Origin: a virus
Reading direction: 5' to 3' (one strand)
Virus record (IMG/VR): IMGVR_UViG_3300045988_049685
Location: 1 to 42,501 of that record
DNA length: 42,501 bases
In this document: piece by piece, positions 1 through 42,501 of the stretch
Position numbering within the stretch: position 1 is the first letter of the stretch
How the letters are laid out: every line of letters starts with the position of its first letter
Position numbers and translations under genes: made by a program
Notes under the pieces: generated by a model
What the model was told of the DNA's origin: nothing
What the model saw: the letters and a program-made list of their open reading frames with translations, nothing else
Databases searched by the model: none

Positions 1-316
1 CTGGGCGGAGTTCCCGGAACTGCCAATCTGGGCGGAGTTCCCGGAACTGCCAATCTGGGCGGAGTTCCCGGAACTGCCAATCCGGGCGTAGTCCCCGGAA
101 CTGCCAATCTGGGCGGAGTTCCCGGAACTGCCAATCCGGGCGTAGTGCCCGGAACTGCCAATCCGGGCGTAGTCCCCGGAACTGCCAATCCGGGCGTAGT
201 GCCCGGAACTGCCAATCTGGGCGGAGTTCCCGGAACTGCCAATCTGGGCGTAGTTCCCGGAACTGCCAATCTGGGCGGAGTTCCCGGAACTGCCAATCTG
301 GGCGGAGTCCCCGGAA
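1..316 (-). repeat. 27-bp coding tandem repeat array (11 full units plus a degenerate 12th)
   Basis: Head-to-tail units ctgggcggagttcccggaactgccaat with three variant forms start exactly at nt 1. The minus-strand frame reads IGSSG(N/D/H)(S/Y)A(Q/R) per unit. Confidence 0.95.
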
Positions 317-663
317 TCAACGTTTTCACTCGGCGTCTCAGCAATAGTCTTTTCCAGTACAAAATCCACACATGCCTTGATAAATCCGGATAGTCCCAGT
401 TTTACGCCGATTTTCAGTTTTCGGGAGCAGAATTTTTTCTTATCATCCGTCTTTGGCTCGTCCAGCGCTTCAACTTCGGCAAACTCGTTCGGCGTTCCAT
501 CAGAGCGAATCAAATCGTAACAATCCAGCACGTCAAAGGGGCTTTCGCAAAAGTGCATTCCCTTTTCACAGATTTTCGCCTCCGGTTCCTCGAAGACGGT
601 ATTTTCCTGATACTGCTTATCCTTGCAGATCAAGCCGGGGTTGAATCCTTTGTAACCTTTCAT
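1..663 (-). CDS. N-terminal 221 codons of a repeat-containing phage protein; ORF is open at nt 1 and continues at the other window end
   Basis: ATG at 663 with AAAGGA upstream. Sequence begins MKGYKGFNPGLICKDKQYQENTVFEEPEAKICEKGMHFCESPFDVLDCY. I translated it by hand with no stop down to nt 1. It is absent from the ORF track because it is open-ended. Confidence 0.85.
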   Translation of the reverse strand, partial: MKGYKGFNPGLICKDKQYQENTVFEEPEAKICEKGMHFCESPFDVLDCYDLIRSDGTPNEFAEVEALDEPKTDDKKKFCSRKLKIGVKLGLSGFIKACVDFVLEKTIAETPSENVDSGDSAQIGSSGNSAQIGSSGNYAQIGSSGNSAQIGSSGHYARIGSSGDYARIGSSGHYARIGSSGNSAQIGSSGDYARIGSSGNSAQIGSSGNSAQIGSSGNSAQ

Positions 664-687
664 TTTGCATTTCCTTTCTGTTTCCCT

Positions 688-1002
688 TTATTCCCCCGAG
701 GAACTTTCCCCCACCGGGGCGGGGTGCAATTCCGCTTCACCGGCTCCGGCTTGAAACAGCCGTACATTTTCGCCTTGCTCATGCTCAAAAACAATCCCCT
801 CTCTCACCAAATCCGGGTGTTCATACCGAAAAAATTGGCGTTGTTTTTTGTGGTTTCCAATTGATTTCATGATGTTTTTGTTCCAGTTCTCGATGAAATA
901 CGTTTCCCATGCCTTGCAGCCGTCCCCGTTGGTGGGGCAATCGTCCCGCGTGCAGTTTCTGCAAAAGGGGCTTTCCTTCCCCCCGTCTACTTCGTTTTTC
1001 AT
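688..1002 (-). CDS. hypothetical Cys-rich early protein
   Basis: 104-aa ORF. Its ATG overlaps the upstream stop (ATGA at 999-1002). N-terminal CRNCTRDDCPTNGDGC motif; no family recognised. Confidence 0.6.
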   Translation of the reverse strand: MKNEVDGGKESPFCRNCTRDDCPTNGDGCKAWETYFIENWNKNIMKSIGNHKKQRQFFRYEHPDLVREGIVFEHEQGENVRLFQAGAGEAELHPAPVGESSSGE

Positions 1003-1559
1003 ACTCCACCGCCTTCCGGTAGCTTTTCAAATTCCATCTTCCCGGCCAACTCGGCGATAAAGCTCTTTACCGCTCCGGGGAGCTTCTGGTAATCGTCCTC
1101 CCGCTTCTGGCACACTTGGAAGGATCTCTGGAAATTCGATGCAACCACGGACTGCACCGTTTCTGCGTCCATCAGCGCCCATTCCTTGAGCTGGGCGGGG
1201 CTTCCCACCGTCCGCTGTACCGCCTGCGGCAGTTTCCGGAACTCGTCATCTGCGCCGTATACGCTGTTTCTCAGCGCACCGGCAACCAGCCCCCATGCCT
1301 CCATCTGGGTCATCTGCTGGGGCGACTGCATCCGATGGAGCATATCTTTCAGCTTCCCGATGGTGGGCATAAAGCCGCCGGTATCCGTCGCTATGTACGC
1401 TTTTGCAGCAGCGGCAACGGCCTCAAATGGCTCCTCGGAGAACATATCCGCCCAAAGATTGACTTTCACGTTTGCCGCCTCTTTGGACATTCCCCGAAAA
1501 GAATCGGGATAATTTGCCTGTAAAAGCGTGAGAATCTGGTACGCTTCCTGTTTATCCAT
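999..1559 (-). CDS. putative replicative-helicase loader (G39P-like)
   Basis: Start moved to ATG 1559 (GGGAGG upstream, ATGGATAA overlap with the upstream stop). MDKQEAYQILTLLQANYPDSF...VNLWADMF resembles SPP1 G39P-type loader N-domains from memory. No helicase gene is present in the window. Confidence 0.55.
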   Translation of the reverse strand: MDKQEAYQILTLLQANYPDSFRGMSKEAANVKVNLWADMFSEEPFEAVAAAAKAYIATDTGGFMPTIGKLKDMLHRMQSPQQMTQMEAWGLVAGALRNSVYGADDEFRKLPQAVQRTVGSPAQLKEWALMDAETVQSVVASNFQRSFQVCQKREDDYQKLPGAVKSFIAELAGKMEFEKLPEGGGV

Positions 1560-2229
1560 TCCCAAATTCCTCCCTGTACATCTCCGCCAGACGGTCAACG
1601 CCGCTGGTGTAGCCGCTGCGGGTATTTGCGTTGCCTATTCTCTGCCTTTCACTCTTCGTCCAGGTGACAACGGCGGACTTCCAATCCTTCATGGGGCTTT
1701 TGCCAACCATCCAGCCTTTCGACGCATAGAACGCTACAAAGGCTTCCGGGTCAATGTGGTATCCCTTTTCCTGGCAATACTCCGCCACCTGCTCCACCGT
1801 AGGCGGGGTGAATCGCTTTTTCTTTTCGCTTCCCCCCGCAAGGGGGTTAGGGGGATAACATTCGTTCTCTTTCTCTCTCTCTTTCTCCTTCTCTATCTCG
1901 CTTGCGGGTTGCTCTTGCTTATCGTTTGCTTCCACTTTGCTTCCGCTTTGCTTGCTATTTGCTTCCACTTTGCTTGCTATTTGCTTGGTGTCTCCTCCTT
2001 TTTTCCCGGATTTTGCTTTCCGCCTGCTTGCGTCCAGATTCGGCTTGATAAGCATAAAGGCAATGGCGGCGGCGTCAGACATTTTGTCTACGTCCGGAGC
2101 ATCGTTAAACAGAGCGTATTTGCAAATAGCGTCATAGGCTTCTGCCTTTGCGGCCTTACTTTTTATCTTGAAAACCGCTTCAAAAAACGAGCGGTAAAAA
2201 GTGAATTGGCTTCTTACTTCATCTTCCAT
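1552..2229 (-). CDS. putative replisome organizer / replication initiator
   Basis: Start moved to ATG 2229, directly after the rusA stop. It has an N-terminal FTFYRSFFEAV helix domain. The C-terminal FTPPTVEQVAEYCQEKGYHIDPEAFVAFYASKGWMVGKSPMKDWK motif is typical of Gram-positive phage DnaD-like organizers. Confidence 0.6.
   Translation of the reverse strand: MEDEVRSQFTFYRSFFEAVFKIKSKAAKAEAYDAICKYALFNDAPDVDKMSDAAAIAFMLIKPNLDASRRKAKSGKKGGDTKQIASKVEANSKQSGSKVEANDKQEQPASEIEKEKEREKENECYPPNPLAGGSEKKKRFTPPTVEQVAEYCQEKGYHIDPEAFVAFYASKGWMVGKSPMKDWKSAVVTWTKSERQRIGNANTRSGYTSGVDRLAEMYREEFGNG
1925..1990. repeat. six tandem 11-bp iterons inside the replication gene (candidate origin)
   Basis: TTTGCTTCCAC TTTGCTTCCGC TTTGCTTGCTA TTTGCTTCCAC TTTGCTTGCTA TTTGCTTGGTG, head to tail. 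Confidence 0.6.
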
Positions 2230-2230
2230 C

Positions 2231-2656
2231 TCACACTGTGTCACGGGGTGCCTCCTCTCCGGTGAGGCGAACCGCCACGCATGGGCGGGTGCCGTACCGC
2301 TTGCAGACTGTGGCGTCTGTGATAGCTGCATCATCCTTGTAGGCGATACCGTTCAGGGCATCACACACAATCTTGCCTATGTTGTCCCAGTCGGGTTTCA
2401 CCATGGGGAGAACCCGATTGTCAATCGCTTCGGCCTGCTTGCGCTTGCTCCACGAATGGGGAACGGGGTAGATCGCCGCAATGTCAACCCGGATAGCACC
2501 GGTGAACTTTGCCCCGTGGGCTTCGCACTGGTATGCCCATGCCACCAGCTTTTCATAGTCCTTCGTTTTCTTTGGGGTGTATGTCTCACCGTTCTGGGTG
2601 AAGCGGGGGCGCTCCTTCCCTTGCGGAACGCCGGGAATCGTAAATTCAATCGTCAC
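2231..2656 (-). CDS. rusA: RusA-family Holliday junction resolvase
   Basis: GTG start at 2656 with AAGGAAGG upstream. MTIEFTIPGVPQGKERPRF...PDWDNIGKIVCDALNGIAYKDD is the RusA signature. Confidence 0.9.
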   Translation of the reverse strand: MTIEFTIPGVPQGKERPRFTQNGETYTPKKTKDYEKLVAWAYQCEAHGAKFTGAIRVDIAAIYPVPHSWSKRKQAEAIDNRVLPMVKPDWDNIGKIVCDALNGIAYKDDAAITDATVCKRYGTRPCVAVRLTGEEAPRDTV

Positions 2657-2758
2657 GTTTTCGCGCCTTCCTTTGGAGTTGGCGGTTTCCCTCCCACCGC
2701 CAAGGGAAAATACAAACTATACTGTTAATCTTTTTGAGGAAAGATTGATTTTTCCGGA

Positions 2759-3202
2759 CTAGAACGGCAATCGCTCGTCCTCTCCTTCCAACTCTACGAA
2801 GTTCGCCGCAGGGGCGGGAGCCTGATACGCCGGTGTGCTGTATCCGTTGTCAGCCCCAGAGCTGGCCTGAGTGCCGCTTTCCTTGCTGCCGCAGAAATAG
2901 ATGTTGTTTACAAGAATCTCCGCCGTGCGGCGCTTCTGGCCGTTCTTGCCCGTCCAGTCCCGCAACTGTAATCTGCCGGTCGCTACGGCCATCTGGCCTT
3001 TATGGAAGTACTTCTCCACCATTTCGGCGGTGCCGCCCCATGCGACACATTCAATAAAGTCAACTTCCTTCTCGCCGGTCTGCTGATTCTTGAAATCCCG
3101 GTCACAGGCCAGCGTGAAGCTGGTCACAGCCTTTCCGGAAGCAGTGCGGCGAAGCTCCGGGTCTCGGACGATTCTTCCCTGCACGCTGATTTGGTTAAGC
3201 AT
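2759..3202 (-). CDS. ssb: single-stranded DNA-binding protein
   Basis: Start at ATG 3202 (AGGAGG upstream, ATGCTTAA overlap with the recT stop). It has an OB-fold N-domain, a Gly/Ala/Pro linker and the acidic tail EDERLPF. Confidence 0.92.
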   Translation of the reverse strand: MLNQISVQGRIVRDPELRRTASGKAVTSFTLACDRDFKNQQTGEKEVDFIECVAWGGTAEMVEKYFHKGQMAVATGRLQLRDWTGKNGQKRRTAEILVNNIYFCGSKESGTQASSGADNGYSTPAYQAPAPAANFVELEGEDERLPF

Positions 3203-4007
3203 TTGCGGCCTCCTGTGGGATGACTTCGCCTGTCTCTGCATCCACATCAATGTAGTCCGTCACATCGGGGATTTCTGCCATGTCGGCGGCAATTTCTGTC
3301 TTGATAGTGTTGTCCTGAGCGATGCCTCTTGCAAAATCGGACTTTAAGGGGGCGTATTTCAGCACCTTTTTCAGCACGGTTTTCTTCGCCATTTCGTCAA
3401 AATTGGTCTGCCACGGGCCGTTGCTGTAGCTTTTGGAATACTGCTTGGCATGGGTGTTTACATCTTCAATGCTCATCACCTGGAAGCCATATCCACCAGT
3501 TTTTGTTTTGAAAATTGCATAGTAAAAAATAGGCTTTCCACGGTTACTTCTGGCAGGGACGTGCCGAAGTGTGGGGTCAAGGCCAAGCTCATATTGGAAA
3601 TCGTCATTTTCGTACACGGTGTGCGCCTGGATAATGGAGACTTCGCCAGAGCGGTACGCCAAGTCGATCAAGCCCTTATAGCCAAGCTGGAACTGGCACT
3701 CCATCCGTCCGTGGTTGCGGAAAGGAATCAGGTAAGCCTGCCCAAGAGGGGTATTCGGCTCCAAGCCCAACTGTGCGGCGGTCATCATAGCGCCAAGGAA
3801 AGACTGAGGGGTGCATTCCTTGAGCTTCGGGTTGGCGCTCAGTGCAGACAGGGTAATGCGGCTGAACCGCTCCGGGGTCATCACGCTGGGAAGTGCCGCC
3901 TGAATGGCGGGCTTCATAACCTCAATGTAGTCCTGAATGCTGCTGGGTTTCTTGCTTTTTGCTACCGCCTGCGTGGAAGCGGTGGCGTTCTGAATCATGT
4001 TTGCCAT
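3195..4007 (-). CDS. recT: RecT-family single-strand annealing recombinase
   Basis: Start at ATG 4007 (TAATG overlap with the upstream stop). Motifs: LGLEPNTPLGQAYLIPF and QFQLGYKGLIDLA. Confidence 0.9.
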   Translation of the reverse strand: MANMIQNATASTQAVAKSKKPSSIQDYIEVMKPAIQAALPSVMTPERFSRITLSALSANPKLKECTPQSFLGAMMTAAQLGLEPNTPLGQAYLIPFRNHGRMECQFQLGYKGLIDLAYRSGEVSIIQAHTVYENDDFQYELGLDPTLRHVPARSNRGKPIFYYAIFKTKTGGYGFQVMSIEDVNTHAKQYSKSYSNGPWQTNFDEMAKKTVLKKVLKYAPLKSDFARGIAQDNTIKTEIAADMAEIPDVTDYIDVDAETGEVIPQEAANA

Positions 4008-4945
4008 TAAATATTCTCCTTTTTGAACCGGAAAGTTCTGCTTTCCGAAGATTTGAAATAGTCCTGTGGGATTTCTCCATGGTCTTTCTCCCACTTCTTT
4101 CTATCGAACGTGGAGCGTTTCTGCGTCTTCCATGTGACGCTGTAACTCCCGTATCCGCCCCGCTCGGCGGTTCCCATGGTCTTCATGATACGCGCCTGAG
4201 CGGCGGCTTTCTTTTCTTCCAGCGCCTTGATCTGCTGGCGGCATTCGTCCATGATCACCAAATCAACGGCGCAACCGGTCAGGTCCATTTCGGTGTCCGG
4301 ATCGCTGGTCGGGAACTCTGCGTTCAGGGCGTCAATGGTGGAATCCATGCCGTCAATGGCCGGGGGTGTTTCGCTCTGAACGTTCTCCCAGAAGTTTTCC
4401 TCCGCCGCTTTCAGGGCTTCCAGCTCTGCCTCGTCTCGCTCGATGACGAATACCTTGAAGTCAATGCCCAGAACCAGAACCGCCAGATACCAGCGATCAA
4501 GGCCGGACACAAGAAGGTAATGGCAGCATTGCGCGTAGTAAGTAGCCGGGAACTCGCCGTTCTTGAATTTGCTCAAGTGGAGCGCATTCGTGGTCTTGAT
4601 CTCTAATCCTGCCCGTTCACCGATGACCAGCCGGTCGTAGTTGGCGTGGGCGTAGGGCATATCGTCCCGGAATACGGTGTAGTTCTCCCGGCGCACCTTT
4701 TTCCCTGTAGCTTCTGTGAACCGCTTTGCTACGTATTCCTCCAAGTCCGTGCCAAGGCGTACCGCCTCTTTCTGGGAAATATCCTCCGGGATGACCTTCC
4801 CGGTTTTCTCCGCCCAAAGGGCATACGGTGACTTGTAGGGGTTCAGACCCAGAATGGCGGCGGCATCCGAACCACCAATGGTGGTAGCGCGCAGCGCTGT
4901 CCATTCCTCTTTGCTCATGGTCGCGGTTGGAATTTTCCGTATCAT
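4007..4945 (-). CDS. YqaJ-like (lambda Exo-type) recombination exonuclease
   Basis: Start at ATG 4945 (ATGA overlap). TTIGGSDAAAILGLNPYKSPYALW and LEIKTT motifs of the PD-(D/E)XK YqaJ family. Adjacent to recT. Confidence 0.85.
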   Translation of the reverse strand: MIRKIPTATMSKEEWTALRATTIGGSDAAAILGLNPYKSPYALWAEKTGKVIPEDISQKEAVRLGTDLEEYVAKRFTEATGKKVRRENYTVFRDDMPYAHANYDRLVIGERAGLEIKTTNALHLSKFKNGEFPATYYAQCCHYLLVSGLDRWYLAVLVLGIDFKVFVIERDEAELEALKAAEENFWENVQSETPPAIDGMDSTIDALNAEFPTSDPDTEMDLTGCAVDLVIMDECRQQIKALEEKKAAAQARIMKTMGTAERGGYGSYSVTWKTQKRSTFDRKKWEKDHGEIPQDYFKSSESRTFRFKKENI

Positions 4946-5157
4946 TCCTCCACCTCCGCTTCCTCGTTGAACTCCGTCATGGAATCGATGCAATCCAGGC
5001 AGTAGAACTCATCATGCGCCGGGATATATACCAGTTTGCTGTCTGTGATGGGATATCCGCACCTAGCACACTTCGGGAGTGCCGCTTCCCGAAAGTCGGC
5101 ATCCGCCGCCAACTGTTCAGCCTGTCGCCACGGCTCTATGCTATCAAAAACGTCCAT
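4942..5157 (-). CDS. hypothetical small zinc-ribbon-like protein
   Basis: 71-aa ORF with CARCG...CLDC Cys pairs and AAAGGAAAG upstream of the ATG. Confidence 0.6.
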   Translation of the reverse strand: MDVFDSIEPWRQAEQLAADADFREAALPKCARCGYPITDSKLVYIPAHDEFYCLDCIDSMTEFNEEAEVEE

Positions 5158-5250
5158 TGACTTTCCTTTCTTTATTTGATATACTGTGTAAATGGAAGAG
5201 ATTTTTATATCGCTTGCCGTCCCCGGTGCTGTAACATCGGGGGCGGCTTT

Positions 5251-5484
5251 TTATCGCCCTCTGATGCAACGCCCGATACCGGCACCCATCAGGATAGCGC
5301 ACACCCACATTGCGGGAACTGCCGCCTTGTCTGCCAGCAAACCGGCCTGCTGCCACCAGAAAAGCACCAGATTCAGCCCCGCATAGGGGCAAACCCGGAA
5401 AACACATTCCCTGATACTGAACGGCTTCCGGTTCTCCGGCACCGGCTCCCACCGGGCATCCACGGGCTTGTTCCTGCTTGCCAT
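5251..5484 (-). CDS. hypothetical small membrane protein
   Basis: 77-aa ORF with two hydrophobic segments. Its ATG lies 4 nt after the upstream stop, with AGGAGG upstream. The competing 5144-5452 frame is Gly/Arg-rich junk. Confidence 0.45.
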   Translation of the reverse strand: MASRNKPVDARWEPVPENRKPFSIRECVFRVCPYAGLNLVLFWWQQAGLLADKAAVPAMWVCAILMGAGIGRCIRGR

Positions 5485-5488
5485 ATCC

Positions 5489-5665
5489 TCACCTCCTGTC
5501 GTGGTTTTTATGGACTACGTCGAAAAGCTCCGCGTTCTCATCGTCAAACGCCTTGCTTCCCTTCGATTCCATCAAAAGGGATTCCCGCAGATGCTCATTT
5601 TCCCGGCGCAAGCGGCGGTTCATCTCCGCCATGGTGCGAAGCTGGGCAACCTCGTTCGGCATCAT
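5489..5665 (-). CDS. hypothetical 58-aa coiled-coil protein (below the ORF-track cutoff)
   Basis: Hand-translated: MMPNEVAQLRTMAEMNRRLRRENEHLRESLLMESKGSKAFDDENAELFDVVHKNHDRR. ATGA overlap with the upstream stop at 5662-5665. Confidence 0.5.
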   Translation of the reverse strand: MMPNEVAQLRTMAEMNRRLRRENEHLRESLLMESKGSKAFDDENAELFDVVHKNHDRR

Positions 5666-5916
5666 TTTGCCACCTCATCCGGATACAAAGTGCTCAGCAC
5701 ATCCGGCGCGTCCCAGTGGTTGCCATCCCACCCAGCCCGGCGGGCGTAGGCGTAAACCTCCCGCCGAACAGGTTCCGGCATCACGGCAACCACCTTTACG
5801 CAGTAGTCACCATCGGTGCTATAGAGGAACGTATCCCCAATTTTTGGGTACGCCATCCGGCCTTCCAGAAATGCCTTTGCGCGCTTCTTTGCAAGCCGCT
5901 TTTTCATCACTTTCAA
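5662..5916 (-). CDS. hypothetical protein
   Basis: 84-aa ORF in the tightly packed early operon; no family recognised. Confidence 0.6.
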   Translation of the reverse strand: MKVMKKRLAKKRAKAFLEGRMAYPKIGDTFLYSTDGDYCVKVVAVMPEPVRREVYAYARRAGWDGNHWDAPDVLSTLYPDEVAK

Positions 5917-5934
5917 TCTCCCTTCATCTTGGCA

Positions 5935-6561
5935 TCATTTGGATTTCTCCTTGTAGGGGCGAACCTCACTCGGATGAAGTACTTGTATGAAGCCGCTCTT
6001 GTCAACCAAGCCGAAACATCCGTCCTGCTGGATACGTACCAGCGTAACAATGTCACCGATGCCGAAACCGTGGTCAACCTTACCGCCCTTTACCGTGACA
6101 ACGAACTTGTCCCCGATCTTCGGCTTGTCCTCCTTGCGCTTCTTCTCAAACAGCCGATCAACGGCGACCCTTGCGCCCTCCGCTCTGCTGTAGGTATCCT
6201 TCGGATTGCACCGGGCTTCTGCGGTCTTCACGTCCCGCCCGCCACGTTTCAGCGTGGCCGTGGTAATCATCCCGTCAAAGCGGAGTTCCACGGTGCAGGG
6301 TTCCCGCGCAGGCTCCACAAGGCCGGAAATCCATTCATCCCTGAAAAAGTAGCCAGGAACGCCAAGCCACTTGCAGAAACACTCCTGAATCGGGTCCTTC
6401 GGCTTTGCATCATCACTGTAGTAGTAGGCGGTGCCGAATTCTTTACACACCTTGCTAATTGTGATTTCTTTTCCGAGAAATCGTACCATTCCGTCAACAT
6501 AATTTTTGGAATCAGGCCGCTCACTCACAATCCGCACCTTATCCCCAACTTTGTACGCCAT
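5935..6561 (-). CDS. hypothetical early protein with KOW/SH3-like ends
   Basis: 208-aa ORF. Both ends carry KVGDKV / KIGDKF type motifs. The central AEARCNPKDTYSRAEGARVAVDRL motif recurs in Firmicutes phage proteins of unknown function. Confidence 0.7.
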   Translation of the reverse strand: MAYKVGDKVRIVSERPDSKNYVDGMVRFLGKEITISKVCKEFGTAYYYSDDAKPKDPIQECFCKWLGVPGYFFRDEWISGLVEPAREPCTVELRFDGMITTATLKRGGRDVKTAEARCNPKDTYSRAEGARVAVDRLFEKKRKEDKPKIGDKFVVTVKGGKVDHGFGIGDIVTLVRIQQDGCFGLVDKSGFIQVLHPSEVRPYKEKSK

Positions 6562-6604
6562 AAATAACTCCTTTCAATTTCGGCATTCTGCCGTAGATTT
6601 CAAA

Positions 6605-6895
6605 TCACTGCCATTCCCTTGCAAACGCCCGTATCTCCTTCTCAGAGTACCCCAGGGTTTTCAGGATCACCGCCGGGTTTGGGTGGAGGGTGGTCACCAG
6701 CTTTTTCAGGACACTTACCCGCATTTCGGTTTTTCCCTTCCGGTAGTTCCGAAGGGTCTGATGGTCTACCCCGGTTTTTTCTTCCAGCGCTACAGCGTTA
6801 TCACTCTGAATCCCCGCCAGGGGACAGCAGCGGTCGATTTCCTTCCAGAGATCTTCCACTGCGTAGCGCTCGGCATACTGCCGGATTCTAGGCAT
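6605..6895 (-). CDS. helix-turn-helix DNA-binding protein (early regulator)
   Basis: 96-aa ORF with the HTH-like segment ALEEKTGVDHQTLRNYRKGK. Confidence 0.65.
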   Translation of the reverse strand: MPRIRQYAERYAVEDLWKEIDRCCPLAGIQSDNAVALEEKTGVDHQTLRNYRKGKTEMRVSVLKKLVTTLHPNPAVILKTLGYSEKEIRAFAREWQ

Positions 6896-7072
6896 TTAAG
6901 CTCCCTCCTTGTCCTTGGGCTTGTCGGCCTCGGCCAGCTCCATACCCACGGCCAGACCGGCGGCGTAGGTTTCGGCCAGCCTTGCGGCAATTTCCCGCTT
7001 GTCCACCGGGATGCTGTTCAGAGCCTTTGCCGCGCTCTCAGCGCACCGTTTGATTTCATCAGGCATTTTCAT
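6896..7072 (-). CDS. hypothetical 58-aa protein, first gene of the early operon (below the ORF-track cutoff)
   Basis: Hand-translated: MKMPDEIKRCAESAAKALNSIPVDKREIAARLAETYAAGLAVGMELAEADKPKDKEGA. AGGAGGAAAT precedes the ATG. The stop abuts the next ATG. Confidence 0.5.
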   Translation of the reverse strand: MKMPDEIKRCAESAAKALNSIPVDKREIAARLAETYAAGLAVGMELAEADKPKDKEGA

Positions 7073-7206
7073 TTCCTCCTTTACTGATTTTTTCTTTTGG
7101 TTCTTCCATGCTGAATACCAGCTCCCCGACGATCATGCCGCACCGGGCGACAAGCAAGAACGCGAAAAAGCTGATTAAAATGTACGCCGTTGCTGCTCAC
7201 CTCCTG

Positions 7207-7235
7207 TTGATTTATCCGGCGCACCCGCTTATAAT
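7207..7235 (+). promoter_or_regulatory. sigma70-type promoter TTGATT-17-TATAAT
   Basis: TTGATT 7207-7212, 17-nt spacer, TATAAT 7230-7235. It lies 45 nt upstream of the 7281 ATG. Confidence 0.6.
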
Positions 7236-7280
7236 GTTCATACCGGTCGGATGGCCGAGTACAAATAAGGAGGCACGTTT

Positions 7281-7559
7281 ATGGATTTCAAAGTTTTGAT
7301 ATCGTGCGAGAAATGCAAGTGTTCTTTCGAGTTGCGTCCAGAGGCTTTCAAAAACCGGCCATCAATGGAATGCCCGAATTGCGGGCAGGCGTTTCCGGTT
7401 GACGTCTATGAGCAGCTGAAAGCCGGGGTCATTGCGCTGGGAAACGTTCCGGAATGTATTGAAACGGATACCGGAACAGCCCCAAACGGATCTTTGTTTA
7501 CCGTGCGAGTAAAAAGCTATGGTATGATGCACGATTTGTTTGGAGCCAGCGAAAATTAA
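7281..7559 (+). CDS. hypothetical zinc-ribbon protein (moron-like, own promoter)
   Basis: 92-aa ORF with AAGGAGG 7 nt upstream and CEKCKC...CPNCG Cys pairs. Confidence 0.65.
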   Translation: MDFKVLISCEKCKCSFELRPEAFKNRPSMECPNCGQAFPVDVYEQLKAGVIALGNVPECIETDTGTAPNGSLFTVRVKSYGMMHDLFGASEN

Positions 7560-7753
7560 ATAATCGCCTTTCGGAGACGGCTTTTCGCAATGGCCAGCAA
7601 CATTTCTGCTTGTTGGAGCGAAAGGCCGTTTCCCATTAGAATCTTGCAAATTTCGTCCGGGATTCTCTTTCGCTTGTCTTCCGGAATGCTTATCAAAACT
7701 TTTTCCGGCTGACTGTCCTGCTCAACTTTTGCAATCACTTCTTCCATTGTCAT
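7556..7753 (-). CDS. hypothetical small protein
   Basis: Start moved to ATG 7753 (GGGAGGGGGTGAGAGA upstream). 65 aa, downstream of the cro-like gene. Confidence 0.55.
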   Translation of the reverse strand: MTMEEVIAKVEQDSQPEKVLISIPEDKRKRIPDEICKILMGNGLSLQQAEMLLAIAKSRLRKAII

Positions 7754-7798
7754 TCTCTCACCCCCTCCCAGGCTTGTCCCATTAAGATTCACCTTCCG

Positions 7799-7999
7799 CT
7801 AAGACGAGGACGCATTGGAAATGATCTCGTTAACAGCGGTTTTGAACTGTTCCTCTGCCCCCTTCGGTTCCCTGTGTCCATTCAGGACTAAACTGACATA
7901 TTCCCGCGTTACACCGATATGATCGGCGAGCTGTTTCTTGGAAATTTTATGCACATGCATCAAACCGACCAAATCTCCCGTCCAATTTTTAGGCAACAT
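7799..7999 (-). CDS. Cro-like short HTH regulator
   Basis: 66 aa with the HTH ISKKQLADHIGVTREYVSLVLNG. Divergent from the repressor gene across a 198-bp operator region. Confidence 0.75.
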   Translation of the reverse strand: MLPKNWTGDLVGLMHVHKISKKQLADHIGVTREYVSLVLNGHREPKGAEEQFKTAVNEIISNASSS

Positions 8000-8024
8000 T
8001 TTCCACTTCCTTCCCTCAATAATT

Positions 8025-8164
8025 GTTGAAAAATGTGAACTTATATGCTATCATAAAAGCGCCAACAAATATGACGCATATGTGTTCACCGTTTTCAACT
8101 CATGACCCCATTATAGTTTACGTTTTTCACCTTGTCAAGGGGTTTAGTTGAATTTTGTGAACTT
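8025..8164. promoter_or_regulatory. immunity switch region with three 18-bp operator-like repeats
   Basis: O1 8025-8042 GTTGAAAAATGTGAACTT. O2 8082-8099 is inverted (rc GTTGAAAACGGTGAACAC). O3 8147-8164 GTTGAATTTTGTGAACTT. Each contains a TTGAA(A/T) -35-like hexamer; for example TTGAAA-17-TATCAT at 8026-8054 (+). Confidence 0.6.
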
Positions 8165-8197
8165 TGTCGTTATGCACAAAATAACAGAGGTGATATT

Positions 8198-8551
8198 GTG
8201 TTCTATGACAGGTTTGCATATCTGTGTAAACAAAAGGGTGTGTCCGTAAGCCGCGGCGCCCTAGAAGCGGGGATTAGCAAATCCCTTGTAACAAAGTGGA
8301 AAACAAACAATACGGAGATCCCTTCTCCGGATGTAATCGGAAAACTAAGCAAGTATTTCGGTCTCCCCGTCTCTGAATTGCTTGGCGAAGAACCATCAAA
8401 AACTCCTGGCGAAACAGAAAAAGCCCCGATGCCTAATGACATCGGGGAGGAAAATATTCTTCGGATGTACCGTTCTTTGTCTACTGAGGAAAAAGGGGCG
8501 TGGTACGCTTACGCGCTTACACTGAAAGAAATGCAAAAAGAAGGAGAATAA
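8198..8551 (+). CDS. CI-like XRE-family repressor (no peptidase domain)
   Basis: Start set to the in-frame GTG 8198 (AGAGG 7 nt upstream). N-terminal HTH FYDRFAYLCKQKGVSVSRGALEAGISKSLVTKWK. The short helical C-terminus has no S24 motifs. It is on the same strand as int. Confidence 0.8.
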   Translation: MFYDRFAYLCKQKGVSVSRGALEAGISKSLVTKWKTNNTEIPSPDVIGKLSKYFGLPVSELLGEEPSKTPGETEKAPMPNDIGEENILRMYRSLSTEEKGAWYAYALTLKEMQKEGE

Positions 8552-8553
8552 TT

Positions 8554-8781
8554 ATGGGTATGAAGGAAACAACCTATCAGGTAGACTGCCCGATTACCGG
8601 CAGACCCGAAAATGTCTTTATTCGCTCCACGCTGTGGGAAGAAGTGTTTGTTGCTTCCTTTACTGGCTGCAACGGTCAGTGGAGCAGCTCCCCGGAATGT
8701 GAGGCCTGCCGGAAAGCTGCTCAGGCCAGGTTTACCGAAGAGCATTCAGGATCACCGTCAATCCATTGGAACAGGCCTTGA
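8554..8781 (+). CDS. hypothetical Cys-containing protein
   Basis: Start at ATG 8554 (AAGGAG upstream), 3 nt after the repressor stop. 75 aa. Its 3' end overlaps the convergent gene by 50 nt. Confidence 0.6.
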   Translation: MGMKETTYQVDCPITGRPENVFIRSTLWEEVFVASFTGCNGQWSSSPECEACRKAAQARFTEEHSGSPSIHWNRP

Positions 8782-9007
8782 GGAATGCTTCCTGGTTAAG
8801 CTCTGCGTACCATTTGATTCGGCTCATGGCTTCTTCCAGCATTCCCTGCTGCGTGAGCCAGCCCAGATCGTGCAGAATCCATGCTGAAAACTCCAATGCC
8901 TCCGGGTCGAGCTTTTCTACGGTGCTCTTTTTCATCGTTGGATGGAATAGCTTTTCCCCCTGCTCTTTGGTTAACTCAAGTTCCATAGAAGTTACTGGCT
9001 TACACAT
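8732..9007 (-). CDS. hypothetical protein, second gene of the SOS-box operon
   Basis: 91-aa ORF with GGAGGTG 6 nt upstream of ATG 9007. Confidence 0.55.
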   Translation of the reverse strand: MCKPVTSMELELTKEQGEKLFHPTMKKSTVEKLDPEALEFSAWILHDLGWLTQQGMLEEAMSRIKWYAELNQEAFLKACSNGLTVILNALR

Positions 9008-9010
9008 TTT

Positions 9011-9187
9011 TTACACCTCCACAGTTGGTTTTTCGTTGGTTTCATCACTTATTATACCACAATCTGCGGTTTTATCAAGTGGTGGCCGTTTGGACAGCAG
9101 ATCGGAAAAGAAGCACAGAAGCCTCCGTTTGTTTTCATCTGTTAATGTCCGGTAAACGCTGATAAAGCCCTTTTCGTCCGCTGTCAT
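9011..9187 (-). CDS. small HTH-less protein resembling the repressor C-terminal helix (candidate antirepressor)
   Basis: Start moved to ATG 9187 (AAAGGAGAGG upstream). 58 aa. GFISVYRTLTDENKRRLL aligns with repressor NILRMYRSLSTEEKGAWY. Confidence 0.55.
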   Translation of the reverse strand: MTADEKGFISVYRTLTDENKRRLLCFFSDLLSKRPPLDKTADCGIISDETNEKPTVEV

Positions 9188-9217
9188 TTCTACCTCTCCT
9201 TTACTTTTTATCATTAT

Positions 9218-9231
9218 CGAACGCCTGTTCG
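9218..9231. promoter_or_regulatory. Cheo-type SOS (LexA/DinR) box CGAACGCCTGTTCG
   Basis: Perfect CGAAC-N4-GTTCG palindrome 31 nt upstream of ATG 9187. It sits just downstream of a minus-strand extended -10 (TGTTATAAC, fwd 9244-9252). Confidence 0.6.
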
Positions 9232-9311
9232 GCTTATGCGCTAGTTATAACATACTATCTGTCCAATAAACCGGACTAATTAAAAAATTGCACAAAAAAT
9301 TTTTCTTTTCA

Positions 9312-9340
9312 TTGAAATTATATGTCGAGCGTGGTATTAT
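9312..9340 (+). promoter_or_regulatory. sigma70-type promoter TTGAAA-17-TATTAT
   Basis: TTGAAA 9312-9317, 17-nt spacer, TATTAT 9335-9340, upstream of dinD. Confidence 0.6.
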
Positions 9341-9400
9341 TTCCCTGTAGAATTGTCCAGTTTGGCGCTGATATAAATAGTTGGAAAGGACGTATGACGC

Positions 9401-10243
9401 ATGGAAGGATATGAATTGGAAAGCTATTCCGAGCAAACATTTGAAAGCATAAAGCACATTGACGAATATGGCCAGGAATATTGGCTCGCCAGAGAACTTG
9501 CGCGAGTTCTTCAATATGCGGACTGGAGAAACTTTGAAAATATTCTCTTTAAGGCGATGGACGCCTGCAAGAACAGTGGAATTTCTATCGAAGACAATTT
9601 CGGCGAAGTTACCAGTTTCACAAAAATGAACACCGGAAGTGTCCGTAAAATTAGTGATTATGCACTAACTCGCTATGCGTGTTACCTGATTGTGATGAAC
9701 GGCGACCCTTCTAAGCCCGTAATAGCTGTCGGTCAGACATATTTTGCGGTAAAAACGCGTCAGCAGGAATTGATTGACAACTACGACCAGCTTTCCGAAG
9801 ATCAGAAACGATTGGCAATTCGTGATGAGATGACCGCTCACAACAAGTCTCTTGCGGAAGCGGCACAAATGGCCGGAATTGAAGATCCACGGGACTACGC
9901 AATATTTCAAAACAAGGGCTATCAGGGGCTATACGGCGGACTGGGAATGAAGGAGATTCACGCACGAAAAGGCTTAAAAAAGAGCCAGAGAATACTGGAT
10001 CACATGGGAAGCACTGAACTTGCAGCAAATCTCTTCCGCGCCACCCAGACGGATGAAAAGCTTCGCCGCGAAGGCATTCGCGGCAAGCAAGCTGCAAATA
10101 ATACGCACTATGAAGTTGGGAAGAAGGTGCGTCAGACCATAAAAGATTTGGGTGGCACCATGCCGGAAGACCTGCCTACGCCGGAAAAGAGCATTGCTCA
10201 AATTGAGCGTGAGCAAAAGAAGCTGAAAGGCGAACGCGAGTAA
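9401..10243 (+). CDS. dinD: DNA-damage-inducible protein D homolog
   Basis: 280 aa, collinear with E. coli DinD as I recall it: RYACYLIVMNGDPSKPVIAVGQTYFAVKTRQQEL, FQNKGYQGLYGGL and ILDHMGSTELAANLFRATQT. Confidence 0.93.
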   Translation: MEGYELESYSEQTFESIKHIDEYGQEYWLARELARVLQYADWRNFENILFKAMDACKNSGISIEDNFGEVTSFTKMNTGSVRKISDYALTRYACYLIVMNGDPSKPVIAVGQTYFAVKTRQQELIDNYDQLSEDQKRLAIRDEMTAHNKSLAEAAQMAGIEDPRDYAIFQNKGYQGLYGGLGMKEIHARKGLKKSQRILDHMGSTELAANLFRATQTDEKLRREGIRGKQAANNTHYEVGKKVRQTIKDLGGTMPEDLPTPEKSIAQIEREQKKLKGERE

Positions 10244-10266
10244 ATCTTCCACCAGAATCAAGGATT

Positions 10267-10302
10267 GCCCCGCCACCCGTGCCACAAGGTGACGGGGCTT
10301 TG
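10267..10302 (+). terminator. putative intrinsic terminator after dinD
   Basis: gccccgccacc / ggtgacggggc stem (one mismatch) followed by TTTG. Confidence 0.5.
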
Positions 10303-10437
10303 CCGCCGGAATGGTGTGTCCCTTGCCGGTTGCAATATCACCATAGCATTTTCAGCTATAGAAAGTAAACCACACATCTGATTCCGTCGGAATCAAATGT
10401 GAACAATCCAGTATCAAATTTAATAGGAGGGCGAATT

Positions 10438-11124
10438 ATGGATTCAAATACAGGCCAAACATTCATCGAGGAAATGCAGCCGAATTTCGATGCCCTCCCG
10501 GAAAGGCTGAAAGACGAGAAATTCCGGAACCATCTGACGAATCAGCAGCTTTCTGACGTGTCCGGCGTTCCTATCGCCACAACAAGCCGGATTCTTTCCG
10601 GTGCCGTATCGAACCCCGGCTTTTTCCATATCGCCGCGCTGTGCGCCGCTATGGGCGTGTCAATGGATTCCGTTGCAGGTGTTCACCCAAGCGGAGATCA
10701 GGCGGAAATAGACCAGCTCCGGCAGGAGATAGCATACAAGGACGAGATAATTGCCGAGAAGGGCGCGGCGATAGACCGCTTACTGGACAGGAGCCGCATT
10801 ATGGAGGCTGGTGTCGCGGCCAGAGATGACCGCATCGGCAAACAAAATGAAGAAATAAAGAATGTCCGCAGCTCATACAAAATCCTTGTGTACGGGCTGT
10901 GCGGCGTTTGCATTACGCTGACATTTGTGTTGGCAATCTATGTGGCTCTGGATAGCCAAGCGCCAGACCAGGGGCTGATACAGTCTGATAATGTTTCTCC
11001 GGTCGTATGGGCAGGTGCGGCGGCTGTTATTGTACTGCTGTTCGGCCTTCTGCACTTCACTGTAAGCAAATTATCAAAAAAGAGGGATACGCTATGGGAA
11101 GAAAGAAAAAAGAGCCGGGGGTAA
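10438..11124 (+). CDS. membrane-anchored HTH protein (HTH, coiled coil, two TM helices)
   Basis: Start at ATG 10438 (TAGGAGGG upstream). HTH LTNQQLSDVSGVPIATTSRILSG. Heptad-rich middle. C-terminal TM segments ILVYGLCGVCITLTFVLAIYVAL and VVWAGAAAVIVLLFGLLHFTV. Confidence 0.75.
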   Translation: MDSNTGQTFIEEMQPNFDALPERLKDEKFRNHLTNQQLSDVSGVPIATTSRILSGAVSNPGFFHIAALCAAMGVSMDSVAGVHPSGDQAEIDQLRQEIAYKDEIIAEKGAAIDRLLDRSRIMEAGVAARDDRIGKQNEEIKNVRSSYKILVYGLCGVCITLTFVLAIYVALDSQAPDQGLIQSDNVSPVVWAGAAAVIVLLFGLLHFTVSKLSKKRDTLWEERKKSRG

Positions 11125-12161
11125 AACTCCCGGCTATAATACAACTCCCGTCAGGGTCATGGCGAACAAGAATCTATATCGACGGCCGCACAGTATCCAT
11201 AACGAAAGACACCTACGACGAATGCGCGGCGGAATACCTCGCCATGAAGCACGGGGTCATTGAAGCGAAAGCCGCCCCCATGAAGCACGGGGTGCCGCTG
11301 GGGGATGCTCTCGACAAATACATTTCGACCCGGAAGGGGTTCAAGTCGCCGTCAACGATTTATGCGTATGAATCCTACCGCAAGCAGCGCTTCCAAAGCA
11401 TGATGGTGGCTGACGTGTACACCACCACGGACGAACAGTGGCAAGCCGCCATCCGCAGGGAAGCAAAATCACTGTCCCCGAAATATATCAAAAACGTGTG
11501 GATGCTGATCTCCGCCGCGATATTCGAGGAAACCGGACGCAGACCGCGGGTGACCCTGCCGGAAAAGGAACACAACGAAAAGCCGTACCTTGACCCGGAT
11601 CAGATACCGGTGTTCCTGCAAGCCATAAAAGGGGAATCGATAGAAATTGCCGCCCTGCTGGAATTATCCAGCTTGCGCAGGTCGGAGATGCTGGCGCTGA
11701 CGTGGGACAAGGTCGATTTCAAGAACGAAATAATATATGTCCACGGGGCAAGAGTGGCCGGGGACGGCGGCAAGCTGGTTCACAAGAAGCAGAACAAAAA
11801 CGATTCCTCCCGGCGCACGGTGCCGATTATTGAGCCGCTGATGGAAGCACTAAAGGCAGTTGATAGCAAGGAAGGCTATGTCGTCAACCTGACCGGCGGG
11901 TGGATATGCACAAGGATAAACGAGATTTGTTCCGCCAACGGCCTGCCGAAAGTCGGGAACCACGGATTGCGGCACAGCTTCGCATCTCTGGCTTATCACC
12001 TCCAGATACCGGAAAAGATAGCAATGGAAATTGGCGGGTGGGCAGATGACGGGACGATGCACAAAATATATACACATCTGGCACAGAAAGACATTGCAAA
12101 ACGGGCGCAGGATTTCCGGAACTTCTTTGTGTCAAATGCGGATAAAAAAGCACAAATTTGA
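11094..12161 (+). CDS. int: tyrosine-type site-specific integrase
   Basis: Start at ATG 11094 (MGRKKKEPG...). Catalytic motifs RRSEMLALTWDKVDF, HGLRHSFASLAY and GGWADDGTMHKIYTH. The start overlaps the upstream gene by 31 nt. Confidence 0.93.
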   Translation: MGRKKKEPGVKLPAIIQLPSGSWRTRIYIDGRTVSITKDTYDECAAEYLAMKHGVIEAKAAPMKHGVPLGDALDKYISTRKGFKSPSTIYAYESYRKQRFQSMMVADVYTTTDEQWQAAIRREAKSLSPKYIKNVWMLISAAIFEETGRRPRVTLPEKEHNEKPYLDPDQIPVFLQAIKGESIEIAALLELSSLRRSEMLALTWDKVDFKNEIIYVHGARVAGDGGKLVHKKQNKNDSSRRTVPIIEPLMEALKAVDSKEGYVVNLTGGWICTRINEICSANGLPKVGNHGLRHSFASLAYHLQIPEKIAMEIGGWADDGTMHKIYTHLAQKDIAKRAQDFRNFFVSNADKKAQI

Positions 12162-12223
12162 CACGCCATTTGACACAGATTTTGAAAAATCGTTGTATAC
12201 CAACGCTTTTTGCCGTTTTAATC

Positions 12224-12251
12224 GCGGGTTCGATTCCCGTACGGGTCACCA
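12224..12251 (+). other. attP core candidate: tRNA 3'-end mimic (T-arm + acceptor 3' strand + CCA)
   Basis: GCGGG TTCGATT CCCGT ACGGGTC A CCA. There is no matching 5' acceptor, D arm or anticodon arm upstream, so it is a fragment and not a gene. Confidence 0.7.
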
Positions 12252-12260
12252 TGCAGAAAA

Positions 12261-12291
12261 AGCCCTAGAAATCAATTCTAGGGCTTTTTTA
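12261..12291 (+). terminator. intrinsic terminator
   Basis: agccctagaa-atcaa-ttctagggct perfect 10-bp stem followed by TTTTTTATT. Confidence 0.8.
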
Positions 12292-12429
12292 TTGCTTTAT
12301 CAGCTATATTCCCACGTTCTCCGAACTATTCTGCGGGAAAATATTACCGCAGATTTTAATATTTTTCTGCGTGCGGTACGTTTTTAGGGCTCAAATTTGA
12401 CACGCCATTTGACGCGAAATTTGCCACGC

Positions 12430-12738
12430 TTACCGCTTGTACATCCCCTGCACCACTCCGACGTTCTCCGCCCGCTCAATATCCCGCTTGTGCAGGTACT
12501 CATAGACGGCCATCATGGCCGCAGGCGGTTCGCCCTTCTGCTTGCGGTATTCCTCGATGTGAGAAACAACGGCCTTGTGCAGGGCGTTCATGTGGTTCAT
12601 TTCCTCCCCGCTCAGCCTGTAAAACAGGTCTGCCAGCTCCGGGTCGTCGTGCTTGTATTCCACGGCCAGCTCTGCGTAGGTGTGCGCGTCTTCCAGCTCG
12701 TCCTCAATGTGCTCCATCAGCAGTTTAATTTCTTTCAT
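12430..12738 (-). CDS. hypothetical helical protein with two ExxH motifs (half-ferritin-like guess)
   Basis: 102 aa. Motifs ELEDAH and GEEMNH in predicted helices. ATGA overlap with the upstream gene. Confidence 0.6.
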   Translation of the reverse strand: MKEIKLLMEHIEDELEDAHTYAELAVEYKHDDPELADLFYRLSGEEMNHMNALHKAVVSHIEEYRKQKGEPPAAMMAVYEYLHKRDIERAENVGVVQGMYKR

Positions 12739-13085
12739 CTGATGCCCTCCTGAATGTACGCATACAGCGTATCAATATCTTGCTTTCCCAGCTTGAGCGT
12801 AAGCCCGATTCCGGGGATTTTCACGGGCAGCGCCTCTGTCCCCATGTATGGCTTTGCGGCGTTGTACAGGGCGTCAACGTCCACAGTGCCATGCTCCATA
12901 TCGTAAACGCCCAGCGCCTTTACCATGGGATGATCTGCGTACTGGGCAATAATCTTCGGGAAATTTGCGGCAAGCAGCCCCCCAGCCCCGGCAACCAGAA
13001 CTCTGTCCCAGCCGGAAAGACTTGGAGCAATGCTTCTGTCAATGAATCTCGCAAGCCCTGCCTGCACGTTTTCCATAGGAATCAT
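12735..13085 (-). CDS. hypothetical protein
   Basis: 116-aa ORF with AAGGAGG upstream of ATG 13085; no family recognised. Confidence 0.6.
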   Translation of the reverse strand: MIPMENVQAGLARFIDRSIAPSLSGWDRVLVAGAGGLLAANFPKIIAQYADHPMVKALGVYDMEHGTVDVDALYNAAKPYMGTEALPVKIPGIGLTLKLGKQDIDTLYAYIQEGIR

Positions 13086-13138
13086 AAATTACCTCCTTGA
13101 AAGTATGGGGCGGCGGCTGCCGCCCCAATTGTCGGGAA

Positions 13139-13756
13139 TCAACCGTTGCAGCACCCGCCGCACTTGGGCAGGGGGTTGTACAGCGTCTGTGCCGTGGTGC
13201 CGGTTCCGGTGGTCACGTCGGCAACCTGCTTCGGATAGAAGGTCGCGTTGGCGTAAGTCACGATGGAATTGTCAGCGCAGCAACGCCGCTCTGCCTCGAT
13301 CTTGATGTCCTTAGACAGCTCAGCCCGAACGCATTCCACGTCCTGACGAACCAGCGCGAAGCTGTCCTCGGTGCGCTGATTGTGTACGGCCTGATCGCAC
13401 AGGGTCTTGCGAATGTCCTTGAGCTGTCCGTCAATGTAAGCGTACAGCTCAATGGATTTCTGGTCGTTGTAGGCGTTTGCCTTCAACAGCGCGATTTCGG
13501 AATCCTTGGCGGCGAGCTGCTGCTCACGATCCAGTTCATACCGGCTCACGGGCATGTTCTCGCTGCACCCGCCCCAGCCATAGCCATAGGGCATGGCGGG
13601 CATAACGGGAGCGGGGGGAACGGGATTGCGGTTGCCGAGAGCCAGAGCGCCCAGACCGCCCGCAGCATTCATCACGCCCAGCGCCAGACCGGCAATACCC
13701 GTGCCAAGGCCGGCACCGGCTACGCCTTTGCTTGCATAATCCTTTTCTACTTCCAT
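13139..13756 (-). CDS. hypothetical protein: Gly-rich hydrophobic N-terminus, coiled coil, Cys-rich C-terminus
   Basis: 205 aa with GAAGGAGG upstream. N-terminus GVAGAGLGTGIAGLALGVMNAAGGLGALALG, central heptads, C-terminal PKCGGCCNG. Confidence 0.65.
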   Translation of the reverse strand: MEVEKDYASKGVAGAGLGTGIAGLALGVMNAAGGLGALALGNRNPVPPAPVMPAMPYGYGWGGCSENMPVSRYELDREQQLAAKDSEIALLKANAYNDQKSIELYAYIDGQLKDIRKTLCDQAVHNQRTEDSFALVRQDVECVRAELSKDIKIEAERRCCADNSIVTYANATFYPKQVADVTTGTGTTAQTLYNPLPKCGGCCNG

Positions 13757-13774
13757 TAGAAGTCCTCCTTCAAA

Positions 13775-13794
13775 ATATTAGGAGGTGGCCACCT
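13775..13794 (-). promoter_or_regulatory. -10-like TAATAT plus perfect 12-bp palindrome AGGTGGCCACCT upstream of the cargo operon
   Basis: Minus-strand TAATAT (fwd 13775-13780) is immediately preceded by the palindrome at 13783-13794. There is no good -35. Confidence 0.35.
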
Positions 13795-13810
13795 TCTACC
13801 TATAGAATAA

Positions 13811-13853
13811 CAAAAATCCCGACGGTAGAATCATCATCTACTCGTCGGGATTT
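13811..13853 (-). terminator. intrinsic terminator closing the late/lysis operon
   Basis: Minus strand: aatcccgacg - 18-nt loop - cgtcgggatt, followed by TTTTGTT. Confidence 0.8.
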
Positions 13854-13887
13854 CGTCAATAAATCGTCAATAAATCGTCACGCAGAA

Positions 13888-14124
13888 TCAGAATTTCAGA
13901 TTTTCAGGGAGCTTGTCACTGTATTTTCTGCACAATTCGTATTCTATCCGCAACTTTTTAACCGTTCTTGTGATAGTGGCTTGGGACACACAAAACTTGT
14001 GGCACTGTTTTGTCTGGCTCCATCCGGCGGCTCGGGTGCGGATGATCTTTTCCTCTAGCGGCGTAAGAATCGCCAGAGAACAGAACTCATCCAGAATCAC
14101 CCGATTCCATCGGACTTTATCCAC
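13888..14124 (-). CDS. small sigma70-region-4 / LuxR-like HTH protein
   Basis: 78 aa. LTPLEEKIIRTRAAGWSQTKQCHKFCVSQATITRTVKKLRIEY has the region-4 HTH pattern. Confidence 0.6.
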   Translation of the reverse strand: MDKVRWNRVILDEFCSLAILTPLEEKIIRTRAAGWSQTKQCHKFCVSQATITRTVKKLRIEYELCRKYSDKLPENLKF

Positions 14125-14132
14125 TTATCACA

Positions 14133-14390
14133 TCAGTCCTCCTTGGGGGAACTGTAGGTTCTTGCCTGTTTGCTGTCAGCGATACCGGCGGTGGTAGGAT
14201 CATTGACCACGCCCAGAATCACCAGCAGGGCAAACACGGCGTTCACCACGGCCAGAAGCTTGTCGCCGATCTCACCCAAATCCAGCGTAAAGCCGAACAG
14301 GGCGGCTACCGTCTGCACCAGCAGAAGTAGCGCGGGAATCGCGGCCAGCCAGAAGTTCTTGTTCTTGATACGTACAATCCAGTTAATCAT
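14133..14390 (-). CDS. holin (phiLC3-type)
   Basis: Start moved to ATG 14390 (GGAGGAAAACAAA upstream). MINWIVRIKNKNFWLAAIPALLLLVQTVAALFG...VVNDPTTAGIADS matches the phiLC3 holin family pattern. Confidence 0.88.
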   Translation of the reverse strand: MINWIVRIKNKNFWLAAIPALLLLVQTVAALFGFTLDLGEIGDKLLAVVNAVFALLVILGVVNDPTTAGIADSKQARTYSSPKED

Positions 14391-14410
14391 TTTGTTTTCC
14401 TCCTTAAAAA

Positions 14411-14716
14411 TCAGCCCAGCCCAAGCCGGGCAAGAATAAACCCTACGACAGCGGCCACGACGATGTAGATGACCCTTTCCACCACAGATTTCCACCGCTT
14501 GCCGGGTTCGGATTTCAGCTCCTGCACGTCCGTGCAGAGGCCGTCAACCTTTTCCCCGGTAACTTCCACCTTCTCCGCCATGACGGCGACGGATGTTGCC
14601 AGCGTGTTCACCGCTTCCGTGTGCCGTTCCAGCGCGTCCAGACGGTGGGAGTTGGATTTGCTCCGCTGTTCTACCGCAGAAAGCCGCCCAGCGATTTCCG
14701 TTTCTTCCATTGGCAT
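14411..14716 (-). CDS. xhlA: XhlA-family lysis-associated membrane protein
   Basis: 101 aa. N-terminal coiled coil (RLSAVEQRSKSNSHRLDALERH) and a C-terminal TM helix. Position is between the endolysin and the holin. Confidence 0.8.
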   Translation of the reverse strand: MPMEETEIAGRLSAVEQRSKSNSHRLDALERHTEAVNTLATSVAVMAEKVEVTGEKVDGLCTDVQELKSEPGKRWKSVVERVIYIVVAAVVGFILARLGLG

Positions 14717-14725
14717 ACTCCTTTC

Positions 14726-15340
14726 TCAGCCATTCCAACGGCTGTACTTCCCGTTGTCTTCGTGAATGCCCCATCCGTACAGCCCCAGACCGCCCCGCCC
14801 AGGGATTTTCTCGGCCTGTACCTCCTGCGCTATGGCATACAGTTTCTCCGGGGAGATAGCCCCTGAGAGGTCTACGGCCTGTCCCGTGGTGTGCAGGGAG
14901 TTGGATACTCCGCCCACTTCGGCGTTGTGCCGCTTGCACCGCACACCGGAATTCACATTCAGGGGAACCCCTGCCCGGCGGCGTATCTCATCGGCCATGC
15001 GGACGGTTTCCTCTGCGGGTTCTGCGGGGAAGCCGTTGCAGTATTTCCCGCCGCACTGGCACCGGAATTCCTCACGGGTAAAGTACCGGATATCGTCCCA
15101 GAATGTTCCCGTTTTCGGCGCGTCGCTGCTCTCCGGCTTCTCCACCTTTACCGCCGTCCCGGCAATAGCACCAATGAGCATTTTCTGGGTAGCCGCACCC
15201 GGTATCCCATCCACGGTAAGTCCATAGTCGGCTTGAAACGCCCGAATTGCTTCTTGGGTATTCCTGCCCTCGATGCCGTCAATCGTGCCGGGAGAATAGC
15301 CCAGATAGGTCAGAAGGCATTGAATTTGCTTTACCGTCAT
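14726..15340 (-). CDS. endolysin: PG_binding_1 domain + peptidase M15A
   Basis: Start at ATG 15340 (ATGA overlap). N-terminus GYSPGTIDGIEGRNTQEAIRAFQADYGLTVDGIPG. C-terminus SGVRCKRHNAEVGGVSNSLHTTGQAVD. Confidence 0.9.
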   Translation of the reverse strand: MTVKQIQCLLTYLGYSPGTIDGIEGRNTQEAIRAFQADYGLTVDGIPGAATQKMLIGAIAGTAVKVEKPESSDAPKTGTFWDDIRYFTREEFRCQCGGKYCNGFPAEPAEETVRMADEIRRRAGVPLNVNSGVRCKRHNAEVGGVSNSLHTTGQAVDLSGAISPEKLYAIAQEVQAEKIPGRGGLGLYGWGIHEDNGKYSRWNG

Positions 15341-15786
15341 ACGTTCACCTCTTCCCAGCCCTGAGGGTATGCGGACGGCGACCATACATTATTGTCCAAC
15401 GTGGAGCGATACACTTTACTGCCTTCCGTGCAGCAGTCGCCCTTATTGTAGGGGCTGGTAGCCAAGGCGACGAACGGCAACGCTTTTGCTGGGTCGGTGC
15501 TCCAAGCAAACCCCCACTGTGCGGGAAGTTCCTCCGGCTCCTGGGTGTAGATAGTGCTGTCATAGGGCTGCACCAGCCGCACCACACGGCCAGCAGATGA
15601 CCGGCACACAAACCCGGCCTTGCGCTCCAGCATGTTTTTGTTTGCGACGGCAGCCTTGAAACCGGGAATGTCGCTATCCGCCGCGTTCAGTTCGGTGCCT
15701 GTCATGTCCGGGGCTTTCTCCTGCAAGGCAAGCGCGTTCGCCCTCCCCTGGGCATACATGATGCTTTTTCTTTCCTCTTGTGTCAC
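15337..15786 (-). CDS. hypothetical protein with C-terminal CBM5/12-like carbohydrate-binding motif
   Basis: 149 aa. YNKGDCCTEGSKVYRSTLDNNVWSPSAYPQGWEEV resembles the CBM5/12 pattern. Confidence 0.6.
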   Translation of the reverse strand: MTQEERKSIMYAQGRANALALQEKAPDMTGTELNAADSDIPGFKAAVANKNMLERKAGFVCRSSAGRVVRLVQPYDSTIYTQEPEELPAQWGFAWSTDPAKALPFVALATSPYNKGDCCTEGSKVYRSTLDNNVWSPSAYPQGWEEVNV

Positions 15787-16094
15787 AGACTGTCAACCCC
15801 TTTCTTATAAGCTTCATCCAGCTCTTTAATCTGAGCAGCAACCGTCTGGTATTGCTCTCGCTCATACTCCCGTTGAGCTGCATCCAGCTCCGCCCACGGC
15901 TTCCACGGGGCAATCATTTCGCCGGTGAACACCACGCCATCGGCACGCGTCCACGTCTGTCCCGCCGGGATATAGCGGTAGCCCTCAATGTAAGCGTCGC
16001 ACTTACCGTCGAAGGCATCCGTTTCAATCTGCGTCAGCCCCTCGGCGGTGGAGGTGTGACACTTAAAGCTGGAATCTATGTAAATCGTTTTCAT
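15783..16094 (-). CDS. hypothetical tail-fibre-associated protein
   Basis: 103-aa ORF with ATGA-type coupling to its neighbours; the call is positional only. Confidence 0.6.
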   Translation of the reverse strand: MKTIYIDSSFKCHTSTAEGLTQIETDAFDGKCDAYIEGYRYIPAGQTWTRADGVVFTGEMIAPWKPWAELDAAQREYEREQYQTVAAQIKELDEAYKKGVDSL

Positions 16095-16105
16095 GCGCCG
16101 CCCTC

Positions 16106-16984
16106 CTACTTCAGCAATTTGATTTCCGTCGCGGTGTACGTAATCGTCAAATACGCGGTATGGCGACCGCCAAAACCGATACTGTGGAGCCCGGACAGGG
16201 CAGATATGTCAACCGTTACCGTGGTAAGACTGGTACCGATTGCTGCCGAAGCAACTACGGACGAACCACTGTACACCTCCAATTTTGTATGGGAGCCGCC
16301 CGACGCTTTGCACGTCGCTTGAAGCGTGCTATACTCTGTCAGGTCAATTTGGCCTTTTGTACGTGCAGAAATGTCTCTGTTGCCGTTGTAGTTATTTACC
16401 GACTTAACCACCAATTCTGCTTCTGCGGTTACAGTGCTGTTCCCAGGCATTTCCCACTCACCGGCTATAATGTCGCTCGGGGCATTTGGTTTGAACAGGA
16501 ACAGCGCATAGCTCAGCTCCACAGAGATGCTCTGACCATCCGTGGTGATAGTTACGGTCTTGCTGTCGGTCTCCTTCCCGCTTGTGGAGGTCACCGTCCA
16601 CGTCCCGGCGTTCGGTACGATGCAAGCCCATGTACCACTGGTGTCAGGAGCGGATAGGGTCGTTGTGCCGTCAGAGCAAGTGCATGTCGAACCGGCGGGA
16701 TAGGTGATGTTGATGGTGGCTGCGAAAAATGCAATCACGGTTGAATAATCGGTTGTGACCACAACATTCTTTTGAGCAGTCTTGCCGTCGCCGGTGATGG
16801 TAACAGTCCACGTTCCGCTTGCAAGCCCCTTGAAGACAACCACGCCGCTGGTGCCGGAGTTCTTGGTCTTTGTCTTGCCGTCCTTGGAAACAGTCACGGT
16901 GACGTTTGCTGGAGCTGTGACGGTAAGGGTGCCGCCTGCGCCGCCGCTGGCTCCAAATCCATATAAAGGCACTGCAATGCTCAT
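16106..16984 (-). CDS. tail-fibre/receptor-binding accessory protein with repeated beta (Ig-like) modules
   Basis: 292 aa, Thr/Ser/Gly-rich. Repeated GTWTVT(I/S)T motifs occur three times. Confidence 0.7.
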   Translation of the reverse strand: MSIAVPLYGFGASGGAGGTLTVTAPANVTVTVSKDGKTKTKNSGTSGVVVFKGLASGTWTVTITGDGKTAQKNVVVTTDYSTVIAFFAATINITYPAGSTCTCSDGTTTLSAPDTSGTWACIVPNAGTWTVTSTSGKETDSKTVTITTDGQSISVELSYALFLFKPNAPSDIIAGEWEMPGNSTVTAEAELVVKSVNNYNGNRDISARTKGQIDLTEYSTLQATCKASGGSHTKLEVYSGSSVVASAAIGTSLTTVTVDISALSGLHSIGFGGRHTAYLTITYTATEIKLLK

Positions 16985-18207
16985 ACGTACACCTCCACTG
17001 TAATCGGGATAGCCACTGTCGGCTTGTCCTCAAGGCAGGTAAACGTCAGCGTGCTGCCTGACCGGGAAGCGAAGCTGACCATGCCGCACGCCTCTTTCAG
17101 CGCAAGATTGGTGGACGTGTTACTCCCGTACACTGGATAAGCCATCGCACGTTTTGTATCCGTCAGACCGGAGACCGTAACAGGCTGGGTATACGGGGCG
17201 CTGGCAGACCAACCGGTAGCAGTTAACGTTGCAGTCTTTGCAATCGTTTTGGCATTACTTGACGCCGTATCTACGTACCCCTTGGTTGCGGCATCAGCGC
17301 TGTCCGCGGGCGCACCTAATGCTTTAATTTGATGGGAGTTCATGACAATATTTCCGGTCATTAAACCGCCAGCACTAGGTAATGCTCCAACATTTTCAGC
17401 TTCTAGCTCAACGTTGCCATTGGAGTTAGGTTCTTTGCCGCACACTTTGGATACAGCTCCGGTGCCATCCAAGCCCATACGGGAGACGGAGTAAGAGGTG
17501 ACGGCGCTGCCGGTATTGAACGTAAGCGTGACCCTTGTCCACAGATACTTGCCCTGTGCTACCGTCGGGATCGTGTTTGACCATGTTCCAGACGGAACGA
17601 CCGTGCCGGAATTGCTCGTCTGGTAGCTGATTGCAGAACTGTTGAGCGTTGCCGGATTCCCGGTATCGCCCTTTTCGCCCTTGATCTCGAACCACTGATA
17701 CTTCGTCCAGTCTGTTGGGGCGGTTGCGGAATTGCCGCTGTATACGCCCATCCAGTTGTCAGGGAGAACACCGAAGCTGTGAGAAGCCGCCGTTGGCTTC
17801 TGAGACGCGTACCGAATCCAGACGTATGCGTTGTCGCCCTTATCGCCCTTTGCGCCGTTCGTGACGGTAAACGTGCTGGTGGTATTATCGTTATAGGTAA
17901 TACGGTACGTGTCTACCAGCCCGCTGACGGAGACTTTGGCAATGGCTGAAATGCCCCGCCCGTTCTTTACGGTGAAGTCAAAGGTAGTGGTGTCCGCCAT
18001 GGTGATACGGTATGTATCCGTAAGGCCGCTGGTGGACTGCTTCACGATGCTGCTGATACCGCCGTGGCCGTCAGCTGCGGCGGTAAGCCAGTTCAGCAGA
18101 ATTTGCCCGGTCAGCTTCTTTGCCGCGCTGTCCTGTTCCAGGACGAAAAGGTCGGCAGCTTTTATCTGTTCCGCTGCAATCAGCTCGGATATTGCTTTAT
18201 CTGCCAT
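16981..18207 (-). CDS. tail fibre protein with collagen-like G-X-Y stretches
   Basis: Start moved to ATG 18207 (CAGGAGGAAGCAG upstream). Contains GAKGDKGD and GEKGDTG triplets. N-terminus MADKAISELIAAEQIKAADLF is typical of fibre proteins. Confidence 0.8.
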   Translation of the reverse strand: MADKAISELIAAEQIKAADLFVLEQDSAAKKLTGQILLNWLTAAADGHGGISSIVKQSTSGLTDTYRITMADTTTFDFTVKNGRGISAIAKVSVSGLVDTYRITYNDNTTSTFTVTNGAKGDKGDNAYVWIRYASQKPTAASHSFGVLPDNWMGVYSGNSATAPTDWTKYQWFEIKGEKGDTGNPATLNSSAISYQTSNSGTVVPSGTWSNTIPTVAQGKYLWTRVTLTFNTGSAVTSYSVSRMGLDGTGAVSKVCGKEPNSNGNVELEAENVGALPSAGGLMTGNIVMNSHQIKALGAPADSADAATKGYVDTASSNAKTIAKTATLTATGWSASAPYTQPVTVSGLTDTKRAMAYPVYGSNTSTNLALKEACGMVSFASRSGSTLTFTCLEDKPTVAIPITVEVYV

Positions 18208-18379
18208 CTGCTTCCTCCTGTTCAGTCTCTTTTTCGGGCGCAGGATGCGCAGACAGCGCCTGCACCACTTCTTCAATGGCCTGCATACTGCCCAGCATCC
18301 TGTCCCAGTTCTCCCGTCCTGCGACCTGAACGCCCTCAAGGGTATTCAGGACTGCCCTAAGTTTCATTACAGGGTTCAT
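18197..18379 (-). CDS. hypothetical 60-aa protein
   Basis: Start moved to ATG 18379 (AAAGGAG upstream). Confidence 0.5.
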   Translation of the reverse strand: MNPVMKLRAVLNTLEGVQVAGRENWDRMLGSMQAIEEVVQALSAHPAPEKETEQEEADGR

Positions 18380-18381
18380 TT

Positions 18382-18627
18382 TTACTCCTTTCCCAGCACC
18401 ACACGCACCGCGCCGGTTTCCGGTACAATAGCGATTATCTTCGTATATTGTGCGGCGTACTGGCCTTCCCACCACATTTGCACCGTCTCAGCGGGATTTG
18501 CAAATACCGTGGCAATCGTCGCCAGGGATTCCCCGAGAATACGGATGTTTATCTGCCCCGCCTGGGGGAAAGGGTTGAAATAATCGCAGTCGAATTCTTT
18601 GCCTGTTGCGGTTTTCAGTTTTTCCAT
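18382..18627 (-). CDS. hypothetical tail-module protein
   Basis: 81-aa ORF with AGGAGG upstream. Confidence 0.6.
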   Translation of the reverse strand: MEKLKTATGKEFDCDYFNPFPQAGQINIRILGESLATIATVFANPAETVQMWWEGQYAAQYTKIIAIVPETGAVRVVLGKE

Positions 18628-18654
18628 AGAAACCTCCTAGTATAACCAGTCATA

Positions 18655-19893
18655 TCAAATCCATGTTAGGTATTGTAGAGATATTGTGCGGCCATTTCCA
18701 TCCCTGAACGATATAGAAGCTATAGCTATCGTATGGCCTCCAATTACCAGTCCTTTGTCTTCGGTTGATAAATTGGATGCTGTATTCCAACCATTGAACA
18801 CACCATTTGCAAAATCCGCATACCCAAGCGAGGTATTGATACCTCCGCTGGTATAGGCCGTGGATATGGTATTGTAGCCAATTTCCGAGCCGTAGACACT
18901 GTGACTGGCAAGACCTGACCCGTCAAGGTACCCATCGTCGCCGCCATAGTCAATCTTACCGGCGCTGACGCTTCCCCGGAAATAGCCATTCTCCGCATAC
19001 AGATTCCCAGTCGGCGTAATCTGCACGCCGTTAGCCTCAGAGCCGCACTGAATGCCGTTGACACCAATGTAAATACCCCGGCTGTTGGTGCCGTTCCAGA
19101 CCTGATTGTTATAGCTCAGGTAGTCGGATTGAATATCAAAACCGCCGATTTTCCCGCTTAAGGCGGTGATCTTTCCACGGACTTCCGCACCGGACTTGGT
19201 GATCCGGAACACCGTGGTATTGTTGGCCTTGACCGTCCAGGAATCATTAAGCAGCTCCCAACCGAAGGACGAACTACTGCCTCCGGTTTTGGTCACCCGC
19301 GCGGAGATCTGGTCGCTCTGAATGTCCAGCCGCGAGGTGAGCTCGTTCCCCTGCTCGATACGGGCAGAGACTTCGGCGGAAATCTGGTCGGCCTGAATTT
19401 TCAGTTGTGCCCGGGTTTCTATAAACTGACGTTCTACCTTACGTGTTTCGTGGGATTTATAGGGAACGGATTCGTCGATTTCCTCAGAGCCGGGGGCGGA
19501 AACATCTGCGCGTATCATTTTCCCGTAGGACTTTGACACGCTGTAGATGCCGCCATAGGTTCCTTTAACCTGAACCGCGTCTCCAATCTCCGCCGCCGGG
19601 TCTAAGATTGCGCCTGTAGCCGTATACGTCTGGTAGGAATAGCCATTGATTCTGGCCAACATATCGTTTGCCATTTTCTGAGTTCCGAAAGGGTTTTCGG
19701 AGATCAGTTCCCTGCCGCTGTCTGTACCCGCCGTATACTCCACGCCGTCAGCAACCTTCAACGTGACGCGGCTGTACGCGCTGAGTGGGTCTGATATTTT
19801 CAGGCTGTCGGCGGCAGACCCGATGATGAACTTATCAAACAAGGATTCTGACACCTCCAAACGTGATTGCTCTGTTATCGCTTCCGCCAACAA
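18655..19893 (-). CDS. baseplate/tail-tip structural protein
   Basis: 412 aa with a central coiled coil (QLKIQADQISAEVSARIEQGNELTSRLDIQSDQISARV) and a C-terminal beta-rich domain. The true start may be an internal TTG near 19845, because the first 58 nt overlap the upstream gene. Confidence 0.7.
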   Translation of the reverse strand: MLAEAITEQSRLEVSESLFDKFIIGSAADSLKISDPLSAYSRVTLKVADGVEYTAGTDSGRELISENPFGTQKMANDMLARINGYSYQTYTATGAILDPAAEIGDAVQVKGTYGGIYSVSKSYGKMIRADVSAPGSEEIDESVPYKSHETRKVERQFIETRAQLKIQADQISAEVSARIEQGNELTSRLDIQSDQISARVTKTGGSSSSFGWELLNDSWTVKANNTTVFRITKSGAEVRGKITALSGKIGGFDIQSDYLSYNNQVWNGTNSRGIYIGVNGIQCGSEANGVQITPTGNLYAENGYFRGSVSAGKIDYGGDDGYLDGSGLASHSVYGSEIGYNTISTAYTSGGINTSLGYADFANGVFNGWNTASNLSTEDKGLVIGGHTIAIASISFRDGNGRTISLQYLTWI

Positions 19894-20617
19894 TCAGATA
19901 GTTGGTTTCCTTCGGAAGACCCGTGAGCGTGACCAGCATCAATTCTCCGGTGGCTGTCATAGCCCAGGAGCCGGTGTACATTGCGCCGATGTAGCCAATG
20001 ACCTCACGGCAGCTGTACCCGGCAGGGTACGGGATTTCGTAACCAGATGTCACGATTTGATATACACGGCTATCAAGCGAGATGCCGACTGCATCGGAAA
20101 TCTCTTTCAGAACTTCAATGTCCTTTGCAGGCCAGTTAAGGGAGGATTCTGCCGGATAGTCTTCTTCCAGAAGCAGCATCCCGTCGTATCCGTGGAGCGT
20201 TAGTTTTGTCCGGTCGCCGATTTCTCCTTCGCTCCGTTTGTCAATGTAATACTTTCCTTGGGGTAGCCATTCAGAGACGGCATTCTCATTTGCAGCTCTG
20301 ATATATGGCCGAAGAAGCGCACGTTTGGGGATATCACCATAGGGATGAATCATTTCAACGTTAATCTCACCGGCGCAGGTTTTTCCAACGTCAGGAAAAT
20401 CGGAAAGAAGCGGTTGCTTCTGCTCCATGGATATCAGCAGTTCTTCACCGTAGCCGGTTTCAGCGCCCCCGCTATCTACCAGAATGCGCACTCCGCCGAA
20501 CGTGATTGCGCTTCCGCTTTTGTCAATTAGCTTTCCGGTATCACCGATGCAGAGGCGGTTTTCAAACCAGTGGTTGCCAGCTACAATGTCCCGGTATTCC
20601 TGTGATACGTTCTGCAT
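19835..20617 (-). CDS. tail/baseplate protein (positional)
   Basis: 260 aa, second gene after the tape measure. Carries the 11-aa motif AITFGGVRILV twice. Confidence 0.7.
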   Translation of the reverse strand: MQNVSQEYRDIVAGNHWFENRLCIGDTGKLIDKSGSAITFGGVRILVDSGGAETGYGEELLISMEQKQPLLSDFPDVGKTCAGEINVEMIHPYGDIPKRALLRPYIRAANENAVSEWLPQGKYYIDKRSEGEIGDRTKLTLHGYDGMLLLEEDYPAESSLNWPAKDIEVLKEISDAVGISLDSRVYQIVTSGYEIPYPAGYSCREVIGYIGAMYTGSWAMTATGELMLVTLTGLPKETNYLIVGGSDNRAITFGGVRILV

Positions 20618-20626
20618 AAGCGCCCG

Positions 20627-20995
20627 TCACCTCTCAATCAGGGGAAAGGTAATGCCGCTCCACCAATCGTCTTCCGGCTTCTCTATCAGGAAAGATGCAG
20701 GGTTATTGTTGGAGTACATGGTCACATTGCTGCGGTACCCGCTCATAGGGTCGTAGTAGTCCACGGTTACATATTCCGGGAGAATGGTATGTAACACGGT
20801 CATAGCTTCCTCAGCCTTTAGTGGGCGGCAGGTGATGTCCAGACGGATTTTGGTTGTCACCCGGCCACGCTGCATTGTTCCGTCCATTGTGCGCCCGGAA
20901 TTGGGTGCGTCAATGTCGTTGCGCTGCCACTTTACGCCCTGTTTGGCGATGAACGGCATGAAGTCCACGCCGTTTATCTTGAGCATCATCTTCAT
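20627..20995 (-). CDS. putative distal tail protein (positional)
   Basis: 122-aa ORF immediately downstream of the tape measure gene. Confidence 0.6.
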   Translation of the reverse strand: MKMMLKINGVDFMPFIAKQGVKWQRNDIDAPNSGRTMDGTMQRGRVTTKIRLDITCRPLKAEEAMTVLHTILPEYVTVDYYDPMSGYRSNVTMYSNNNPASFLIEKPEDDWWSGITFPLIER

Positions 20996-21015
20996 GCCGT
21001 TTTCACTCCTTTCGC

Positions 21016-24000
21016 TTATCCATACATTCTTGCGTTCCTGCGCTGGGCATCCCGGACAGCCCGGTCGAAGTCATATCCGCCGCCACCTCCGTTGTCCTGA
21101 TTCCGCATTTCCGCGATAATCTGCTGAGCGACAGCATAGATAGCGGTAACAACGTCGTCATTGGCTTCCCGAACGCCGTAGGTGATACCATCAACGATCT
21201 GGTCATTGTTGGCAACCGCTGTCCGTCTGCCAATGGAGCCAACCATTTCTGCCCCGGCTTCGCGGGCAATGAACAGCTGACCTTGGTCTACAAAACCGCC
21301 GTCGGCAAGCATCGGAATTTGAGGAACGCTGATTTCCCGGAGCCCGGAGAACGGGGTAAATCCTGCAATGCTGAATCCTCGGATACTGCGGAGAATGCTG
21401 TTGATCCCGCCGAATGCGTAGCTGATTGCCGAGTTAAGTCCGGAAAGAACGCCGTTTATGATTCCTTTGAAAAATCCGACTACTTTCCCAAATATAACCG
21501 TTATATCTGTCCACAAATCCGTGAAAAATCCAACAATCGGGCGAATGACGTTTGCGTCAAACCAGGCTGCAATTCCAGAGAAAACAGTGCTGATTTTATT
21601 CCACGATTTTATGGCCCAGGAAGATATGCCATCCCAAAGGCCGGAGAAGAACGAGGCGACAGGCTGGATAACATTTGTGTCAAACCAGTCAGAAACGATA
21701 CCCCAAACAATCTTGATGGTTTCCCACGTTCCGCTCACAAGCACTCCGATGTTATAGAAGACATCCTCAAATGTCTGGCTTACGCTTTCCCACAGATCAG
21801 AGAACCATGTAACAGCTGGTGAAAATGTTTTAACAATGTCCGTCCAAAGTCCGGAGAAGAATCCGGATATTGGTTGCACAACGTTTACATTGAACCATTC
21901 CGCAACGGGTGCAAAGAATGCGCAGATTTCATCCCACTTCTGGTAAATCAGAATGCCAAGGTCTGTCAGTGCTCCTACTGCTAGGCCAATCAACGCGCCT
22001 ATTCCGGTGCCAATCGGGCCTCCTAGGGAGCCAATAATGGCACCGATTCCAGCGCCCGCCATTGTTGCCCCGGCAGGAACCAGCAATCCATTCAAGATAT
22101 TCAGCCCATTCACGATCGCGTCGTATACACCGGTAACGAACATTGGGATTCCAGCAACAATTCCACCGATAGCTGCCCCGATAAGCCCTGTGCTTATCGT
22201 TCCACCACCAGCTGTGATTGCCTTTGCCACGGCGCTTTCCCCAAACGCTTTTGCTATAAACTGCCCGATGCCCTTCCCCAAAAGTCCGGCACCAGCTGTT
22301 CCAGTAAGGCCACCAAGAATAATTTCTCCGAAATTGAAACTGTTGAGCTTTTTCTCGATAGCATCTTTGATGCCGCTGAACTCGATTGTAAATCCTGTGG
22401 CGGTTAGAATCACGCCTGCGGAAATCGTAAGCGGAATGGAAAGGCCGTTTTTCCCAAGCGTTTTGAGTGCCATAATTCCGTTCAGGAAATTGTTTGACAG
22501 CTTCCATGCAAGTAGCGCAATTCCGATTGTGGCAATAAGCCCCAGAATCTCTTTCAGATTGTCCTTAACAAAGGAAACAAGCGGCTCCAGTTTCTTTTTC
22601 CACTCGTCAATCTGTGTGGTTACTGCATTTTTCAGGAAATCATACCCCGGCAAGTCCAAGCCAAGGTCTCCACCGCCTACACCGGCTCCGCTTCCACTGC
22701 CGCCCTGATTCTGGTCGGGGAGGACATTCAGTTCATCAAACCCGGCAAGGTATCGTTTCAGTTCCTTGGCAGACCCGGCGGCACTGTCCATGTTGTCGGC
22801 AATGTCTCCGCTTCCGGACGCTGCGTTCCCAAACGAAGAACCCCATTCAGGATCTTGAATCGTCACGCCAAACAACTCTGCGATGGCACCGATAATTTGG
22901 CGTAGAGCGCTTGCCAATGCAATCGCAATAGGAAGCACTTTTGTAAGTACTGGTATAAATAGGTTGCCGATTGCCCGCGCTGCCTGTTCTAGCTGCGCCC
23001 GTAAAATACGAAGCATATTGGCAGGCTGCTCTAGCGTCCTACCCATGTCGCCCTGTAATTCCGTAACCTGTGTCATCATGGCATAGTAGCGTAGCTGGGA
23101 CTTTTCGGCTTGGTTCATGGCAGATACGCGCTTTGTAATCCCTAGGCTTAATGCTTCCTCCTGCAATCTAGCCACAGAAAGATCATAGCCAAGCCGACGA
23201 AGCGGTTCGAGTTCACCGGCAATGGCGGACTGCACCTTCTGTGCCATTTGCGCTGTGGTAGTCCCAAGTGCTTCTCCGTAAGAAGACTGCAAATCGTATG
23301 TCAGCTGCGTCAGGTTTTTAGACATAAACGCCGCTTTATCACCAGCTACACCAAACCCTGAGATTATGGTGTTTAATACCGACAGATTCTGCATCCACTC
23401 AGCGGGGTCAATGCCCATGACCTCGGAAACCTTCTGGGCGTAGTTATAGGCTTCCTCGGCATACTGCCCCAGAGAAACAGTGAATAGATTCAATGTTTCA
23501 ATGTATTCCGAAGATTTCCCGATTGCGTTCCCAAGAAACTTCGCTATCGCCCGGTATATGGTCACAAAACTGATTGCTTTGAGCGCACTGTTCCAAGCAT
23601 TTGTGCTTGTGGTCGCCCGCCTTACCGTACCGTTGTACTGCTCCGTCGATGTAATCAGCCTTTGAATTCTGCTTGGAAATGCCGAAAACCCGGAGGAAAC
23701 CTTGTTCATTTCGTCAGCGAACGGTTTCATGGCTGCTGCCAAGTTTTTCATCTGCTGAGTGAACTTATCAATATCTGCTTTCTCAAGCTCCTGGATGACC
23801 TCTGGTAGCTTTTTCAGCTGGTTGATGAAGGAAGTCATATTAGACCGGCCAAGCTCGGACAGAGGCTGCAATCCGGATGCCAGATTCCGCAGTTTTTCTC
23901 CGGGGGTGTCCGGCAGATTGGTGATTGCCTGATTGATGGCCGCCAGCTGGTTTCCGATGGACGCGGAGATTTTCAGGCTATCCGTCTGGTCTTTCAGGTT

Positions 24001-24240
24001 GCCCAGGGAGCTGCTAATGCGGTTTATCTTGTTCGCAAAATCGCCGGTATTCATGTTGTTCACGGCATTCTTGATCTGCGAAATTCCTGCTGCAACTTTG
24101 GAAAGGGCAGTTGTGGAACCGCTGATCGACGTTTTTAGCTCTGTCAACTTTTTTGCCAGAACCTCCACCCCTGCGGATGCCGCGGCACTGTCATTCACAA
24201 TCTGAAACTCAATGCCCTGCATTTCCACATTGTCAGCCAT
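21016..24240 (-). CDS. tail tape measure protein
   Basis: Start at ATG 24240 (ATGGCTGA overlap with the upstream stop). 1074 aa with helical N-terminal two thirds, Gly-rich TM-like segments and three WF(N/D)xNV(V/I)xP(I/V)xxFFxxLW repeats. Confidence 0.93.
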   Translation of the reverse strand: MADNVEMQGIEFQIVNDSAAASAGVEVLAKKLTELKTSISGSTTALSKVAAGISQIKNAVNNMNTGDFANKINRISSSLGNLKDQTDSLKISASIGNQLAAINQAITNLPDTPGEKLRNLASGLQPLSELGRSNMTSFINQLKKLPEVIQELEKADIDKFTQQMKNLAAAMKPFADEMNKVSSGFSAFPSRIQRLITSTEQYNGTVRRATTSTNAWNSALKAISFVTIYRAIAKFLGNAIGKSSEYIETLNLFTVSLGQYAEEAYNYAQKVSEVMGIDPAEWMQNLSVLNTIISGFGVAGDKAAFMSKNLTQLTYDLQSSYGEALGTTTAQMAQKVQSAIAGELEPLRRLGYDLSVARLQEEALSLGITKRVSAMNQAEKSQLRYYAMMTQVTELQGDMGRTLEQPANMLRILRAQLEQAARAIGNLFIPVLTKVLPIAIALASALRQIIGAIAELFGVTIQDPEWGSSFGNAASGSGDIADNMDSAAGSAKELKRYLAGFDELNVLPDQNQGGSGSGAGVGGGDLGLDLPGYDFLKNAVTTQIDEWKKKLEPLVSFVKDNLKEILGLIATIGIALLAWKLSNNFLNGIMALKTLGKNGLSIPLTISAGVILTATGFTIEFSGIKDAIEKKLNSFNFGEIILGGLTGTAGAGLLGKGIGQFIAKAFGESAVAKAITAGGGTISTGLIGAAIGGIVAGIPMFVTGVYDAIVNGLNILNGLLVPAGATMAGAGIGAIIGSLGGPIGTGIGALIGLAVGALTDLGILIYQKWDEICAFFAPVAEWFNVNVVQPISGFFSGLWTDIVKTFSPAVTWFSDLWESVSQTFEDVFYNIGVLVSGTWETIKIVWGIVSDWFDTNVIQPVASFFSGLWDGISSWAIKSWNKISTVFSGIAAWFDANVIRPIVGFFTDLWTDITVIFGKVVGFFKGIINGVLSGLNSAISYAFGGINSILRSIRGFSIAGFTPFSGLREISVPQIPMLADGGFVDQGQLFIAREAGAEMVGSIGRRTAVANNDQIVDGITYGVREANDDVVTAIYAVAQQIIAEMRNQDNGGGGGYDFDRAVRDAQRRNARMYG

Positions 24241-24595
24241 TCCCTTCACCGCCCTTCTTCTCAAATTTCTTGTTGATGGATACCATAAACATCTCCATCA
24301 TGGCTTTCGCCTTTTTGTCGCTCTTTTCCTGCTGGGTCAGCTGCTTTTCTCCACTATCCGCCGCTTTCCGCTGCCCAGTGTGCAGCTCAAAGGGCTGCTC
24401 CCGGTAGGGGATCGGCTTCGGCGGCTTCTTGCTGAAACTGAATCGAAGAACCGGGGCGGCATCCAGAAGGGCTTCATAGTAATAAGCCCCTTGCATCCAC
24501 ATATCCTGATTCTTCAAGTCCCGTTTGATCTTGTCAGCTTCCCGGTAGGCTTTCACCAGTTCCACGTCCTGATTCCAGAACTGGTCATAGGTCAT
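24233..24595 (-). CDS. tail assembly chaperone T segment (expressed as a G-T fusion by -1 frameshift; ATG 24595 may not be used)
   Basis: Its frame is the -1 frame of the upstream chaperone. That frame stays open for the whole 104-nt gap back to the slippery site. Confidence 0.75.
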   Translation of the reverse strand: MTYDQFWNQDVELVKAYREADKIKRDLKNQDMWMQGAYYYEALLDAAPVLRFSFSKKPPKPIPYREQPFELHTGQRKAADSGEKQLTQQEKSDKKAKAMMEMFMVSINKKFEKKGGEGNG

Positions 24596-24699
24596 GCCGA
24601 TTGCAAGATAGTACGGGAATAACTTCTTGAAGATATTTGTGTAAGCGTAAGAGGGGGTAGGGGTCTCCCCACCCCCTCCGTTTTCGGAAAGAAGTTCGC

Positions 24700-25032
24700 T
24701 TACTCGACTGCTTCCCAGCCGGGGTTTCCCTCGTTTTCCTCTTCATCATCGGAAAGCAGGGTGTACACGGCCTCGGAGTACATTTCCGTCAGCACCTTCA
24801 CAAGGCCGGACTTGTTGCTCAGACCGTCGTAAATCTTGTTGATGGTAGCAACCTTGGTGTTGGGGTGATTTGCCGCAAAAGCGCCGCTGAACAGCATGGG
24901 GATCATTGTAGCGGGCTTGTCGCCAAGCTCATTGATGGAGAACCCGATCTTCTCCATGGCGGAAACCGTGGAGCGGGTGAATTCCAGCGTGTACTTCTTG
25001 CCGTTGTAGGGAATGCAGATTTTCTTAGCCAT
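24700..25032 (-). CDS. tail assembly chaperone G
   Basis: 110 aa with an acidic C-terminus, located between the major tail and tape measure genes. Confidence 0.8.
   Translation of the reverse strand: MAKKICIPYNGKKYTLEFTRSTVSAMEKIGFSINELGDKPATMIPMLFSGAFAANHPNTKVATINKIYDGLSNKSGLVKVLTEMYSEAVYTLLSDDEEENEGNPGWEAVE
24724..24730 (-). other. -1 programmed frameshift slippery heptamer G GGA AAC
   Basis: Minus strand GGGAAAC, phased X XXY YYZ in the G frame, 21 nt before the G stop. The -1 frame is open from here to 24233. Confidence 0.7.
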
Positions 25033-25071
25033 CGCTAATCCTCCTTAAAAATGTGTGGTCTGTGTTTTGGC

Positions 25072-25476
25072 TCAGGTCGCGTCGTCCAGCTCAATGGGCG
25101 TGGACGGGGCAATGGAAATGTTCAGGTCTACAACCTCGTTGACGCCGCCGCCGGTGGGGTAGCAAGTCAGCTGACCATCGAACTTGAACTTGCCGTCAGA
25201 GCCGGTAGGGGTCAGGTTCGCGCCGTCACCGGTTCCGCCGAACCACACAGCGTAGCTCTCGGTCTTTCCGTTGAGAGCCACCAGCTTCTTGTAGTCATCC
25301 AAGGTGTAGTTCGCCGTGAAGGAGAGGGCATCCAAGGACTGGATACCGGCGATGTAGGTCTGCATCTTGTCAGACAGGGTAGTGGTTTCCAACATCTCCG
25401 GATCGCCGCCCAGATCAGGGAACTCCTTGATGTCAATGAGCTTTTCGTAGGTGTTGCCGGTGCTTCCCTTTTTCAT
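25072..25476 (-). CDS. major tail protein (TP901-1/phi13-like)
   Basis: YEKLIDIKEFPDLGGDPEMLETTTLSDK motif. The frame stays open upstream to 25509 (LIAISTYKVFL...), so the real N-terminus is probably longer than the ATG 25476 call. Confidence 0.85.
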   Translation of the reverse strand: MKKGSTGNTYEKLIDIKEFPDLGGDPEMLETTTLSDKMQTYIAGIQSLDALSFTANYTLDDYKKLVALNGKTESYAVWFGGTGDGANLTPTGSDGKFKFDGQLTCYPTGGGVNEVVDLNISIAPSTPIELDDAT

Positions 25477-25530
25477 GAGGAAGACTTTATAGGTAGAAAT
25501 CGCGATAAGTCATCATTCCTTTCGTTGTAA

Positions 25531-25562
25531 TAAAAAACGGGCTGCCTCCTGTGAAGCAGCCC
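25531..25562 (-). terminator. intrinsic terminator between the tail-completion and major tail genes
   Basis: Minus strand GGGCTGC-ttcacaggag-GCAGCCC followed by GTTTTTTA. Confidence 0.75.
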
Positions 25563-25602
25563 TTCGGCTCTCTTTCCGCCCTTACGGAAAGGTAAAGCAT
25601 AT

Positions 25603-26004
25603 TTACCTGCGGTAAATTGTTCCGCCGTCCGTCTCCGCCCGATACCTGGCAACCAGACGATAAATCGTCCCGTTTTCCATATTCGGAACAGGGGACAACG
25701 AAATTCGCGTGAAATTCCGTTTGTAGAGCATTTCGTCTATAACGCCCATGATCTCCCGGCAGGTGCTTTTCTTTCTTCCCGCCTTGTCGGAGTACACATT
25801 CACCTCGTACATCAGCGTGGAAAACTTTTCCCGGTCGCTGCTGTCCAGCCTGTTCGCGGACATATAATTGTCCTGCTCCACGATGCTTACATAGGGGAAT
25901 TTGGGAGGAGCGTTCACATATTCTCCGGATACCGAAATGCCCTTGAAGCGATTTCGCAGAGCCTCGGCAATGGGGGTATAGATCAGCTTTTCAATATCAA
26001 TCAA
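25603..26004 (-). CDS. putative tail terminator / tail completion protein
   Basis: 133 aa, last gene before the major tail protein. The call is positional plus size. Confidence 0.6.
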   Translation of the reverse strand: MIDIEKLIYTPIAEALRNRFKGISVSGEYVNAPPKFPYVSIVEQDNYMSANRLDSSDREKFSTLMYEVNVYSDKAGRKKSTCREIMGVIDEMLYKRNFTRISLSPVPNMENGTIYRLVARYRAETDGGTIYRR

Positions 26005-26498
26005 GCCCTGAACACCTCCATAACGATTCTCGGGAGCTCCTGCTCAATCGCTTTTCTCGCCTCATACATGGGCATTGCAGGAGGATTTCCGTATGTGTGA
26101 CCGCCGCCCTTGTCTTTGGGCAGATACCAGCCTTTGGGGTCGTCCCAATGGCCTTTCCCGTCCGGGTAGGTGCCAGCCCCCATGCCAAACTCCGACGCTT
26201 CCGGGTGTCCGGTTCCGTAGGTGATACCGGCTCCAAATTCAATGAAAAGGACGGATTCCCCATCGGCCTTTACGGCGTAACCATTCGGGATTGCCACGAC
26301 GGACACGGTTGCATCCCTCATCCCGGTGTAAACAGCCCGTGAGAACCGGATGGAAGCCACAGAAGCACCCAGCATTGCCAGCCTTTCGGCCAGTTCCTTT
26401 GCCTTGTCCTTCTGCCAGCGTTTGTATTCCTTCAATTCGTCCTGAATCTTTTGAATGCCGGGAACCGACAGCGGAGCCACGATTTTCTTGTAGCTCAC
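26001..26498 (-). CDS. HK97 gp10-like neck protein
   Basis: 165 aa. VLFIEFGAGITYG motif typical of the gp10 family. ATGA coupling. Confidence 0.65.
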   Translation of the reverse strand: MSYKKIVAPLSVPGIQKIQDELKEYKRWQKDKAKELAERLAMLGASVASIRFSRAVYTGMRDATVSVVAIPNGYAVKADGESVLFIEFGAGITYGTGHPEASEFGMGAGTYPDGKGHWDDPKGWYLPKDKGGGHTYGNPPAMPMYEARKAIEQELPRIVMEVFRA

Positions 26499-26869
26499 GA
26501 CACGCTCACCTTCGTAACGGCGATGGACACTGAGTTCAGAGACTTTGCCACCCGCCTGACCATGTAGTCATACAGGGGCTTCCCGTCCTCGTCATACACA
26601 GGCTCCTTGTCCAGAAATAGCACGGTATTCTCGTCAACGGGGCAGGTCATGTCATCCGTAACGATGACCTTGTCATACCCGGCAAGATTGCCGAACTGCT
26701 CCACCTGAGAAGCCCCGGTCGCAGCGGATACGTTGGCGCGGAAGGAAACGGCAGGTTTGTACACAACAGTTTCCTCGCCGGTTTCGTTGCCGTCTTCGTC
26801 GGTGACAGGCACTTTCCGGTCATACAGCAGATACCAGAAGCTTTGCTTGTTTCGCTCCATGATTCTCAT
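26495..26869 (-). CDS. putative head closure / head-tail adaptor protein
   Basis: 124 aa; position and size match SPP1 gp16-type proteins. Confidence 0.6.
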   Translation of the reverse strand: MRIMERNKQSFWYLLYDRKVPVTDEDGNETGEETVVYKPAVSFRANVSAATGASQVEQFGNLAGYDKVIVTDDMTCPVDENTVLFLDKEPVYDEDGKPLYDYMVRRVAKSLNSVSIAVTKVSVS

Positions 26870-26878
26870 ACTGTCACC

Positions 26879-27190
26879 TCACAGAATCCCGGCCATGGGA
26901 ACGATCTGTCGCATCATGGATTCCGGAACGTCCCCGTTCTCGTAGGAACGGGAAATGCCGTTCTCGCTGTGAGACAGCTCCCCCTCGCCGCCCCGCTTGT
27001 TCAGAAGATACGTAGCAATCTCCACCTGTAGATAGCTGTACTGCTCCGGAACCTCCATAATGGAAGGGTCAAACGGGTATGCCCTGCGGCAAATCTTGCT
27101 TGCCGCAATGCCAAGGTAGGCAGAAACCGTGCTTTCGTCGGTTTCATTCGCCATGGCTTTTACCAATGCGTTTTTCTCGGCTTCCTGCAC
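26879..27190 (-). CDS. gp6-like head-tail connector protein
   Basis: 103 aa. Sequence ...YLGIAASKICRRAYPFDP...YLQVEIATYLLNKRGGEG... fits the pattern of the phage gp6-like connector family. Confidence 0.7.
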   Translation of the reverse strand: MQEAEKNALVKAMANETDESTVSAYLGIAASKICRRAYPFDPSIMEVPEQYSYLQVEIATYLLNKRGGEGELSHSENGISRSYENGDVPESMMRQIVPMAGIL

Positions 27191-27206
27191 GGTTTCTTAC
27201 CTCCTT

Positions 27207-27470
27207 TCATTCTACGGGTTCTCCCGCCTTCTTGCGTGGTTTCTTGATAACGGGAATAGGATTATTCTCCGATAAACCAAACTTGGTGATAACTTCCTCG
27301 CGGGTGAGCGGTACGGGGTCGTTGAGGGTATCAACGACTACCGTTCCCATCACCACAGAAGTGCTCTCAAGTTCGCGCCGGGTAATCACCTTGTCCTTTG
27401 CGGTAAAGCCCACGTTGCGAAAGTGATCTCCCTCGCGCACATACACTTTCCCGTCAGAAACATAGAACAT
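27207..27470 (-). CDS. hypothetical head-module protein
   Basis: 87-aa ORF directly downstream of the capsid gene. Confidence 0.6.
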   Translation of the reverse strand: MFYVSDGKVYVREGDHFRNVGFTAKDKVITRRELESTSVVMGTVVVDTLNDPVPLTREEVITKFGLSENNPIPVIKKPRKKAGEPVE

Positions 27471-27481
27471 GGTGAACCTCC

Positions 27482-28519
27482 TTAGCCGTTGGTGATGATC
27501 TTTGCCAGCGCAATGGTCTTCGGGTCGGCCACGATAGACCAGTTGGCAGATGCCGCAAGCTGTGCATCCGTGGGAGAGGCGGTATATCCAGAAGTCGGCT
27601 TGGTGAAGCTGAAACCGTTGGGGTGCATGGTTTCACGGATACGGGTCACCAGCGCGTCATAGCCGCCGCCCTTGAGCGCGTCACGGGTCAGTTCGGAAGG
27701 AACCTTCACGGGGGCGGGGGCGTACTGAATTGCGCCAAGGCCGAGGACGTAGGTGGTGTAGGTGGCCGCTTTCGCACTTTCTCCGCTGGTAGCGGCGGTG
27801 GCGGGGCAGCTGTCATCTACGACAACAGTCATGCCATTCACGGTGCCAATGCGGAGGGGGCGCTCAACGCCGTTGGCGTCAGTGTATTTCAGGAAGTCCA
27901 GCAGTTTCAGGCCAGCCATATTGGTGGCGACCTTACTGTGCATGAACACCAGCCGGAAAGCGTCCTGATTGTCGCCCACGGCCTTCTGAATCGCATCGCC
28001 AATAGTGGTCGCACCCATCTTGTTTGCATCCGCAACAGTGGTGGATGCGGAAGACAGGTCAGTGATGTGGTTCGCCCAACCGGCGAACTCACCGCTGCCG
28101 GTCACACCGAACACAGCATTCAGGATTTTCAGCATGATGGACTGGCGCTGCTTCTGCCAATACTTGGACACCTGAGACACGATCTGCTGCATGGGGTCGG
28201 CACCGCTGTTGTAATCAACGATGAAGTCCTTCTCCTTCCAGCCGTGGGCGCGGCCAAACACGATACCGTTCTGAGCGCTGCCTTCGGGGTCGGTCAGGGT
28301 GATGTCAGTTGCGCCATCGTAGTTCTCAGGAGTGCCGCCAATGACTTTGTAGAACGGCAGCGTATAAAAGTCAGAGCCGTTGGAAATCAAGCCCGCCAGT
28401 TCTGCGTTCGGGGCGACAGCGCCGCTCTCAAACATCGCGGTCAGGGTGGGGTCTTTCGCATTTGCCCAGTTGTAGTTAAACAGCTCGGGGTCAAACGGAA
28501 AGCCAAGATAAGTAGCCAT
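27482..28519 (-). CDS. major capsid protein
   Basis: 345 aa, follows the scaffold gene. Compositional and positional match to HK97-fold coat proteins of Firmicutes siphoviruses. Confidence 0.88.
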   Translation of the reverse strand: MATYLGFPFDPELFNYNWANAKDPTLTAMFESGAVAPNAELAGLISNGSDFYTLPFYKVIGGTPENYDGATDITLTDPEGSAQNGIVFGRAHGWKEKDFIVDYNSGADPMQQIVSQVSKYWQKQRQSIMLKILNAVFGVTGSGEFAGWANHITDLSSASTTVADANKMGATTIGDAIQKAVGDNQDAFRLVFMHSKVATNMAGLKLLDFLKYTDANGVERPLRIGTVNGMTVVVDDSCPATAATSGESAKAATYTTYVLGLGAIQYAPAPVKVPSELTRDALKGGGYDALVTRIRETMHPNGFSFTKPTSGYTASPTDAQLAASANWSIVADPKTIALAKIITNG

Positions 28520-28537
28520 AATGTTTTACCTCCATAA

Positions 28538-29098
28538 TCATTTCAAAATTGTTTTCCAGTCAGGATTGTTCTTGATAAACTCCATCTGGGATTTGGTGTC
28601 GAGTTTCAGGAAGTCCGCCTTGGTCATTGCGCCGCCGGGGCTTCCATCCGCGCCTCTGGGCGTTCTTTTCAGCTTGTCCGCAATGACTTTTTGGGCGTAT
28701 TTTTCCAAAAACGTCTGGTTGTTGGCAAAAACCGTAGCCATATCGCCGGATTCCATGGCCGCCGCAGTAGCGTCCGCAAGGGCTTCATCATAACCCTGAG
28801 CAACCAGCTTTGCTTTGTAACCGGCAACGGTTTTTTCCTTCCGCAGACCGGCCAGCTCCTTTTCCATGTTCTCCCACTTTTCGGCCTGCTCCTGTTGCTT
28901 CCTCTGCTCGTCAGTCAGAAGCGCATTGTGCTTACGCCGCCATTCTGCGGCCTCGGAATTGGCCTTAGAAAGGGCATTTTTCTGCCTTTCCAGCTCTACG
29001 GCGTTGTCCTCGTACTCAAAGCCCTCCAAAGCGGCAAGCTTCTGTTCCGGGGTCATGTCCGCATAACCTTCAATGAGATTTGTGTCGATTTTTGCCAT
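28538..29098 (-). CDS. capsid scaffolding protein
   Basis: 186 aa, highly helical and charged (ELERQKNALSKANSEAAEWRRKHNALLTDEQRKQQEQAEKWENMEKELAGLRKEK), upstream of the capsid gene. Confidence 0.85.
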   Translation of the reverse strand: MAKIDTNLIEGYADMTPEQKLAALEGFEYEDNAVELERQKNALSKANSEAAEWRRKHNALLTDEQRKQQEQAEKWENMEKELAGLRKEKTVAGYKAKLVAQGYDEALADATAAAMESGDMATVFANNQTFLEKYAQKVIADKLKRTPRGADGSPGGAMTKADFLKLDTKSQMEFIKNNPDWKTILK

Positions 29099-29206
29099 AA
29101 TTATTCCTCCTGCGTTTGGTGAGGCGGTTCCCTCCGCCGTGATCTCTGTTTTTACGGGTTGTCTCCCGTCTGCGTTTTTGATAGAGCAGCTTCCCTGCTG
29201 CTGTTA

Positions 29207-29282
29207 TGGAGGGCTGTACAGGCTTCGATCCTGTGACCTGCGGATTAACAGTCCGCTGCTCTACCAGCTGAGCTAACAACCC
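29207..29282 (-). tRNA. tRNA-Asn (anticodon GTT), CCA encoded
   Basis: Hand-folded. Acceptor GGGTTGT/ACAGCCC. D arm GCTC-AGCTGGTA-GAGC. Anticodon arm GCGGA-CTGTTAA-TCCGC. T arm ACAGG-ATCGAAG-CCTGT, with an unusual A at T-loop position 54. Confidence 0.85.
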
Positions 29283-29367
29283 ACATATCCCCGGCTTACG
29301 GTGCCGGGGAACCGCTTTGCCCGTTTCCGGGTTTCGTCGCCGATAGGGAGGCCATCGGCGATATATA

Positions 29368-29436
29368 TGGCGCGAGGCCGATTTGAACGGCCTTCTGTGG
29401 GGGGAGAGGTGAACCCCATTCGCTGTCTGCCGCGCC
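29368..29436 (-). ncRNA. tRNA-like element (69 nt) with canonical acceptor and T arm but aberrant D/anticodon region
   Basis: GGCGCGG...GGCCG-TTCAAAT-CGGCC-TCGCGCC-A. The interior GGGG-TTCACCTCT-CCCC hairpin does not give a standard 7-nt anticodon loop, and the D arm is missing or very short. Confidence 0.4.
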
Positions 29437-29483
29437 TAATTTTAAGTTTCTGTTTGCCTTCCCGCTTATCGATGCCGCAGTGT

Positions 29484-29529
29484 AAAAAAGAAGGGCTTCC
29501 AATACCATTTCTGGTATCAGAAGCCCTTC
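29484..29529 (-). terminator. strong intrinsic terminator after the portal region
   Basis: Minus strand GAAGGGCTTCtGATACCA-gaaa-TGGTATtGGAAGCCCTTC followed by TTTTTTAC. Confidence 0.85.
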
Positions 29530-29616
29530 GGCTGTTCGCTGCTCCCTAGAGCAGTCACAAATTATACCATTTGGTGTGGCTCTTCCGCGAAAGGTGCGGC
29601 GCTCTTTGCCAAACAG

Positions 29617-29766
29617 TCAGTTAACCTTCTTGCGCCGAATCTCGATGACCACGATCTGGCCTTGTTCGACTTTGATTTCCGCCTGATTCCGGCGGTGGAT
29701 GATTTCCTCAATTGCCCGAATTTCCTTCGCCGTCACTCTGACCGCCGGTCTGGTTTCCGCTTCCAT
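29617..29766 (-). CDS. hypothetical 49-aa protein overlapping the portal 3' end (below the ORF-track cutoff)
   Basis: Hand-translated: MEAETRPAVRVTAKEIRAIEEIIHRRNQAEIKVEQGQIVVIEIRRKKVN. GGAGGG 7 nt upstream. The C-terminal pattern faintly recalls YezD-like small proteins. Confidence 0.45.
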   Translation of the reverse strand: MEAETRPAVRVTAKEIRAIEEIIHRRNQAEIKVEQGQIVVIEIRRKKVN

Positions 29767-31162
29767 CGCCGTTCCCTCCGTTCTGCGCGGCAAGCTTCGC
29801 CGCTTTTTTCTCCTGCTCGGCCATGTAATCCATGCTCATTCGGTAGGCCAACTGCGGGTCGGAAAATAACCCGCAATGTGTAAATGCCAATTCAGGGGCG
29901 ATTTTCTCGCAAGCAAGCATCTGGGTTAGAACCGTTGATTTCTGCGCGATATTCTCATAATTCCGCCGCGTGAACCGGATTTCCAGTGCCGAGAGTTTCA
30001 GGCTCAGATGCCCCATGTCCCGGCAGATACGCAGCACCAGCTTCAAAAATTCCTTTTCGGACTTCTTGAAAACCAGCTCCGTGTCCTTGGCTCTGGCTTC
30101 CGCTGCCGACCAGCCGTCCCGCATGATGACCGCTGATCCGGTGTCAGAGGTAGAAGTCCCTCCGTTCCGGTTGGGCATTCCACAGATGGTCAGCACCGTT
30201 TCATACATGCTGTCCACAAGGGTCTGCGTCTGTGTCTGGTTCATTTCGGAGGTCAGATATTGAATCTCCGCTTTCAGTGTGGCGTCAATATCCATGAACT
30301 TGATTGCGCCCTCGTCCCGCAGTTTCTTGTAGTCCTCACTGCTGATGTCAACATTATGGAACAGCATCAGTGCTTGAACGAACTGCTCTACGCCGTCAAT
30401 TCGGTTGCTCTCCGTCATGTTGATTGCGTCAAGCAACGGAATCACGATTTCAAATGCTCCTAAACGAGCCATGTTCGCCGGGTACTCCACAATAGGGATT
30501 CCCAAAATCTGGTCTTCTGCGCGAATAACAGCCCATGTGTTCCAGACCTCGAAATACCTGGTTTCTGTCCAGCAGGAGAAAACGAGCGTTCCGTCCTCTT
30601 TTAGAACATACCGTACACCCATCATGGGTTTATGGCCAAGCCCCACAGAGTACACCACGAATGCGTATCTTGGGTCAAGGGTGAATATCTCAAAAGGAGC
30701 CTCGTCTTCCTCGACATCCGCCAGAACGTCCGGCAAAGTCATTCGATAAGAGGTACCGCAAGTGAAGAACCAATCGGCAAGTTCCTTATCCTTTTCCGGC
30801 TTGTCCTCGGACAGCATATAGTCATTCAGTTTCAGCACTTCGGAGGAAATGTCTTCGTCCCCACCACGGCTTACGTACTGGATTGGTTCGCCGACTTGAT
30901 AGGCTGATTTGAAAGATACGATCTCATTCGCCCGGTTCTCCACGACCATGTTGTTGATTTCCGGGCGGACTTCCTTTACACGGTTAAGGATTGGCTGCTC
31001 TCCCTTGTAATACCAGTACAGGTAATCAATCTCTGCCTGATTTTGCTGGTGCGTGAGCAGTGCCTTTTGCAGCACGTTGATGATATTCCCCTCGTTTATA
31101 TCCGTAACTTCGGTGTAAATCACCCGACGCCCGAATAACCGTCTGCTCTCCGTATTACGCAC
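29708..31162 (-). CDS. portal protein (SPP1 gp6-like)
   Basis: 484 aa. AEIDYLYWYYKGEQPILNR motif. Position after terL. The GTG 31162 start has poor SD spacing, so the start is uncertain. Confidence 0.9.
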   Translation of the reverse strand: MRNTESRRLFGRRVIYTEVTDINEGNIINVLQKALLTHQQNQAEIDYLYWYYKGEQPILNRVKEVRPEINNMVVENRANEIVSFKSAYQVGEPIQYVSRGGDEDISSEVLKLNDYMLSEDKPEKDKELADWFFTCGTSYRMTLPDVLADVEEDEAPFEIFTLDPRYAFVVYSVGLGHKPMMGVRYVLKEDGTLVFSCWTETRYFEVWNTWAVIRAEDQILGIPIVEYPANMARLGAFEIVIPLLDAINMTESNRIDGVEQFVQALMLFHNVDISSEDYKKLRDEGAIKFMDIDATLKAEIQYLTSEMNQTQTQTLVDSMYETVLTICGMPNRNGGTSTSDTGSAVIMRDGWSAAEARAKDTELVFKKSEKEFLKLVLRICRDMGHLSLKLSALEIRFTRRNYENIAQKSTVLTQMLACEKIAPELAFTHCGLFSDPQLAYRMSMDYMAEQEKKAAKLAAQNGGNGDGSGNQTGGQSDGEGNSGN

Positions 31163-31195
31163 CCCCTTTTCCGGAAATCTATTTTCTCATTTACC

Positions 31196-31224
31196 ATTAT
31201 ACCACAGTGGCGGATGGTTGTCTA
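31196..31224 (-). promoter_or_regulatory. sigma70-type promoter TAGACA-17-(TGg)TATAAT between terL and portal
   Basis: Minus strand: TAGACA (fwd 31219-31224), 17-nt spacer ending in TGG, TATAAT (fwd 31196-31201). Confidence 0.45.
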
Positions 31225-31261
31225 CTTAATTCTCGTTAGTAAACCATCGGCTACTTTTGGA

Positions 31262-32908
31262 CTAAAATGGTCTCCTGAAAACCTCTATAACCGCCCCGTT
31301 TAAGCTTTGGGCAAACTCAGCAAACATAGCCATTCCGTCTGGAACGTCATCGTGCTTATTCTTTCCCGCTACAGTGTAGGAACATAGCATATCCATCATC
31401 CTGCCGTAATCCGTGTTCCGCTTATACTTGCTTTCATCCAGAAACAGGCAGTGTTCCTTCACCCACGCCGAATTTACAATGATCTTTGTCTCTTTATTTG
31501 CCGTGGTGAACTTCGTCGTGATGTTTGTGATGCCACCCAGTTTCTTCACTTCGTCCTGAATCTTTTCAGCGATCCGGCGGCCAGCGGAGTTACTTTCAAA
31601 CCGGCACATTTTCACCTTGTCCCGCACCAGAATTTCAGACAGTCTTGCATCCACTGTGTCAGGAAGCCCATTGTCGCAGATACAGTCCCCAATATAGTAG
31701 TCCTGCCCATATACATATCCAACCGGCAGAAAGGCGTAGTCAGCGCCCTTGTCCTTGGTATCGCACACGCCGATAATGGCATCTGGTTTCTCTGCTGGCA
31801 GCTCAAAAAACCGCCGCAGTTCGTCAGGACGGTAGACAAGCCCCTCGCGTTCAATGGGTTGATTCTGATACAGCGCTTTCCAACTGACGCTATCCATAAT
31901 ATCCCGCTGTTCCCGGTAGAACTTGGTGGAGAACCCCACGCCAAACTCATAATCAAAATTGCTTTCGTCGTCCTCGTTCATGGCAGGAATCCGAACGAAT
32001 TTCGCCCTGGGATTGTTCTCATATTCCCGTTCCAGCCGCCCAATCACATCATGAACGCTCCACCGGGTAGCAATATGAAGCTCTTTGCATTTGTCACCGA
32101 TTTTACGCTGCCGCAGGTCGGTGGTGTAAGTCTCCCACAGCTTGTCCAGCCGCTCTTTGGATAGCGCGACCTCAATACCAGATACCAGATCGTCGCAATA
32201 CAGCAGGTTCGCCGCCCGGTACAGACCGGCATTGCCCGTTCCTATGGAGGTAAATTCCAGCGTCTCAAATCGCTGCCGCTTATCAAGGTCAATTCGGCAG
32301 TCCTTTGCGTTGGTGCTGGACACCTGAACGGCAGGGAAGACATCATGCCATAGATATTCCCCCTTTGCGTCAAACAGCCGCAGACATTCGTCATACACGC
32401 CCCGCACAAAGGAATTGGAGTGGCTGCCCGTCAGATTCGGGTTGTTTGGGTCGCGGCCGGCAATCCAGGTCAGCAGGAAGATTGCAAGCGTGGTCTTTCC
32501 TACGCCGGGGGGCAAGCTAACCGCCAGCAAATCCAACTTGTCATCCCCGCACAGCGCTTGCAGCGCGTCCACCACGGGCTTTAGCTGCTTCTTCCGTGGC
32601 TGATAAAACCGCTTTTTCGCCTGCCTGTCCAGCTCCATATAGGTGAGATAGCTGTCAAAGTCATATGGAGCCTCAAACAATAGCCCCCGCCGCCAAAGGC
32701 TGTAGAATCCCTCCACCTGAGACATGGGCACTTTATCCATCATTCGGTCGCACATATCCTTCAATTGTTTATTCGCTCGATGTGCCGCCGTGAAATCAGT
32801 CTCAGCCCATGTCTGGCACAGGGAAAACAGGTCTTCATATGCCCCGATATCACCCGGCCTGTTCTCGATAGCCCCCAGAATGGAGGTTGACAATTTCTCA
32901 TAATCCAT
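31262..32908 (-). CDS. terL: terminase large subunit
   Basis: 548 aa. Walker A SLPPGVGKTT, Walker-B-like LLYCDDLVSG, C-terminal nuclease-type acidic motifs. Confidence 0.92.
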   Translation of the reverse strand: MDYEKLSTSILGAIENRPGDIGAYEDLFSLCQTWAETDFTAAHRANKQLKDMCDRMMDKVPMSQVEGFYSLWRRGLLFEAPYDFDSYLTYMELDRQAKKRFYQPRKKQLKPVVDALQALCGDDKLDLLAVSLPPGVGKTTLAIFLLTWIAGRDPNNPNLTGSHSNSFVRGVYDECLRLFDAKGEYLWHDVFPAVQVSSTNAKDCRIDLDKRQRFETLEFTSIGTGNAGLYRAANLLYCDDLVSGIEVALSKERLDKLWETYTTDLRQRKIGDKCKELHIATRWSVHDVIGRLEREYENNPRAKFVRIPAMNEDDESNFDYEFGVGFSTKFYREQRDIMDSVSWKALYQNQPIEREGLVYRPDELRRFFELPAEKPDAIIGVCDTKDKGADYAFLPVGYVYGQDYYIGDCICDNGLPDTVDARLSEILVRDKVKMCRFESNSAGRRIAEKIQDEVKKLGGITNITTKFTTANKETKIIVNSAWVKEHCLFLDESKYKRNTDYGRMMDMLCSYTVAGKNKHDDVPDGMAMFAEFAQSLNGAVIEVFRRPF

Positions 32909-32917
32909 ACTCTCACC

Positions 32918-33250
32918 TCACAGAGCGTCAGCTTGTTCGAATGCTTTCAGCAGTTTGGGAAACTGGATTGCGAAGAAATCCACCATTTCCTCGTTTTGTG
33001 CCCAGTTGGAATTTTCGGCAAGGCCGCTTTCAAATAGAAATGCGTGAATGATCTCATGCCGCTTCACCTTGTTTGTCTGAACCAGAAGGTTTTGCTTGCA
33101 ATTTGGTTCTCCCTTGCTGTCTTCGTAATTTTCAACCAGCATTTCTTTCGTAGTTTCATCACAGAAACCGTCACAATCCTTGAGCCTTGGCTCTTTGCTT
33201 CCCCGAATTACTGTAAGCGTATATTCTGCTCCCAAAACGTCGATTTTCAT
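32918..33250 (-). CDS. small HExxH (zincin-like) protein
   Basis: Start moved to ATG 33250 (CAGGAGGG upstream). 110 aa with the motif RHEIIHAF. Confidence 0.65.
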   Translation of the reverse strand: MKIDVLGAEYTLTVIRGSKEPRLKDCDGFCDETTKEMLVENYEDSKGEPNCKQNLLVQTNKVKRHEIIHAFLFESGLAENSNWAQNEEMVDFFAIQFPKLLKAFEQADAL

Positions 33251-33266
33251 AAATTCCCTCCTGATA

Positions 33267-33338
33267 CAAAAATAAGGGCTGCCCGTGCGTATCTCAGCAC
33301 AAGCAGCCCTTCGGCTTTCCTCCTGCCCTTGCAGGAGG
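33267..33338 (-). terminator. tandem hairpins / intrinsic terminator ending the minus arm of the island
   Basis: Minus strand CCTCCTGC-aagg-GCAGGAGG, then GGGCTGC-19 nt-GCAGCCC followed by TTATTTTTG. Confidence 0.75.
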
Positions 33339-33342
33339 TTTA

Positions 33343-33411
33343 TTACTTTGTATGCTTCATGATCTCTATCAGCACGAATATGGGGAACAGGAGAAGCAAT
33401 AGAAATTCCAT
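33343..33411 (-). CDS. 22-aa hydrophobic peptide (micro-ORF P1)
   Basis: MEFLLLLLFPIFVLIEIMKHTK. The ATG directly abuts the upstream TAA. Paralog of the peptide at 36412-36480. Confidence 0.5.
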   Translation of the reverse strand: MEFLLLLLFPIFVLIEIMKHTK

Positions 33412-33768
33412 TTACTTTTTCACATCCTTGCATACACCTGAATACCCGCAGTCAGAACAAGTGATGACCGTCTGATATGTCTGCGGAACTAAACCGTTTA
33501 CGATTGCACCGATAACCAGCCCGAGTAAAGCTCCCACGATCAAACCGATAATTCCCAGGAACATCAGCCCAAACCCGCCGAATGTCATCACAAGTGGCAC
33601 TGTCAGCTTTGGCTTATACTCTTTCGGTGTTGCCGTGACATTCGCGGAGTTGCACTTAGGGCATCTAACACCGCTCCCTACATCCTCCGTAACCGCCGTT
33701 CCGCACTTGGAACAGAACTTTGCTCCATCGGGTAATTCGCTTCCGCATTTGCTGCATACTCTCTGCAT
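33412..33768 (-). CDS. double zinc-ribbon membrane protein
   Basis: 118 aa. CSKCG..CSKCG and CPKC..CSDCG ribbons flank two TM helices. Confidence 0.7.
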   Translation of the reverse strand: MQRVCSKCGSELPDGAKFCSKCGTAVTEDVGSGVRCPKCNSANVTATPKEYKPKLTVPLVMTFGGFGLMFLGIIGLIVGALLGLVIGAIVNGLVPQTYQTVITCSDCGYSGVCKDVKK

Positions 33769-33772
33769 TTGG

Positions 33773-34141
33773 TTATTCCTCCTTCAAAATCGGCTCATGC
33801 TGCCCGGGAACTGCATCCCAGGTCATTCTCTTTCCGCACAGGGCATAATTAAGATATTGCGTTACCATTTCCGGCGACCTTGCCATTTGGAAGCACAGCA
33901 TTTCCTTCACTCGCCGCATCATGTCATTTTCGCCAGGCACAATCGTAATGCCCTCATTAACCAAATGAACCGTGCAATTCATTTTCTGGCAAGCCTGTAA
34001 AAATGGATAATACTCCGTTTCTCCACCCTCAAACATGAAAATGGATGGTATCTCTACTGTCCCGTCCCGCACAATTACATTGAAGTGTGGAACACTTTTA
34101 TACCGCTCATTTAGTTCGGCATCAGATATTCTTTTCCCCAT
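33773..34141 (-). CDS. hypothetical protein
   Basis: 122-aa ORF tightly packed after the recombinase; no family recognised. Confidence 0.6.
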   Translation of the reverse strand: MGKRISDAELNERYKSVPHFNVIVRDGTVEIPSIFMFEGGETEYYPFLQACQKMNCTVHLVNEGITIVPGENDMMRRVKEMLCFQMARSPEMVTQYLNYALCGKRMTWDAVPGQHEPILKEE

Positions 34142-34150
34142 TTTGCAATC

Positions 34151-34909
34151 TCACCCCTTTAGAATTGCTTCGTGCGTATTCTCACACATTTCTTTGCCGT
34201 ACCGGTAATTCCCCCGGTAGGTATCCTCGTTGCCCAGAATCGTCTGGACTGCGGAGTGCTTGAACTCCTTGCCCTTCTTGCTCCGATATCCTAGCTCATT
34301 CAGCTTGTCTGCGATTCCTTGCAATGTACAGCCCTGGTTTCTCAACTCGAAAACCTTTTTTACAATCTCCGCCTCTTCCGGCACCACTGCAAGATGCCCG
34401 TTTTCAGCCCGATACCCAAGTGGAGGCTTCCCCCCGGCATAGCCGCCCTCTCTGGCTGTAGCATACCGCCCCATGGTAGTTCTTAGGGCGATATTGTCGC
34501 TCTCCAACTGATTAAAGGAAGATAGAATGCCAATCATGGCACGTCCCCACGGGGTAGTGGTATCAAGCGTTTCATTCAGGCTTATGAGGTCAACTCCGTT
34601 TGCCAACAAATCGTCCTCTACAATCGCTAGAGTATCCCGTTGCTTTCTGGAAAGCCGATCTAGCTTAAAAATAACAATAGCTTCGATTTTACCCGCCCGA
34701 ATATCCCGAAGCATTTCTTGAAGCCCCGGACGGTTTGTGTTTCTGCCGGTATACCCGTTGTCCTCATAGGTTTTCACATATTTCCAGCCCTTGCTTTCAA
34801 TGCAGGCTTTCGCCATTCGCTCCTGCTCAGGCAAAGACACTTTCCCGTCCTCTCCCTGAGCCTCTGTAGATACTCTGGTATAGACACATGCCTTTTTCAT
34901 CTCGTACAT
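34151..34909 (-). CDS. serine recombinase, short form (resolvase catalytic domain + recombinase domain, no zinc-ribbon/coiled-coil tail)
   Basis: Start at ATG 34909, downstream of the mapped promoter. ACVYTRVSTEAQ catalytic motif. GGKPPLGYRAENGHLAVVPEEAEIVKKVF recombinase-domain motif. Ends right after HEAIL at 253 aa. Confidence 0.88.
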   Translation of the reverse strand: MYEMKKACVYTRVSTEAQGEDGKVSLPEQERMAKACIESKGWKYVKTYEDNGYTGRNTNRPGLQEMLRDIRAGKIEAIVIFKLDRLSRKQRDTLAIVEDDLLANGVDLISLNETLDTTTPWGRAMIGILSSFNQLESDNIALRTTMGRYATAREGGYAGGKPPLGYRAENGHLAVVPEEAEIVKKVFELRNQGCTLQGIADKLNELGYRSKKGKEFKHSAVQTILGNEDTYRGNYRYGKEMCENTHEAILKG

Positions 34910-34940
34910 TTCTGCTTCCCCCGTACATCTTGTTTTCTGT

Positions 34941-34969
34941 ATAATATCAGATTTACAATTATTTGTCAA
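34941..34969 (-). promoter_or_regulatory. consensus sigma70 promoter TTGACA-17-TATTAT (minus arm of the island)
   Basis: Minus strand TTGACA (fwd 34964-34969), 17-nt spacer, TATTAT (fwd 34941-34946). Confidence 0.7.
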
Positions 34970-35192
34970 CTGTAATAATGCACAAATAAGAACTGCCTTT
35001 TTTGTTTTTGCCGGAATTTCTGAAAAGGGGGGGCTTCTTGATTTCGCGGGTATTTATGGGGTTAACCCCCGCCGAATTAGGCCGGCCATATCCCCCGCCC
35101 CCGGTGCTTTCGCTGCTGCTTCTCCCGTGATGGGGCGGGAAGCGCCGGATTTGATAATTTACATTTTTTCTTGAATTTCTGTAAAATAATGC

Positions 35193-35220
35193 TTGACATT
35201 TACGAAAATATCTATATAAT
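35193..35220 (+). promoter_or_regulatory. consensus sigma70 promoter TTGACA-16-TATAAT (plus arm of the island)
   Basis: TTGACA 35193-35198, TATAAT 35215-35220. Confidence 0.7.
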
Positions 35221-35348
35221 AGTAAATGTAAACAAGAGCAAAACAAAAGCGCCCCCGCAATCCTACCAAGACCAACGGGAGCGCACCACACAAGGGGGCG
35301 CCGCTATTATAGCACGGCCTCCGCAGAATTACAAGGAGGAATATTATA

Positions 35349-35984
35349 ATGATTATCAACGGGAAGAACTATCTATTACTAGAAAAGCGCGGCTGCAATT
35401 TTAATGGCGGCGTCCCGGTCACCACTAAAAGCGACGTTGGAAATTATCGTGTATGCACGATGGGCGAGACGGTCCCCGGCAAAGACGGCCGAAATTATTT
35501 CCTTGAATTCTCCCTTTGGCAGAACCGCAGCCAGCCGCGCTATACCAATAAGCGAACCGGCGCACCACTGAAACACCCCGTGCGAGAGATCATCAACCCC
35601 ATTGGACTACACATCGACACGCAATACACCGACGAAAGCGGCCAATCTTGGCGCAATCTCAACTTGGAACAGCGCATCCACAAACAGAACCCCAGTTACA
35701 CCACGGCCGAGATTCTTGCCATTGCAAACGAGATCAGCGCGGAACACTACGACGGCATTAAATGGGTTTGTTCTTTCTGCGAGACCGTCGAGCATGGCGC
35801 GAACTTTACGCCGGCCGCCCTGATTTCCACCTATGCGAAAAGAAACCGCATGGAAATAGAATCCCGGGTCGGGGCTCTCTGCCTCAGGCTTTACGCCGGG
35901 ACATATAAATATTTGGCCTACGATGTCCGCAGCTTTGGCAGCCGCGATAATGTAACCGTGATTCTTGAGGAGGTGGAAGCATGA
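35349..35984 (+). CDS. hypothetical protein (family seen in Firmicutes mobile elements, function unknown)
   Basis: 211 aa with AAGGAGG 8 nt upstream; no catalytic motif recognised. Confidence 0.7.
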   Translation: MIINGKNYLLLEKRGCNFNGGVPVTTKSDVGNYRVCTMGETVPGKDGRNYFLEFSLWQNRSQPRYTNKRTGAPLKHPVREIINPIGLHIDTQYTDESGQSWRNLNLEQRIHKQNPSYTTAEILAIANEISAEHYDGIKWVCSFCETVEHGANFTPAALISTYAKRNRMEIESRVGALCLRLYAGTYKYLAYDVRSFGSRDNVTVILEEVEA

Positions 35985-36247
35985 ACATTAACGCAATCAT
36001 GGCCGAACTAGCCCAGTATATCCGGATGCAGGAGGAAGCCGCCGCAATGGTGGAGAGCCTGAAAGATCAGCTGAAAGCCCAGATGCAGGCCGCAGGCGTG
36101 GACACGCTGGCCGGGGACGAACACAAGGCCACTTATAAGGCTGTCACAAGTTGCCGAGTGGACACGACCGCCCTAAAAAAAGACCTGCCGGAAATAGCCG
36201 CCCGGTACACAAAAACAACGGAGACCCGCAGATTTACGTTTGCATAA
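35981..36247 (+). CDS. hypothetical coiled-coil protein
   Basis: 88 aa with ATGA overlap. The HKATYKAVTSCRVDTTALKKDLPEIAARYTKTTETRRFTF C-terminal motif recalls small proteins of Firmicutes conjugative elements. Confidence 0.65.
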   Translation: MNINAIMAELAQYIRMQEEAAAMVESLKDQLKAQMQAAGVDTLAGDEHKATYKAVTSCRVDTTALKKDLPEIAARYTKTTETRRFTFA

Positions 36248-36259
36248 GGAGGCAAAACC

Positions 36260-36415
36260 ATGAAAACATACATTTTTACAGCAAGCAAAACCGGGGAAAA
36301 CGTGGATTTTGAAACAACAATTCAGGCAAAAGCGGAACCCGACTTTTGGGACTGCTACGAGTTAGCAGCCTCCCACGGGTGCGAGTTCTGGACTTGTGAG
36401 GAGGTCGGCGCGTGA
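36260..36415 (+). CDS. hypothetical 51-aa acidic Cys-containing protein (below the ORF-track cutoff)
   Basis: MKTYIFTASKTGENVDFETTIQAKAEPDFWDCYELAASHGCEFWTCEEVGA, with AAGGAGG 7 nt upstream. Confidence 0.55.
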   Translation: MKTYIFTASKTGENVDFETTIQAKAEPDFWDCYELAASHGCEFWTCEEVGA

Positions 36416-36480
36416 TTATCCTTGCAATTCTGTTTTTTCCGCTGCTGGTTCTGGCGGAGCTGCTGAAAATAAGCAAATAA
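36412..36480 (+). CDS. 22-aa hydrophobic peptide (micro-ORF P2)
   Basis: GTG start overlaps the upstream TGA (GTGA), with GAGGAGG 7 nt upstream. (M)IILAILFFPLLVLAELLKISK. Paralog of P1. Confidence 0.5.
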   Translation: MIILAILFFPLLVLAELLKISK

Positions 36481-36486
36481 TGTGCA

Positions 36487-36551
36487 AGCCGTCCGAGCAT
36501 TGCCCGGGCGGCTTTCTCTTTGCCCTGCCAACGTGGCGGGGCTTTTCTCTT
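36487..36551 (+). terminator. two tandem terminator-like hairpins ending the plus arm
   Basis: agccgtccg/cgggcggct + TTCTCTTT, then gccctgcc/ggcggggc + TTTTCTCTT. Confidence 0.6.
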
Positions 36552-36911
36552 GCTATGCCCTGTAAGGCTCTCATCAGCTTTTTAAGCGGCTTTTATTCTG
36601 GCAATATAAATTAACGTCAAGCATCGTTCCCGCCTTAAAATGGGCACGTATGGACGCCACGCAATGCCGCACGGTATTTTATGCAGCGCGTGGGGCGCTC
36701 AGCGCCCGCCATTGCCGCCGCTTTCCGTGCCGGATACCAGATCCCGCCGCAACTTTTCGCCCGTCCGACCGCTTTCTGTGCCCCCCTGCGTTCTGCCCGC
36801 TGCTACAGGGTAAAAGCACCGCCACACAGGCCGCACCGGCTCCGATCAGATTTCCCGCCATGTTTTTGCGTCAGGGTTGAAAATCCCCGCAAGGCTCCCA
36901 GCTCGTGAGCC

Positions 36912-37075
36912 ATAGTCGCAAAGTCGCAGCCGAAAATTTCCAATTCATAGTCGCACCATAGTCGTTTTGAAAGTCGCTGGCCATAGTCGCAGAAAGTCGC
37001 CCCGAAAGTCGCAAGACCTCCGGGGCGTTTTCATAGTCGCTATAGTCGCTGGGTCAAAGTCGCTGTTATAGTCGC
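36912..37075 (+). repeat. array of 12 same-orientation octamers A(T/A)AGTCG(C/T)
   Basis: Copies start at 36912, 36920, 36947, 36958, 36970, 36983, 36993, 37005, 37033, 37042, 37056 and 37068. Most spacings are 8-14 bp. Confidence 0.9.
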
Positions 37076-37284
37076 TCGAGCTTCCGACCGCACACTGGGC
37101 AAAAATTCCAAGTCACCGTCATTTGCCGCCCGCTATGGGCAACCACGGTGAATGTTTCCGGTTTGTTCACACACTCTCTGCAAAAGTCGCAGGCGGGTTT
37201 CCTAGCGCCGCCCTCCATCAGCATCCGGATTTGGGCAACCTCTGTGCACATTCGTTCGATGGCGTATTCCGTCTTTTCTCTCAT
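37066..37284 (-). CDS. hypothetical zinc-ribbon protein coupled to terS
   Basis: 72 aa with ATGA overlap with the terS stop. CDFCREC...CPVCG. Confidence 0.65.
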   Translation of the reverse strand: MREKTEYAIERMCTEVAQIRMLMEGGARKPACDFCRECVNKPETFTVVAHSGRQMTVTWNFCPVCGRKLERL

Positions 37285-37829
37285 TCCGTTCCACCCTCCG
37301 CGTCAATGATAGTCGCACCGCTACCGCGAACATCTTCCAGATACTTCTGCCGCAGCTTCTCCGGGTCTGCCCGCTCTCCAAGCGGATTATCCGGCTTTAA
37401 GACCACTTCCTGCTGGTCTGTGTAGTTCATATTGTTTTTCATCAAAAAAATTCCGGCAACGGGGTTAATCTTGCCATTTTGCATGAAATCTTCCATCTGA
37501 GCGTTGATTAAATCCCGTGCTTTTTTGATAGTGTCACGCACAGAGTCGCTTAAATCCCTGCTTCTAGGCTGATTATTGCACCATCTCCACATGGTCATTC
37601 TGTCCACCCCGAACGCCAAAGCGAATCCTGCGAAAGTCGGCTTCATATCATTCTCAGCGCACAGGCTGAAATAGTCGAAGCACCGTTTCTGTACCGCCTC
37701 CAAGCTGTCCATGTCCGGCTTGTCCCACTTCATGATAGTCATGGAATGGCTAATGTACTTGGTATTATCTCCTGGTTCCAGATCAGGAACTTGATAAGGC
37801 TTCTTTTTGAGTTTATTGCTTTCCGCCAA
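37281..37829 (-). CDS. terS: terminase small subunit
   Basis: 182 aa. HTH KPTFAGFALAFGVDRMTMWRWCN, typical of Firmicutes phage TerS. First gene after an AT-rich promoter-like region. Confidence 0.8.
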   Translation of the reverse strand: MAESNKLKKKPYQVPDLEPGDNTKYISHSMTIMKWDKPDMDSLEAVQKRCFDYFSLCAENDMKPTFAGFALAFGVDRMTMWRWCNNQPRSRDLSDSVRDTIKKARDLINAQMEDFMQNGKINPVAGIFLMKNNMNYTDQQEVVLKPDNPLGERADPEKLRQKYLEDVRGSGATIIDAEGGTE

Positions 37830-37879
37830 AGTCGTTGTCCTCCTTTACTATCTTAGTAGATTTACTTATATTCTTTACC

Positions 37880-37926
37880 ATAACACATACACACTACAAG
37901 ATATGAGATTTATATATATTATATAT
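37880..37926. repeat. AT-rich intergenic element, copy A (upstream of terS)
   Basis: ataacacatacacactacaagatatgagatttatatatattatatat is about 80% identical to 39040-39080. It contains the inverted repeat caagatat/atatcttg. Confidence 0.7.
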
Positions 37927-37958
37927 TTATTTAATATATCTTGTTAATAAGAATCAGC

Positions 37959-38627
37959 TCATTCTTTGACTTCCGTTGGAAACTCGACTGTGATTTTAAC
38001 CACGTTCCCACCGTAGAACGAGACTGATTTGGTCGTTCCTATGAGTTCTTTTGCCGCAGCTCCGTCATCGCTCTTGGTAGTAAACGCAAATATGCGATCT
38101 TTCCCAATTAAGCCCAAAAATTCATTAGCGTTTATGCGTACACCCTCACGGAACTTTATACTGAAAGAATATACTCTAGGCCCTCCTCTCCCATCGAGTG
38201 ATGGTTTTTCACCGTCCTGCTCCGAGGCGCCATTTCCCTTGAGCCTAACGCCCTCCGGTGCTTGTAAAAGTTCATAGTATCCGTTTCTACGCCCTTGCGT
38301 TATCCTCAGCCTATCTTCCGCTCCAAGGCCAAGGCACCGGCTGAATGCGTGGCTGTCCAAATCCGGCTCTGCTGGCGCGGCCTTAAACTCCCACCGCTCA
38401 GAGCCGTCATGCTCCGCTCTCTCAAGCCACCAATCGTCACCGGCCACAATCAGGTCCCCGGGTATTTCTGCAATGCCGTATCCATTGTCGTACTCAAAGT
38501 TTGCTTGTTTTGCAAAGTCGTCCCAGCTGCACTTCGCATTGGCAGACTCTCTGCCAACCCACCGCACATCCGCAGGGGTTTTGCCGTTTTCTTTGAGAAT
38601 ATTCAAGGTTTCATTCAAAAGATTCAT
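37959..38627 (-). CDS. hypothetical protein
   Basis: 222-aa ORF; no family recognised. Confidence 0.65.
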   Translation of the reverse strand: MNLLNETLNILKENGKTPADVRWVGRESANAKCSWDDFAKQANFEYDNGYGIAEIPGDLIVAGDDWWLERAEHDGSERWEFKAAPAEPDLDSHAFSRCLGLGAEDRLRITQGRRNGYYELLQAPEGVRLKGNGASEQDGEKPSLDGRGGPRVYSFSIKFREGVRINANEFLGLIGKDRIFAFTTKSDDGAAAKELIGTTKSVSFYGGNVVKITVEFPTEVKE

Positions 38628-38628
38628 A

Positions 38629-38997
38629 CTATCCCCTCCATTTCCCGATCTTATAGTCGTACTCTTTCAGGCAATCGTACCGCTCCCGGAACGGGAAGAA
38701 CGTCTCACCGTTTCCATTATACGCTTCCATGAGAGCCTTGTCCAGCTGTTCTTGATACCAATCCGCTTCATCGTTTGGCAGGAACGCCGGGCGGAAATAC
38801 TGCATGATTTCGTTGGTTTTCTTCAGGACTTTCAGGATTCTTGCGCCGCTAAATGTGTCCTTTCCCATGGTCTCCGGGTCTCGCAAGGCCAGTGAAATAT
38901 AGTCGCACATTTGCTGTGTCCCGAGTTCCCAACCATCGTTGAAGCACTGCCGCTGAACAGCCTCCTGCTTGGCAAGATACGCATTTTGTTTTGCCAT
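38629..38997 (-). CDS. hypothetical protein
   Basis: Start moved to ATG 38997 (GAAAGGAAAAG upstream). 122 aa. Confidence 0.6.
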   Translation of the reverse strand: MAKQNAYLAKQEAVQRQCFNDGWELGTQQMCDYISLALRDPETMGKDTFSGARILKVLKKTNEIMQYFRPAFLPNDEADWYQEQLDKALMEAYNGNGETFFPFRERYDCLKEYDYKIGKWRG

Positions 38998-39023
38998 ATG
39001 CTTTTCCTTTCTTTTCTTAGTAA

Positions 39024-39092
39024 ATCCCTGTATAGAACTATAACAACATACACACAAGATATAGAATTATATTATATATACTATACAGGGAT
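39024..39092. repeat. AT-rich intergenic element copy B bracketed by a perfect 12-bp inverted repeat
   Basis: atccctgtatag at 39024-39035 and ctatacagggat at 39081-39092. The 45-nt spacer is copy B of the AT-rich element. Confidence 0.75.
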
Positions 39093-39096
39093 AAAG

Positions 39097-39279
39097 CTAT
39101 AATATTAAATTTCGTCTCCTGTTTTTCGTTTTCTCCCTCCTTTCGGTACAATCCTTCCCAGGCGGGCAAGGCCGCTTTTTCCCGTGGACGAATATGTAAT
39201 TGCAGCACCGGCTGCCTTCGCAATATCCGAAGAAATACCGGCACCCGACGCAATACTTCCTGCCGTCCCTGTACTCCAC
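39097..39279 (-). CDS. hypothetical Cys-rich 60-aa protein (GTG start)
   Basis: YCVGCRYFFGYCEGSRCCNYIFVHGKKRPCPPGKDC. It has higher GC3 than the overlapping 39105-39281 frame. The choice of frame is uncertain. Confidence 0.4.
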   Translation of the reverse strand: MEYRDGRKYCVGCRYFFGYCEGSRCCNYIFVHGKKRPCPPGKDCTERREKTKNRRRNLIL

Positions 39280-39297
39280 ATTACCGCCCCGTTTCCA

Positions 39298-39963
39298 TCA
39301 CAGGATAATCCGCTGCTGTGCTGTATATTCTGCCCACACCGCCTCCTGTTTTTCAAAATATTCCTTGTCAATTTCCGTTCCTACAAAATCCAGATCGAAA
39401 TCATACGCCGCCCGCCGGGAGCTACCGCTACCAAGATGAGTATCCAGAATCTTGAATCCCGGCTTCGTGTAGTGGGCGTATATCCATCGGTATAATTCTT
39501 CCGGCTTTTGAGTTGGGTGAAATCTGCCCGCTATGCCCGCAGATGACATTTTGATAACTTTCGCGTTATCGTTGAAACTGCACCAAGCATATTCCGCCAT
39601 TGCCATAGAAAAGTTTTCCGGTATATTTGTTTTCAGCCAGACCAAAAAGCATCTGTTGGGTGGGAGCTGGAAATAGTTCCCGCCCCATATGATTTGCTCC
39701 TTGCTCACCCGGAAAAGCTCATTGAAATAGTCCTCGCCGGGGGCATAGTCCCAGCTCGTGATTTTTTTCCGAACTTTGCCGCCCACTTTCCTCCCGTCCG
39801 GGCAATCTTGCAGGTACCTGTCAAAGCGTCCACCGAAGCGGGTGCCGCTGACGAACTCCCCCCCCCCGCTTCCATACGGCGGATCGACTACAGCCAAGTC
39901 GAAATATTTATCCGGATACTCCCGCATGATTTCCATGCAATCAGCGTTAAGCGCAATATTCAC
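39298..39963 (-). CDS. DNA methyltransferase (beta-class N6A/N4C, DPPY)
   Basis: Motif IV AVVDPPYG precedes FHPTQKPEELYRWIY and motif I ILDTHLGSGSS. Confidence 0.9.
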   Translation of the reverse strand: MNIALNADCMEIMREYPDKYFDLAVVDPPYGSGGGEFVSGTRFGGRFDRYLQDCPDGRKVGGKVRKKITSWDYAPGEDYFNELFRVSKEQIIWGGNYFQLPPNRCFLVWLKTNIPENFSMAMAEYAWCSFNDNAKVIKMSSAGIAGRFHPTQKPEELYRWIYAHYTKPGFKILDTHLGSGSSRRAAYDFDLDFVGTEIDKEYFEKQEAVWAEYTAQQRIIL

Positions 39964-40256
39964 ATCGTGCCACCTCTTTCCGCTTTCCTGTCACGGTATC
40001 TCCTTTTGGCGGCTCTCTGAGCGTGGGCTTTTTGGCACTCCAAACTGCAATAGATTTTCTGCTTGATCTTGCCCTGCGTAAATTCCTTCCCGCACTGTGG
40101 GCAGATTTTGGAAATGCCCTGCGGGGCTTCCACGTCCTCCACATCGGCCTGAATCGGCGGGTGGTATCCGTGCATTGCCATGTACTTCCCGTATCTCGTC
40201 CCAGCCTTCTGGGCGGCTATGGAGCACAGGGTGAGATAGTCCGGCTTCTTGCTCAT
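39960..40256 (-). CDS. hypothetical zinc-ribbon protein
   Basis: 98 aa. CPQCG...CSLEC. ATGA overlap with the methyltransferase start. Confidence 0.65.
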   Translation of the reverse strand: MSKKPDYLTLCSIAAQKAGTRYGKYMAMHGYHPPIQADVEDVEAPQGISKICPQCGKEFTQGKIKQKIYCSLECQKAHAQRAAKRRYRDRKAERGGTM

Positions 40257-40414
40257 TGCTGTTGTGCCTCCCGTGGCAGTTTGATTTCTGCCCCATCGTG
40301 CAGATCGTCGCTATCCAGTGCATAGGTCACCATCGTCAGCCCGCTGCGTGTTTCCACTACGCCGTTCAGGAAACTGCAGCCCATACCATCGGGAATATCA
40401 AGTGTGATTTTCAT
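40253..40414 (-). CDS. hypothetical 53-aa protein (below the ORF-track cutoff)
   Basis: MKITLDIPDGMGCSFLNGVVETRSGLTMVTYALDSDDLHDGAEIKLPREAQQQ. GGAGAAA upstream. ATGA overlap with the next gene. Confidence 0.5.
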   Translation of the reverse strand: MKITLDIPDGMGCSFLNGVVETRSGLTMVTYALDSDDLHDGAEIKLPREAQQQ

Positions 40415-40787
40415 TCGATTTTCTCCTTTCTCCGTAGCTGCAAAAGTCGTTCATTTCCACGCAAACAGCCTCGCCCTTGTAGCCTCTGACATTTGGGTAA
40501 GGCTCGGTATGCAGCATACACATAGGGTTTTCGTCCCCCTGCCGGTGGATACAGTCTTTGCACCGAACTATGTGGAGCGTTTCAATGAACCCGTCTGCGA
40601 AACCAGCATCATACCCCGCCTTGTACTGCCCCCTATCATATTTCAGAGCTTTCAGAAGTTCTTCCCGATTCACCCGGATACCAATTTTTATAATTGCCTG
40701 TACTACGGCATCGCCGATAGCATCCTGAAAGTCGCTTAAATTCAAGCTGGCAGGTGGGGTGTAGCCGTTAAGTTCTTCCATTTTCAT
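40398..40787 (-). CDS. hypothetical protein with C-terminal RCKDCI...DFCSYGERR module
   Basis: Start moved to ATG 40787 (AAAGGAGG upstream). The C-terminal Cys module is paralogous to the next gene. Confidence 0.65.
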   Translation of the reverse strand: MKMEELNGYTPPASLNLSDFQDAIGDAVVQAIIKIGIRVNREELLKALKYDRGQYKAGYDAGFADGFIETLHIVRCKDCIHRQGDENPMCMLHTEPYPNVRGYKGEAVCVEMNDFCSYGERRKSNENHT

Positions 40788-41082
40788 CCTCCTTTCGCTC
40801 CCCATAACTGCAAAAATCATCGCCGTCTACCTCGTTAGGGGACATGCCCTGCTCATATTGCCAATGATAGCAATACCCAAATGGCGTTCCTCCTTTGTTG
40901 GTGGGGTGCTTGCCTATTTCCTCAAATGCAATGCAGTCCCGGCACCTTACCACGGGGACGGCATTTCTCCCCCGTTCCAACGCCTCCATGCCCATTCGGC
41001 AGGCTTCGTTCACCTCGTCCATGCCGTCGTAATGCTCCCGGTGTCCCGGGTCAAGAATTTCAATTGCTCGGTCAATCGTCAT
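40768..41082 (-). CDS. hypothetical protein with C-terminal RCRDCI...DFCSYGERK module
   Basis: 104-aa ORF that shares its Cys module with 40398-40787. Confidence 0.65.
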   Translation of the reverse strand: MTIDRAIEILDPGHREHYDGMDEVNEACRMGMEALERGRNAVPVVRCRDCIAFEEIGKHPTNKGGTPFGYCYHWQYEQGMSPNEVDGDDFCSYGERKEDENGRT

Positions 41083-41341
41083 CGCCCTTATCCTCCTTAT
41101 CCTCCAAGAGGTGCTGAACAGCGAGCGTGTTCAAAACGTGTGTAAATTCCAAAATATCCCAATTGTTATGGGTAATTCGCCCCGCAACAACGCGCATTGC
41201 GAACAGCATAGCGGTTAAATCCTCCGTGAAATCGCCGCCCAAATACATCTTTGGGAGTGCCGGTAGCTCACGATCTTCCTCATCTTTGTAAACGTCCGCT
41301 AACGCAGCTCCAAAAATTGATGTTTTCATAAACAAATCCAT
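41072..41341 (-). CDS. hypothetical acidic protein
   Basis: Start moved to ATG 41341 (GGAGGAG upstream). 89 aa. Confidence 0.6.
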   Translation of the reverse strand: MDLFMKTSIFGAALADVYKDEEDRELPALPKMYLGGDFTEDLTAMLFAMRVVAGRITHNNWDILEFTHVLNTLAVQHLLEDKEDKGDDD

Positions 41342-41343
41342 GA

Positions 41344-41688
41344 TTACTCCTCCAAACGCATTTTTGCACCGCAATGGCAATACGGATATCTCCGGCAAGC
41401 CTCGCCGTATTCTCCGGCTTCCAGCAGGTGGTGCAAGTCGATATTGTCTACCTTGCGCCCGCAGATGGAGCATTCCAGGCAGAGGGTCATTTCATCTGCA
41501 AGCCGGATATTCCAGTTCCCATGCCGCACCGGCTCCACGTCGGCGGCGGGAATTCCATCTATCACTTCCTGAATGTTTTTCATCCCAAAGCCCCAATCGC
41601 AGGCTCCGTCCGGGTAGCTTTCACATACATCCGCATCTGTATTTTCAAAGGCTTTTTGCGCCGCTTCCCGGCTTATGTAATCACTCAT
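41344..41688 (-). CDS. hypothetical Cys-rich protein
   Basis: 114 aa. CLECSICG...CHCG. Confidence 0.65.
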   Translation of the reverse strand: MSDYISREAAQKAFENTDADVCESYPDGACDWGFGMKNIQEVIDGIPAADVEPVRHGNWNIRLADEMTLCLECSICGRKVDNIDLHHLLEAGEYGEACRRYPYCHCGAKMRLEE

Positions 41689-41987
41689 TTCAATTCCTCC
41701 AAACTAATCTGCCCATCAATGGGCGTATTGTCGGCCTCTTTCCGCTTCCGTTCCGGGACGACTTCTCTCTCAAGGGGCTGGCGGCTTATTGCCCGATTGA
41801 ATGCCCCACAAGCCATCCATCGTCCCGCCCAGTCCGTCGCTTTACTATGGGTAAGCCCGTATACTTTGCATTTGCAAAGCACTTTATCGTGATACTTGCC
41901 CTTTATGAAGTTGCTACACTCCCGGCACGTATGCCCATCCAAAACGCCAAAAAAACGGTGCATCAGAGCAAGTTTACGTAAGGCCAT
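41685..41987 (-). CDS. hypothetical Cys-rich protein
   Basis: Start moved to ATG 41987 (GGAGGAA upstream). 100 aa. CRECSNF...CKCKV. Confidence 0.6.
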   Translation of the reverse strand: MALRKLALMHRFFGVLDGHTCRECSNFIKGKYHDKVLCKCKVYGLTHSKATDWAGRWMACGAFNRAISRQPLEREVVPERKRKEADNTPIDGQISLEELK

Positions 41988-42159
41988 TACTGTTCCTCCA
42001 CATAGCACCAACTCTGGGGCGGGCGTTTGATTTCAAAATGTGCCATTCAGGTTTCCCGCCGGACGGCTCCTGGATATCGCAGGAATATGCCTCATGCCCC
42101 CGCGCCCGGAACGCCTTGCACACGGTTTGCGATTCCTCGCAGGCTATCAGAACTTTCAT
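41974..42159 (-). CDS. 61-aa ORF resembling only the N-terminus of a longer phage protein family (possible truncation)
   Basis: Start at ATG 42159 (GGAGG upstream, ATGA overlap). MKVLIACEESQTVCKAFRARGHEAYSCDIQEPSGGKPEWHI resembles, from memory, the first ~45 aa of longer phage proteins that continue with a PPCT motif. Here the ORF ends early. Confidence 0.45.
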   Translation of the reverse strand: MKVLIACEESQTVCKAFRARGHEAYSCDIQEPSGGKPEWHILKSNARPRVGAMWRNSNGLT

Positions 42160-42501
42160 GGCTTTACCTCCGCAAACTCCCCGTTTTTCAGCGTGTACGG
42201 TGTATCCGCCTTGATTTTTTCGCCATCGACATACTCCGTTTTCACACATACCGGAACGTATCGTTGCTTTGCTCCATCGTATTTCCACTCTGCAAGTGTA
42301 ATCCAGCAGCCAATTGGCGCTTTTACCACAGAGCCATGTCCGGCGCAGCAAATCACGGAATCGTTTCCAGTGCAGTTAATCTGGGCGGAGTTCCCGGAAC
42401 TGCCAATCTGGGCGGAGTTCCCGGAACTGCCAATCCGGGCGTAGTCCCCGGAACTGCCAATCTGGGCGGAGTTCCCGGAACTGCCAATCTGGGCGGAGTT
42501 C
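42156..42501 (-). CDS. C-terminal part of the repeat-containing protein (continues from nt 1 across the window junction)
   Basis: The frame is open from 42501 through the 27-bp units into INCTGNDSVICCAGHGSVVKAPIGCWITLAEWKYDGAKQRYVPVCVKTEYVDGEKIKADTPYTLKNGEFAEVKP, ending at TGA 42156-42158. Confidence 0.85.
   Translation of the reverse strand, partial: NSAQIGSSGNSAQIGSSGDYARIGSSGNSAQIGSSGNSAQINCTGNDSVICCAGHGSVVKAPIGCWITLAEWKYDGAKQRYVPVCVKTEYVDGEKIKADTPYTLKNGEFAEVKP
42381..42501 (-). repeat. 27-bp coding tandem repeat (4 full units + 13 nt), same family and codon phase as nt 1-316
   Basis: Units start at 42381, 42408, 42435, 42462 and 42489. nt 42462-42501 are identical to nt 1-40. Confidence 0.95.

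What the first reader, a model, noticed from the sequence alone, without database searches (positions are those of the whole stretch)
8732..9252. Perfect SOS (Cheo) box in front of an HTH-less paralog of the repressor tail: a LexA-gated antirepressor circuit?
The CI-like repressor (117 aa) has no S24 or other self-cleavage domain, so RecA-stimulated autocleavage is unlikely.

A perfect CGAAC-N4-GTTCG palindrome (CGAACGCCTGTTCG, 9218-9231) is the Gram-positive LexA/DinR consensus. I expect such a perfect box only about 0.04 times by chance in 42.5 kb. It sits just downstream of a minus-strand extended -10 (TGTTATAAC) and 31 nt upstream of a two-gene operon at 9011-9187 and 8732-9007.

The first product (58 aa) has no HTH. 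Its core GFISVYRTLTDENKRRLL aligns with the repressor C-terminal helix NILRMYRSLSTEEKGAWY through a shared YR(S/T)L(S/T)xExK motif. This fits a dominant-negative or heterodimerising antirepressor that is released when LexA is inactivated.

LexA-controlled antirepressors are known for some enterobacterial phages (for example 186 Tum). I do not know of one built from a repressor-tail mimic in this phage group.
Basis: partly seen in the sequence, partly recalled or inferred. Interest (0 to 1): 0.72.

Follow-up and report, generated by a model that had tools for sequence, protein, structure and literature searches.

The report
SOS-gated tail-mimic antirepressor of gut phage
A temperate phage of human-gut Clostridia appears to sense DNA damage through a conserved host LexA site that controls a 58-residue protein resembling its own repressor's dimerisation tail; this logic is already known from Bacillus (SinI/SinR, phage phi106 AimX/AimC), but the protein family is new.

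Summary
CGAACGCCTGTTCG (9218-9231) is the only perfect Cheo-type palindrome in the window, where about 0.01 is expected by chance. It lies between an extended -10 (9252..9244, minus strand) and the RBS and ATG of a 58-aa ORF (9187..9011).

In 38 related loci (window included) the half-sites GAAC and TTCG and the 44-45 nt distance to the ATG never change, while the spacer and flanks vary. The neighbouring genes also differ among the loci examined. So the box belongs to the 58-aa gene, not to the adjacent dinD homolog.

The repressor (8198-8551) has no cleavage domain. Across relatives, unrelated HTH heads are fused to a tail under strong protein-level constraint (pS up to 0.49, pN at most 0.056).

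The small protein and the tail are both predicted two-helix hairpins, in the same register as their sequence similarity. That similarity is weak for the window pair and clear for a distant family member (score 62, 0 of 5000 shuffles). Phages whose repressor has a different tail carry a different small ORF that best matches that tail.

The 91-aa "second gene" is an inserted cassette, not part of the core.

My best reading is a LexA-gated, SinI-like antirepressor, analogous to AimX/AimC of phage phi106. I rate it a new variant of a known kind. Everything here is inferred from sequence.

The parts
9218..9231 (.). LexA (Cheo-type) operator CGAAC-N4-GTTCG, predicted at about +6 to +19 of promoter P1
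   Evidence: It is the only match in the window, where 0.01 is expected. Relatives conserve it as (C/A)GAAC-N4-(G/A)TTCG, 44-45 nt from the ATG in 38 of 38 loci, with a free spacer. It fits the B. subtilis and Clostridium LexA consensus (PMC4234289).
9244..9252 (-). Promoter P1: extended -10 TGTTATAAC with no good -35. The upstream element TAATTAGTCCGGTTTATTGGACA is also conserved (about 9258-9280).
   Evidence: Read from the sequence. TG-N-TATA is conserved in all lineages. The upstream element is shared even with the type B and C modules. Promoter activity is inferred.
9011..9187 (-). 58-aa predicted antirepressor. Residues 3-32 form a helix hairpin that resembles the repressor tail; residues 33-58 are disordered.
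   Evidence: The ORF and RBS are conserved. There are 40 homologs at 71% identity or more and none in any family library. pN/pS is 0.33-0.48 between diverged lineages. AF2 gives H3-14 and H17-32 with pLDDT above 90.
9051..9078 (-). Internal promoter-like site P2 (TTGATA-N16-TGGTATAAT; -16 region TGTG) inside the 3' half of the 58-aa ORF, reading towards the second ORF and the repressor gene
   Evidence: Promoter scan: 11 of 12 hexamer matches plus TG. The hexamers are invariant in five loci representing four lineages. The extended -10 persists as DNA in L018 and L019 although the encoded residues change. Function is not tested.
8732..9007 (-). 91-aa second ORF. The first 7 codons (MCKPVTS) come from the ancestral second ORF and are fused to a member of a 78-aa cassette family. 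It is cargo, not core.
   Evidence: Relatives have instead a 52-69-aa ORF, M.KPV.S.EEII.AI.EGVRSANL. The 78-aa family stands alone elsewhere, convergent with an ~87-aa gene.
8554..8781 (+). 75-aa Cys-rich ORF downstream of the repressor. It is the convergent partner in the inserted cassette and overlaps the 91-aa ORF by 50 nt.
   Evidence: also present in L017. It replaces the 68-aa gene of the relatives.
8198..8551 (+). Prophage repressor, 117 aa: HTH head (residues 1-61), disordered linker (65-81), two-helix tail (84-115) with the invariant sequence EKAPMPNDIGEENILRMYRSLSTEEKGAWYAYAL
   Evidence: HTH_3 only. AF2 model. Mosaic heads on an invariant tail. Tail pS reaches 0.49 with pN 0-0.056.
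8424..8447 (-). Intrinsic-terminator-like hairpin plus T-run for the minus-strand transcript. It lies inside the repressor's linker codons, at the head/tail mosaic junction.
   Evidence: Terminator scan. Conserved in all six type A loci examined (L001, L003, L009, L011, L015, L017). dG -18.3 kcal/mol, z = -4.7.
8026..8138 (.). Divergent promoter region between the repressor and the cro-like gene (7999..7799). It is the presumed target of the repressor.
   Evidence: TTGACA-17-TATAAT on the minus strand (8138..8110) and TTGAAA-17-TATCAT on the plus strand (8026-8054). The cro-like gene has an HTH_3 match. Operators were not mapped.

Best explanation
This is the SOS-sensing induction module of a temperate phage of gut Clostridia (Lachnospiraceae-type hosts).

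In the lysogen, host LexA is proposed to bind the palindrome at 9218-9231, just downstream of the extended -10 promoter P1, and so keep the 58-aa gene silent. DNA damage activates RecA, LexA cleaves itself, and P1 fires.

The 58-aa protein is a two-helix hairpin homologous to the two-helix C-terminal tail of the phage repressor. It is proposed to pair with that tail in place of a second repressor subunit. The repressor has no cleavage domain. Pairing would break up the repressor dimer or tetramer, release it from the operators at about 8026-8138, and open the leftward early operon.

This is the SinI/SinR and AimX/AimC principle placed under LexA control.

What is shown: the box and its conservation, the gene order, the lack of a cleavage domain, the sequence and predicted-structure resemblance, the co-variation, and the selection pattern.

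What is inferred: LexA binding, SOS inducibility, the heterodimer, and loss of DNA binding.

The same transcript also runs antisense over the 3' end of the repressor operon as far as a conserved terminator, so an RNA-level contribution is possible as an addition.
For: Operator:
- It is perfect and unique in the window.
- In 38 loci with 19 distinct upstream sequences and 11 box variants, GAAC and TTCG are invariant, the spacer is free, and the box starts 44-45 nt from the ATG.
- It stays with the 58-aa gene while the divergent neighbour changes: dinD in the window, a 226-aa ORF in L017 (Pfam not checked there), and a 205-232-aa gene plus serine recombinase in L001-L016.
- It matches the GAAC-N4-GTT(C/T) LexA sites of Bacillus and Clostridium.

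Repressor:
- HTH only, no S24 domain.
- At least 5 unrelated heads sit on one tail.
- Tail pS is up to 0.49 against pN 0-0.056; L015 against L018 shows 10 synonymous and 0 nonsynonymous changes.

Mimicry:
- hhalign aligns small-protein residues 5-28 with repressor residues 84-107, P = 0.0017.
- Shuffles reach the observed score in 2 to 94 of 5000 trials, depending on lineage.
- Distant member P0048 (profile E = 1.4e-5, same genomic slot) scores 62 against its cognate tail, 0 of 5000 shuffles.
- AF2 hairpins H3-14/H17-32 and H84-92/H96-115 are in the same register.

Co-variation:
- The window's head also occurs with tails B and C. Each of those is followed by a different 49-aa convergent ORF, behind the same upstream element and a palindrome AAAC-N4-GTTT.
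- The cognate tail is the best match in 5 of 6 rows of the cross-comparison.
- Tails D and E are followed instead by a HIRAN protein or a Peptidase_M78 protein.

The ORF is a real gene: pN/pS is 0.33-0.48 and the RBS is conserved.

Precedent: LexA site, small AimX ORF and convergent AimC, with AimX binding AimC's C-terminal oligomerisation domain.
Against: - There are no experimental data of any kind.
- The window's own small-protein/tail similarity is weak: no BLASTP hit and hhalign probability of 15%.
- The type B and C cognate scores are only z = 2.7 and 2.2, and one type A row (P0037) scores higher on tail B than on tail A.
- The only host lexA promoter I could inspect (L011) has no canonical box, only CGAAAATATGTGCT. 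The LexA motif of these hosts is therefore assumed from other Firmicutes.
- Several lineages carry ATTC instead of GTTC, and types B and C carry AAAC/GTTT. These could bind LexA weakly, or bind another protein.
- P1 has no recognisable -35.
- Tail, small gene and box are adjacent on the DNA, so part of their co-occurrence is simple linkage.
Confidence: 0.62

Rival explanations
1. The effector is RNA, not protein. SOS-induced transcription from P1 (and from the internal promoter P2) runs convergently into the repressor operon. It lowers repressor expression by transcriptional interference or antisense pairing. The 58-aa ORF would be incidental or secondary.
For: The units are convergent with no terminator between them; the 91-aa and 75-aa ORFs overlap by 50 nt. 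A strong, conserved minus-strand terminator lies inside the repressor gene, exactly at the head/tail junction. A near-consensus internal promoter is conserved as DNA. An antisense model was proposed earlier for aimX.
Against: The ORF, its RBS and its helical core are kept under purifying selection down to about 40% identity. The tail's DNA diverges freely at synonymous sites (pS up to 0.49), so there is no pairing constraint. The resemblance to the tail and the co-variation have no RNA explanation. For phi106 the authors judged the antisense interaction most likely not consequential. This rival could still act together with the protein mechanism.
Confidence: 0.15
2. The box controls the divergent dinD homolog (9401-10243), as LexA controls dinD in E. 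coli. Its position in front of the 58-aa gene would be coincidental.
For: The neighbour is a DinD equivalog (NF008573, E = 6e-123, 410 bits against a cut-off of 242) with a Bro-N domain. The box lies in the shared intergenic region.
Against: The box is conserved at a fixed distance from the 58-aa ATG in 37 relatives. The 21 relatives whose gene maps I examined carry no dinD, and the 15 viral loci L038-L052 were checked only upstream of the small ORF. The box lies about 80 nt upstream of the -35 of the predicted dinD promoter (9312-9340). That promoter is conserved in front of other cargo genes in L017, L030 and L032. No other box with 2 or fewer mismatches lies in 9232-9400.
Confidence: 0.05
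3. The 58-aa protein is SOS-induced but is not an antirepressor. It could be a LexA-binding modulator like GIL01 gp7, a host-directed SOS effector, or a small toxin. Prophage induction would then go through another route.
For: There is no functional annotation in any library. GIL01 gp7 shows that small LexA-linked phage proteins can act on LexA itself (PMC4551915, listed).
Against: The gene is tightly embedded next to the repressor gene in every relative. It resembles the repressor tail and co-varies with it. The tail is strongly constrained. The A-type module contains no alternative induction device: no S24 domain and no ImmA-like protease. Modules with other tails do carry an ImmA-like or HIRAN gene.
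Confidence: 0.1
4. The palindrome is the operator of a phage-encoded or other host regulator rather than LexA. One candidate is the conserved HTH-plus-transmembrane protein at 10399-11124.
For: Types B and C carry AAAC-N4-GTTT, and several lineages carry ATTC. The host lexA promoter in L011 has no canonical box.
Against: The window's site is a perfect 14-of-14 Cheo box. The invariant positions are exactly the LexA-contacted GAAC and TTC. C. difficile box predictions include GAAC..GTTT and GAAC..ATTT. The site is retained across phages with different accessory regulators.
Confidence: 0.08

Closest known systems
AimX/AimC of phi106-family arbitrium phages of Bacillus (bioRxiv 10.1101/2025.11.23.689978)
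   Same: A short HTH repressor that does not respond to RecA directly. A LexA site sits just upstream of a small ORF that is convergent with, and overlaps, the repressor gene. The small helical protein binds the repressor's C-terminal oligomerisation domain and takes the place of the second subunit. The repressor has the same HTH, unstructured linker and helical C-terminal plan (compare).
   Different: Nothing resembling AimR or AimP appears among the flanking genes listed, though I did not search for them specifically. I did not compare the sequences directly with AimX or AimC. The small protein here is 58 aa rather than 29 aa in phi106. It shows detectable sequence homology to the tail it is proposed to bind. 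The hosts are uncultured gut Clostridia. AimX/AimC is supported by experiments; this module is not.
SinI/SinR (and SlrA/SlrR) of Bacillus subtilis
   Same: A ~111-aa HTH repressor with a two-helix C-terminal domain, and a ~57-aa antirepressor that is a paralog of that domain and forms a heterodimer that abolishes DNA binding (PMC3163267, abstract). The sizes here are 111-117 aa and 58 aa. SinR from the SinR-SinI complex (1b0n_A) ranks 5th in the Foldseek search with the repressor model.
   Different: SinI/SinR is chromosomal, under Spo0A control, and unrelated to SOS or prophage induction. There is no Pfam SinI (PF08671) hit for either protein here at E of 0.1 or better. The Foldseek E-values are weak (0.0095).
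LexA-controlled antirepressors of enterobacterial prophages: Gifsy-1/Gifsy-3/Fels-1 (PMC3121763), coliphage 186 Tum, N15 AntC, SPC32H Ant/Rep
   Same: A repressor that cannot be cleaved is inactivated by a small protein whose gene is repressed by LexA. This is the general principle of Lemire et al. 2011 (title and abstract); the rest is from my own knowledge. The SPC32H repressor (5d4z) appears among the Foldseek hits.
   Different: These are Gram-negative hosts with CTGT-N8-ACAG boxes. The antirepressors are unrelated in sequence. They are not reported to be paralogs of the repressor tail. Their genes are usually far from the immunity region.
ImmR/ImmA (ICEBs1, phi105-type) and DdrO/IrrE repressor-protease pairs
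   Same: An XRE-type repressor with a helical C-terminal domain is inactivated by the product of an adjacent gene. The same HTH head as in the window occurs with tail E followed by a Peptidase_M78 gene. DdrO is the top Foldseek hit.
   Different: The window and the A-type relatives examined have no metalloprotease gene in the module. The partner is a 58-aa protein with no HEXXH protease motif in its sequence.

Membership tests
LexA (Cheo/DinR-type) operator of Firmicutes | Palindrome CGAAC-N4-GTTCG (core GAAC-N4-GTTC) | tested here: met
   14-of-14 match at 9218-9231. Consensus taken from PMC4234289.
LexA (Cheo/DinR-type) operator of Firmicutes | Placed so as to occlude a promoter, and conserved in orthologous promoters | tested here: met
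   It lies 12 nt downstream of the extended -10. Half-sites and distance are invariant in 38 loci, with a free spacer. The promoter itself is only predicted.
LexA (Cheo/DinR-type) operator of Firmicutes | Bound by host LexA, with the gene induced by DNA damage | not testable with these tools
   Needs EMSA and RT-qPCR. The one host lexA promoter available (L011) has only a degenerate site.
SinI/SinR-type antirepressor pair (tail-mimic principle) | The antirepressor is homologous to the repressor's C-terminal oligomerisation helices | tested here: met
   hhalign P = 0.0017. P0048 against its cognate tail: score 62, 0 of 5000 shuffles. Matching AF2 hairpins. The window pair on its own is weak.
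SinI/SinR-type antirepressor pair (tail-mimic principle) | Sequence membership in Pfam SinI (PF08671) | tested here: not met
   No Pfam hit at E of 0.1 or better for the 58-aa protein or for the repressor tail. So it works like SinI but is not a SinI family member.
SinI/SinR-type antirepressor pair (tail-mimic principle) | Formation of a heterodimer that abolishes DNA binding | not testable with these tools
Needs AF-multimer, two-hybrid or SEC-MALS.
AimX/AimC extended arbitrium module | LexA site, small ORF and convergent short HTH repressor | tested here: met
   compared with the description.
AimX/AimC extended arbitrium module | AimR receptor and AimP peptide genes adjacent | tested here: not met
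   No gene of AimR size or with a TPR-type Pfam hit appears among the flanking genes listed. Those are a 205-241-aa HTH or membrane protein, a recombinase and cargo genes. This is a reading of the gene lists, not a dedicated AimR/AimP search.
Lambda CI / LexA-type self-cleaving repressor | Peptidase_S24 C-terminal domain | tested here: not met
   Only HTH_3, HTH_26, HTH_19 and HTH_31 match. The C-terminus is a 35-residue helix hairpin.
ImmR/ImmA repressor-protease pair | Adjacent Peptidase_M78 (ImmA/IrrE) gene | tested here: not met
   Absent from the window and from the A-type relatives examined. Present only with tail E.
DinD (for the neighbouring gene 9401-10243) | NCBIfam NF008573 equivalog score above the cut-off | tested here: met
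   409.7 bits against a cut-off of 242, E = 6.4e-123.

The most novel reading that the evidence does not exclude
In this phage group the repressor tail is a portable "induction receiver" that moves together with its cognate inactivator. The same DNA-binding head is found wired to three different small tail-mimic antirepressors behind LexA-type palindromes (tails A, B, C), to a HIRAN-domain protein (tail D), or to an ImmA-like protease (tail E). The small antirepressors would have arisen by duplication of the tail itself. A conserved internal promoter and a terminator placed at the head/tail junction would add a second, antisense layer. If this is true, induction inputs in gut Clostridia phages are swapped as cassettes independently of immunity specificity.
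Probability: 0.4. Interest if true: 0.68.

Novelty: new variant of a known kind. Interest (0 to 1): 0.5.

Why it matters
Very little is known about how prophages of the dominant human-gut Clostridia are induced, yet induction by DNA-damaging drugs and metabolites shapes the microbiome. This module gives a concrete circuit that is cheap to test, for a phage group seen in hundreds of metagenomic contigs (P0002 alone is listed in 477 index blocks).

It extends the SinI/SinR and AimX/AimC principle to a new protein family and a new host clade, without arbitrium signalling.

The mosaic pattern of one head with five tails and matching partners suggests a general rule. The C-terminal tail of short XRE repressors, together with the gene just downstream, may predict which signal induces a prophage. 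That would help annotate the many "CI-like repressors without S24" in metagenomes.

Tried and rejected
- BLASTP of the 58-aa protein against the repressor found no alignment. I replaced it with profile and shuffle tests.
- Pfam, PHROGs and NCBIfam gave nothing for the 58-aa and 91-aa proteins.
- tblastn of the 58-aa protein against 50,697 deposited phage genomes found no match.
- The PDB sequence search with the 58-aa profile gave only chance hits. Foldseek with its model was uninformative.
- The genome-contig scan returned a single MAG (L017, uncultured Lachnospiraceae). Host assignment is therefore thin.
- I looked at the host lexA promoter in L011 to confirm the host's LexA motif. It has only a degenerate site, so the result is inconclusive.
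- I considered and rejected dinD as the target of the box.
- I considered and rejected the 91-aa gene as a core component.
- I considered that the tail's invariance reflects DNA-level conservation or antisense pairing. I rejected this because synonymous sites diverge freely.
- In the relatives, a 52-aa ORF follows the small gene and overlaps the 68-aa gene in antisense. The 68-aa gene is clearly coding (variable sites by codon position 9/3/23). Whether the 52-aa ORF is also translated remains open.
Full report
**The observation**

The sequence CGAACGCCTGTTCG is at 9218-9231. It is the only site in the 42.5-kb window within one mismatch of CGAAC-N4-GTTCG. A perfect site is expected about 0.01 times in dinucleotide-preserving shuffles.

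On the minus strand the order is:
- an extended -10, TGTTATAAC (9252..9244);
- 12 nt;
- the box;
- 30 nt containing the RBS GGAGAGG;
- the ATG at 9187 of a 58-aa ORF (9187..9011);
- 3 nt later, with the RBS GGAGGTG in the last codons of the first ORF, a 91-aa ORF (9007..8732).

The neighbouring repressor matches only HTH_3-type Pfam models and has no S24 domain. Its likely start is GTG 8198, giving 117 aa.

**Which gene the box belongs to**

The gene on the other side of the intergenic region (9401-10243) is a strong DinD equivalog (NF008573, E = 6e-123) with a Bro-N domain. E. coli dinD is a LexA-regulated gene (my own knowledge), so this was the first rival to test.

The 58-aa protein has 40 database relatives, all at 71% identity or more and all unannotated. 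In contigs carrying them, the conserved arrangement is: recombinase and a 205-232-aa gene on one strand, the small ORF on the other, then a 68-aa gene and a 111-134-aa HTH repressor convergent with it, then the early genes YqaJ, RecT and SSB. There is no dinD and no 91-aa gene.

The palindrome sits at the same place in all of them. The same holds in a Lachnospiraceae MAG contig, where the neighbour is a 226-aa ORF, and in 15 IMG/VR viral contigs.

Over 38 loci, the window included, there are 19 distinct upstream sequences and 11 box variants. The half-sites GAAC and TTCG never change, and the box starts 44-45 nt from the ATG. All four spacer positions and the stretch between the -10 and the box vary.

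That pattern is the footprint of a dimeric DNA-binding protein, tied to the small ORF. The predicted dinD promoter (TTGAAA-17-TATTAT, 9312-9340) lies about 80 nt from the box. It is conserved in front of unrelated cargo genes in L017, L030 and L032. I therefore reject the dinD rival.

**Is it a LexA site?**

It matches the B. subtilis GAAC-N4-GTTC and the Clostridium GAAC-N4-GTT(T/C) operators. The C. difficile in-silico box table includes GAAC....GTTT and GAAC....ATTT (PMC4234289).

I could not confirm the motif in the actual hosts. The one host lexA promoter available (L011, next to a prophage end) shows only a degenerate CGAAAATATGTGCT over its -10. LexA binding therefore remains an inference, though a well-founded one.

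**The repressor and its tail**

Translating the repressor genes of the relatives shows a sharp mosaic. At least five unrelated HTH heads are joined to a nearly invariant tail, EKAPMPNDIGEENILRMYRSLSTEEKGAWYAYALSLKEKQKEGK.

The invariance is at the protein level. Synonymous divergence in the 38 tail codons reaches pS 0.45-0.49, while pN is 0-0.056. L015 against L018 shows 10 synonymous and 0 nonsynonymous changes.

The AF2 model gives a five-helix HTH (residues 1-61), a disordered linker (65-81), and a two-helix hairpin (H84-92, H96-115). Foldseek hits that span the full length include DdrO, SinR from the SinR-SinI complex (1b0n_A, rank 5) and the Salmonella phage SPC32H repressor. All have weak E-values, so they support only the domain plan.

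**The small protein**

It is under purifying selection, with pN/pS of 0.33-0.48 between diverged lineages. AF2 predicts a confident hairpin (H3-14, H17-32, pLDDT above 90) followed by a disordered half.

Its similarity to the tail, E(K/E)xxxxxYR(S/T)L(S/T)xExK…L, is ungapped and in the same register as the predicted helices. For the window pair it is weak:
- no BLASTP alignment;
- hhalign P = 0.0017, probability 15%;
- 15 to 94 of 5000 shuffles reach the score.

Other lineages do better, at 10 of 5000 and 2 of 5000.

An exhaustive profile search of 1.84 billion representatives found only a few distant small relatives. Two of them, P0042 and P0048, occupy the same slot next to tail-A repressors, with a box at the same offset. 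P0048 matches its own repressor's tail with score 62, reached by 0 of 5000 shuffles. Homology between the small-protein family and the tail is thus supported by transitivity.

**Co-variation**

A search with the repressor returned 479 relatives. The window's head occurs with four further tails, B to E.
- Tails B and C are each followed by a different 49-aa convergent ORF. Each sits behind the same upstream element (TAATTAGTCCGGTTTATTGGACA, TGCTATTATAC) and a symmetric palindrome AAAC-N4-GTTT.
- Tail D is followed by a HIRAN-domain gene.
- Tail E is followed by a Peptidase_M78 (ImmA-like) gene.

In a cross-comparison of small ORFs against tails, the cognate tail scores best in 5 of 6 rows. None of the small ORFs resembles tail D, and only P0048 gives a weak score against tail E (z = 3.1). 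The z-scores for B and C are only 2.7 and 2.2.

Tail and inactivator therefore appear to travel as a unit, which is what a receiver-inactivator pair predicts. Physical linkage explains part of this.

**The rest of the transcription unit**

The 91-aa ORF is not core. Relatives have a 52-69-aa ORF, M.KPV.S.EEII.AI.EGVRSANL…, with the same RBS and start. The window keeps only MCKPVTS from it, fused to a member of a 78-aa family. That family stands alone elsewhere in related phages, always convergent with and overlapping an ~87-aa gene. The window's 75-aa ORF (8554-8781) is the partner in that cassette.

Two further conserved DNA features were not in the finding.
- A near-consensus extended -10 promoter (TTGATA-N16-TGGTATAAT, 9078..9051) lies inside the 3' half of the small ORF. 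It persists as DNA where the protein changes.
- A stable minus-strand terminator hairpin (8447..8424, dG -18.3 kcal/mol, z = -4.7) lies inside the repressor's linker codons, at the head/tail junction.

The unit thus runs antisense across the 3' end of the repressor operon. An RNA-level contribution is possible. It cannot explain the protein-level evidence above.

**Mechanism proposed**

LexA represses P1. DNA damage removes LexA. The 58-aa hairpin is made and pairs with the repressor tail in place of another repressor subunit. Oligomerisation and operator binding at about 8026-8138 are lost, and the leftward early operon (cro-like gene 7999..7799 onward) is expressed.

The anatomy, conservation, selection and resemblance are shown. 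The binding steps are inferred. My confidence is about 0.6.

**Comparison with what is known**

The closest system is AimX/AimC of phi106-family Bacillus phages. There a LexA site lies just upstream of a 29-aa ORF that overlaps the convergent short HTH repressor. AimX binds AimC's C-terminal oligomerisation domain and takes the position of the second subunit. The authors call this reminiscent of SinI/SinR (bioRxiv 10.1101/2025.11.23.689978).

SinI/SinR itself has the same sizes and the same paralogy (PMC3163267). LexA-controlled antirepressors are established in Gifsy-type prophages (PMC3121763).

This module differs in several ways:
- it is a new sequence family, with no SinI Pfam hit;
- no AimR- or AimP-like gene appears in its neighbourhood;
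- the antirepressor shows detectable homology to its proposed target;
- it is found in uncultured gut Clostridia phages;
- tail and inactivator are exchanged as modules.

I classify it as a new variant of a known kind.

**Verdict**

My interest score is 0.5.

Noticed in passing
window 9401-10243 (+), promoter 9312-9340: A DinD equivalog with a Bro-N domain sits in a variable cargo slot behind a conserved divergent promoter, TTGAAA-17-TATTAT. The same slot holds a NYN-domain gene in L032, a 226-aa ORF in L017, and a 140-aa ORF in L030. In E. coli DinD modulates RecA (my own knowledge), so a phage copy next to the SOS switch might feed back on induction.
   Followed up: partly
window 8554-8781 (+) and 8732-9007 (-); L023-L029: A convergent two-gene cassette with overlapping 3' ends: a 78-aa family (LFHPTM…WILHDLGWLTQQGM…FLKACSNGLTVILNAL) plus a 75-87-aa Cys-rich partner. 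It is mobile among related phages and has no annotation. In the window it has replaced the ancestral second ORF and the 68-aa gene.
   Followed up: partly
L034 3370-3957; L036 3371-4750: Repressors with the same head as the window but tails D or E are followed by a HIRAN-domain protein (L034), or by a Peptidase_M78 ImmA-like protein plus a HIRAN/BRCT protein (L036). HIRAN binds DNA 3' ends (my own knowledge), which suggests alternative DNA-damage sensors wired directly to the repressor.
   Followed up: no
window 9051-9078 (-): A near-consensus Gram-positive extended -10 promoter (TGTGGTATAAT with TTGATA at -35) is embedded in the disordered C-terminal half of the 58-aa ORF. It is conserved as DNA even where the encoded residues change (L019). 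It would drive LexA-independent transcription of the second ORF, antisense to the repressor's 3' end.
   Followed up: partly
window 8424-8447 (-): A conserved terminator hairpin for the antisense transcript is encoded within the invariant EKAPMPNDIGEE linker, exactly at the recombination junction between variable heads and the constant tail (dG -18.3 kcal/mol, z = -4.7).
   Followed up: yes
L001 6181-6339, L018 1197-1406, L019 after 4183: A second small ORF, M.KPV.S.EEII.AI.EGVRSANL…, is translationally coupled to the antirepressor gene and overlaps the 68-aa gene in antisense. Its N-terminal ~25 residues are conserved across lineages. Whether it is translated, and what it does, are unknown.
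   Followed up: partly
L011 1372-1947: One relative is integrated about 1.3 kb from the host lexA gene. That lexA promoter carries only a degenerate box, CGAAAATATGTGCT, over its TGCTATAAT -10.
   Followed up: partly
L017 2183-2848 (-); P0158: A 197-221-aa version of the window's repressor carries an extra N-terminal HTH domain (tandem HTH). In the window the upstream part is replaced, and the ORF is cut to 139 aa at most.
   Followed up: no
window 10399-11124 (+): A 241-aa protein with an N-terminal HTH, a coiled-coil region and two predicted transmembrane helices lies between the cargo slot and the tyrosine integrase (11094-12161). A 205-232-aa gene holds the same position in relatives that use a serine recombinase. 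It may be a membrane-anchored regulator or an exclusion factor.
   Followed up: no
window 29207-29282 (-): A tRNA-Asn (GTT) gene lies among the structural genes of the phage.
   Followed up: no

What the first reader, a model, noticed from the sequence alone, without database searches (positions are those of the whole stretch)
32918..37075. A self-contained 4.15-kb accessory island splits terS from terL
terS (37281-37829) and its coupled 72-aa gene are separated from terL (31262-32908) by 4,157 nt, although the two are normally adjacent.

The insert has two back-to-back consensus host-type promoters: TTGACA-17-TATTAT on minus at 34941-34969, and TTGACA-16-TATAAT on plus at 35193-35220.

Minus arm:
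- A serine recombinase that stops right after its recombinase domain (253 aa, no zinc-ribbon/coiled-coil tail).
- A 122-aa unknown.
- A double-zinc-ribbon membrane protein.
- A 22-aa peptide.
- Tandem terminators at 33267-33338, then a 110-aa HExxH protein just before terL.

Plus arm (antisense to the late operon):
- A 211-aa unknown and an 88-aa coiled-coil protein, both reminiscent of Firmicutes conjugative-element genes.
- A 51-aa acidic Cys protein.
- A second 22-aa peptide.
- Two or three terminators, followed by about 390 bp of GC-rich non-coding DNA.

Both arms are insulated from the phage late genes and should be expressed in the lysogen. The layout looks like an acquired module: a mobile cassette, a lysogenic-conversion or defence island, or a recombinase-controlled switch. 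I cannot match it to a described system.
Basis: partly seen in the sequence, partly recalled or inferred. Interest (0 to 1): 0.78.

Follow-up and report, generated by a model that had tools for sequence, protein, structure and literature searches.

The report
Hypervariable accessory-gene locus between terS and terL
The 4.15 kb between the two terminase genes is not a one-off insertion: every related phage has an accessory-gene site there, with a fixed scaffold, swappable cargo and a short serine recombinase that probably represses both of its promoters, and this makes it a promising but uncharacterised place to look for new phage accessory functions.

Summary

The reading as an acquired, self-contained insert does not hold.
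- All 64 related viral contigs that carry both terminase genes (terL 69-99% identical) also have 2.8-6.5 kb between them.
- The 63 gaps that could be compared, this window's included, fall into 46 different architectures.
- A phage whose terL is only 36% identical carries an 81% identical recombinase at the same position.

The locus has a conserved scaffold:
- a GCGACTW heptamer array after terS, a candidate pac site;
- a 107-nt leader that contains a terminator;
- a 22-aa membrane peptide gene plus terminators at the end of each arm;
- the HExxH gene in front of terL.

It has three swappable slots: a regulator, cargo on the late strand and cargo on the opposite strand.

In this phage the regulator is a 253-aa "mini" large-serine-type recombinase. 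Its catalytic residues are intact and the short length is normal for its family. Three cognate palindromes overlap both promoters. One of them is a 28-bp crossover-like site that occurs once per genome.

I read the island as two terminator-bounded "moron" operons, probably repressed by the recombinase as resolvase does at res. The cargo functions remain unknown. I found no evidence for an inversion switch or for a mobile cassette.

Verdict: a new variant of a known kind, of moderate to high interest.

The parts
32918..33250 (-). 110-aa HExxH protein gene. It belongs to the conserved scaffold and ends 9 nt before the terL start.
   Evidence: ORF. phrog_1233 at E 1.5e-20. A homologue is found in most related loci and tracks the backbone rather than the cargo (tblastn table). 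No Pfam or PDB match.
33262..33342 (-). Tandem intrinsic terminators that close the late-strand arm.
   Evidence: Two hairpins, -44.4 kcal/mol, z -6.7, the second followed by AUUUUUGU. Both hairpins were also flagged. The RBS of the HExxH gene follows directly, which leaves no room for a promoter.
33343..33411 (-). 22-aa hydrophobic peptide gene (MEFLLLLLFPIFVLIEIMKHTK), the last gene of the late-strand arm.
   Evidence: The family is present in 52 of the 63 usable gaps and always ends an arm. pN/pS is 0.39-0.58 with pS saturated. The window's two copies are 51% identical as DNA but keep the peptide pattern. A recurrent homology breakpoint lies at 33390. No Pfam or NCBIfam hit.
33412..33768 (-). 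Cargo: 118-aa membrane protein with an N-terminal double zinc ribbon, then CxxC, a hydrophobic stretch and a second CxxC (LITAF-like layout).
   Evidence: Zn_Ribbon_1 E 1.9e-11, DZR 1.1e-8, zf-LITAF-like 0.017. In close relatives a 266-aa membrane/tRNA_anti-like protein takes its place.
33773..34141 (-). Cargo: 122-aa protein of unknown function. It is chimeric: its last 27 aa come from the 3' end of another recombinase subtype.
   Evidence: 59% identity over 29 aa to the C-terminus of the 258-aa recombinase of L002, E 5e-5. The body belongs to a family of ~100-aa proteins with 100 representatives. The AF2 model has pLDDT 80; its Foldseek hits to resolvase catalytic domains are weak and hhalign is negative.
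34151..34912 (-). 253-aa 'mini' serine recombinase: catalytic domain, alpha-E helix and a shortened recombinase domain, ending at the HEAIL motif.
   Evidence: Pfam Resolvase and Recombinase. It covers positions 81-343 of 651 in phrog_95 integrase and 5-240 of 542 in CcrB. Best PDB match is the TP901-1 integrase catalytic domain, E 1e-28. At least 120 homologue clusters, nearly all 250-258 aa long. RVST and DRLSR are invariant. All subtypes end at HE[PA]IL.
34941..34976 (-). Recombinase promoter (TTGACA-17-TATTAT) overlapped by the palindrome TTTAC-N15-GTAAT (site C, 34952-34976).
   Evidence: Conserved in 20 distinct upstream regions, including distant phages.
34985..35130 (.). Conserved GC-rich non-coding element between the promoters. 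Its function is unexplained.
   Evidence: Conserved with either type of regulator. No stable RNA fold on either strand (z +1.2 and +1.4). It is the insertion point of a 312-aa HNH-like gene in L134 and other loci.
35158..35185 (.). Site B: the 28-bp palindrome TTTACA-N4-TTC-TT-GAA-N4-TGTAAA. It is the candidate crossover site and an upstream operator.
   Evidence: Unique in the window even with 3 mismatches allowed; expected 0.00. Found in 25 stretches among 2.9 million viral contigs, once each. In 24 of them the recombinase gene lies 248-358 bp away (about 1.3 kb in three); the 25th stretch is too short to include the gene. Its interior is flipped relative to both flanks in L037, L066 and L081.
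35193..35226 (+). Plus-arm promoter (TTGACA-16-TATAAT) overlapped by the palindrome TTTAC-N18-GTAAA (site A, 35199-35226).
   Evidence: the pattern occurs only twice in the window, 41 bp apart, against 0.00 expected. Conserved.
35238..35351 (.). Conserved leader of about 107 nt. On the minus strand it carries an intrinsic terminator (35288 down to 35238) preceded by TTGTAA-17-TGcTATAAT (35334 down to 35306), which could give a cis-antisense RNA of about 60 nt. On the plus-strand mRNA it carries a CCUCC...GGAGG hairpin that sequesters the RBS.
   Evidence: Present in 47 loci as 33 variants, whatever the cargo. The consensus fold is -27.3 on the minus strand against -12.2 on the plus strand, with compensatory pairs. 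Promoter-like site with 10 of 12 matches and TG. Hairpins. The weak ctRNA_p42d resemblance is not significant (E 0.57).
35349..35984 (+). Cargo: 211-aa protein of unknown function with a confidently predicted fold and no close structural neighbour.
   Evidence: 176 homologues, none with a Pfam domain. AF2 pLDDT 94. Best PDB match E 0.028 at TM 0.13. One uncharacterised siphovirus protein in BFVD. A 132-aa homologue also lies between terS and terL in an unrelated phage.
35981..36247 (+). Cargo: 88-aa protein, a free-standing copy of the C-terminal domain of the phage's own YqaJ-type exonuclease.
   Evidence: 31% identity over 84 aa to residues 247-323 of the ORF at 4007-4993(-), E 4e-6. phrog_6244 at 9e-14 and the C-terminal part of phrog_434 (RecE-like) at 2e-10.
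36260..36415 (+). Cargo: 51-aa acidic protein with 3 Cys.
   Evidence: ORF. pI 4.2. No family hit. It co-occurs with the 88-aa gene in relatives.
36412..36480 (+). Second 22-aa peptide gene (MIILAILFFPLLVLAELLKISK). It overlaps the upstream stop codon (GTGA).
   Evidence: Homology to relatives resumes at 36421.
36486..36550 (+). Two terminator hairpins that close the plus arm.
   Evidence: -37.2 kcal/mol, z -3.5, each followed by a U-rich run. One of them was listed.
36913..37075 (-). Array of 11 GCGACTW heptamers, all on one strand, directly after terS and the 72-aa gene. It is a candidate TerS-binding or pac region, preceded by about 350 bp of conserved GC-rich spacer (36560-36910).
   Evidence: 13 of the window's 16 copies lie within 400 bp. 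Arrays of 4-11 copies on the same strand sit directly after terS in most relatives, including ones whose terS is 35-55% identical. terS is of the P22 gp3 type (GP3_package, E 1.4e-10).
37066..37829 (-). terS (37281-37829) and the translationally coupled 72-aa zinc-ribbon gene (37066-37284). These form the upstream boundary.
   Evidence: The 72-aa gene is missing in part of the relatives.

Best explanation
**What it is.** The 4.15 kb is this phage's version of a hypervariable accessory-gene locus found across its lineage. The locus always lies between terS, with its heptamer array, and terL.

**How it is built (shown by comparison).** A conserved scaffold frames three swappable slots.
- The scaffold is:
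  - the heptamer array and GC-rich spacer;
  - a 22-aa peptide gene plus terminators at the end of each arm;
  - the 107-nt leader;
  - a GC-rich element between the promoters;
  - the HExxH gene.
- The slots are a regulator, cargo on the late strand (mostly membrane or secreted proteins) and cargo on the opposite strand (small soluble proteins).

**How it most likely works (inferred).**
- Two back-to-back host-type promoters drive two terminator-bounded operons. These are classical "morons": they can be expressed without phage factors, in the lysogen or straight after DNA entry.
- Late transcription from upstream must read through at least three intrinsic terminators to reach terL.
- The first gene of the late-strand arm is the regulator. 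Here it is a 253-aa mini serine recombinase. Its palindromes overlap both promoters, so it probably represses both arms, as Tn3 resolvase does at res or Aca proteins do at anti-CRISPR promoters.
- The recombinase keeps its catalytic residues and a 28-bp crossover-like site that occurs once per genome. Any recombination it carries out must therefore be between two genome copies: dimers, concatemers or terminally redundant ends.
- Cargo is reshuffled among phages by recombination inside scaffold sequences, not at the recombinase site.

What the cargo proteins do is not known.
For: **Position conserved, content variable.**
- 64 of 64 relatives that carry both terminase genes have a gap of 2.8-6.5 kb.
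- The 63 comparable gaps, window included, give 46 architectures.
- The conservation profile drops from 55-64 loci over terL to 6-25 loci inside the gap, with a local peak of 36 at the leader.

**Scaffold and breakpoints.**
- Homology breakpoints recur at 33390, 33773, 35245-35351 and 36421.
- The leader is present in 47 loci.
- The peptide gene is present in 52 of 63 gaps.
- Heptamer arrays follow terS in most relatives.

**Autonomous transcription units.** Near-consensus promoters and strong terminators.

**Regulator slot.**
- 43 of 65 gaps, window included, carry a short serine recombinase.
- Most of the others carry a small HTH gene at that place.
- The palindromes change with the regulator:
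  - TTTACA half-sites with the 253-aa type;
  - TTACGG with the 258/266-aa type and TTACGT with the L047 type; the L056-type half-site is less clear, TTTGCA or ATTTAC;
  - TCTAGTG with the HTH type.
- Whatever the type, the palindromes overlap the -35/-10 elements of the recombinase promoter and of the divergent promoter.

**The recombinase is a real family, not a truncation.**
- At least 120 clusters, nearly all 250-258 aa.
- Catalytic motifs are invariant.
- All subtypes share the same C-terminal end point.

**Site B is tied to the gene.** It occurs in 25 stretches among 2.9 million viral contigs, once each. In 24 of them the recombinase gene lies 248-358 bp away, or about 1.3 kb in three.

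**The same families sit at the same position in unrelated phages.**
- In L081 the recombinase is 81% identical while terL is 36% identical.
- In L123 a homologue of the 211-aa protein lies between a Terminase_2 terS and a Terminase_3 terL.
Against: - There are no expression data. The promoters, the terminators and the antisense RNA are sequence predictions only.
- Binding of the recombinase to the palindromes is inferred from their position and from co-variation. It has not been shown.
- No cargo protein has a known function. "Accessory" therefore rests on variability and layout alone.
- The region upstream of terS is also poorly conserved. The gap is thus one mosaic region among others, not a unique hotspot.
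- In some relatives an HTH gene precedes the recombinase (L002, L063, L077). There the recombinase may be cargo rather than the regulator.
- Most loci come from a single metagenome (3300045988), so they are not independent samples.
Confidence: 0.6

Rival explanations
1. **Leading-end early-gene island.** This is an add-on to the main model rather than an alternative.

The locus lies just downstream of pac in a headful-packaging phage. For the first capsids of each packaging series it would then fall in the terminal redundancy. That is the last DNA packaged and the first DNA injected.

Its host-type promoters would fire before any other phage gene. The products would be takeover or counter-defence proteins, and the auto-repressor would then shut the promoters down. 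The logic is that of conjugative-plasmid leading regions and of acr-aca operons.
For: - terS is of the P22 gp3 headful type, and a one-strand heptamer array sits right after it in most relatives.
- The same small-gene families occupy the terS-terL interval in phages with unrelated terminases.
- Both promoters are near consensus, and palindromes overlap them.
- One cargo protein copies a domain of the phage's own recombination exonuclease.
- "Last in, first out" is established knowledge for SPP1, lambda and T7. I give this from my own knowledge; no paper was read for it.
Against: - The pac site, the packaging direction and the size of the redundancy are all unknown for this phage.
- No cargo protein matches a known anti-defence or defence family.
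- The late-strand cargo looks like typical lysogen-expressed surface or exclusion proteins, not early takeover genes.
Confidence: 0.25
2. **Cyclisation or dimer-resolution module, as with Cre/lox.**

The mini recombinase and its single 28-bp site, placed about 1.8 kb downstream of the candidate pac, would recombine the two site copies present in terminally redundant injected DNA, or in replicative dimers. This would circularise or monomerise the genome without host recombination.
For: - The catalytic residues are kept across subtypes that are only about 35% identical.
- Site B has the geometry 6+4+3 | 2 | 3+4+6, with a non-palindromic AA/TT centre, like res site I or hix.
- There is one copy per genome.
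- The polarity of the site relative to its flanks is free to flip (L037, L066, L081). That is expected only if the partner is another copy of the same genome.
- Host-type promoter.
- The link to terS holds across very different phages.
- P1 places loxP and cre close to pac. I give this from my own knowledge; the P1 genome paper was not available.
Against: - The phage has its own RecT and YqaJ exonuclease, which can circularise redundant ends.
- It also has a tyrosine integrase.
- The distance from terS to the site varies from about 1.5 to over 5 kb among relatives, which is more than many terminal redundancies.
- 22 of 65 loci, window included, manage without any recombinase.
- Site B may simply be an operator.
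Confidence: 0.2
3. **The first reader's model.** The segment is a self-contained mobile cassette recently inserted between adjacent terS and terL, moved by its own recombinase.
For: - The recombinase-plus-122-aa module is 97-99% identical among phages whose flanks are 81-96% identical, which indicates recent lateral spread.
- A 64% identical recombinase with the same control region lies next to apparently chromosomal genes in an Oscillospiraceae MAG.
Against: - No relative shows an empty site.
- There are no terminal repeats or target duplication.
- The exchange breakpoints fall in scaffold sequences (the peptide genes, the leader, the stop codon of the 122-aa gene) and not at the recombinase site.
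- The scaffold is shared by loci with and without the recombinase.
Confidence: 0.07
4. **Recombinase-controlled invertible switch.** The recombinase would flip a promoter or an arm to change expression, as in Hin/Gin systems or gut invertons.
For: - The soluble-protein arm has the opposite orientation in a distant clade (L064, L070-72, L077-80).
- L063 and L065 differ by an inverted module.
- The promoters are back to back.
Against: - There is only one site B in the window, even with 3 mismatches allowed.
- No inverted repeats flank the promoters or the arms.
- Among 63 gaps, no pair of otherwise near-identical sequences differs by an inversion. The inverted segment of L063/L065 is 81-84% identical against 94% for its flanks, which points to an old module exchange.
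Confidence: 0.05
5. **Conserved packaging accessories.** The genes would be late-expressed partners of the terminase.
For: - Position inside the packaging module.
- The HExxH gene and the 72-aa zinc-ribbon gene travel with terL and terS respectively.
Against: - Gene content differs in 46 of 63 gaps.
- One arm is antisense to the late genes.
- The locus has its own promoters and terminators.
- Much of the late-strand cargo in this window and in relatives has membrane-anchor or lipoprotein signatures, and two carry zinc-ribbon or OB-like domains.
Confidence: 0.03

Closest known systems
Morons in the late operons of temperate phages (lambdoid phages, HK97/HK022; Hendrix and colleagues). Cited from my own knowledge.
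   Same: Extra genes sit between essential late genes and carry their own host-type promoter and intrinsic terminator. They are present in some relatives and not in others. Late transcription must read through them.
   Different: - Here the site is fixed and is occupied in every relative.
- It is bipartite and divergent.
- It has a conserved scaffold (leader, peptide genes, GC-rich element).
- It has a dedicated regulator slot.
Anti-CRISPR (acr-aca) operons of Pseudomonas Mu-like phages and related anti-defence loci. Cited from my own knowledge.
   Same: - A fixed position inside the structural or late region.
- A strong promoter and highly variable small cargo genes.
- A conserved DNA-binding gene in the operon, with inverted-repeat operators that overlap the promoter.
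   Different: - The regulator is often a catalytically intact serine recombinase instead of an HTH protein.
- The regulator gene comes first, not last, and there are two arms.
- No cargo matches a known Acr or anti-defence family.
Tn3 / gamma-delta resolvase and its res site
   Same: - A serine recombinase gene lies next to an intergenic region with divergent promoters.
- That region holds three dimer-binding palindromes of unequal spacing: 28, 28 and 25 bp here, against 28, 34 and 25 bp in res (the res figures are from my own knowledge).
- Binding to such sites would repress both genes.
   Different: - The DNA-binding part is a shortened large-serine-recombinase "recombinase domain" and not HTH_7.
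- Site C lies about 200 bp from sites A and B.
- There is one site set per replicon and no transposase.
Large serine recombinases (TP901-1, A118, Bxb1 and phiC31 integrases; CcrB)
   Same: - The closest sequence relatives are the TP901-1 catalytic domain at E 1e-28, phrog_95 at 3e-91 and CcrB at 1.6e-43.
- The Recombinase domain PF07508 is present.
   Different: - The protein ends at the HE[PA]IL motif.
- It lacks the rest of the recombinase domain, the zinc ribbon and the coiled coil. Those parts bind the outer att half-sites and control directionality.
- The phage integrates with a separate tyrosine integrase.
Cre/loxP of phage P1. Cited from my own knowledge.
   Same: A single-site recombinase module sits a few kb from pac in a headful-packaging phage. 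It is able to act only on two genome copies.
   Different: - This is a serine recombinase, not a tyrosine one.
- The function is untested.
- The module is dispensable in a third of the relatives.
Genes inserted between TerS and TerL in Ca. Heliusvirales gut phages (preprint 10.64898/2026.05.11.724261)
   Same: Variable, genus-specific genes lie inside the packaging module of Bacillota gut phages. Both the insertion site and the content vary.
   Different: - It is another phage family, whose packaging module is defined by an HNH gene before TerS.
- The passages I read describe the genes as auxiliary metabolic genes. They mention no scaffold, regulator or recombinase.

Membership tests
Large serine recombinase (LSR) | N-terminal resolvase-type catalytic domain with a serine nucleophile | tested here: met
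   PF00239 at E 2.7e-37. TP901-1 integrase catalytic domain at E 1e-28. YTRVST and DRLSR are invariant in 17 homologues.
Large serine recombinase (LSR) | Recombinase domain (PF07508) after helix E | tested here: met
   55.8 bits against a cut-off of 21.1, but only profile positions 1-87 of 102. The protein stops at HEAIL.
Large serine recombinase (LSR) | C-terminal zinc-ribbon domain with an embedded coiled coil | tested here: not met
   The protein has 253 aa. It aligns to positions 81-343 of 651 in phrog_95 and 5-240 of 542 in CcrB. Nearly all of the 120 listed homologues are 250-258 aa long, up to 310 at most. No downstream ORF supplies the missing part: the 122-aa ORF has no zinc ribbon.
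Small serine recombinase (resolvase/invertase) | Catalytic domain followed by a short C-terminal HTH (HTH_7) domain, about 180-200 aa in all | tested here: not met
   The C-terminal part matches PF07508, and no HTH_7 hit appeared. True 190-199-aa resolvase-type proteins do occupy the same slot in other relatives.
Small serine recombinase (resolvase/invertase) | Two recombination sites per replicon, in direct repeat (res) or inverted repeat (hix/gix) | tested here: not met
   One copy of the 28-bp site in the window with 3 mismatches allowed. One copy per contig in the 25 matching IMG/VR stretches.
Small serine recombinase (resolvase/invertase) | Dimer-binding palindromes, including a crossover site with a 2-bp central overlap | tested here: inconclusive
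   The sequence geometry fits: TTTACA-N4-TTC-AA/TT-GAA-N4-TGTAAA. Neither binding nor cleavage has been tested.
Moron (autonomous transcription unit inside a late operon) | Own promoter and own terminator around the extra genes | tested here: met
   Sequence level only. Promoters with 12/12 and 11/12 matches. Terminator hairpins with z -6.7 and -3.5.
Moron (autonomous transcription unit inside a late operon) | Present or different in some relatives, between conserved neighbours | tested here: met
   46 architectures in 63 gaps between the conserved terS and terL.
Moron (autonomous transcription unit inside a late operon) | Expressed from the repressed prophage | not testable with these tools
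   This needs RNA-seq of a lysogen.
acr-aca type anti-defence operon | A conserved DNA-binding gene in the operon, with inverted repeats that overlap the operon promoter | tested here: met
   Palindromes overlap both promoters and change with the regulator type. An HTH regulator is found in relatives.
acr-aca type anti-defence operon | Cargo homologous to known anti-defence proteins, or shown to block a defence system | tested here: not met
   No Pfam, NCBIfam or PADLOC hit, and no informative PHROG hit, for the window's cargo or for 20 cargo families of relatives. Activity cannot be tested here.
Known anti-phage defence systems (PADLOC) | Match to a defence-system protein model | tested here: not met
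   No hits for any of the window's ORFs. Among relatives' cargo, only an FtsK/HerA-type ATPase in L081 matches, and only to the ATPase domain of SspH and mad8.
Integron-like cassette platform | A tyrosine IntI recombinase, attI next to a cassette promoter, and attC repeats at the end of each cassette | tested here: not met
   The recombinase is of the serine type. No repeated cassette-end sites were found. Breakpoints lie in the leader and in the peptide genes.
Invertible promoter / shufflon | Inverted repeats flanking the flipped segment, and both orientations present in populations | tested here: not met
   No flanking inverted repeats. No inverted alleles among close relatives.
Type I toxin peptides (Fst/Ldr-like), considered for the 22-aa peptides | A family match, plus an antisense RNA overlapping the peptide's mRNA | tested here: not met
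   No Pfam, NCBIfam or Rfam match. The resemblance (a hydrophobic helix with a Pro, then a charged tail) is recalled from memory only. The peptide genes are translationally coupled last genes of operons, not separate units.

The most novel reading that the evidence does not exclude
The interval directly downstream of pac would be a dedicated "leading-end" compartment in a broad set of headful-packaging phages of gut Clostridia.

- **Position.** The interval lies in the terminal redundancy of the first capsids filled, so it is the first DNA to enter a new host.
- **Expression.** It carries host-promoter-driven, auto-repressed, rapidly exchanged takeover or counter-defence genes. This would be the phage counterpart of the leading region of conjugative plasmids.
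- **Recombinase.** The mini serine recombinase would do two jobs with its single 28-bp site. It would shut both promoters off, and it would circularise or monomerise the incoming terminally redundant genome, as Cre/lox does in P1.
- **Peptide.** The 22-aa membrane peptide that ends each arm would be a third, still unknown, functional part.
Probability: 0.15. Interest if true: 0.8.

Novelty: new variant of a known kind. Interest (0 to 1): 0.6.

Why it matters
**A place to look for new functions.** Fixed genomic sites where phages keep rapidly exchanged accessory genes have been among the most productive places to find new defence, counter-defence and host-manipulation proteins. Examples are the P2/P4 hotspots and the acr loci.
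- This locus supplies such a site for a large and almost unstudied group of gut Clostridia phages.
- It has clear landmarks (heptamer array, leader, peptide gene, terminators), so cargo can be harvested automatically from metagenomes.
- Dozens of cargo families have no known relatives. One of them has a confidently predicted fold with no close structural neighbour.

**A compact recombinase.** The locus also brings out a coherent family of ~250-aa serine recombinases. They are built like large serine recombinases but always end inside the recombinase domain, and each has a candidate 28-bp site and operator set.
- If active, they are minimal enzymes of possible interest as tools.
- They would also be a natural case of a recombinase doubling as a repressor outside transposons.

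**A practical point for annotation.** Separation of terS from terL is the norm in this lineage, so it should not be read as an insertion or as a sign of a defective prophage.

Tried and rejected
- **Close annotated relatives.** There are none in INPHARED at the DNA level. The best terL match is 44% identical (Clostridium phage Maintenon), so annotated genomes gave no help.
- **Known RNA families.** None in 32800-37400. The only hits are far below threshold.
- **The GC-rich element 34985-35130 as a structured RNA.** Rejected: it folds no better than shuffled sequence on either strand.
- **Inversion switch.** All-against-all comparison of the gaps found inverted matches only between L063, L065, L077 and L080, and these are diverged modules. 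No flanking inverted repeats were found.
- **Recombinase-mediated cassette exchange at site B.** Rejected: the exchange breakpoints map to the leader, the peptide genes and the stop codon of the 122-aa gene.
- **The recombinase as a truncated pseudogene, or split with the 122-aa ORF as its missing half.** Rejected by the family-wide length and end point and by the lack of any zinc ribbon in the 122-aa ORF.
- **The 122-aa protein as a degenerate resolvase domain.** The Foldseek hits point that way but are weak. hhalign against the recombinase family is negative except for the transplanted tail. Its relatives are ~100-aa stand-alone proteins. The question stays open.
- **Cargo function.** Pfam, PHROGs, NCBIfam, PADLOC, PDB sequence search and two structure searches gave nothing usable.
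- **A late-gene activator or antiterminator upstream of terS.** None was recognised; that region holds methyltransferases and an HNH protein.
- **Host.** The only hint is a 64% identical recombinase in an Oscillospiraceae MAG.
- **A paper to cite for P1 lox/pac.** None was available in the library.

Full report

Yes.

The 110-aa HExxH protein starts at the internal ATG at 33250. The PHROG alignment begins at residue 62 of the longer 171-aa ORF. The recombinase starts at 34912, which gives the 253 aa typical of its homologues.

The consensus scan found both promoters exactly where stated. They are TTGACA-16-TATAAT at 35193-35220 on the plus strand, with 12 of 12 matches, and TTGACA-17-TATTAT at 34969-34941 on the minus strand, with 11 of 12 matches.

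Folding confirmed the terminators:
- two strong hairpins after the first peptide gene (33262-33345, minus strand, z -6.7);
- two after the second peptide gene (36478-36560, plus strand, z -3.5).

The surroundings are those of a temperate siphovirus-like phage:
- a tyrosine integrase at 11007-12161, RecT, a YqaJ exonuclease and an HTH repressor;
- late genes on the minus strand;
- a P22-gp3-type terS and a PHROG-38 terL.

**2. It is not an insertion peculiar to this phage.**

A search of IMG/VR with terL returned 80 related loci, 69-99% identical. In all 64 that also contain terS, the two genes lie 2.8-6.5 kb apart. None has them adjacent.

The 63 comparable gaps, including this window's, fall into 46 architectures at 90% mutual coverage or more. 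The window's combination is unique.

A per-position count of how many relatives align to the window gives this profile:

| Region | Loci aligning (of 64) |
|---|---|
| terL | 55-64 |
| Inside the gap | 6-25 |
| 35200-35300 (leader) | 36 |
| terS | 30-42 |

The region upstream of terS is also poorly conserved. terS with its downstream array is therefore a conserved islet in mosaic DNA.

The arrangement reaches well beyond this lineage.
- An 81% identical recombinase sits between terS and terL in a phage whose terL is only 36% identical (L081).
- A 68% identical recombinase sits downstream of a terS in L082; that contig ends before terL.
- A homologue of the 211-aa protein lies in an 8-kb interval between a Terminase_2 terS and a Terminase_3 terL (L123).

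A 2026 preprint reports variable genes between TerS and TerL in another family of gut phages.

**3. Anatomy: a conserved scaffold with three swappable slots.**

Homology between the window and its relatives breaks at the same places again and again:
- 33390, inside the first peptide gene;
- 33773, the stop codon of the 122-aa gene;
- 35245-35351;
- 36421, inside the second peptide gene.

The scaffold elements, in late-gene order, are these.

(a) *Heptamer array.* Eleven same-strand GCGACTW heptamers lie in 163 bp directly after terS and the 72-aa gene. Thirteen of the window's 16 copies fall within 400 bp. The array recurs after terS in most relatives, including ones whose terS is only 35-55% identical. 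I read it as a candidate TerS-binding or pac region. This is an inference.

(b) *GC-rich spacer.* A conserved GC-rich spacer of about 350 bp follows the array.

(c) *Peptide genes.* A 22-aa peptide gene plus terminators ends each arm.

(d) *Leader.* This is 107 nt long (35245-35351) and is present in 47 loci as 33 variants, whatever gene follows it.

(e) *GC-rich element.* It lies at 34985-35130, between the promoters.

(f) *HExxH gene.* It lies directly in front of terL.

Between these elements lie the three slots.
- *Regulator slot.*
- *Late-strand cargo.* Here these are the 122-aa protein and the zinc-ribbon membrane protein. In relatives the slot holds membrane-anchored tRNA_anti-like proteins, lipoproteins and other transmembrane proteins.
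- *Opposite-strand cargo.* Here these are the 211-, 88- and 51-aa proteins. Relatives carry many other small soluble proteins, and L081 and L082 carry an FtsK/HerA-type ATPase.

**4. The regulator slot and the recombinase.**

Of the 65 gaps, window included, 43 carry a short serine recombinase at this position. Most of the rest carry an HTH gene of about 80 aa, and a few carry both.

The window's protein is not a truncated integrase.
- The 120 best homologue clusters are 68-98% identical and nearly all 250-258 aa long.
- The catalytic motifs YTRVST and DRLSR are invariant.
- All ~250-266-aa subtypes, only about 35% identical to one another, end at the same HE[PA]IL motif.
- Its nearest relatives are large serine recombinases: TP901-1, phrog_95 and CcrB. 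It lacks the distal recombinase domain, the zinc ribbon and the coiled coil.

The intergenic region holds three palindromes:
- site A, TTTAC-N18-GTAAA at 35199-35226, between the -35 and just past the -10 of the plus-arm promoter;
- site B, the same pattern at 35158-35185, 41 bp upstream of site A;
- site C, TTTAC-N15-GTAAT at 34952-34976, over the recombinase's own -35 and spacer.

The N18 pattern occurs only at these two places in 42.5 kb, against 0.00 expected.

The three sites are conserved in 20 distinct upstream regions. These include L081, L082 and an Oscillospiraceae MAG.

The half-sites change with the protein:
- TTACGG with the 258/266-aa subtype;
- TTACGT with the L047 subtype;
- TTTGCA or ATTTAC with the L056 subtype, which is less clear;
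- TCTAGTG with the HTH regulator.

In every case the palindromes overlap the same promoter elements. This co-variation is my main argument that the first gene's product binds there and represses both arms. Binding itself has not been shown.

**5. Can the recombinase recombine, and what?**

Site B has the geometry of a serine-recombinase crossover site. It reads TTTACA-N4-TTC-AA/TT-GAA-N4-TGTAAA, which is 28 bp around a non-palindromic 2-bp centre.
- It is unique in the window even with three mismatches allowed.
- The exact pattern occurs in only 25 stretches among 2.9 million IMG/VR contigs, once each. In 24 of them the recombinase gene lies 248-358 bp away, or about 1.3 kb where a gene has been inserted. 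The 25th stretch is too short to include the gene.
- In L037, L066 and L081 the interior of the site is flipped relative to both flanks.

A site whose polarity is free and which has no partner in the same genome fits recombination between two genome copies: dimers, concatemers or terminally redundant ends. It argues against an inversion or excision switch.

I found no inverted alleles among close relatives and no flanking inverted repeats. The exchange breakpoints are not at site B.

A Cre/lox-like role is attractive because the module sits next to the candidate pac in very different phages. It is weakened by three facts:
- the phage has its own RecT and exonuclease;
- the distance to terS varies;
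- a third of the relatives lack any recombinase.

**6. Other regulatory features.** All of these are inferred from sequence.

On the minus strand the leader folds into a conserved terminator: GCGCUCCC...GGGGGCGC followed by UUUUGUUUUGC.
- The consensus fold is -27.3 on the minus strand against -12.2 on the plus strand, with compensatory pairs (single-sequence fold).
- It is preceded by a conserved TTGTAA-17-TGcTATAAT.
- Together these would give an antisense RNA of about 60 nt against the 5' UTR of the plus arm.

On the plus strand a CCUCC...GGAGG hairpin sequesters the RBS. It shows one compensatory U-A to C-G change.

The RBS of the HExxH gene follows the tandem terminators directly. Transcription of terL must therefore read through them, which is the classical design of a moron.

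**7. The 22-aa peptides.**

The family has the pattern M-x(2,3)-LLILLFP-x(2)-VL-x-E-x(2)-K-x(2)-K.
- It occurs in 52 of 63 gaps, and twice in 29 of them.
- It is always the last gene of an arm, including in the clade where the arm is inverted.
- It occurs nowhere else in the window, and in none of 20 shuffled copies of the window.
- The window's two copies are 51% identical as DNA, with pS 0.89 against pN 0.40. The pooled pN/pS is 0.39-0.58 with pS saturated.

The peptide is therefore very likely translated and under selection. Its function is unknown, and it matches no family.

**8. Cargo.**

Nothing matches a known defence or counter-defence family.
- *The 211-aa protein.* It gives a confident model (pLDDT 94) with no PDB neighbour. 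Its only match in BFVD is an uncharacterised viral protein.
- *The 88-aa protein.* It is a free copy of the C-terminal domain of the phage's own YqaJ exonuclease.
- *The 122-aa protein.* It is a chimera whose tail comes from the 3' end of another recombinase subtype. This documents how modules are joined.

**9. Verdict.**

The best explanation, at confidence 0.6, is a lineage-wide, bipartite moron locus with a conserved scaffold. A mini serine recombinase probably serves as auto-repressor, and it may also act on its single site between genome copies.

The locus is a new variant of known kinds: morons, acr-aca-like operons and resolvase/res regulation. Its cargo and its peptide remain unknown, which is where its interest lies.

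Noticed in passing
window 36913-37075 (also 37184 and 37310): Eleven same-strand WAGTCGC heptamers in 163 bp directly downstream of terS and the 72-aa gene. The array recurs after terS in most relatives, including distant ones. It is a candidate TerS-binding or pac array.
   Followed up: partly
window 33343-33411 (-) and 36412-36480 (+): Two paralogous 22-aa hydrophobic peptides, each with a conserved Pro and Glu and a basic tail, each ending one arm. The family occurs in 52 of 63 related gaps, shows purifying selection and matches no database family.
   Followed up: partly
window 35238-35351: A conserved 107-nt leader. On the minus strand it has a promoter-like element and a terminator, which could give an antisense RNA of about 60 nt. 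On the plus-strand mRNA it has a hairpin that sequesters the RBS.
   Followed up: partly
window 34985-35130; L134 1540-2640: A conserved GC-rich non-coding element (GGGGGCGGGGGATATGG...GGGGTTARCCCC...AAATACCCGC) with no predicted RNA structure. In several relatives a 312-aa gene with an HNH-like motif (judged by eye; Pfam is negative) is inserted exactly inside it, as if it were a homing target.
   Followed up: partly
window 33773-33860 (3' end of the 122-aa gene): The last 27 aa of the 122-aa protein derive from the C-terminus of a different recombinase subtype; the final 10 aa, GQHEPILKEE, are identical. This is a fossil of the recombination event that joined the modules.
   Followed up: yes
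window 35981-36247 (+) and 4007-4993 (-): The 88-aa cargo protein is homologous to the C-terminal domain of the phage's own YqaJ-type exonuclease: 31% identity over 84 aa. It could be a decoy or an adaptor for the RecT partner.
   Followed up: partly
L063 6460-7860 versus L065 3360-4615: Two relatives whose flanks are 94% identical carry the soluble-protein arm in opposite orientations. The shared segments are only 81-84% identical. The whole arm also has the opposite orientation in the clade L064, L070-72 and L077-80.
   Followed up: partly
L081 1179-2285; L082 3113-3823: In distant phages with the same recombinase, the opposite-strand arm ends with an FtsK/HerA-type ATPase. It matches the ATPase domain of SspH (E 1.5e-56) and of mad8 in PADLOC, but it is not a complete system.
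   Followed up: no
L083 6600-11132 (Oscillospiraceae MAG JAFLUL010000021): A 64% identical mini recombinase with the same control region lies next to a SASP gene, a peptidase gene and a mazF-like gene, and is followed by a second, 232-aa resolvase. No terminase gene is present on the stretch held. The context is unclear.
   Followed up: no
window 38000-42501: The region upstream of terS is also poorly conserved among relatives. It encodes DNA methyltransferases and an HNH protein. A near-consensus promoter (TTAACA-18-TATAAT, 37947-37918, minus strand) precedes terS.
   Followed up: no

What the first reader, a model, noticed from the sequence alone, without database searches (positions are those of the whole stretch)
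36912..37075. Twelve same-orientation A(T/A)AGTCG(C/T) octamers in 164 bp directly downstream of the terS operon
ATAGTCGC / AAAGTCGC copies start at 36912, 36920, 36947, 36958, 36970, 36983, 36993, 37005, 37033, 37042, 37056 and 37068. All are on the plus strand and mostly 8-14 bp apart, roughly helical phasing.

The last copy overlaps the stop of the 72-aa gene coupled to terS. Additional single copies in the same orientation are scattered through the next 3.7 kb: 37309, 37632, 37671, 37828, 38514, 38653, 38899, 40443 and 40728. By eye I found only two elsewhere (5092, 15224).

A dense phased array beside terS is what a pac site or TerS-wrapping site looks like. Alternatives are a centromere-like or partition site, binding sites for a late regulator, or the recombinase target of the adjacent island.
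Basis: partly seen in the sequence, partly recalled or inferred. Interest (0 to 1): 0.65.

Follow-up and report, generated by a model that had tools for sequence, protein, structure and literature searches.

The report
Phased octamer array beside phage terS
A gut-bacterial prophage carries twelve same-direction copies of an 8-base word just after its small-terminase gene; the same array sits in that place in well over a hundred related phages, so it is most likely the DNA signal the terminase reads to start packaging the genome.

Summary
There are 12 exact AWAGTCGY copies in 36912-37075. All 20 copies in the window are on the + strand, against about 4 expected on both strands.

On the terS coding strand the word reads (G/A)CGACT(A/T)T. 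The array follows terS (a P22 gp3-family small terminase, PF16677) and an optional 72-aa zinc-ribbon gene.

The array tracks terS. It is kept in relatives that lack the zinc-ribbon gene, the serine recombinase or the other island genes. A blind DNA-pattern scan found 89 of 120 hits next to a TerS homologue (22-100% identical). In 88 of those 89 the array is on the terS strand and starts -68 to +373 nt from the end of the TerS match.

Spacing peaks at 11, 21-23 and 33-34 bp, which fits one face of the DNA helix. The median is 8 copies in the main cluster.

Extra copies lie only upstream of the array, always in the same orientation, and fade out over 4-6 kb. Many sit next to ribosome-binding sites.

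The word is not enriched in host DNA, which argues against a Chi-like signal.

Best reading: a multivalent TerS recognition (pac) site. This is inferred, not shown. The one-sided polarity is unexplained.

The parts
36912..37075 (-). Array of 12 octamers. It reads (G/A)CGACT(A/T)T on the - strand, which is the terS coding strand, and AWAGTCGY on the + strand.
   Evidence: Exact matches. Conserved as 5-12 copies in 62 terS relatives. Copy number differs (8, 9 or 12) between phages with 93-99% identical TerS.
36999..37026 (-). Hairpin inside the array: 12-bp stem GCCCCGGAGGUC / GACUUUCGGGGC with loop UUGC. One octamer forms the loop and 3' arm.
   Evidence: Found by folding. The three G-U pairs exist only in the - strand RNA (A-C mismatches on +; read). 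Compensatory change in L043. The U-tail is weak here and T-richer in L040 and L048.
37066..37284 (-). 72-aa zinc-ribbon ORF between terS and the array. It is optional.
   Evidence: Weak zinc-ribbon hits only. Absent from L019-like, L020, L027, L031 and other loci, which still carry the array.
37281..37829 (-). terS, small terminase of the P22 gp3 family (TTG start).
   Evidence: PF16677 at 41.7 bits against a cut-off of 29.4; phrog_606. AlphaFold model with best PDB match P22 gp3 nonamer 3p9a, probability 0.96, TM 0.57. 1294 homologous protein clusters; all 120 listed carry PF16677 or are fragments.
37183..37190 (-). Single octamer inside the zinc-ribbon ORF (codons C-D-F).
37309..37316 (-). 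Single octamer at the terS 3' end, 25 nt upstream of the zinc-ribbon ORF start and just 5' of its Shine-Dalgarno sequence.
   Evidence: Conserved in relatives at -36 or -33 from the terS stop.
37828..37835 (-). Octamer bridging the Shine-Dalgarno sequence and the terS start codon (AAGGAGGacaACGACTTTG).
   Evidence: The same layout (ACGACT|ATG) occurs in the L073, L123 and L169 clades.
38514..38521 (-). Single octamer inside the 222-aa ORF.
38653..38660 (-). Single octamer 26 nt upstream of the 222-aa ORF start, 5' of its Shine-Dalgarno sequence.
38899..38906 (-). Single octamer inside the 142-aa ORF.
   Evidence: This position is kept in p142 variants, while the second p142 site moves.
40443..40450 (-). 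Single octamer 29 nt upstream of a 53-aa ORF start, 5' of its Shine-Dalgarno sequence.
40728..40735 (-). Single octamer inside the 140-aa ORF.
37918..37947 (-). Promoter-like site TTAACA-18-TATAAT upstream of terS, in a (TA)n stretch.
   Evidence: Consensus scan, 11 of 12 matches. Pattern match only.
36416..36911 (.). Conserved G+C-rich non-coding stretch that follows the array.
   Evidence: 80-90% column conservation over about 600 nt in 16 loci whose island genes differ. No Rfam match.
31262..32908 (-). terL, large terminase, separated from terS and the array by a 3.6-kb mosaic island.
   Evidence: phrog_38 at 1e-59. Every relative has 3-5 kb between the array and p171-terL.

Best explanation
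The octamer (G/A)CGACT(A/T)T is the recognition word of this phage's small terminase, and the dense array is the packaging-initiation (pac) site.

TerS of the P22 gp3 family forms a ring of about nine subunits. Each subunit would read one short asymmetric word weakly. Eight to twelve words in one orientation, spaced in multiples of about 11 bp, would let one ring or a few rings bind by avidity with the DNA running along the ring surface. TerL would then be recruited to make the first cut nearby, and packaging would proceed in one direction.

The isolated copies upstream, several of them next to ribosome-binding sites including that of terS, would be weaker secondary sites. They may feed back on expression of the terS operon or act on something that moves along the DNA.

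Shown: the array, its statistics, its phasing, its linkage to terS, and the TerS family assignment. Inferred: that TerS binds the word, that packaging starts here, and any role of the scattered copies.
For: 1. The array is real and far beyond chance.

2. In 62 terS relatives the array stays with terS while the zinc-ribbon gene, the serine recombinase, the other island genes and the upstream genes come and go.

3. A scan of viral contigs for three spaced GCGACTWT words, blind to proteins, gave 120 loci. 89 have a TerS homologue (22-100% identical). In 88 of those 89 the array is on the terS strand and starts -68 to +373 nt from the end of the TerS match. The other 31 are uniform tandem or coding repeats, or loci cut at an end.

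4. A further clade, reached only through the protein database (P0036, 63% identical), also has the array after terS.

5. Spacing in 30 representative arrays peaks at 11 bp, then 21-23, 33-34 and 42-43 bp. Pairwise-distance periodicity is strongest at 10.5-11.75 bp. 30 of 37 gaps of 20-24 bp hold no decayed copy, so the phasing is not a remnant of a tandem repeat.

6. The median is 8 copies spanning about 126 bp. P22 gp3 is a nonamer (3p9a).

7. TerS here passes the Pfam threshold for PF16677, and its model best matches P22 gp3.

8. Clades differ in the variable position. Some use only CGACTAT and others only CGACTTT. L061 (TerS 50% identical) has eight GCAGAAMG words, all on one strand, in the same place.

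9. Established knowledge: pac sites of P22, Sf6 and SPP1 lie in or next to terS, and adjacent HTH motifs on TerS rings are about one DNA turn apart (PMC4737164, PMC9611059).
Against: No binding or terminus data exist.

The predicted recognition helix of the HTH varies widely among clades that share the same word. P22-family TerS binds its pac DNA weakly or undetectably in vitro (PMC9611059).

Isolated copies up to 4-6 kb upstream are all in one orientation and none lies downstream. Binding by looping should not depend on orientation.

In four clades the whole array lies between the terS stop codon and a canonical terminator, so it is transcribed. Copies are enriched just 5' of ribosome-binding sites: 26 of 94 against a null of 17%, p = 0.007.

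The L061 covariation case is a single locus. Cultured distant TerS relatives have no such array.
Confidence: 0.55

Rival explanations
1. Regulatory operator or roadblock sites. The octamers are asymmetric binding sites, for TerS or another phage protein, that block RNA polymerase or ribosomes in an orientation-dependent way, as mycobacteriophage stoperators do. They would tune or silence the operon that ends with terS. The dense array would reinforce termination before the island.
For: All copies share the direction of transcription. Four of the 8 scattered copies in the window lie 0-29 nt 5' of a start codon. Across relatives the figure is 26 of 94 unique sites against a 17% null. The layout octamer-SD-octamer-ATG recurs at terS and at other genes. 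The array abuts or contains the operon terminator. Stoperators are asymmetric, oriented with transcription and bound by a monomeric HTH protein (PMC9283540).
Against: Sites are confined to about 6 kb rather than spread over the genome. Twelve phased sites in 164 bp is far more than a roadblock needs. No regulator gene is conserved with the array; only terS is. This rival is compatible with TerS binding, so it may be an added role rather than an alternative.
Confidence: 0.15
2. RNA-level element. GCGACUWU repeats in the terS 3' UTR and near ribosome-binding sites are bound by an RNA-binding protein, or act as a sponge or attenuator controlling readthrough of the hairpin.
For: The orientation always matches the transcript. 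In four clades the arrays lie between the stop codon and the terminator. The hairpin's G-U pairs exist only in the - strand RNA, and one octamer sits inside it. Copies flank Shine-Dalgarno sequences.
Against: The 10.5-11.75 bp periodicity with harmonics fits duplex DNA. In the window 7 of 12 copies lie 3' of the hairpin, so they would not be transcribed if it terminates. No Rfam family matches. No RNA-binding protein is linked to the array.
Confidence: 0.1
3. Chi-like protection signal. The octamer is the host AddAB/RecBCD recognition word, stacked next to the packaging cut to protect the unpackaged DNA end.
For: The orientation is absolute and the gradient lies on only one side of a likely DNA end. 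The word is conserved across very divergent TerS.
Against: The strict octamer occurs 3 times in 56 kb of host-side DNA against about 6 expected from composition. A Chi-like word should be several-fold enriched. Helical phasing is not expected for a signal read on single strands. Irregular arrays were found only beside this TerS family.
Confidence: 0.04
4. Replication iterons or a partition centromere.
For: Direct repeats about one helical turn apart resemble iterons and parC-type centromeres (recalled knowledge).
Against: No initiator or partition gene lies next to the array. A separate 27-bp tandem array of about 16 copies sits beside a helicase-loader-like gene at the window ends and is the better origin candidate. 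The phage integrates through a tyrosine integrase. The array follows terS in phages with unrelated backbones.
Confidence: 0.03
5. Target or boundary of the adjacent mobile island: a serine-recombinase site or a recombination hotspot that drives turnover of the island.
For: The array marks one edge of a 3-5 kb hypervariable stretch between terS and terL.
Against: Many array-bearing loci have no serine recombinase (for example L002, L003, L006, L019-L021, L036-L038). No inverted or second copy of the array lies at the other edge, since copies beyond +1500 are about zero. A conserved stretch of about 600 nt lies between the array and the variable genes.
Confidence: 0.03

Closest known systems
P22 pac site and gp3 small terminase
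   Same: TerS belongs to the same Pfam family and matches gp3 best in structure. The signal is asymmetric and lies at or next to the terS gene. The P22 pac sequence GAAGATTTATCTGAAGTCGTTA contains AAGTCGT, a 7-of-8 match to AWAGTCGY.
   Different: P22 uses one 22-bp site inside gene 3, about 200 bp before its stop. Here there are 8-12 octamers at and after the stop codon. The P22 match is on the terS coding strand, the opposite orientation to that here. By my estimate it has about a 4% chance of arising at random.
SPP1/SF6 pac (pacL-pacC-pacR) and the DNA-wrapping ('nucleosome') model of TerS
   Same: Several short direct repeats around terS. HTH motifs on a ring about one DNA turn apart, with roughly 100 bp proposed to wrap around it (PMC4737164).
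   Different: In SPP1/SF6 the repeats are few, differ between the two phages, and the DNA-binding domain shows little sequence preference (PMC4737164, PMC9611059). Here a single strongly conserved word is repeated in phase, which would give the wrap its specificity.
Lambda cosB (R1-R3 sites for gpNu1, with R4 beyond cosN)
   Same: Multiple TerS-binding repeats next to the cut site, plus a related element on the far side (recalled knowledge).
   Different: Lambda has three 16-bp sites with an IHF bend, upstream of the TerS gene, and fixed cohesive ends. Here there are many 8-bp sites downstream of terS, and the end type is unknown.
P1 pac site
   Same: Clusters of a short repeated word (seven hexamers in about 160 bp) flanking a cleavage region (recalled knowledge).
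   Different: P1 hexamers carry GATC and are controlled by Dam methylation. The octamer here has no GATC and is strongly asymmetric.
Mycobacteriophage stoperators
   Same: Asymmetric sites, one orientation relative to transcription, often at gene junctions, bound by a monomeric HTH protein (PMC9283540).
   Different: Stoperators are 13-bp sites spread over the whole genome and bound by the immunity repressor. Here the sites are limited to about 6 kb, end in a dense array, and are linked to terS.

Membership tests
Phage pac / TerS recognition site | Lies in or next to the small-terminase gene and is inherited with it | tested here: met
   The array starts -68 to +373 nt from the end of the TerS match in 88 of 89 TerS-bearing pattern hits. 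It is kept while neighbouring genes vary.
Phage pac / TerS recognition site | Bound specifically by TerS | not testable with these tools
   Needs EMSA, footprinting, ChIP or cryo-EM.
Phage pac / TerS recognition site | Packaging series start there (virion DNA ends or submolar pac fragment) | not testable with these tools
   No read data. Contig ends were uninformative: breaks fall in a (TA)n stretch, at an adapter, or near att sites.
Phage pac / TerS recognition site | Recognition word changes with TerS specificity | tested here: inconclusive
   L061 has a different word in the same place, and clades prefer A or T at the variable position. L061 is a single locus, and no TerS residue tracks the change.
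Small terminase, P22 gp3 family (protein) | Pfam PF16677 above the gathering score, and a gp3-like fold | tested here: met
   41.7 bits against 29.4. Top Foldseek hit is 3p9a with probability 0.96 and TM 0.57, but E = 0.44. Model pLDDT is at least 89 over roughly residues 21-110.
Chi (RecBCD/AddAB) sites | Strong over-representation in the host chromosome | tested here: not met
   3 strict copies in 56 kb of host-side DNA against about 6 expected. The sample is small.
Iteron origin | Next to an initiator or replication gene and an A+T-rich unwinding region | tested here: not met
   The neighbours are terS and a zinc-ribbon ORF, and the flank is G+C-rich. The helicase-loader-like gene and the 27-bp repeats are elsewhere.
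Partition centromere (parC/parS type) | Adjacent parA/parM and adaptor genes | tested here: not met
   None among the ORFs annotated around the array and in the early region. Not every ORF of the window was scanned.
Serine-recombinase target (res/att/hix type) | Co-occurs with the recombinase; paired sites | tested here: not met
   The array is present in many loci without the recombinase. There is no second array.
Stoperator-type roadblock sites | Asymmetric sites oriented with transcription, at gene junctions | tested here: met
   Orientation is absolute. Enrichment 5' of start codons is p = 0.007.
Stoperator-type roadblock sites | Genome-wide distribution and binding by the immunity repressor | tested here: not met
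   Copies are confined to about 6 kb. The array follows terS across phages with different backbones. Repressor binding itself was not tested.
Known RNA families (Rfam 15) | Match to a covariance model | tested here: not met
   Only one chance-level hit, E = 0.57, in 36200-38000.

The most novel reading that the evidence does not exclude
The octamers are a polar terminase code. A TerS nonamer reads one short word per HTH on 8-12 phased, same-direction repeats. That would be a sequence-specific version of the wrapping model, which has so far lacked any basis for specificity. The oriented copies that thin out over 4-6 kb on one side only would be read by a machine moving along the DNA, such as the packaging motor nearing the end of a genome unit or RNA polymerase. 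The same word would then set where packaging starts, its direction, and the expression of terS.
Probability: 0.25. Interest if true: 0.8.

Novelty: new variant of a known kind. Interest (0 to 1): 0.62.

Why it matters
How small terminases recognise viral DNA is still unsettled. The wrapping model explains the ring of HTH motifs but not sequence specificity, and pac-type TerS proteins bind their sites weakly in vitro (PMC9611059, PMC4737164).

An abundant family of gut phages has 1294 TerS clusters in public data. In it the presumed site is a clean, phased array of one 8-bp word, with about as many copies as the ring has subunits. That makes the model directly testable by EMSA, cryo-EM, copy-number and spacing mutants.

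The word could also serve as a practical marker. It could be used to locate pac sites, predict packaging direction, and predict lateral or generalised transduction in uncultured Oscillospiraceae prophages. The one-sided, oriented scatter of extra copies has, as far as I know, no counterpart among described pac or cos sites.

Tried and rejected
1. Contig ends as proxies for genome termini. Several IMG/VR contigs start about 90 nt upstream of terS, but the breaks fall in a (TA)n stretch and one contig starts with a Nextera adapter. By hand calculation from the contig ranges, ends of full-length contigs are scattered or lie near the att site. Uninformative.

2. Rfam on 36200-38000: nothing.

3. 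Consensus folding of the conserved stretch after the array: no convincing structure on either strand.

4. Covariation between the TerS recognition helix and the word: no residue tracks it. A search for relatives of the odd locus L061 found only L061 itself.

5. Cultured phages with distant TerS (Maintenon, C. perfringens phiCP39-O and BG3P, Pseudoalteromonas H6/1): no CGACTWT array, so there is no experimental system to borrow.

6. Chi-like hypothesis: tested on 56 kb of host-side DNA and not supported.

7. Avoidance of the word elsewhere in the genome. GCGACT occurs 3 times against 16 by dinucleotide shuffles, but against only 7 by a maximal-order Markov model. This is suggestive only.

8. 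Similarity to the P22 pac sequence (AAGTCGT): opposite orientation and about a 4% chance level, so it is kept only as a lead.

9. Sequence search of the PDB with a TerS profile: only marginal hits, 2ao9 at E = 0.07.

Full report
**Observation**

The whole window has 20 exact copies, all on +. Dinucleotide-preserving shuffles give 3.9 +/- 1.8 on both strands, and no shuffle reaches 20.

Outside 36912-40735 there is no exact copy on either strand. One-mismatch variants are not enriched.

**Local anatomy**

The genes here run on the - strand, where the word reads (G/A)CGACT(A/T)T.

- terS is 37829..37281. It scores 41.7 bits on PF16677 (GP3_package) against a cut-off of 29.4, and matches phrog_606.
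- An AlphaFold model built on 40 homologues has pLDDT of at least 89 over roughly residues 21-110. Its best PDB match is the nonameric P22 gp3, 3p9a, with probability 0.96 and TM 0.57, although the E-value is weak.
- A 72-aa zinc-ribbon ORF (37284..37066) follows terS, and the array follows that ORF. The last array copy on the + strand (the first in the direction of terS) covers the ORF's final three codons and the first base of its stop codon.
- Inside the array is a 12-bp hairpin at 36999-37026. Its three G-U pairs exist only in the - strand RNA. One octamer forms the loop and the 3' arm.
- A promoter-like site lies upstream of terS at 37947-37918.
- terL (32908..31262, phrog_38) is 3.6 kb further on. 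It lies beyond an island that holds a 272-aa serine recombinase and three + strand genes.

**What travels with the array**

A terS-based search of viral contigs gave 62 loci with 50-99% identical TerS.

- Nearly all carry 5-11 copies of the word just after terS, all on the terS strand.
- The zinc-ribbon gene, the recombinase, the other island genes and the upstream genes are present or absent in many combinations. terS plus the array is constant.
- Copy number differs (8, 9 or 12) among phages whose TerS is 93-99% identical. Octamers are kept where spacers diverge.

A second search was blind to proteins. It looked for three GCGACTWT words with 1-16 nt spacers in viral contigs and gave 120 loci.

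- 89 encode a TerS homologue, 22-100% identical to the window's TerS.
- In 88 of those 89 the array is on the terS strand and starts -68 to +373 nt from the end of the TerS match.
- The other 31 are uniform tandem or coding repeats, many from giant viruses, or loci cut at an end.

A further clade reached only through the protein database (P0036, 63% identical) shows the same arrangement. So the array belongs to the terS module. It does not belong to the zinc-ribbon protein, the recombinase or the island.

**Geometry**

In 82 distinct arrays the main cluster has a median of 8 copies (range 3-14) and spans about 126 bp. The extended consensus is (A/T)(G/A)CGACT(A/T)T(G/C).

In 30 representative arrays, neighbour spacing peaks at 11 bp (33 cases), then 8-9 and 12-13, falls at 16-20, and rises again at 21-23, 33-34 and 42-43. 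Pairwise distances are most coherent at a period of 10.5-11.75 bp. 30 of 37 gaps of 20-24 bp hold nothing resembling a decayed copy. The phasing is therefore maintained in its own right and is not the remains of a tandem repeat. It fits a protein bound along one face of duplex DNA.

Over 123 non-identical loci, same-orientation copies per locus fall off as follows (positions relative to the terS stop codon):

| Interval | Copies per locus |
|---|---|
| 0 to +500 | 7.4 |
| -500 to 0 | 1.2 |
| -1000 to -500 | 1.0 |
| -2000 to -1000 | 0.3-0.4 |
| -4000 to -2000 | 0.1-0.2 |
| beyond +1500 | about 0 |

Opposite-orientation copies are about zero everywhere. Three distant clades repeat the pattern independently: L065/L108/L126, L170/L121 and L075.

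Because the structural genes downstream are on the same strand, strand composition does not explain this.

In the window, four of the eight scattered copies lie 0-29 nt 5' of a start codon, just before the Shine-Dalgarno sequence. One of them bridges the Shine-Dalgarno sequence and the TTG start of terS. The same layout (ACGACT|ATG), sometimes with a second copy 5' of the Shine-Dalgarno sequence, recurs at terS and at other genes in other clades. Over unique contexts, 26 of 94 sites lie within 35 nt of a plausible start, against a 17% null (p = 0.007).

In four clades the whole array lies between the terS stop and a canonical intrinsic terminator.

**Rivals**

- *Chi-like word.* It would explain the polarity and the conservation across divergent TerS. 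However, the strict octamer occurs 3 times in 56 kb of host-side DNA recovered around integrated copies and in a related Oscillospiraceae MAG, against about 6 expected. Chi would also not need helical phasing.
- *Iterons or a centromere.* These are unlikely. The window ends in a separate 27-bp tandem array beside a helicase-loader-like gene. The phage integrates at a tRNA 3' end through a tyrosine integrase. No partition gene was seen.
- *Recombinase target.* Excluded by loci that lack the recombinase.
- *RNA-level role.* Not excluded, given the 3' UTR position, the sites beside ribosome-binding sites and the RNA-only hairpin pairs. The duplex-like period argues against it, as does the fact that 7 of 12 window copies lie 3' of the hairpin.
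- *Stoperator-like roadblock or feedback role.* It fits the scattered copies and can coexist with TerS binding (PMC9283540).

**Weak points of the leading explanation**

The predicted recognition helix varies greatly among clades that share the same word. The one locus with a different word, L061, has eight GCAGAAMG copies on one strand at the same place against 1.0 expected, but it has no relatives. Clades do differ in using CGACTAT or CGACTTT, which fits a co-evolving binder but could also reflect the host. Cultured phages with distant TerS lack the array. Nothing here measures binding or termini.

**Comparison with the known**

pac and cos recognition sites made of repeats are known (SPP1 boxes, lambda R sites, P1 hexamers), and pac sites lie in or beside terS. 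In that sense this is a known kind.

It differs in four ways: a single strongly conserved 8-bp word, 8-12 phased same-direction copies, a position at and after the terS stop codon, and a one-sided oriented scatter upstream. P22, the family prototype, uses one 22-bp site inside gene 3. That site contains AAGTCGT, a 7-of-8 match, but in the opposite orientation and at about a 4% chance level.

Reviews state that no current model explains how a TerS ring achieves sequence specificity (PMC9611059, PMC4737164). This array is what a sequence-specific wrap would look like.

**Verdict**

The most likely identity is a multivalent TerS recognition (pac) site (0.55), possibly doubling as a feedback operator. 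It is a new variant of a known kind, and the polarity is unexplained and worth an experiment.

Noticed in passing
window 1-316 and 42378-42501: The window begins and ends inside one 27-bp tandem array (CTGGGCGGAGTTCCCGGAACTGCCAAT, about 16 copies in all). The contig is therefore a circle cut within a repeat. The array sits beside a helicase-loader-like gene (999-1598) and is a candidate iteron origin.
   Followed up: partly
window 33412-36415; L001-L062; L235 3876-6526; L247 7535-10971: terS and terL are never adjacent in this family. A 3-5 kb mosaic island lies between them, holding serine recombinase or resolvase genes, opposite-strand genes, and in phage Maintenon two tRNAs. It looks like a hotspot for accessory genes.
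   Followed up: partly
window 36416-36911: A G+C-rich stretch of about 500 nt with no convincing ORF follows the array. It is 80-90% conserved over about 600 nt in relatives whose island genes differ. There is no Rfam match and no clear consensus fold. It could hold the cleavage region.
   Followed up: partly
window 12160-12740; L239-L246: attP carries a tRNA 3' end (about 12215-12262). The 102-aa ORF at 12430-12738 is also found in phage-free host chromosomes between the GlyRS and CmpB genes, and at both prophage junctions. The attachment homology therefore seems to include a whole host gene.
   Followed up: no
L061 6496-6678: A phage with 50% identical TerS has no CGACTWT word. Instead it has eight GCAGAAMG copies, all on the terS strand, from the terS 3' end to +177, against 1.0 expected in 12.5 kb.
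   Followed up: partly
window 37066-37284; L019, L043, L247: Small zinc-ribbon ORFs inserted between terS and the array come in at least three unrelated versions in the window, L019 and L043. These share the C-terminus CP(V/K)CGRKL and run straight into the first array copy. L247 has a different 65-aa ORF in the same position.
   Followed up: no
L036 1-46: This IMG/VR contig starts with a Nextera adapter (GTCTCGTGGGCTCGGAGATGTGTATAAGAGACAG) fused to phage sequence 40 nt upstream of terS. This is an assembly artefact.
   Followed up: no
L234 (P22 BK000583) 4-25 and 121-130: The P22 pac sequence contains GAAGTCGT, and a second AGTCGC lies about 100 bp downstream in gene 3. They resemble the octamer core but are on the coding strand.
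   Followed up: partly
window 34151-34969: The serine recombinase is only 272 aa and aligns to positions 81-343 of a 651-position integrase profile. It looks like an N-terminal fragment of a large serine recombinase, or a short variant. It is 100% conserved in many relatives.
   Followed up: no
window outside 36880-40800: The hexamer GCGACT/AGTCGC is scarce in the rest of the genome. It occurs 3 times against 16 +/- 4 by dinucleotide shuffles, and against 7 by a maximal-order Markov model (rank 64 of 3924). This may reflect avoidance of stray sites.
   Followed up: partly
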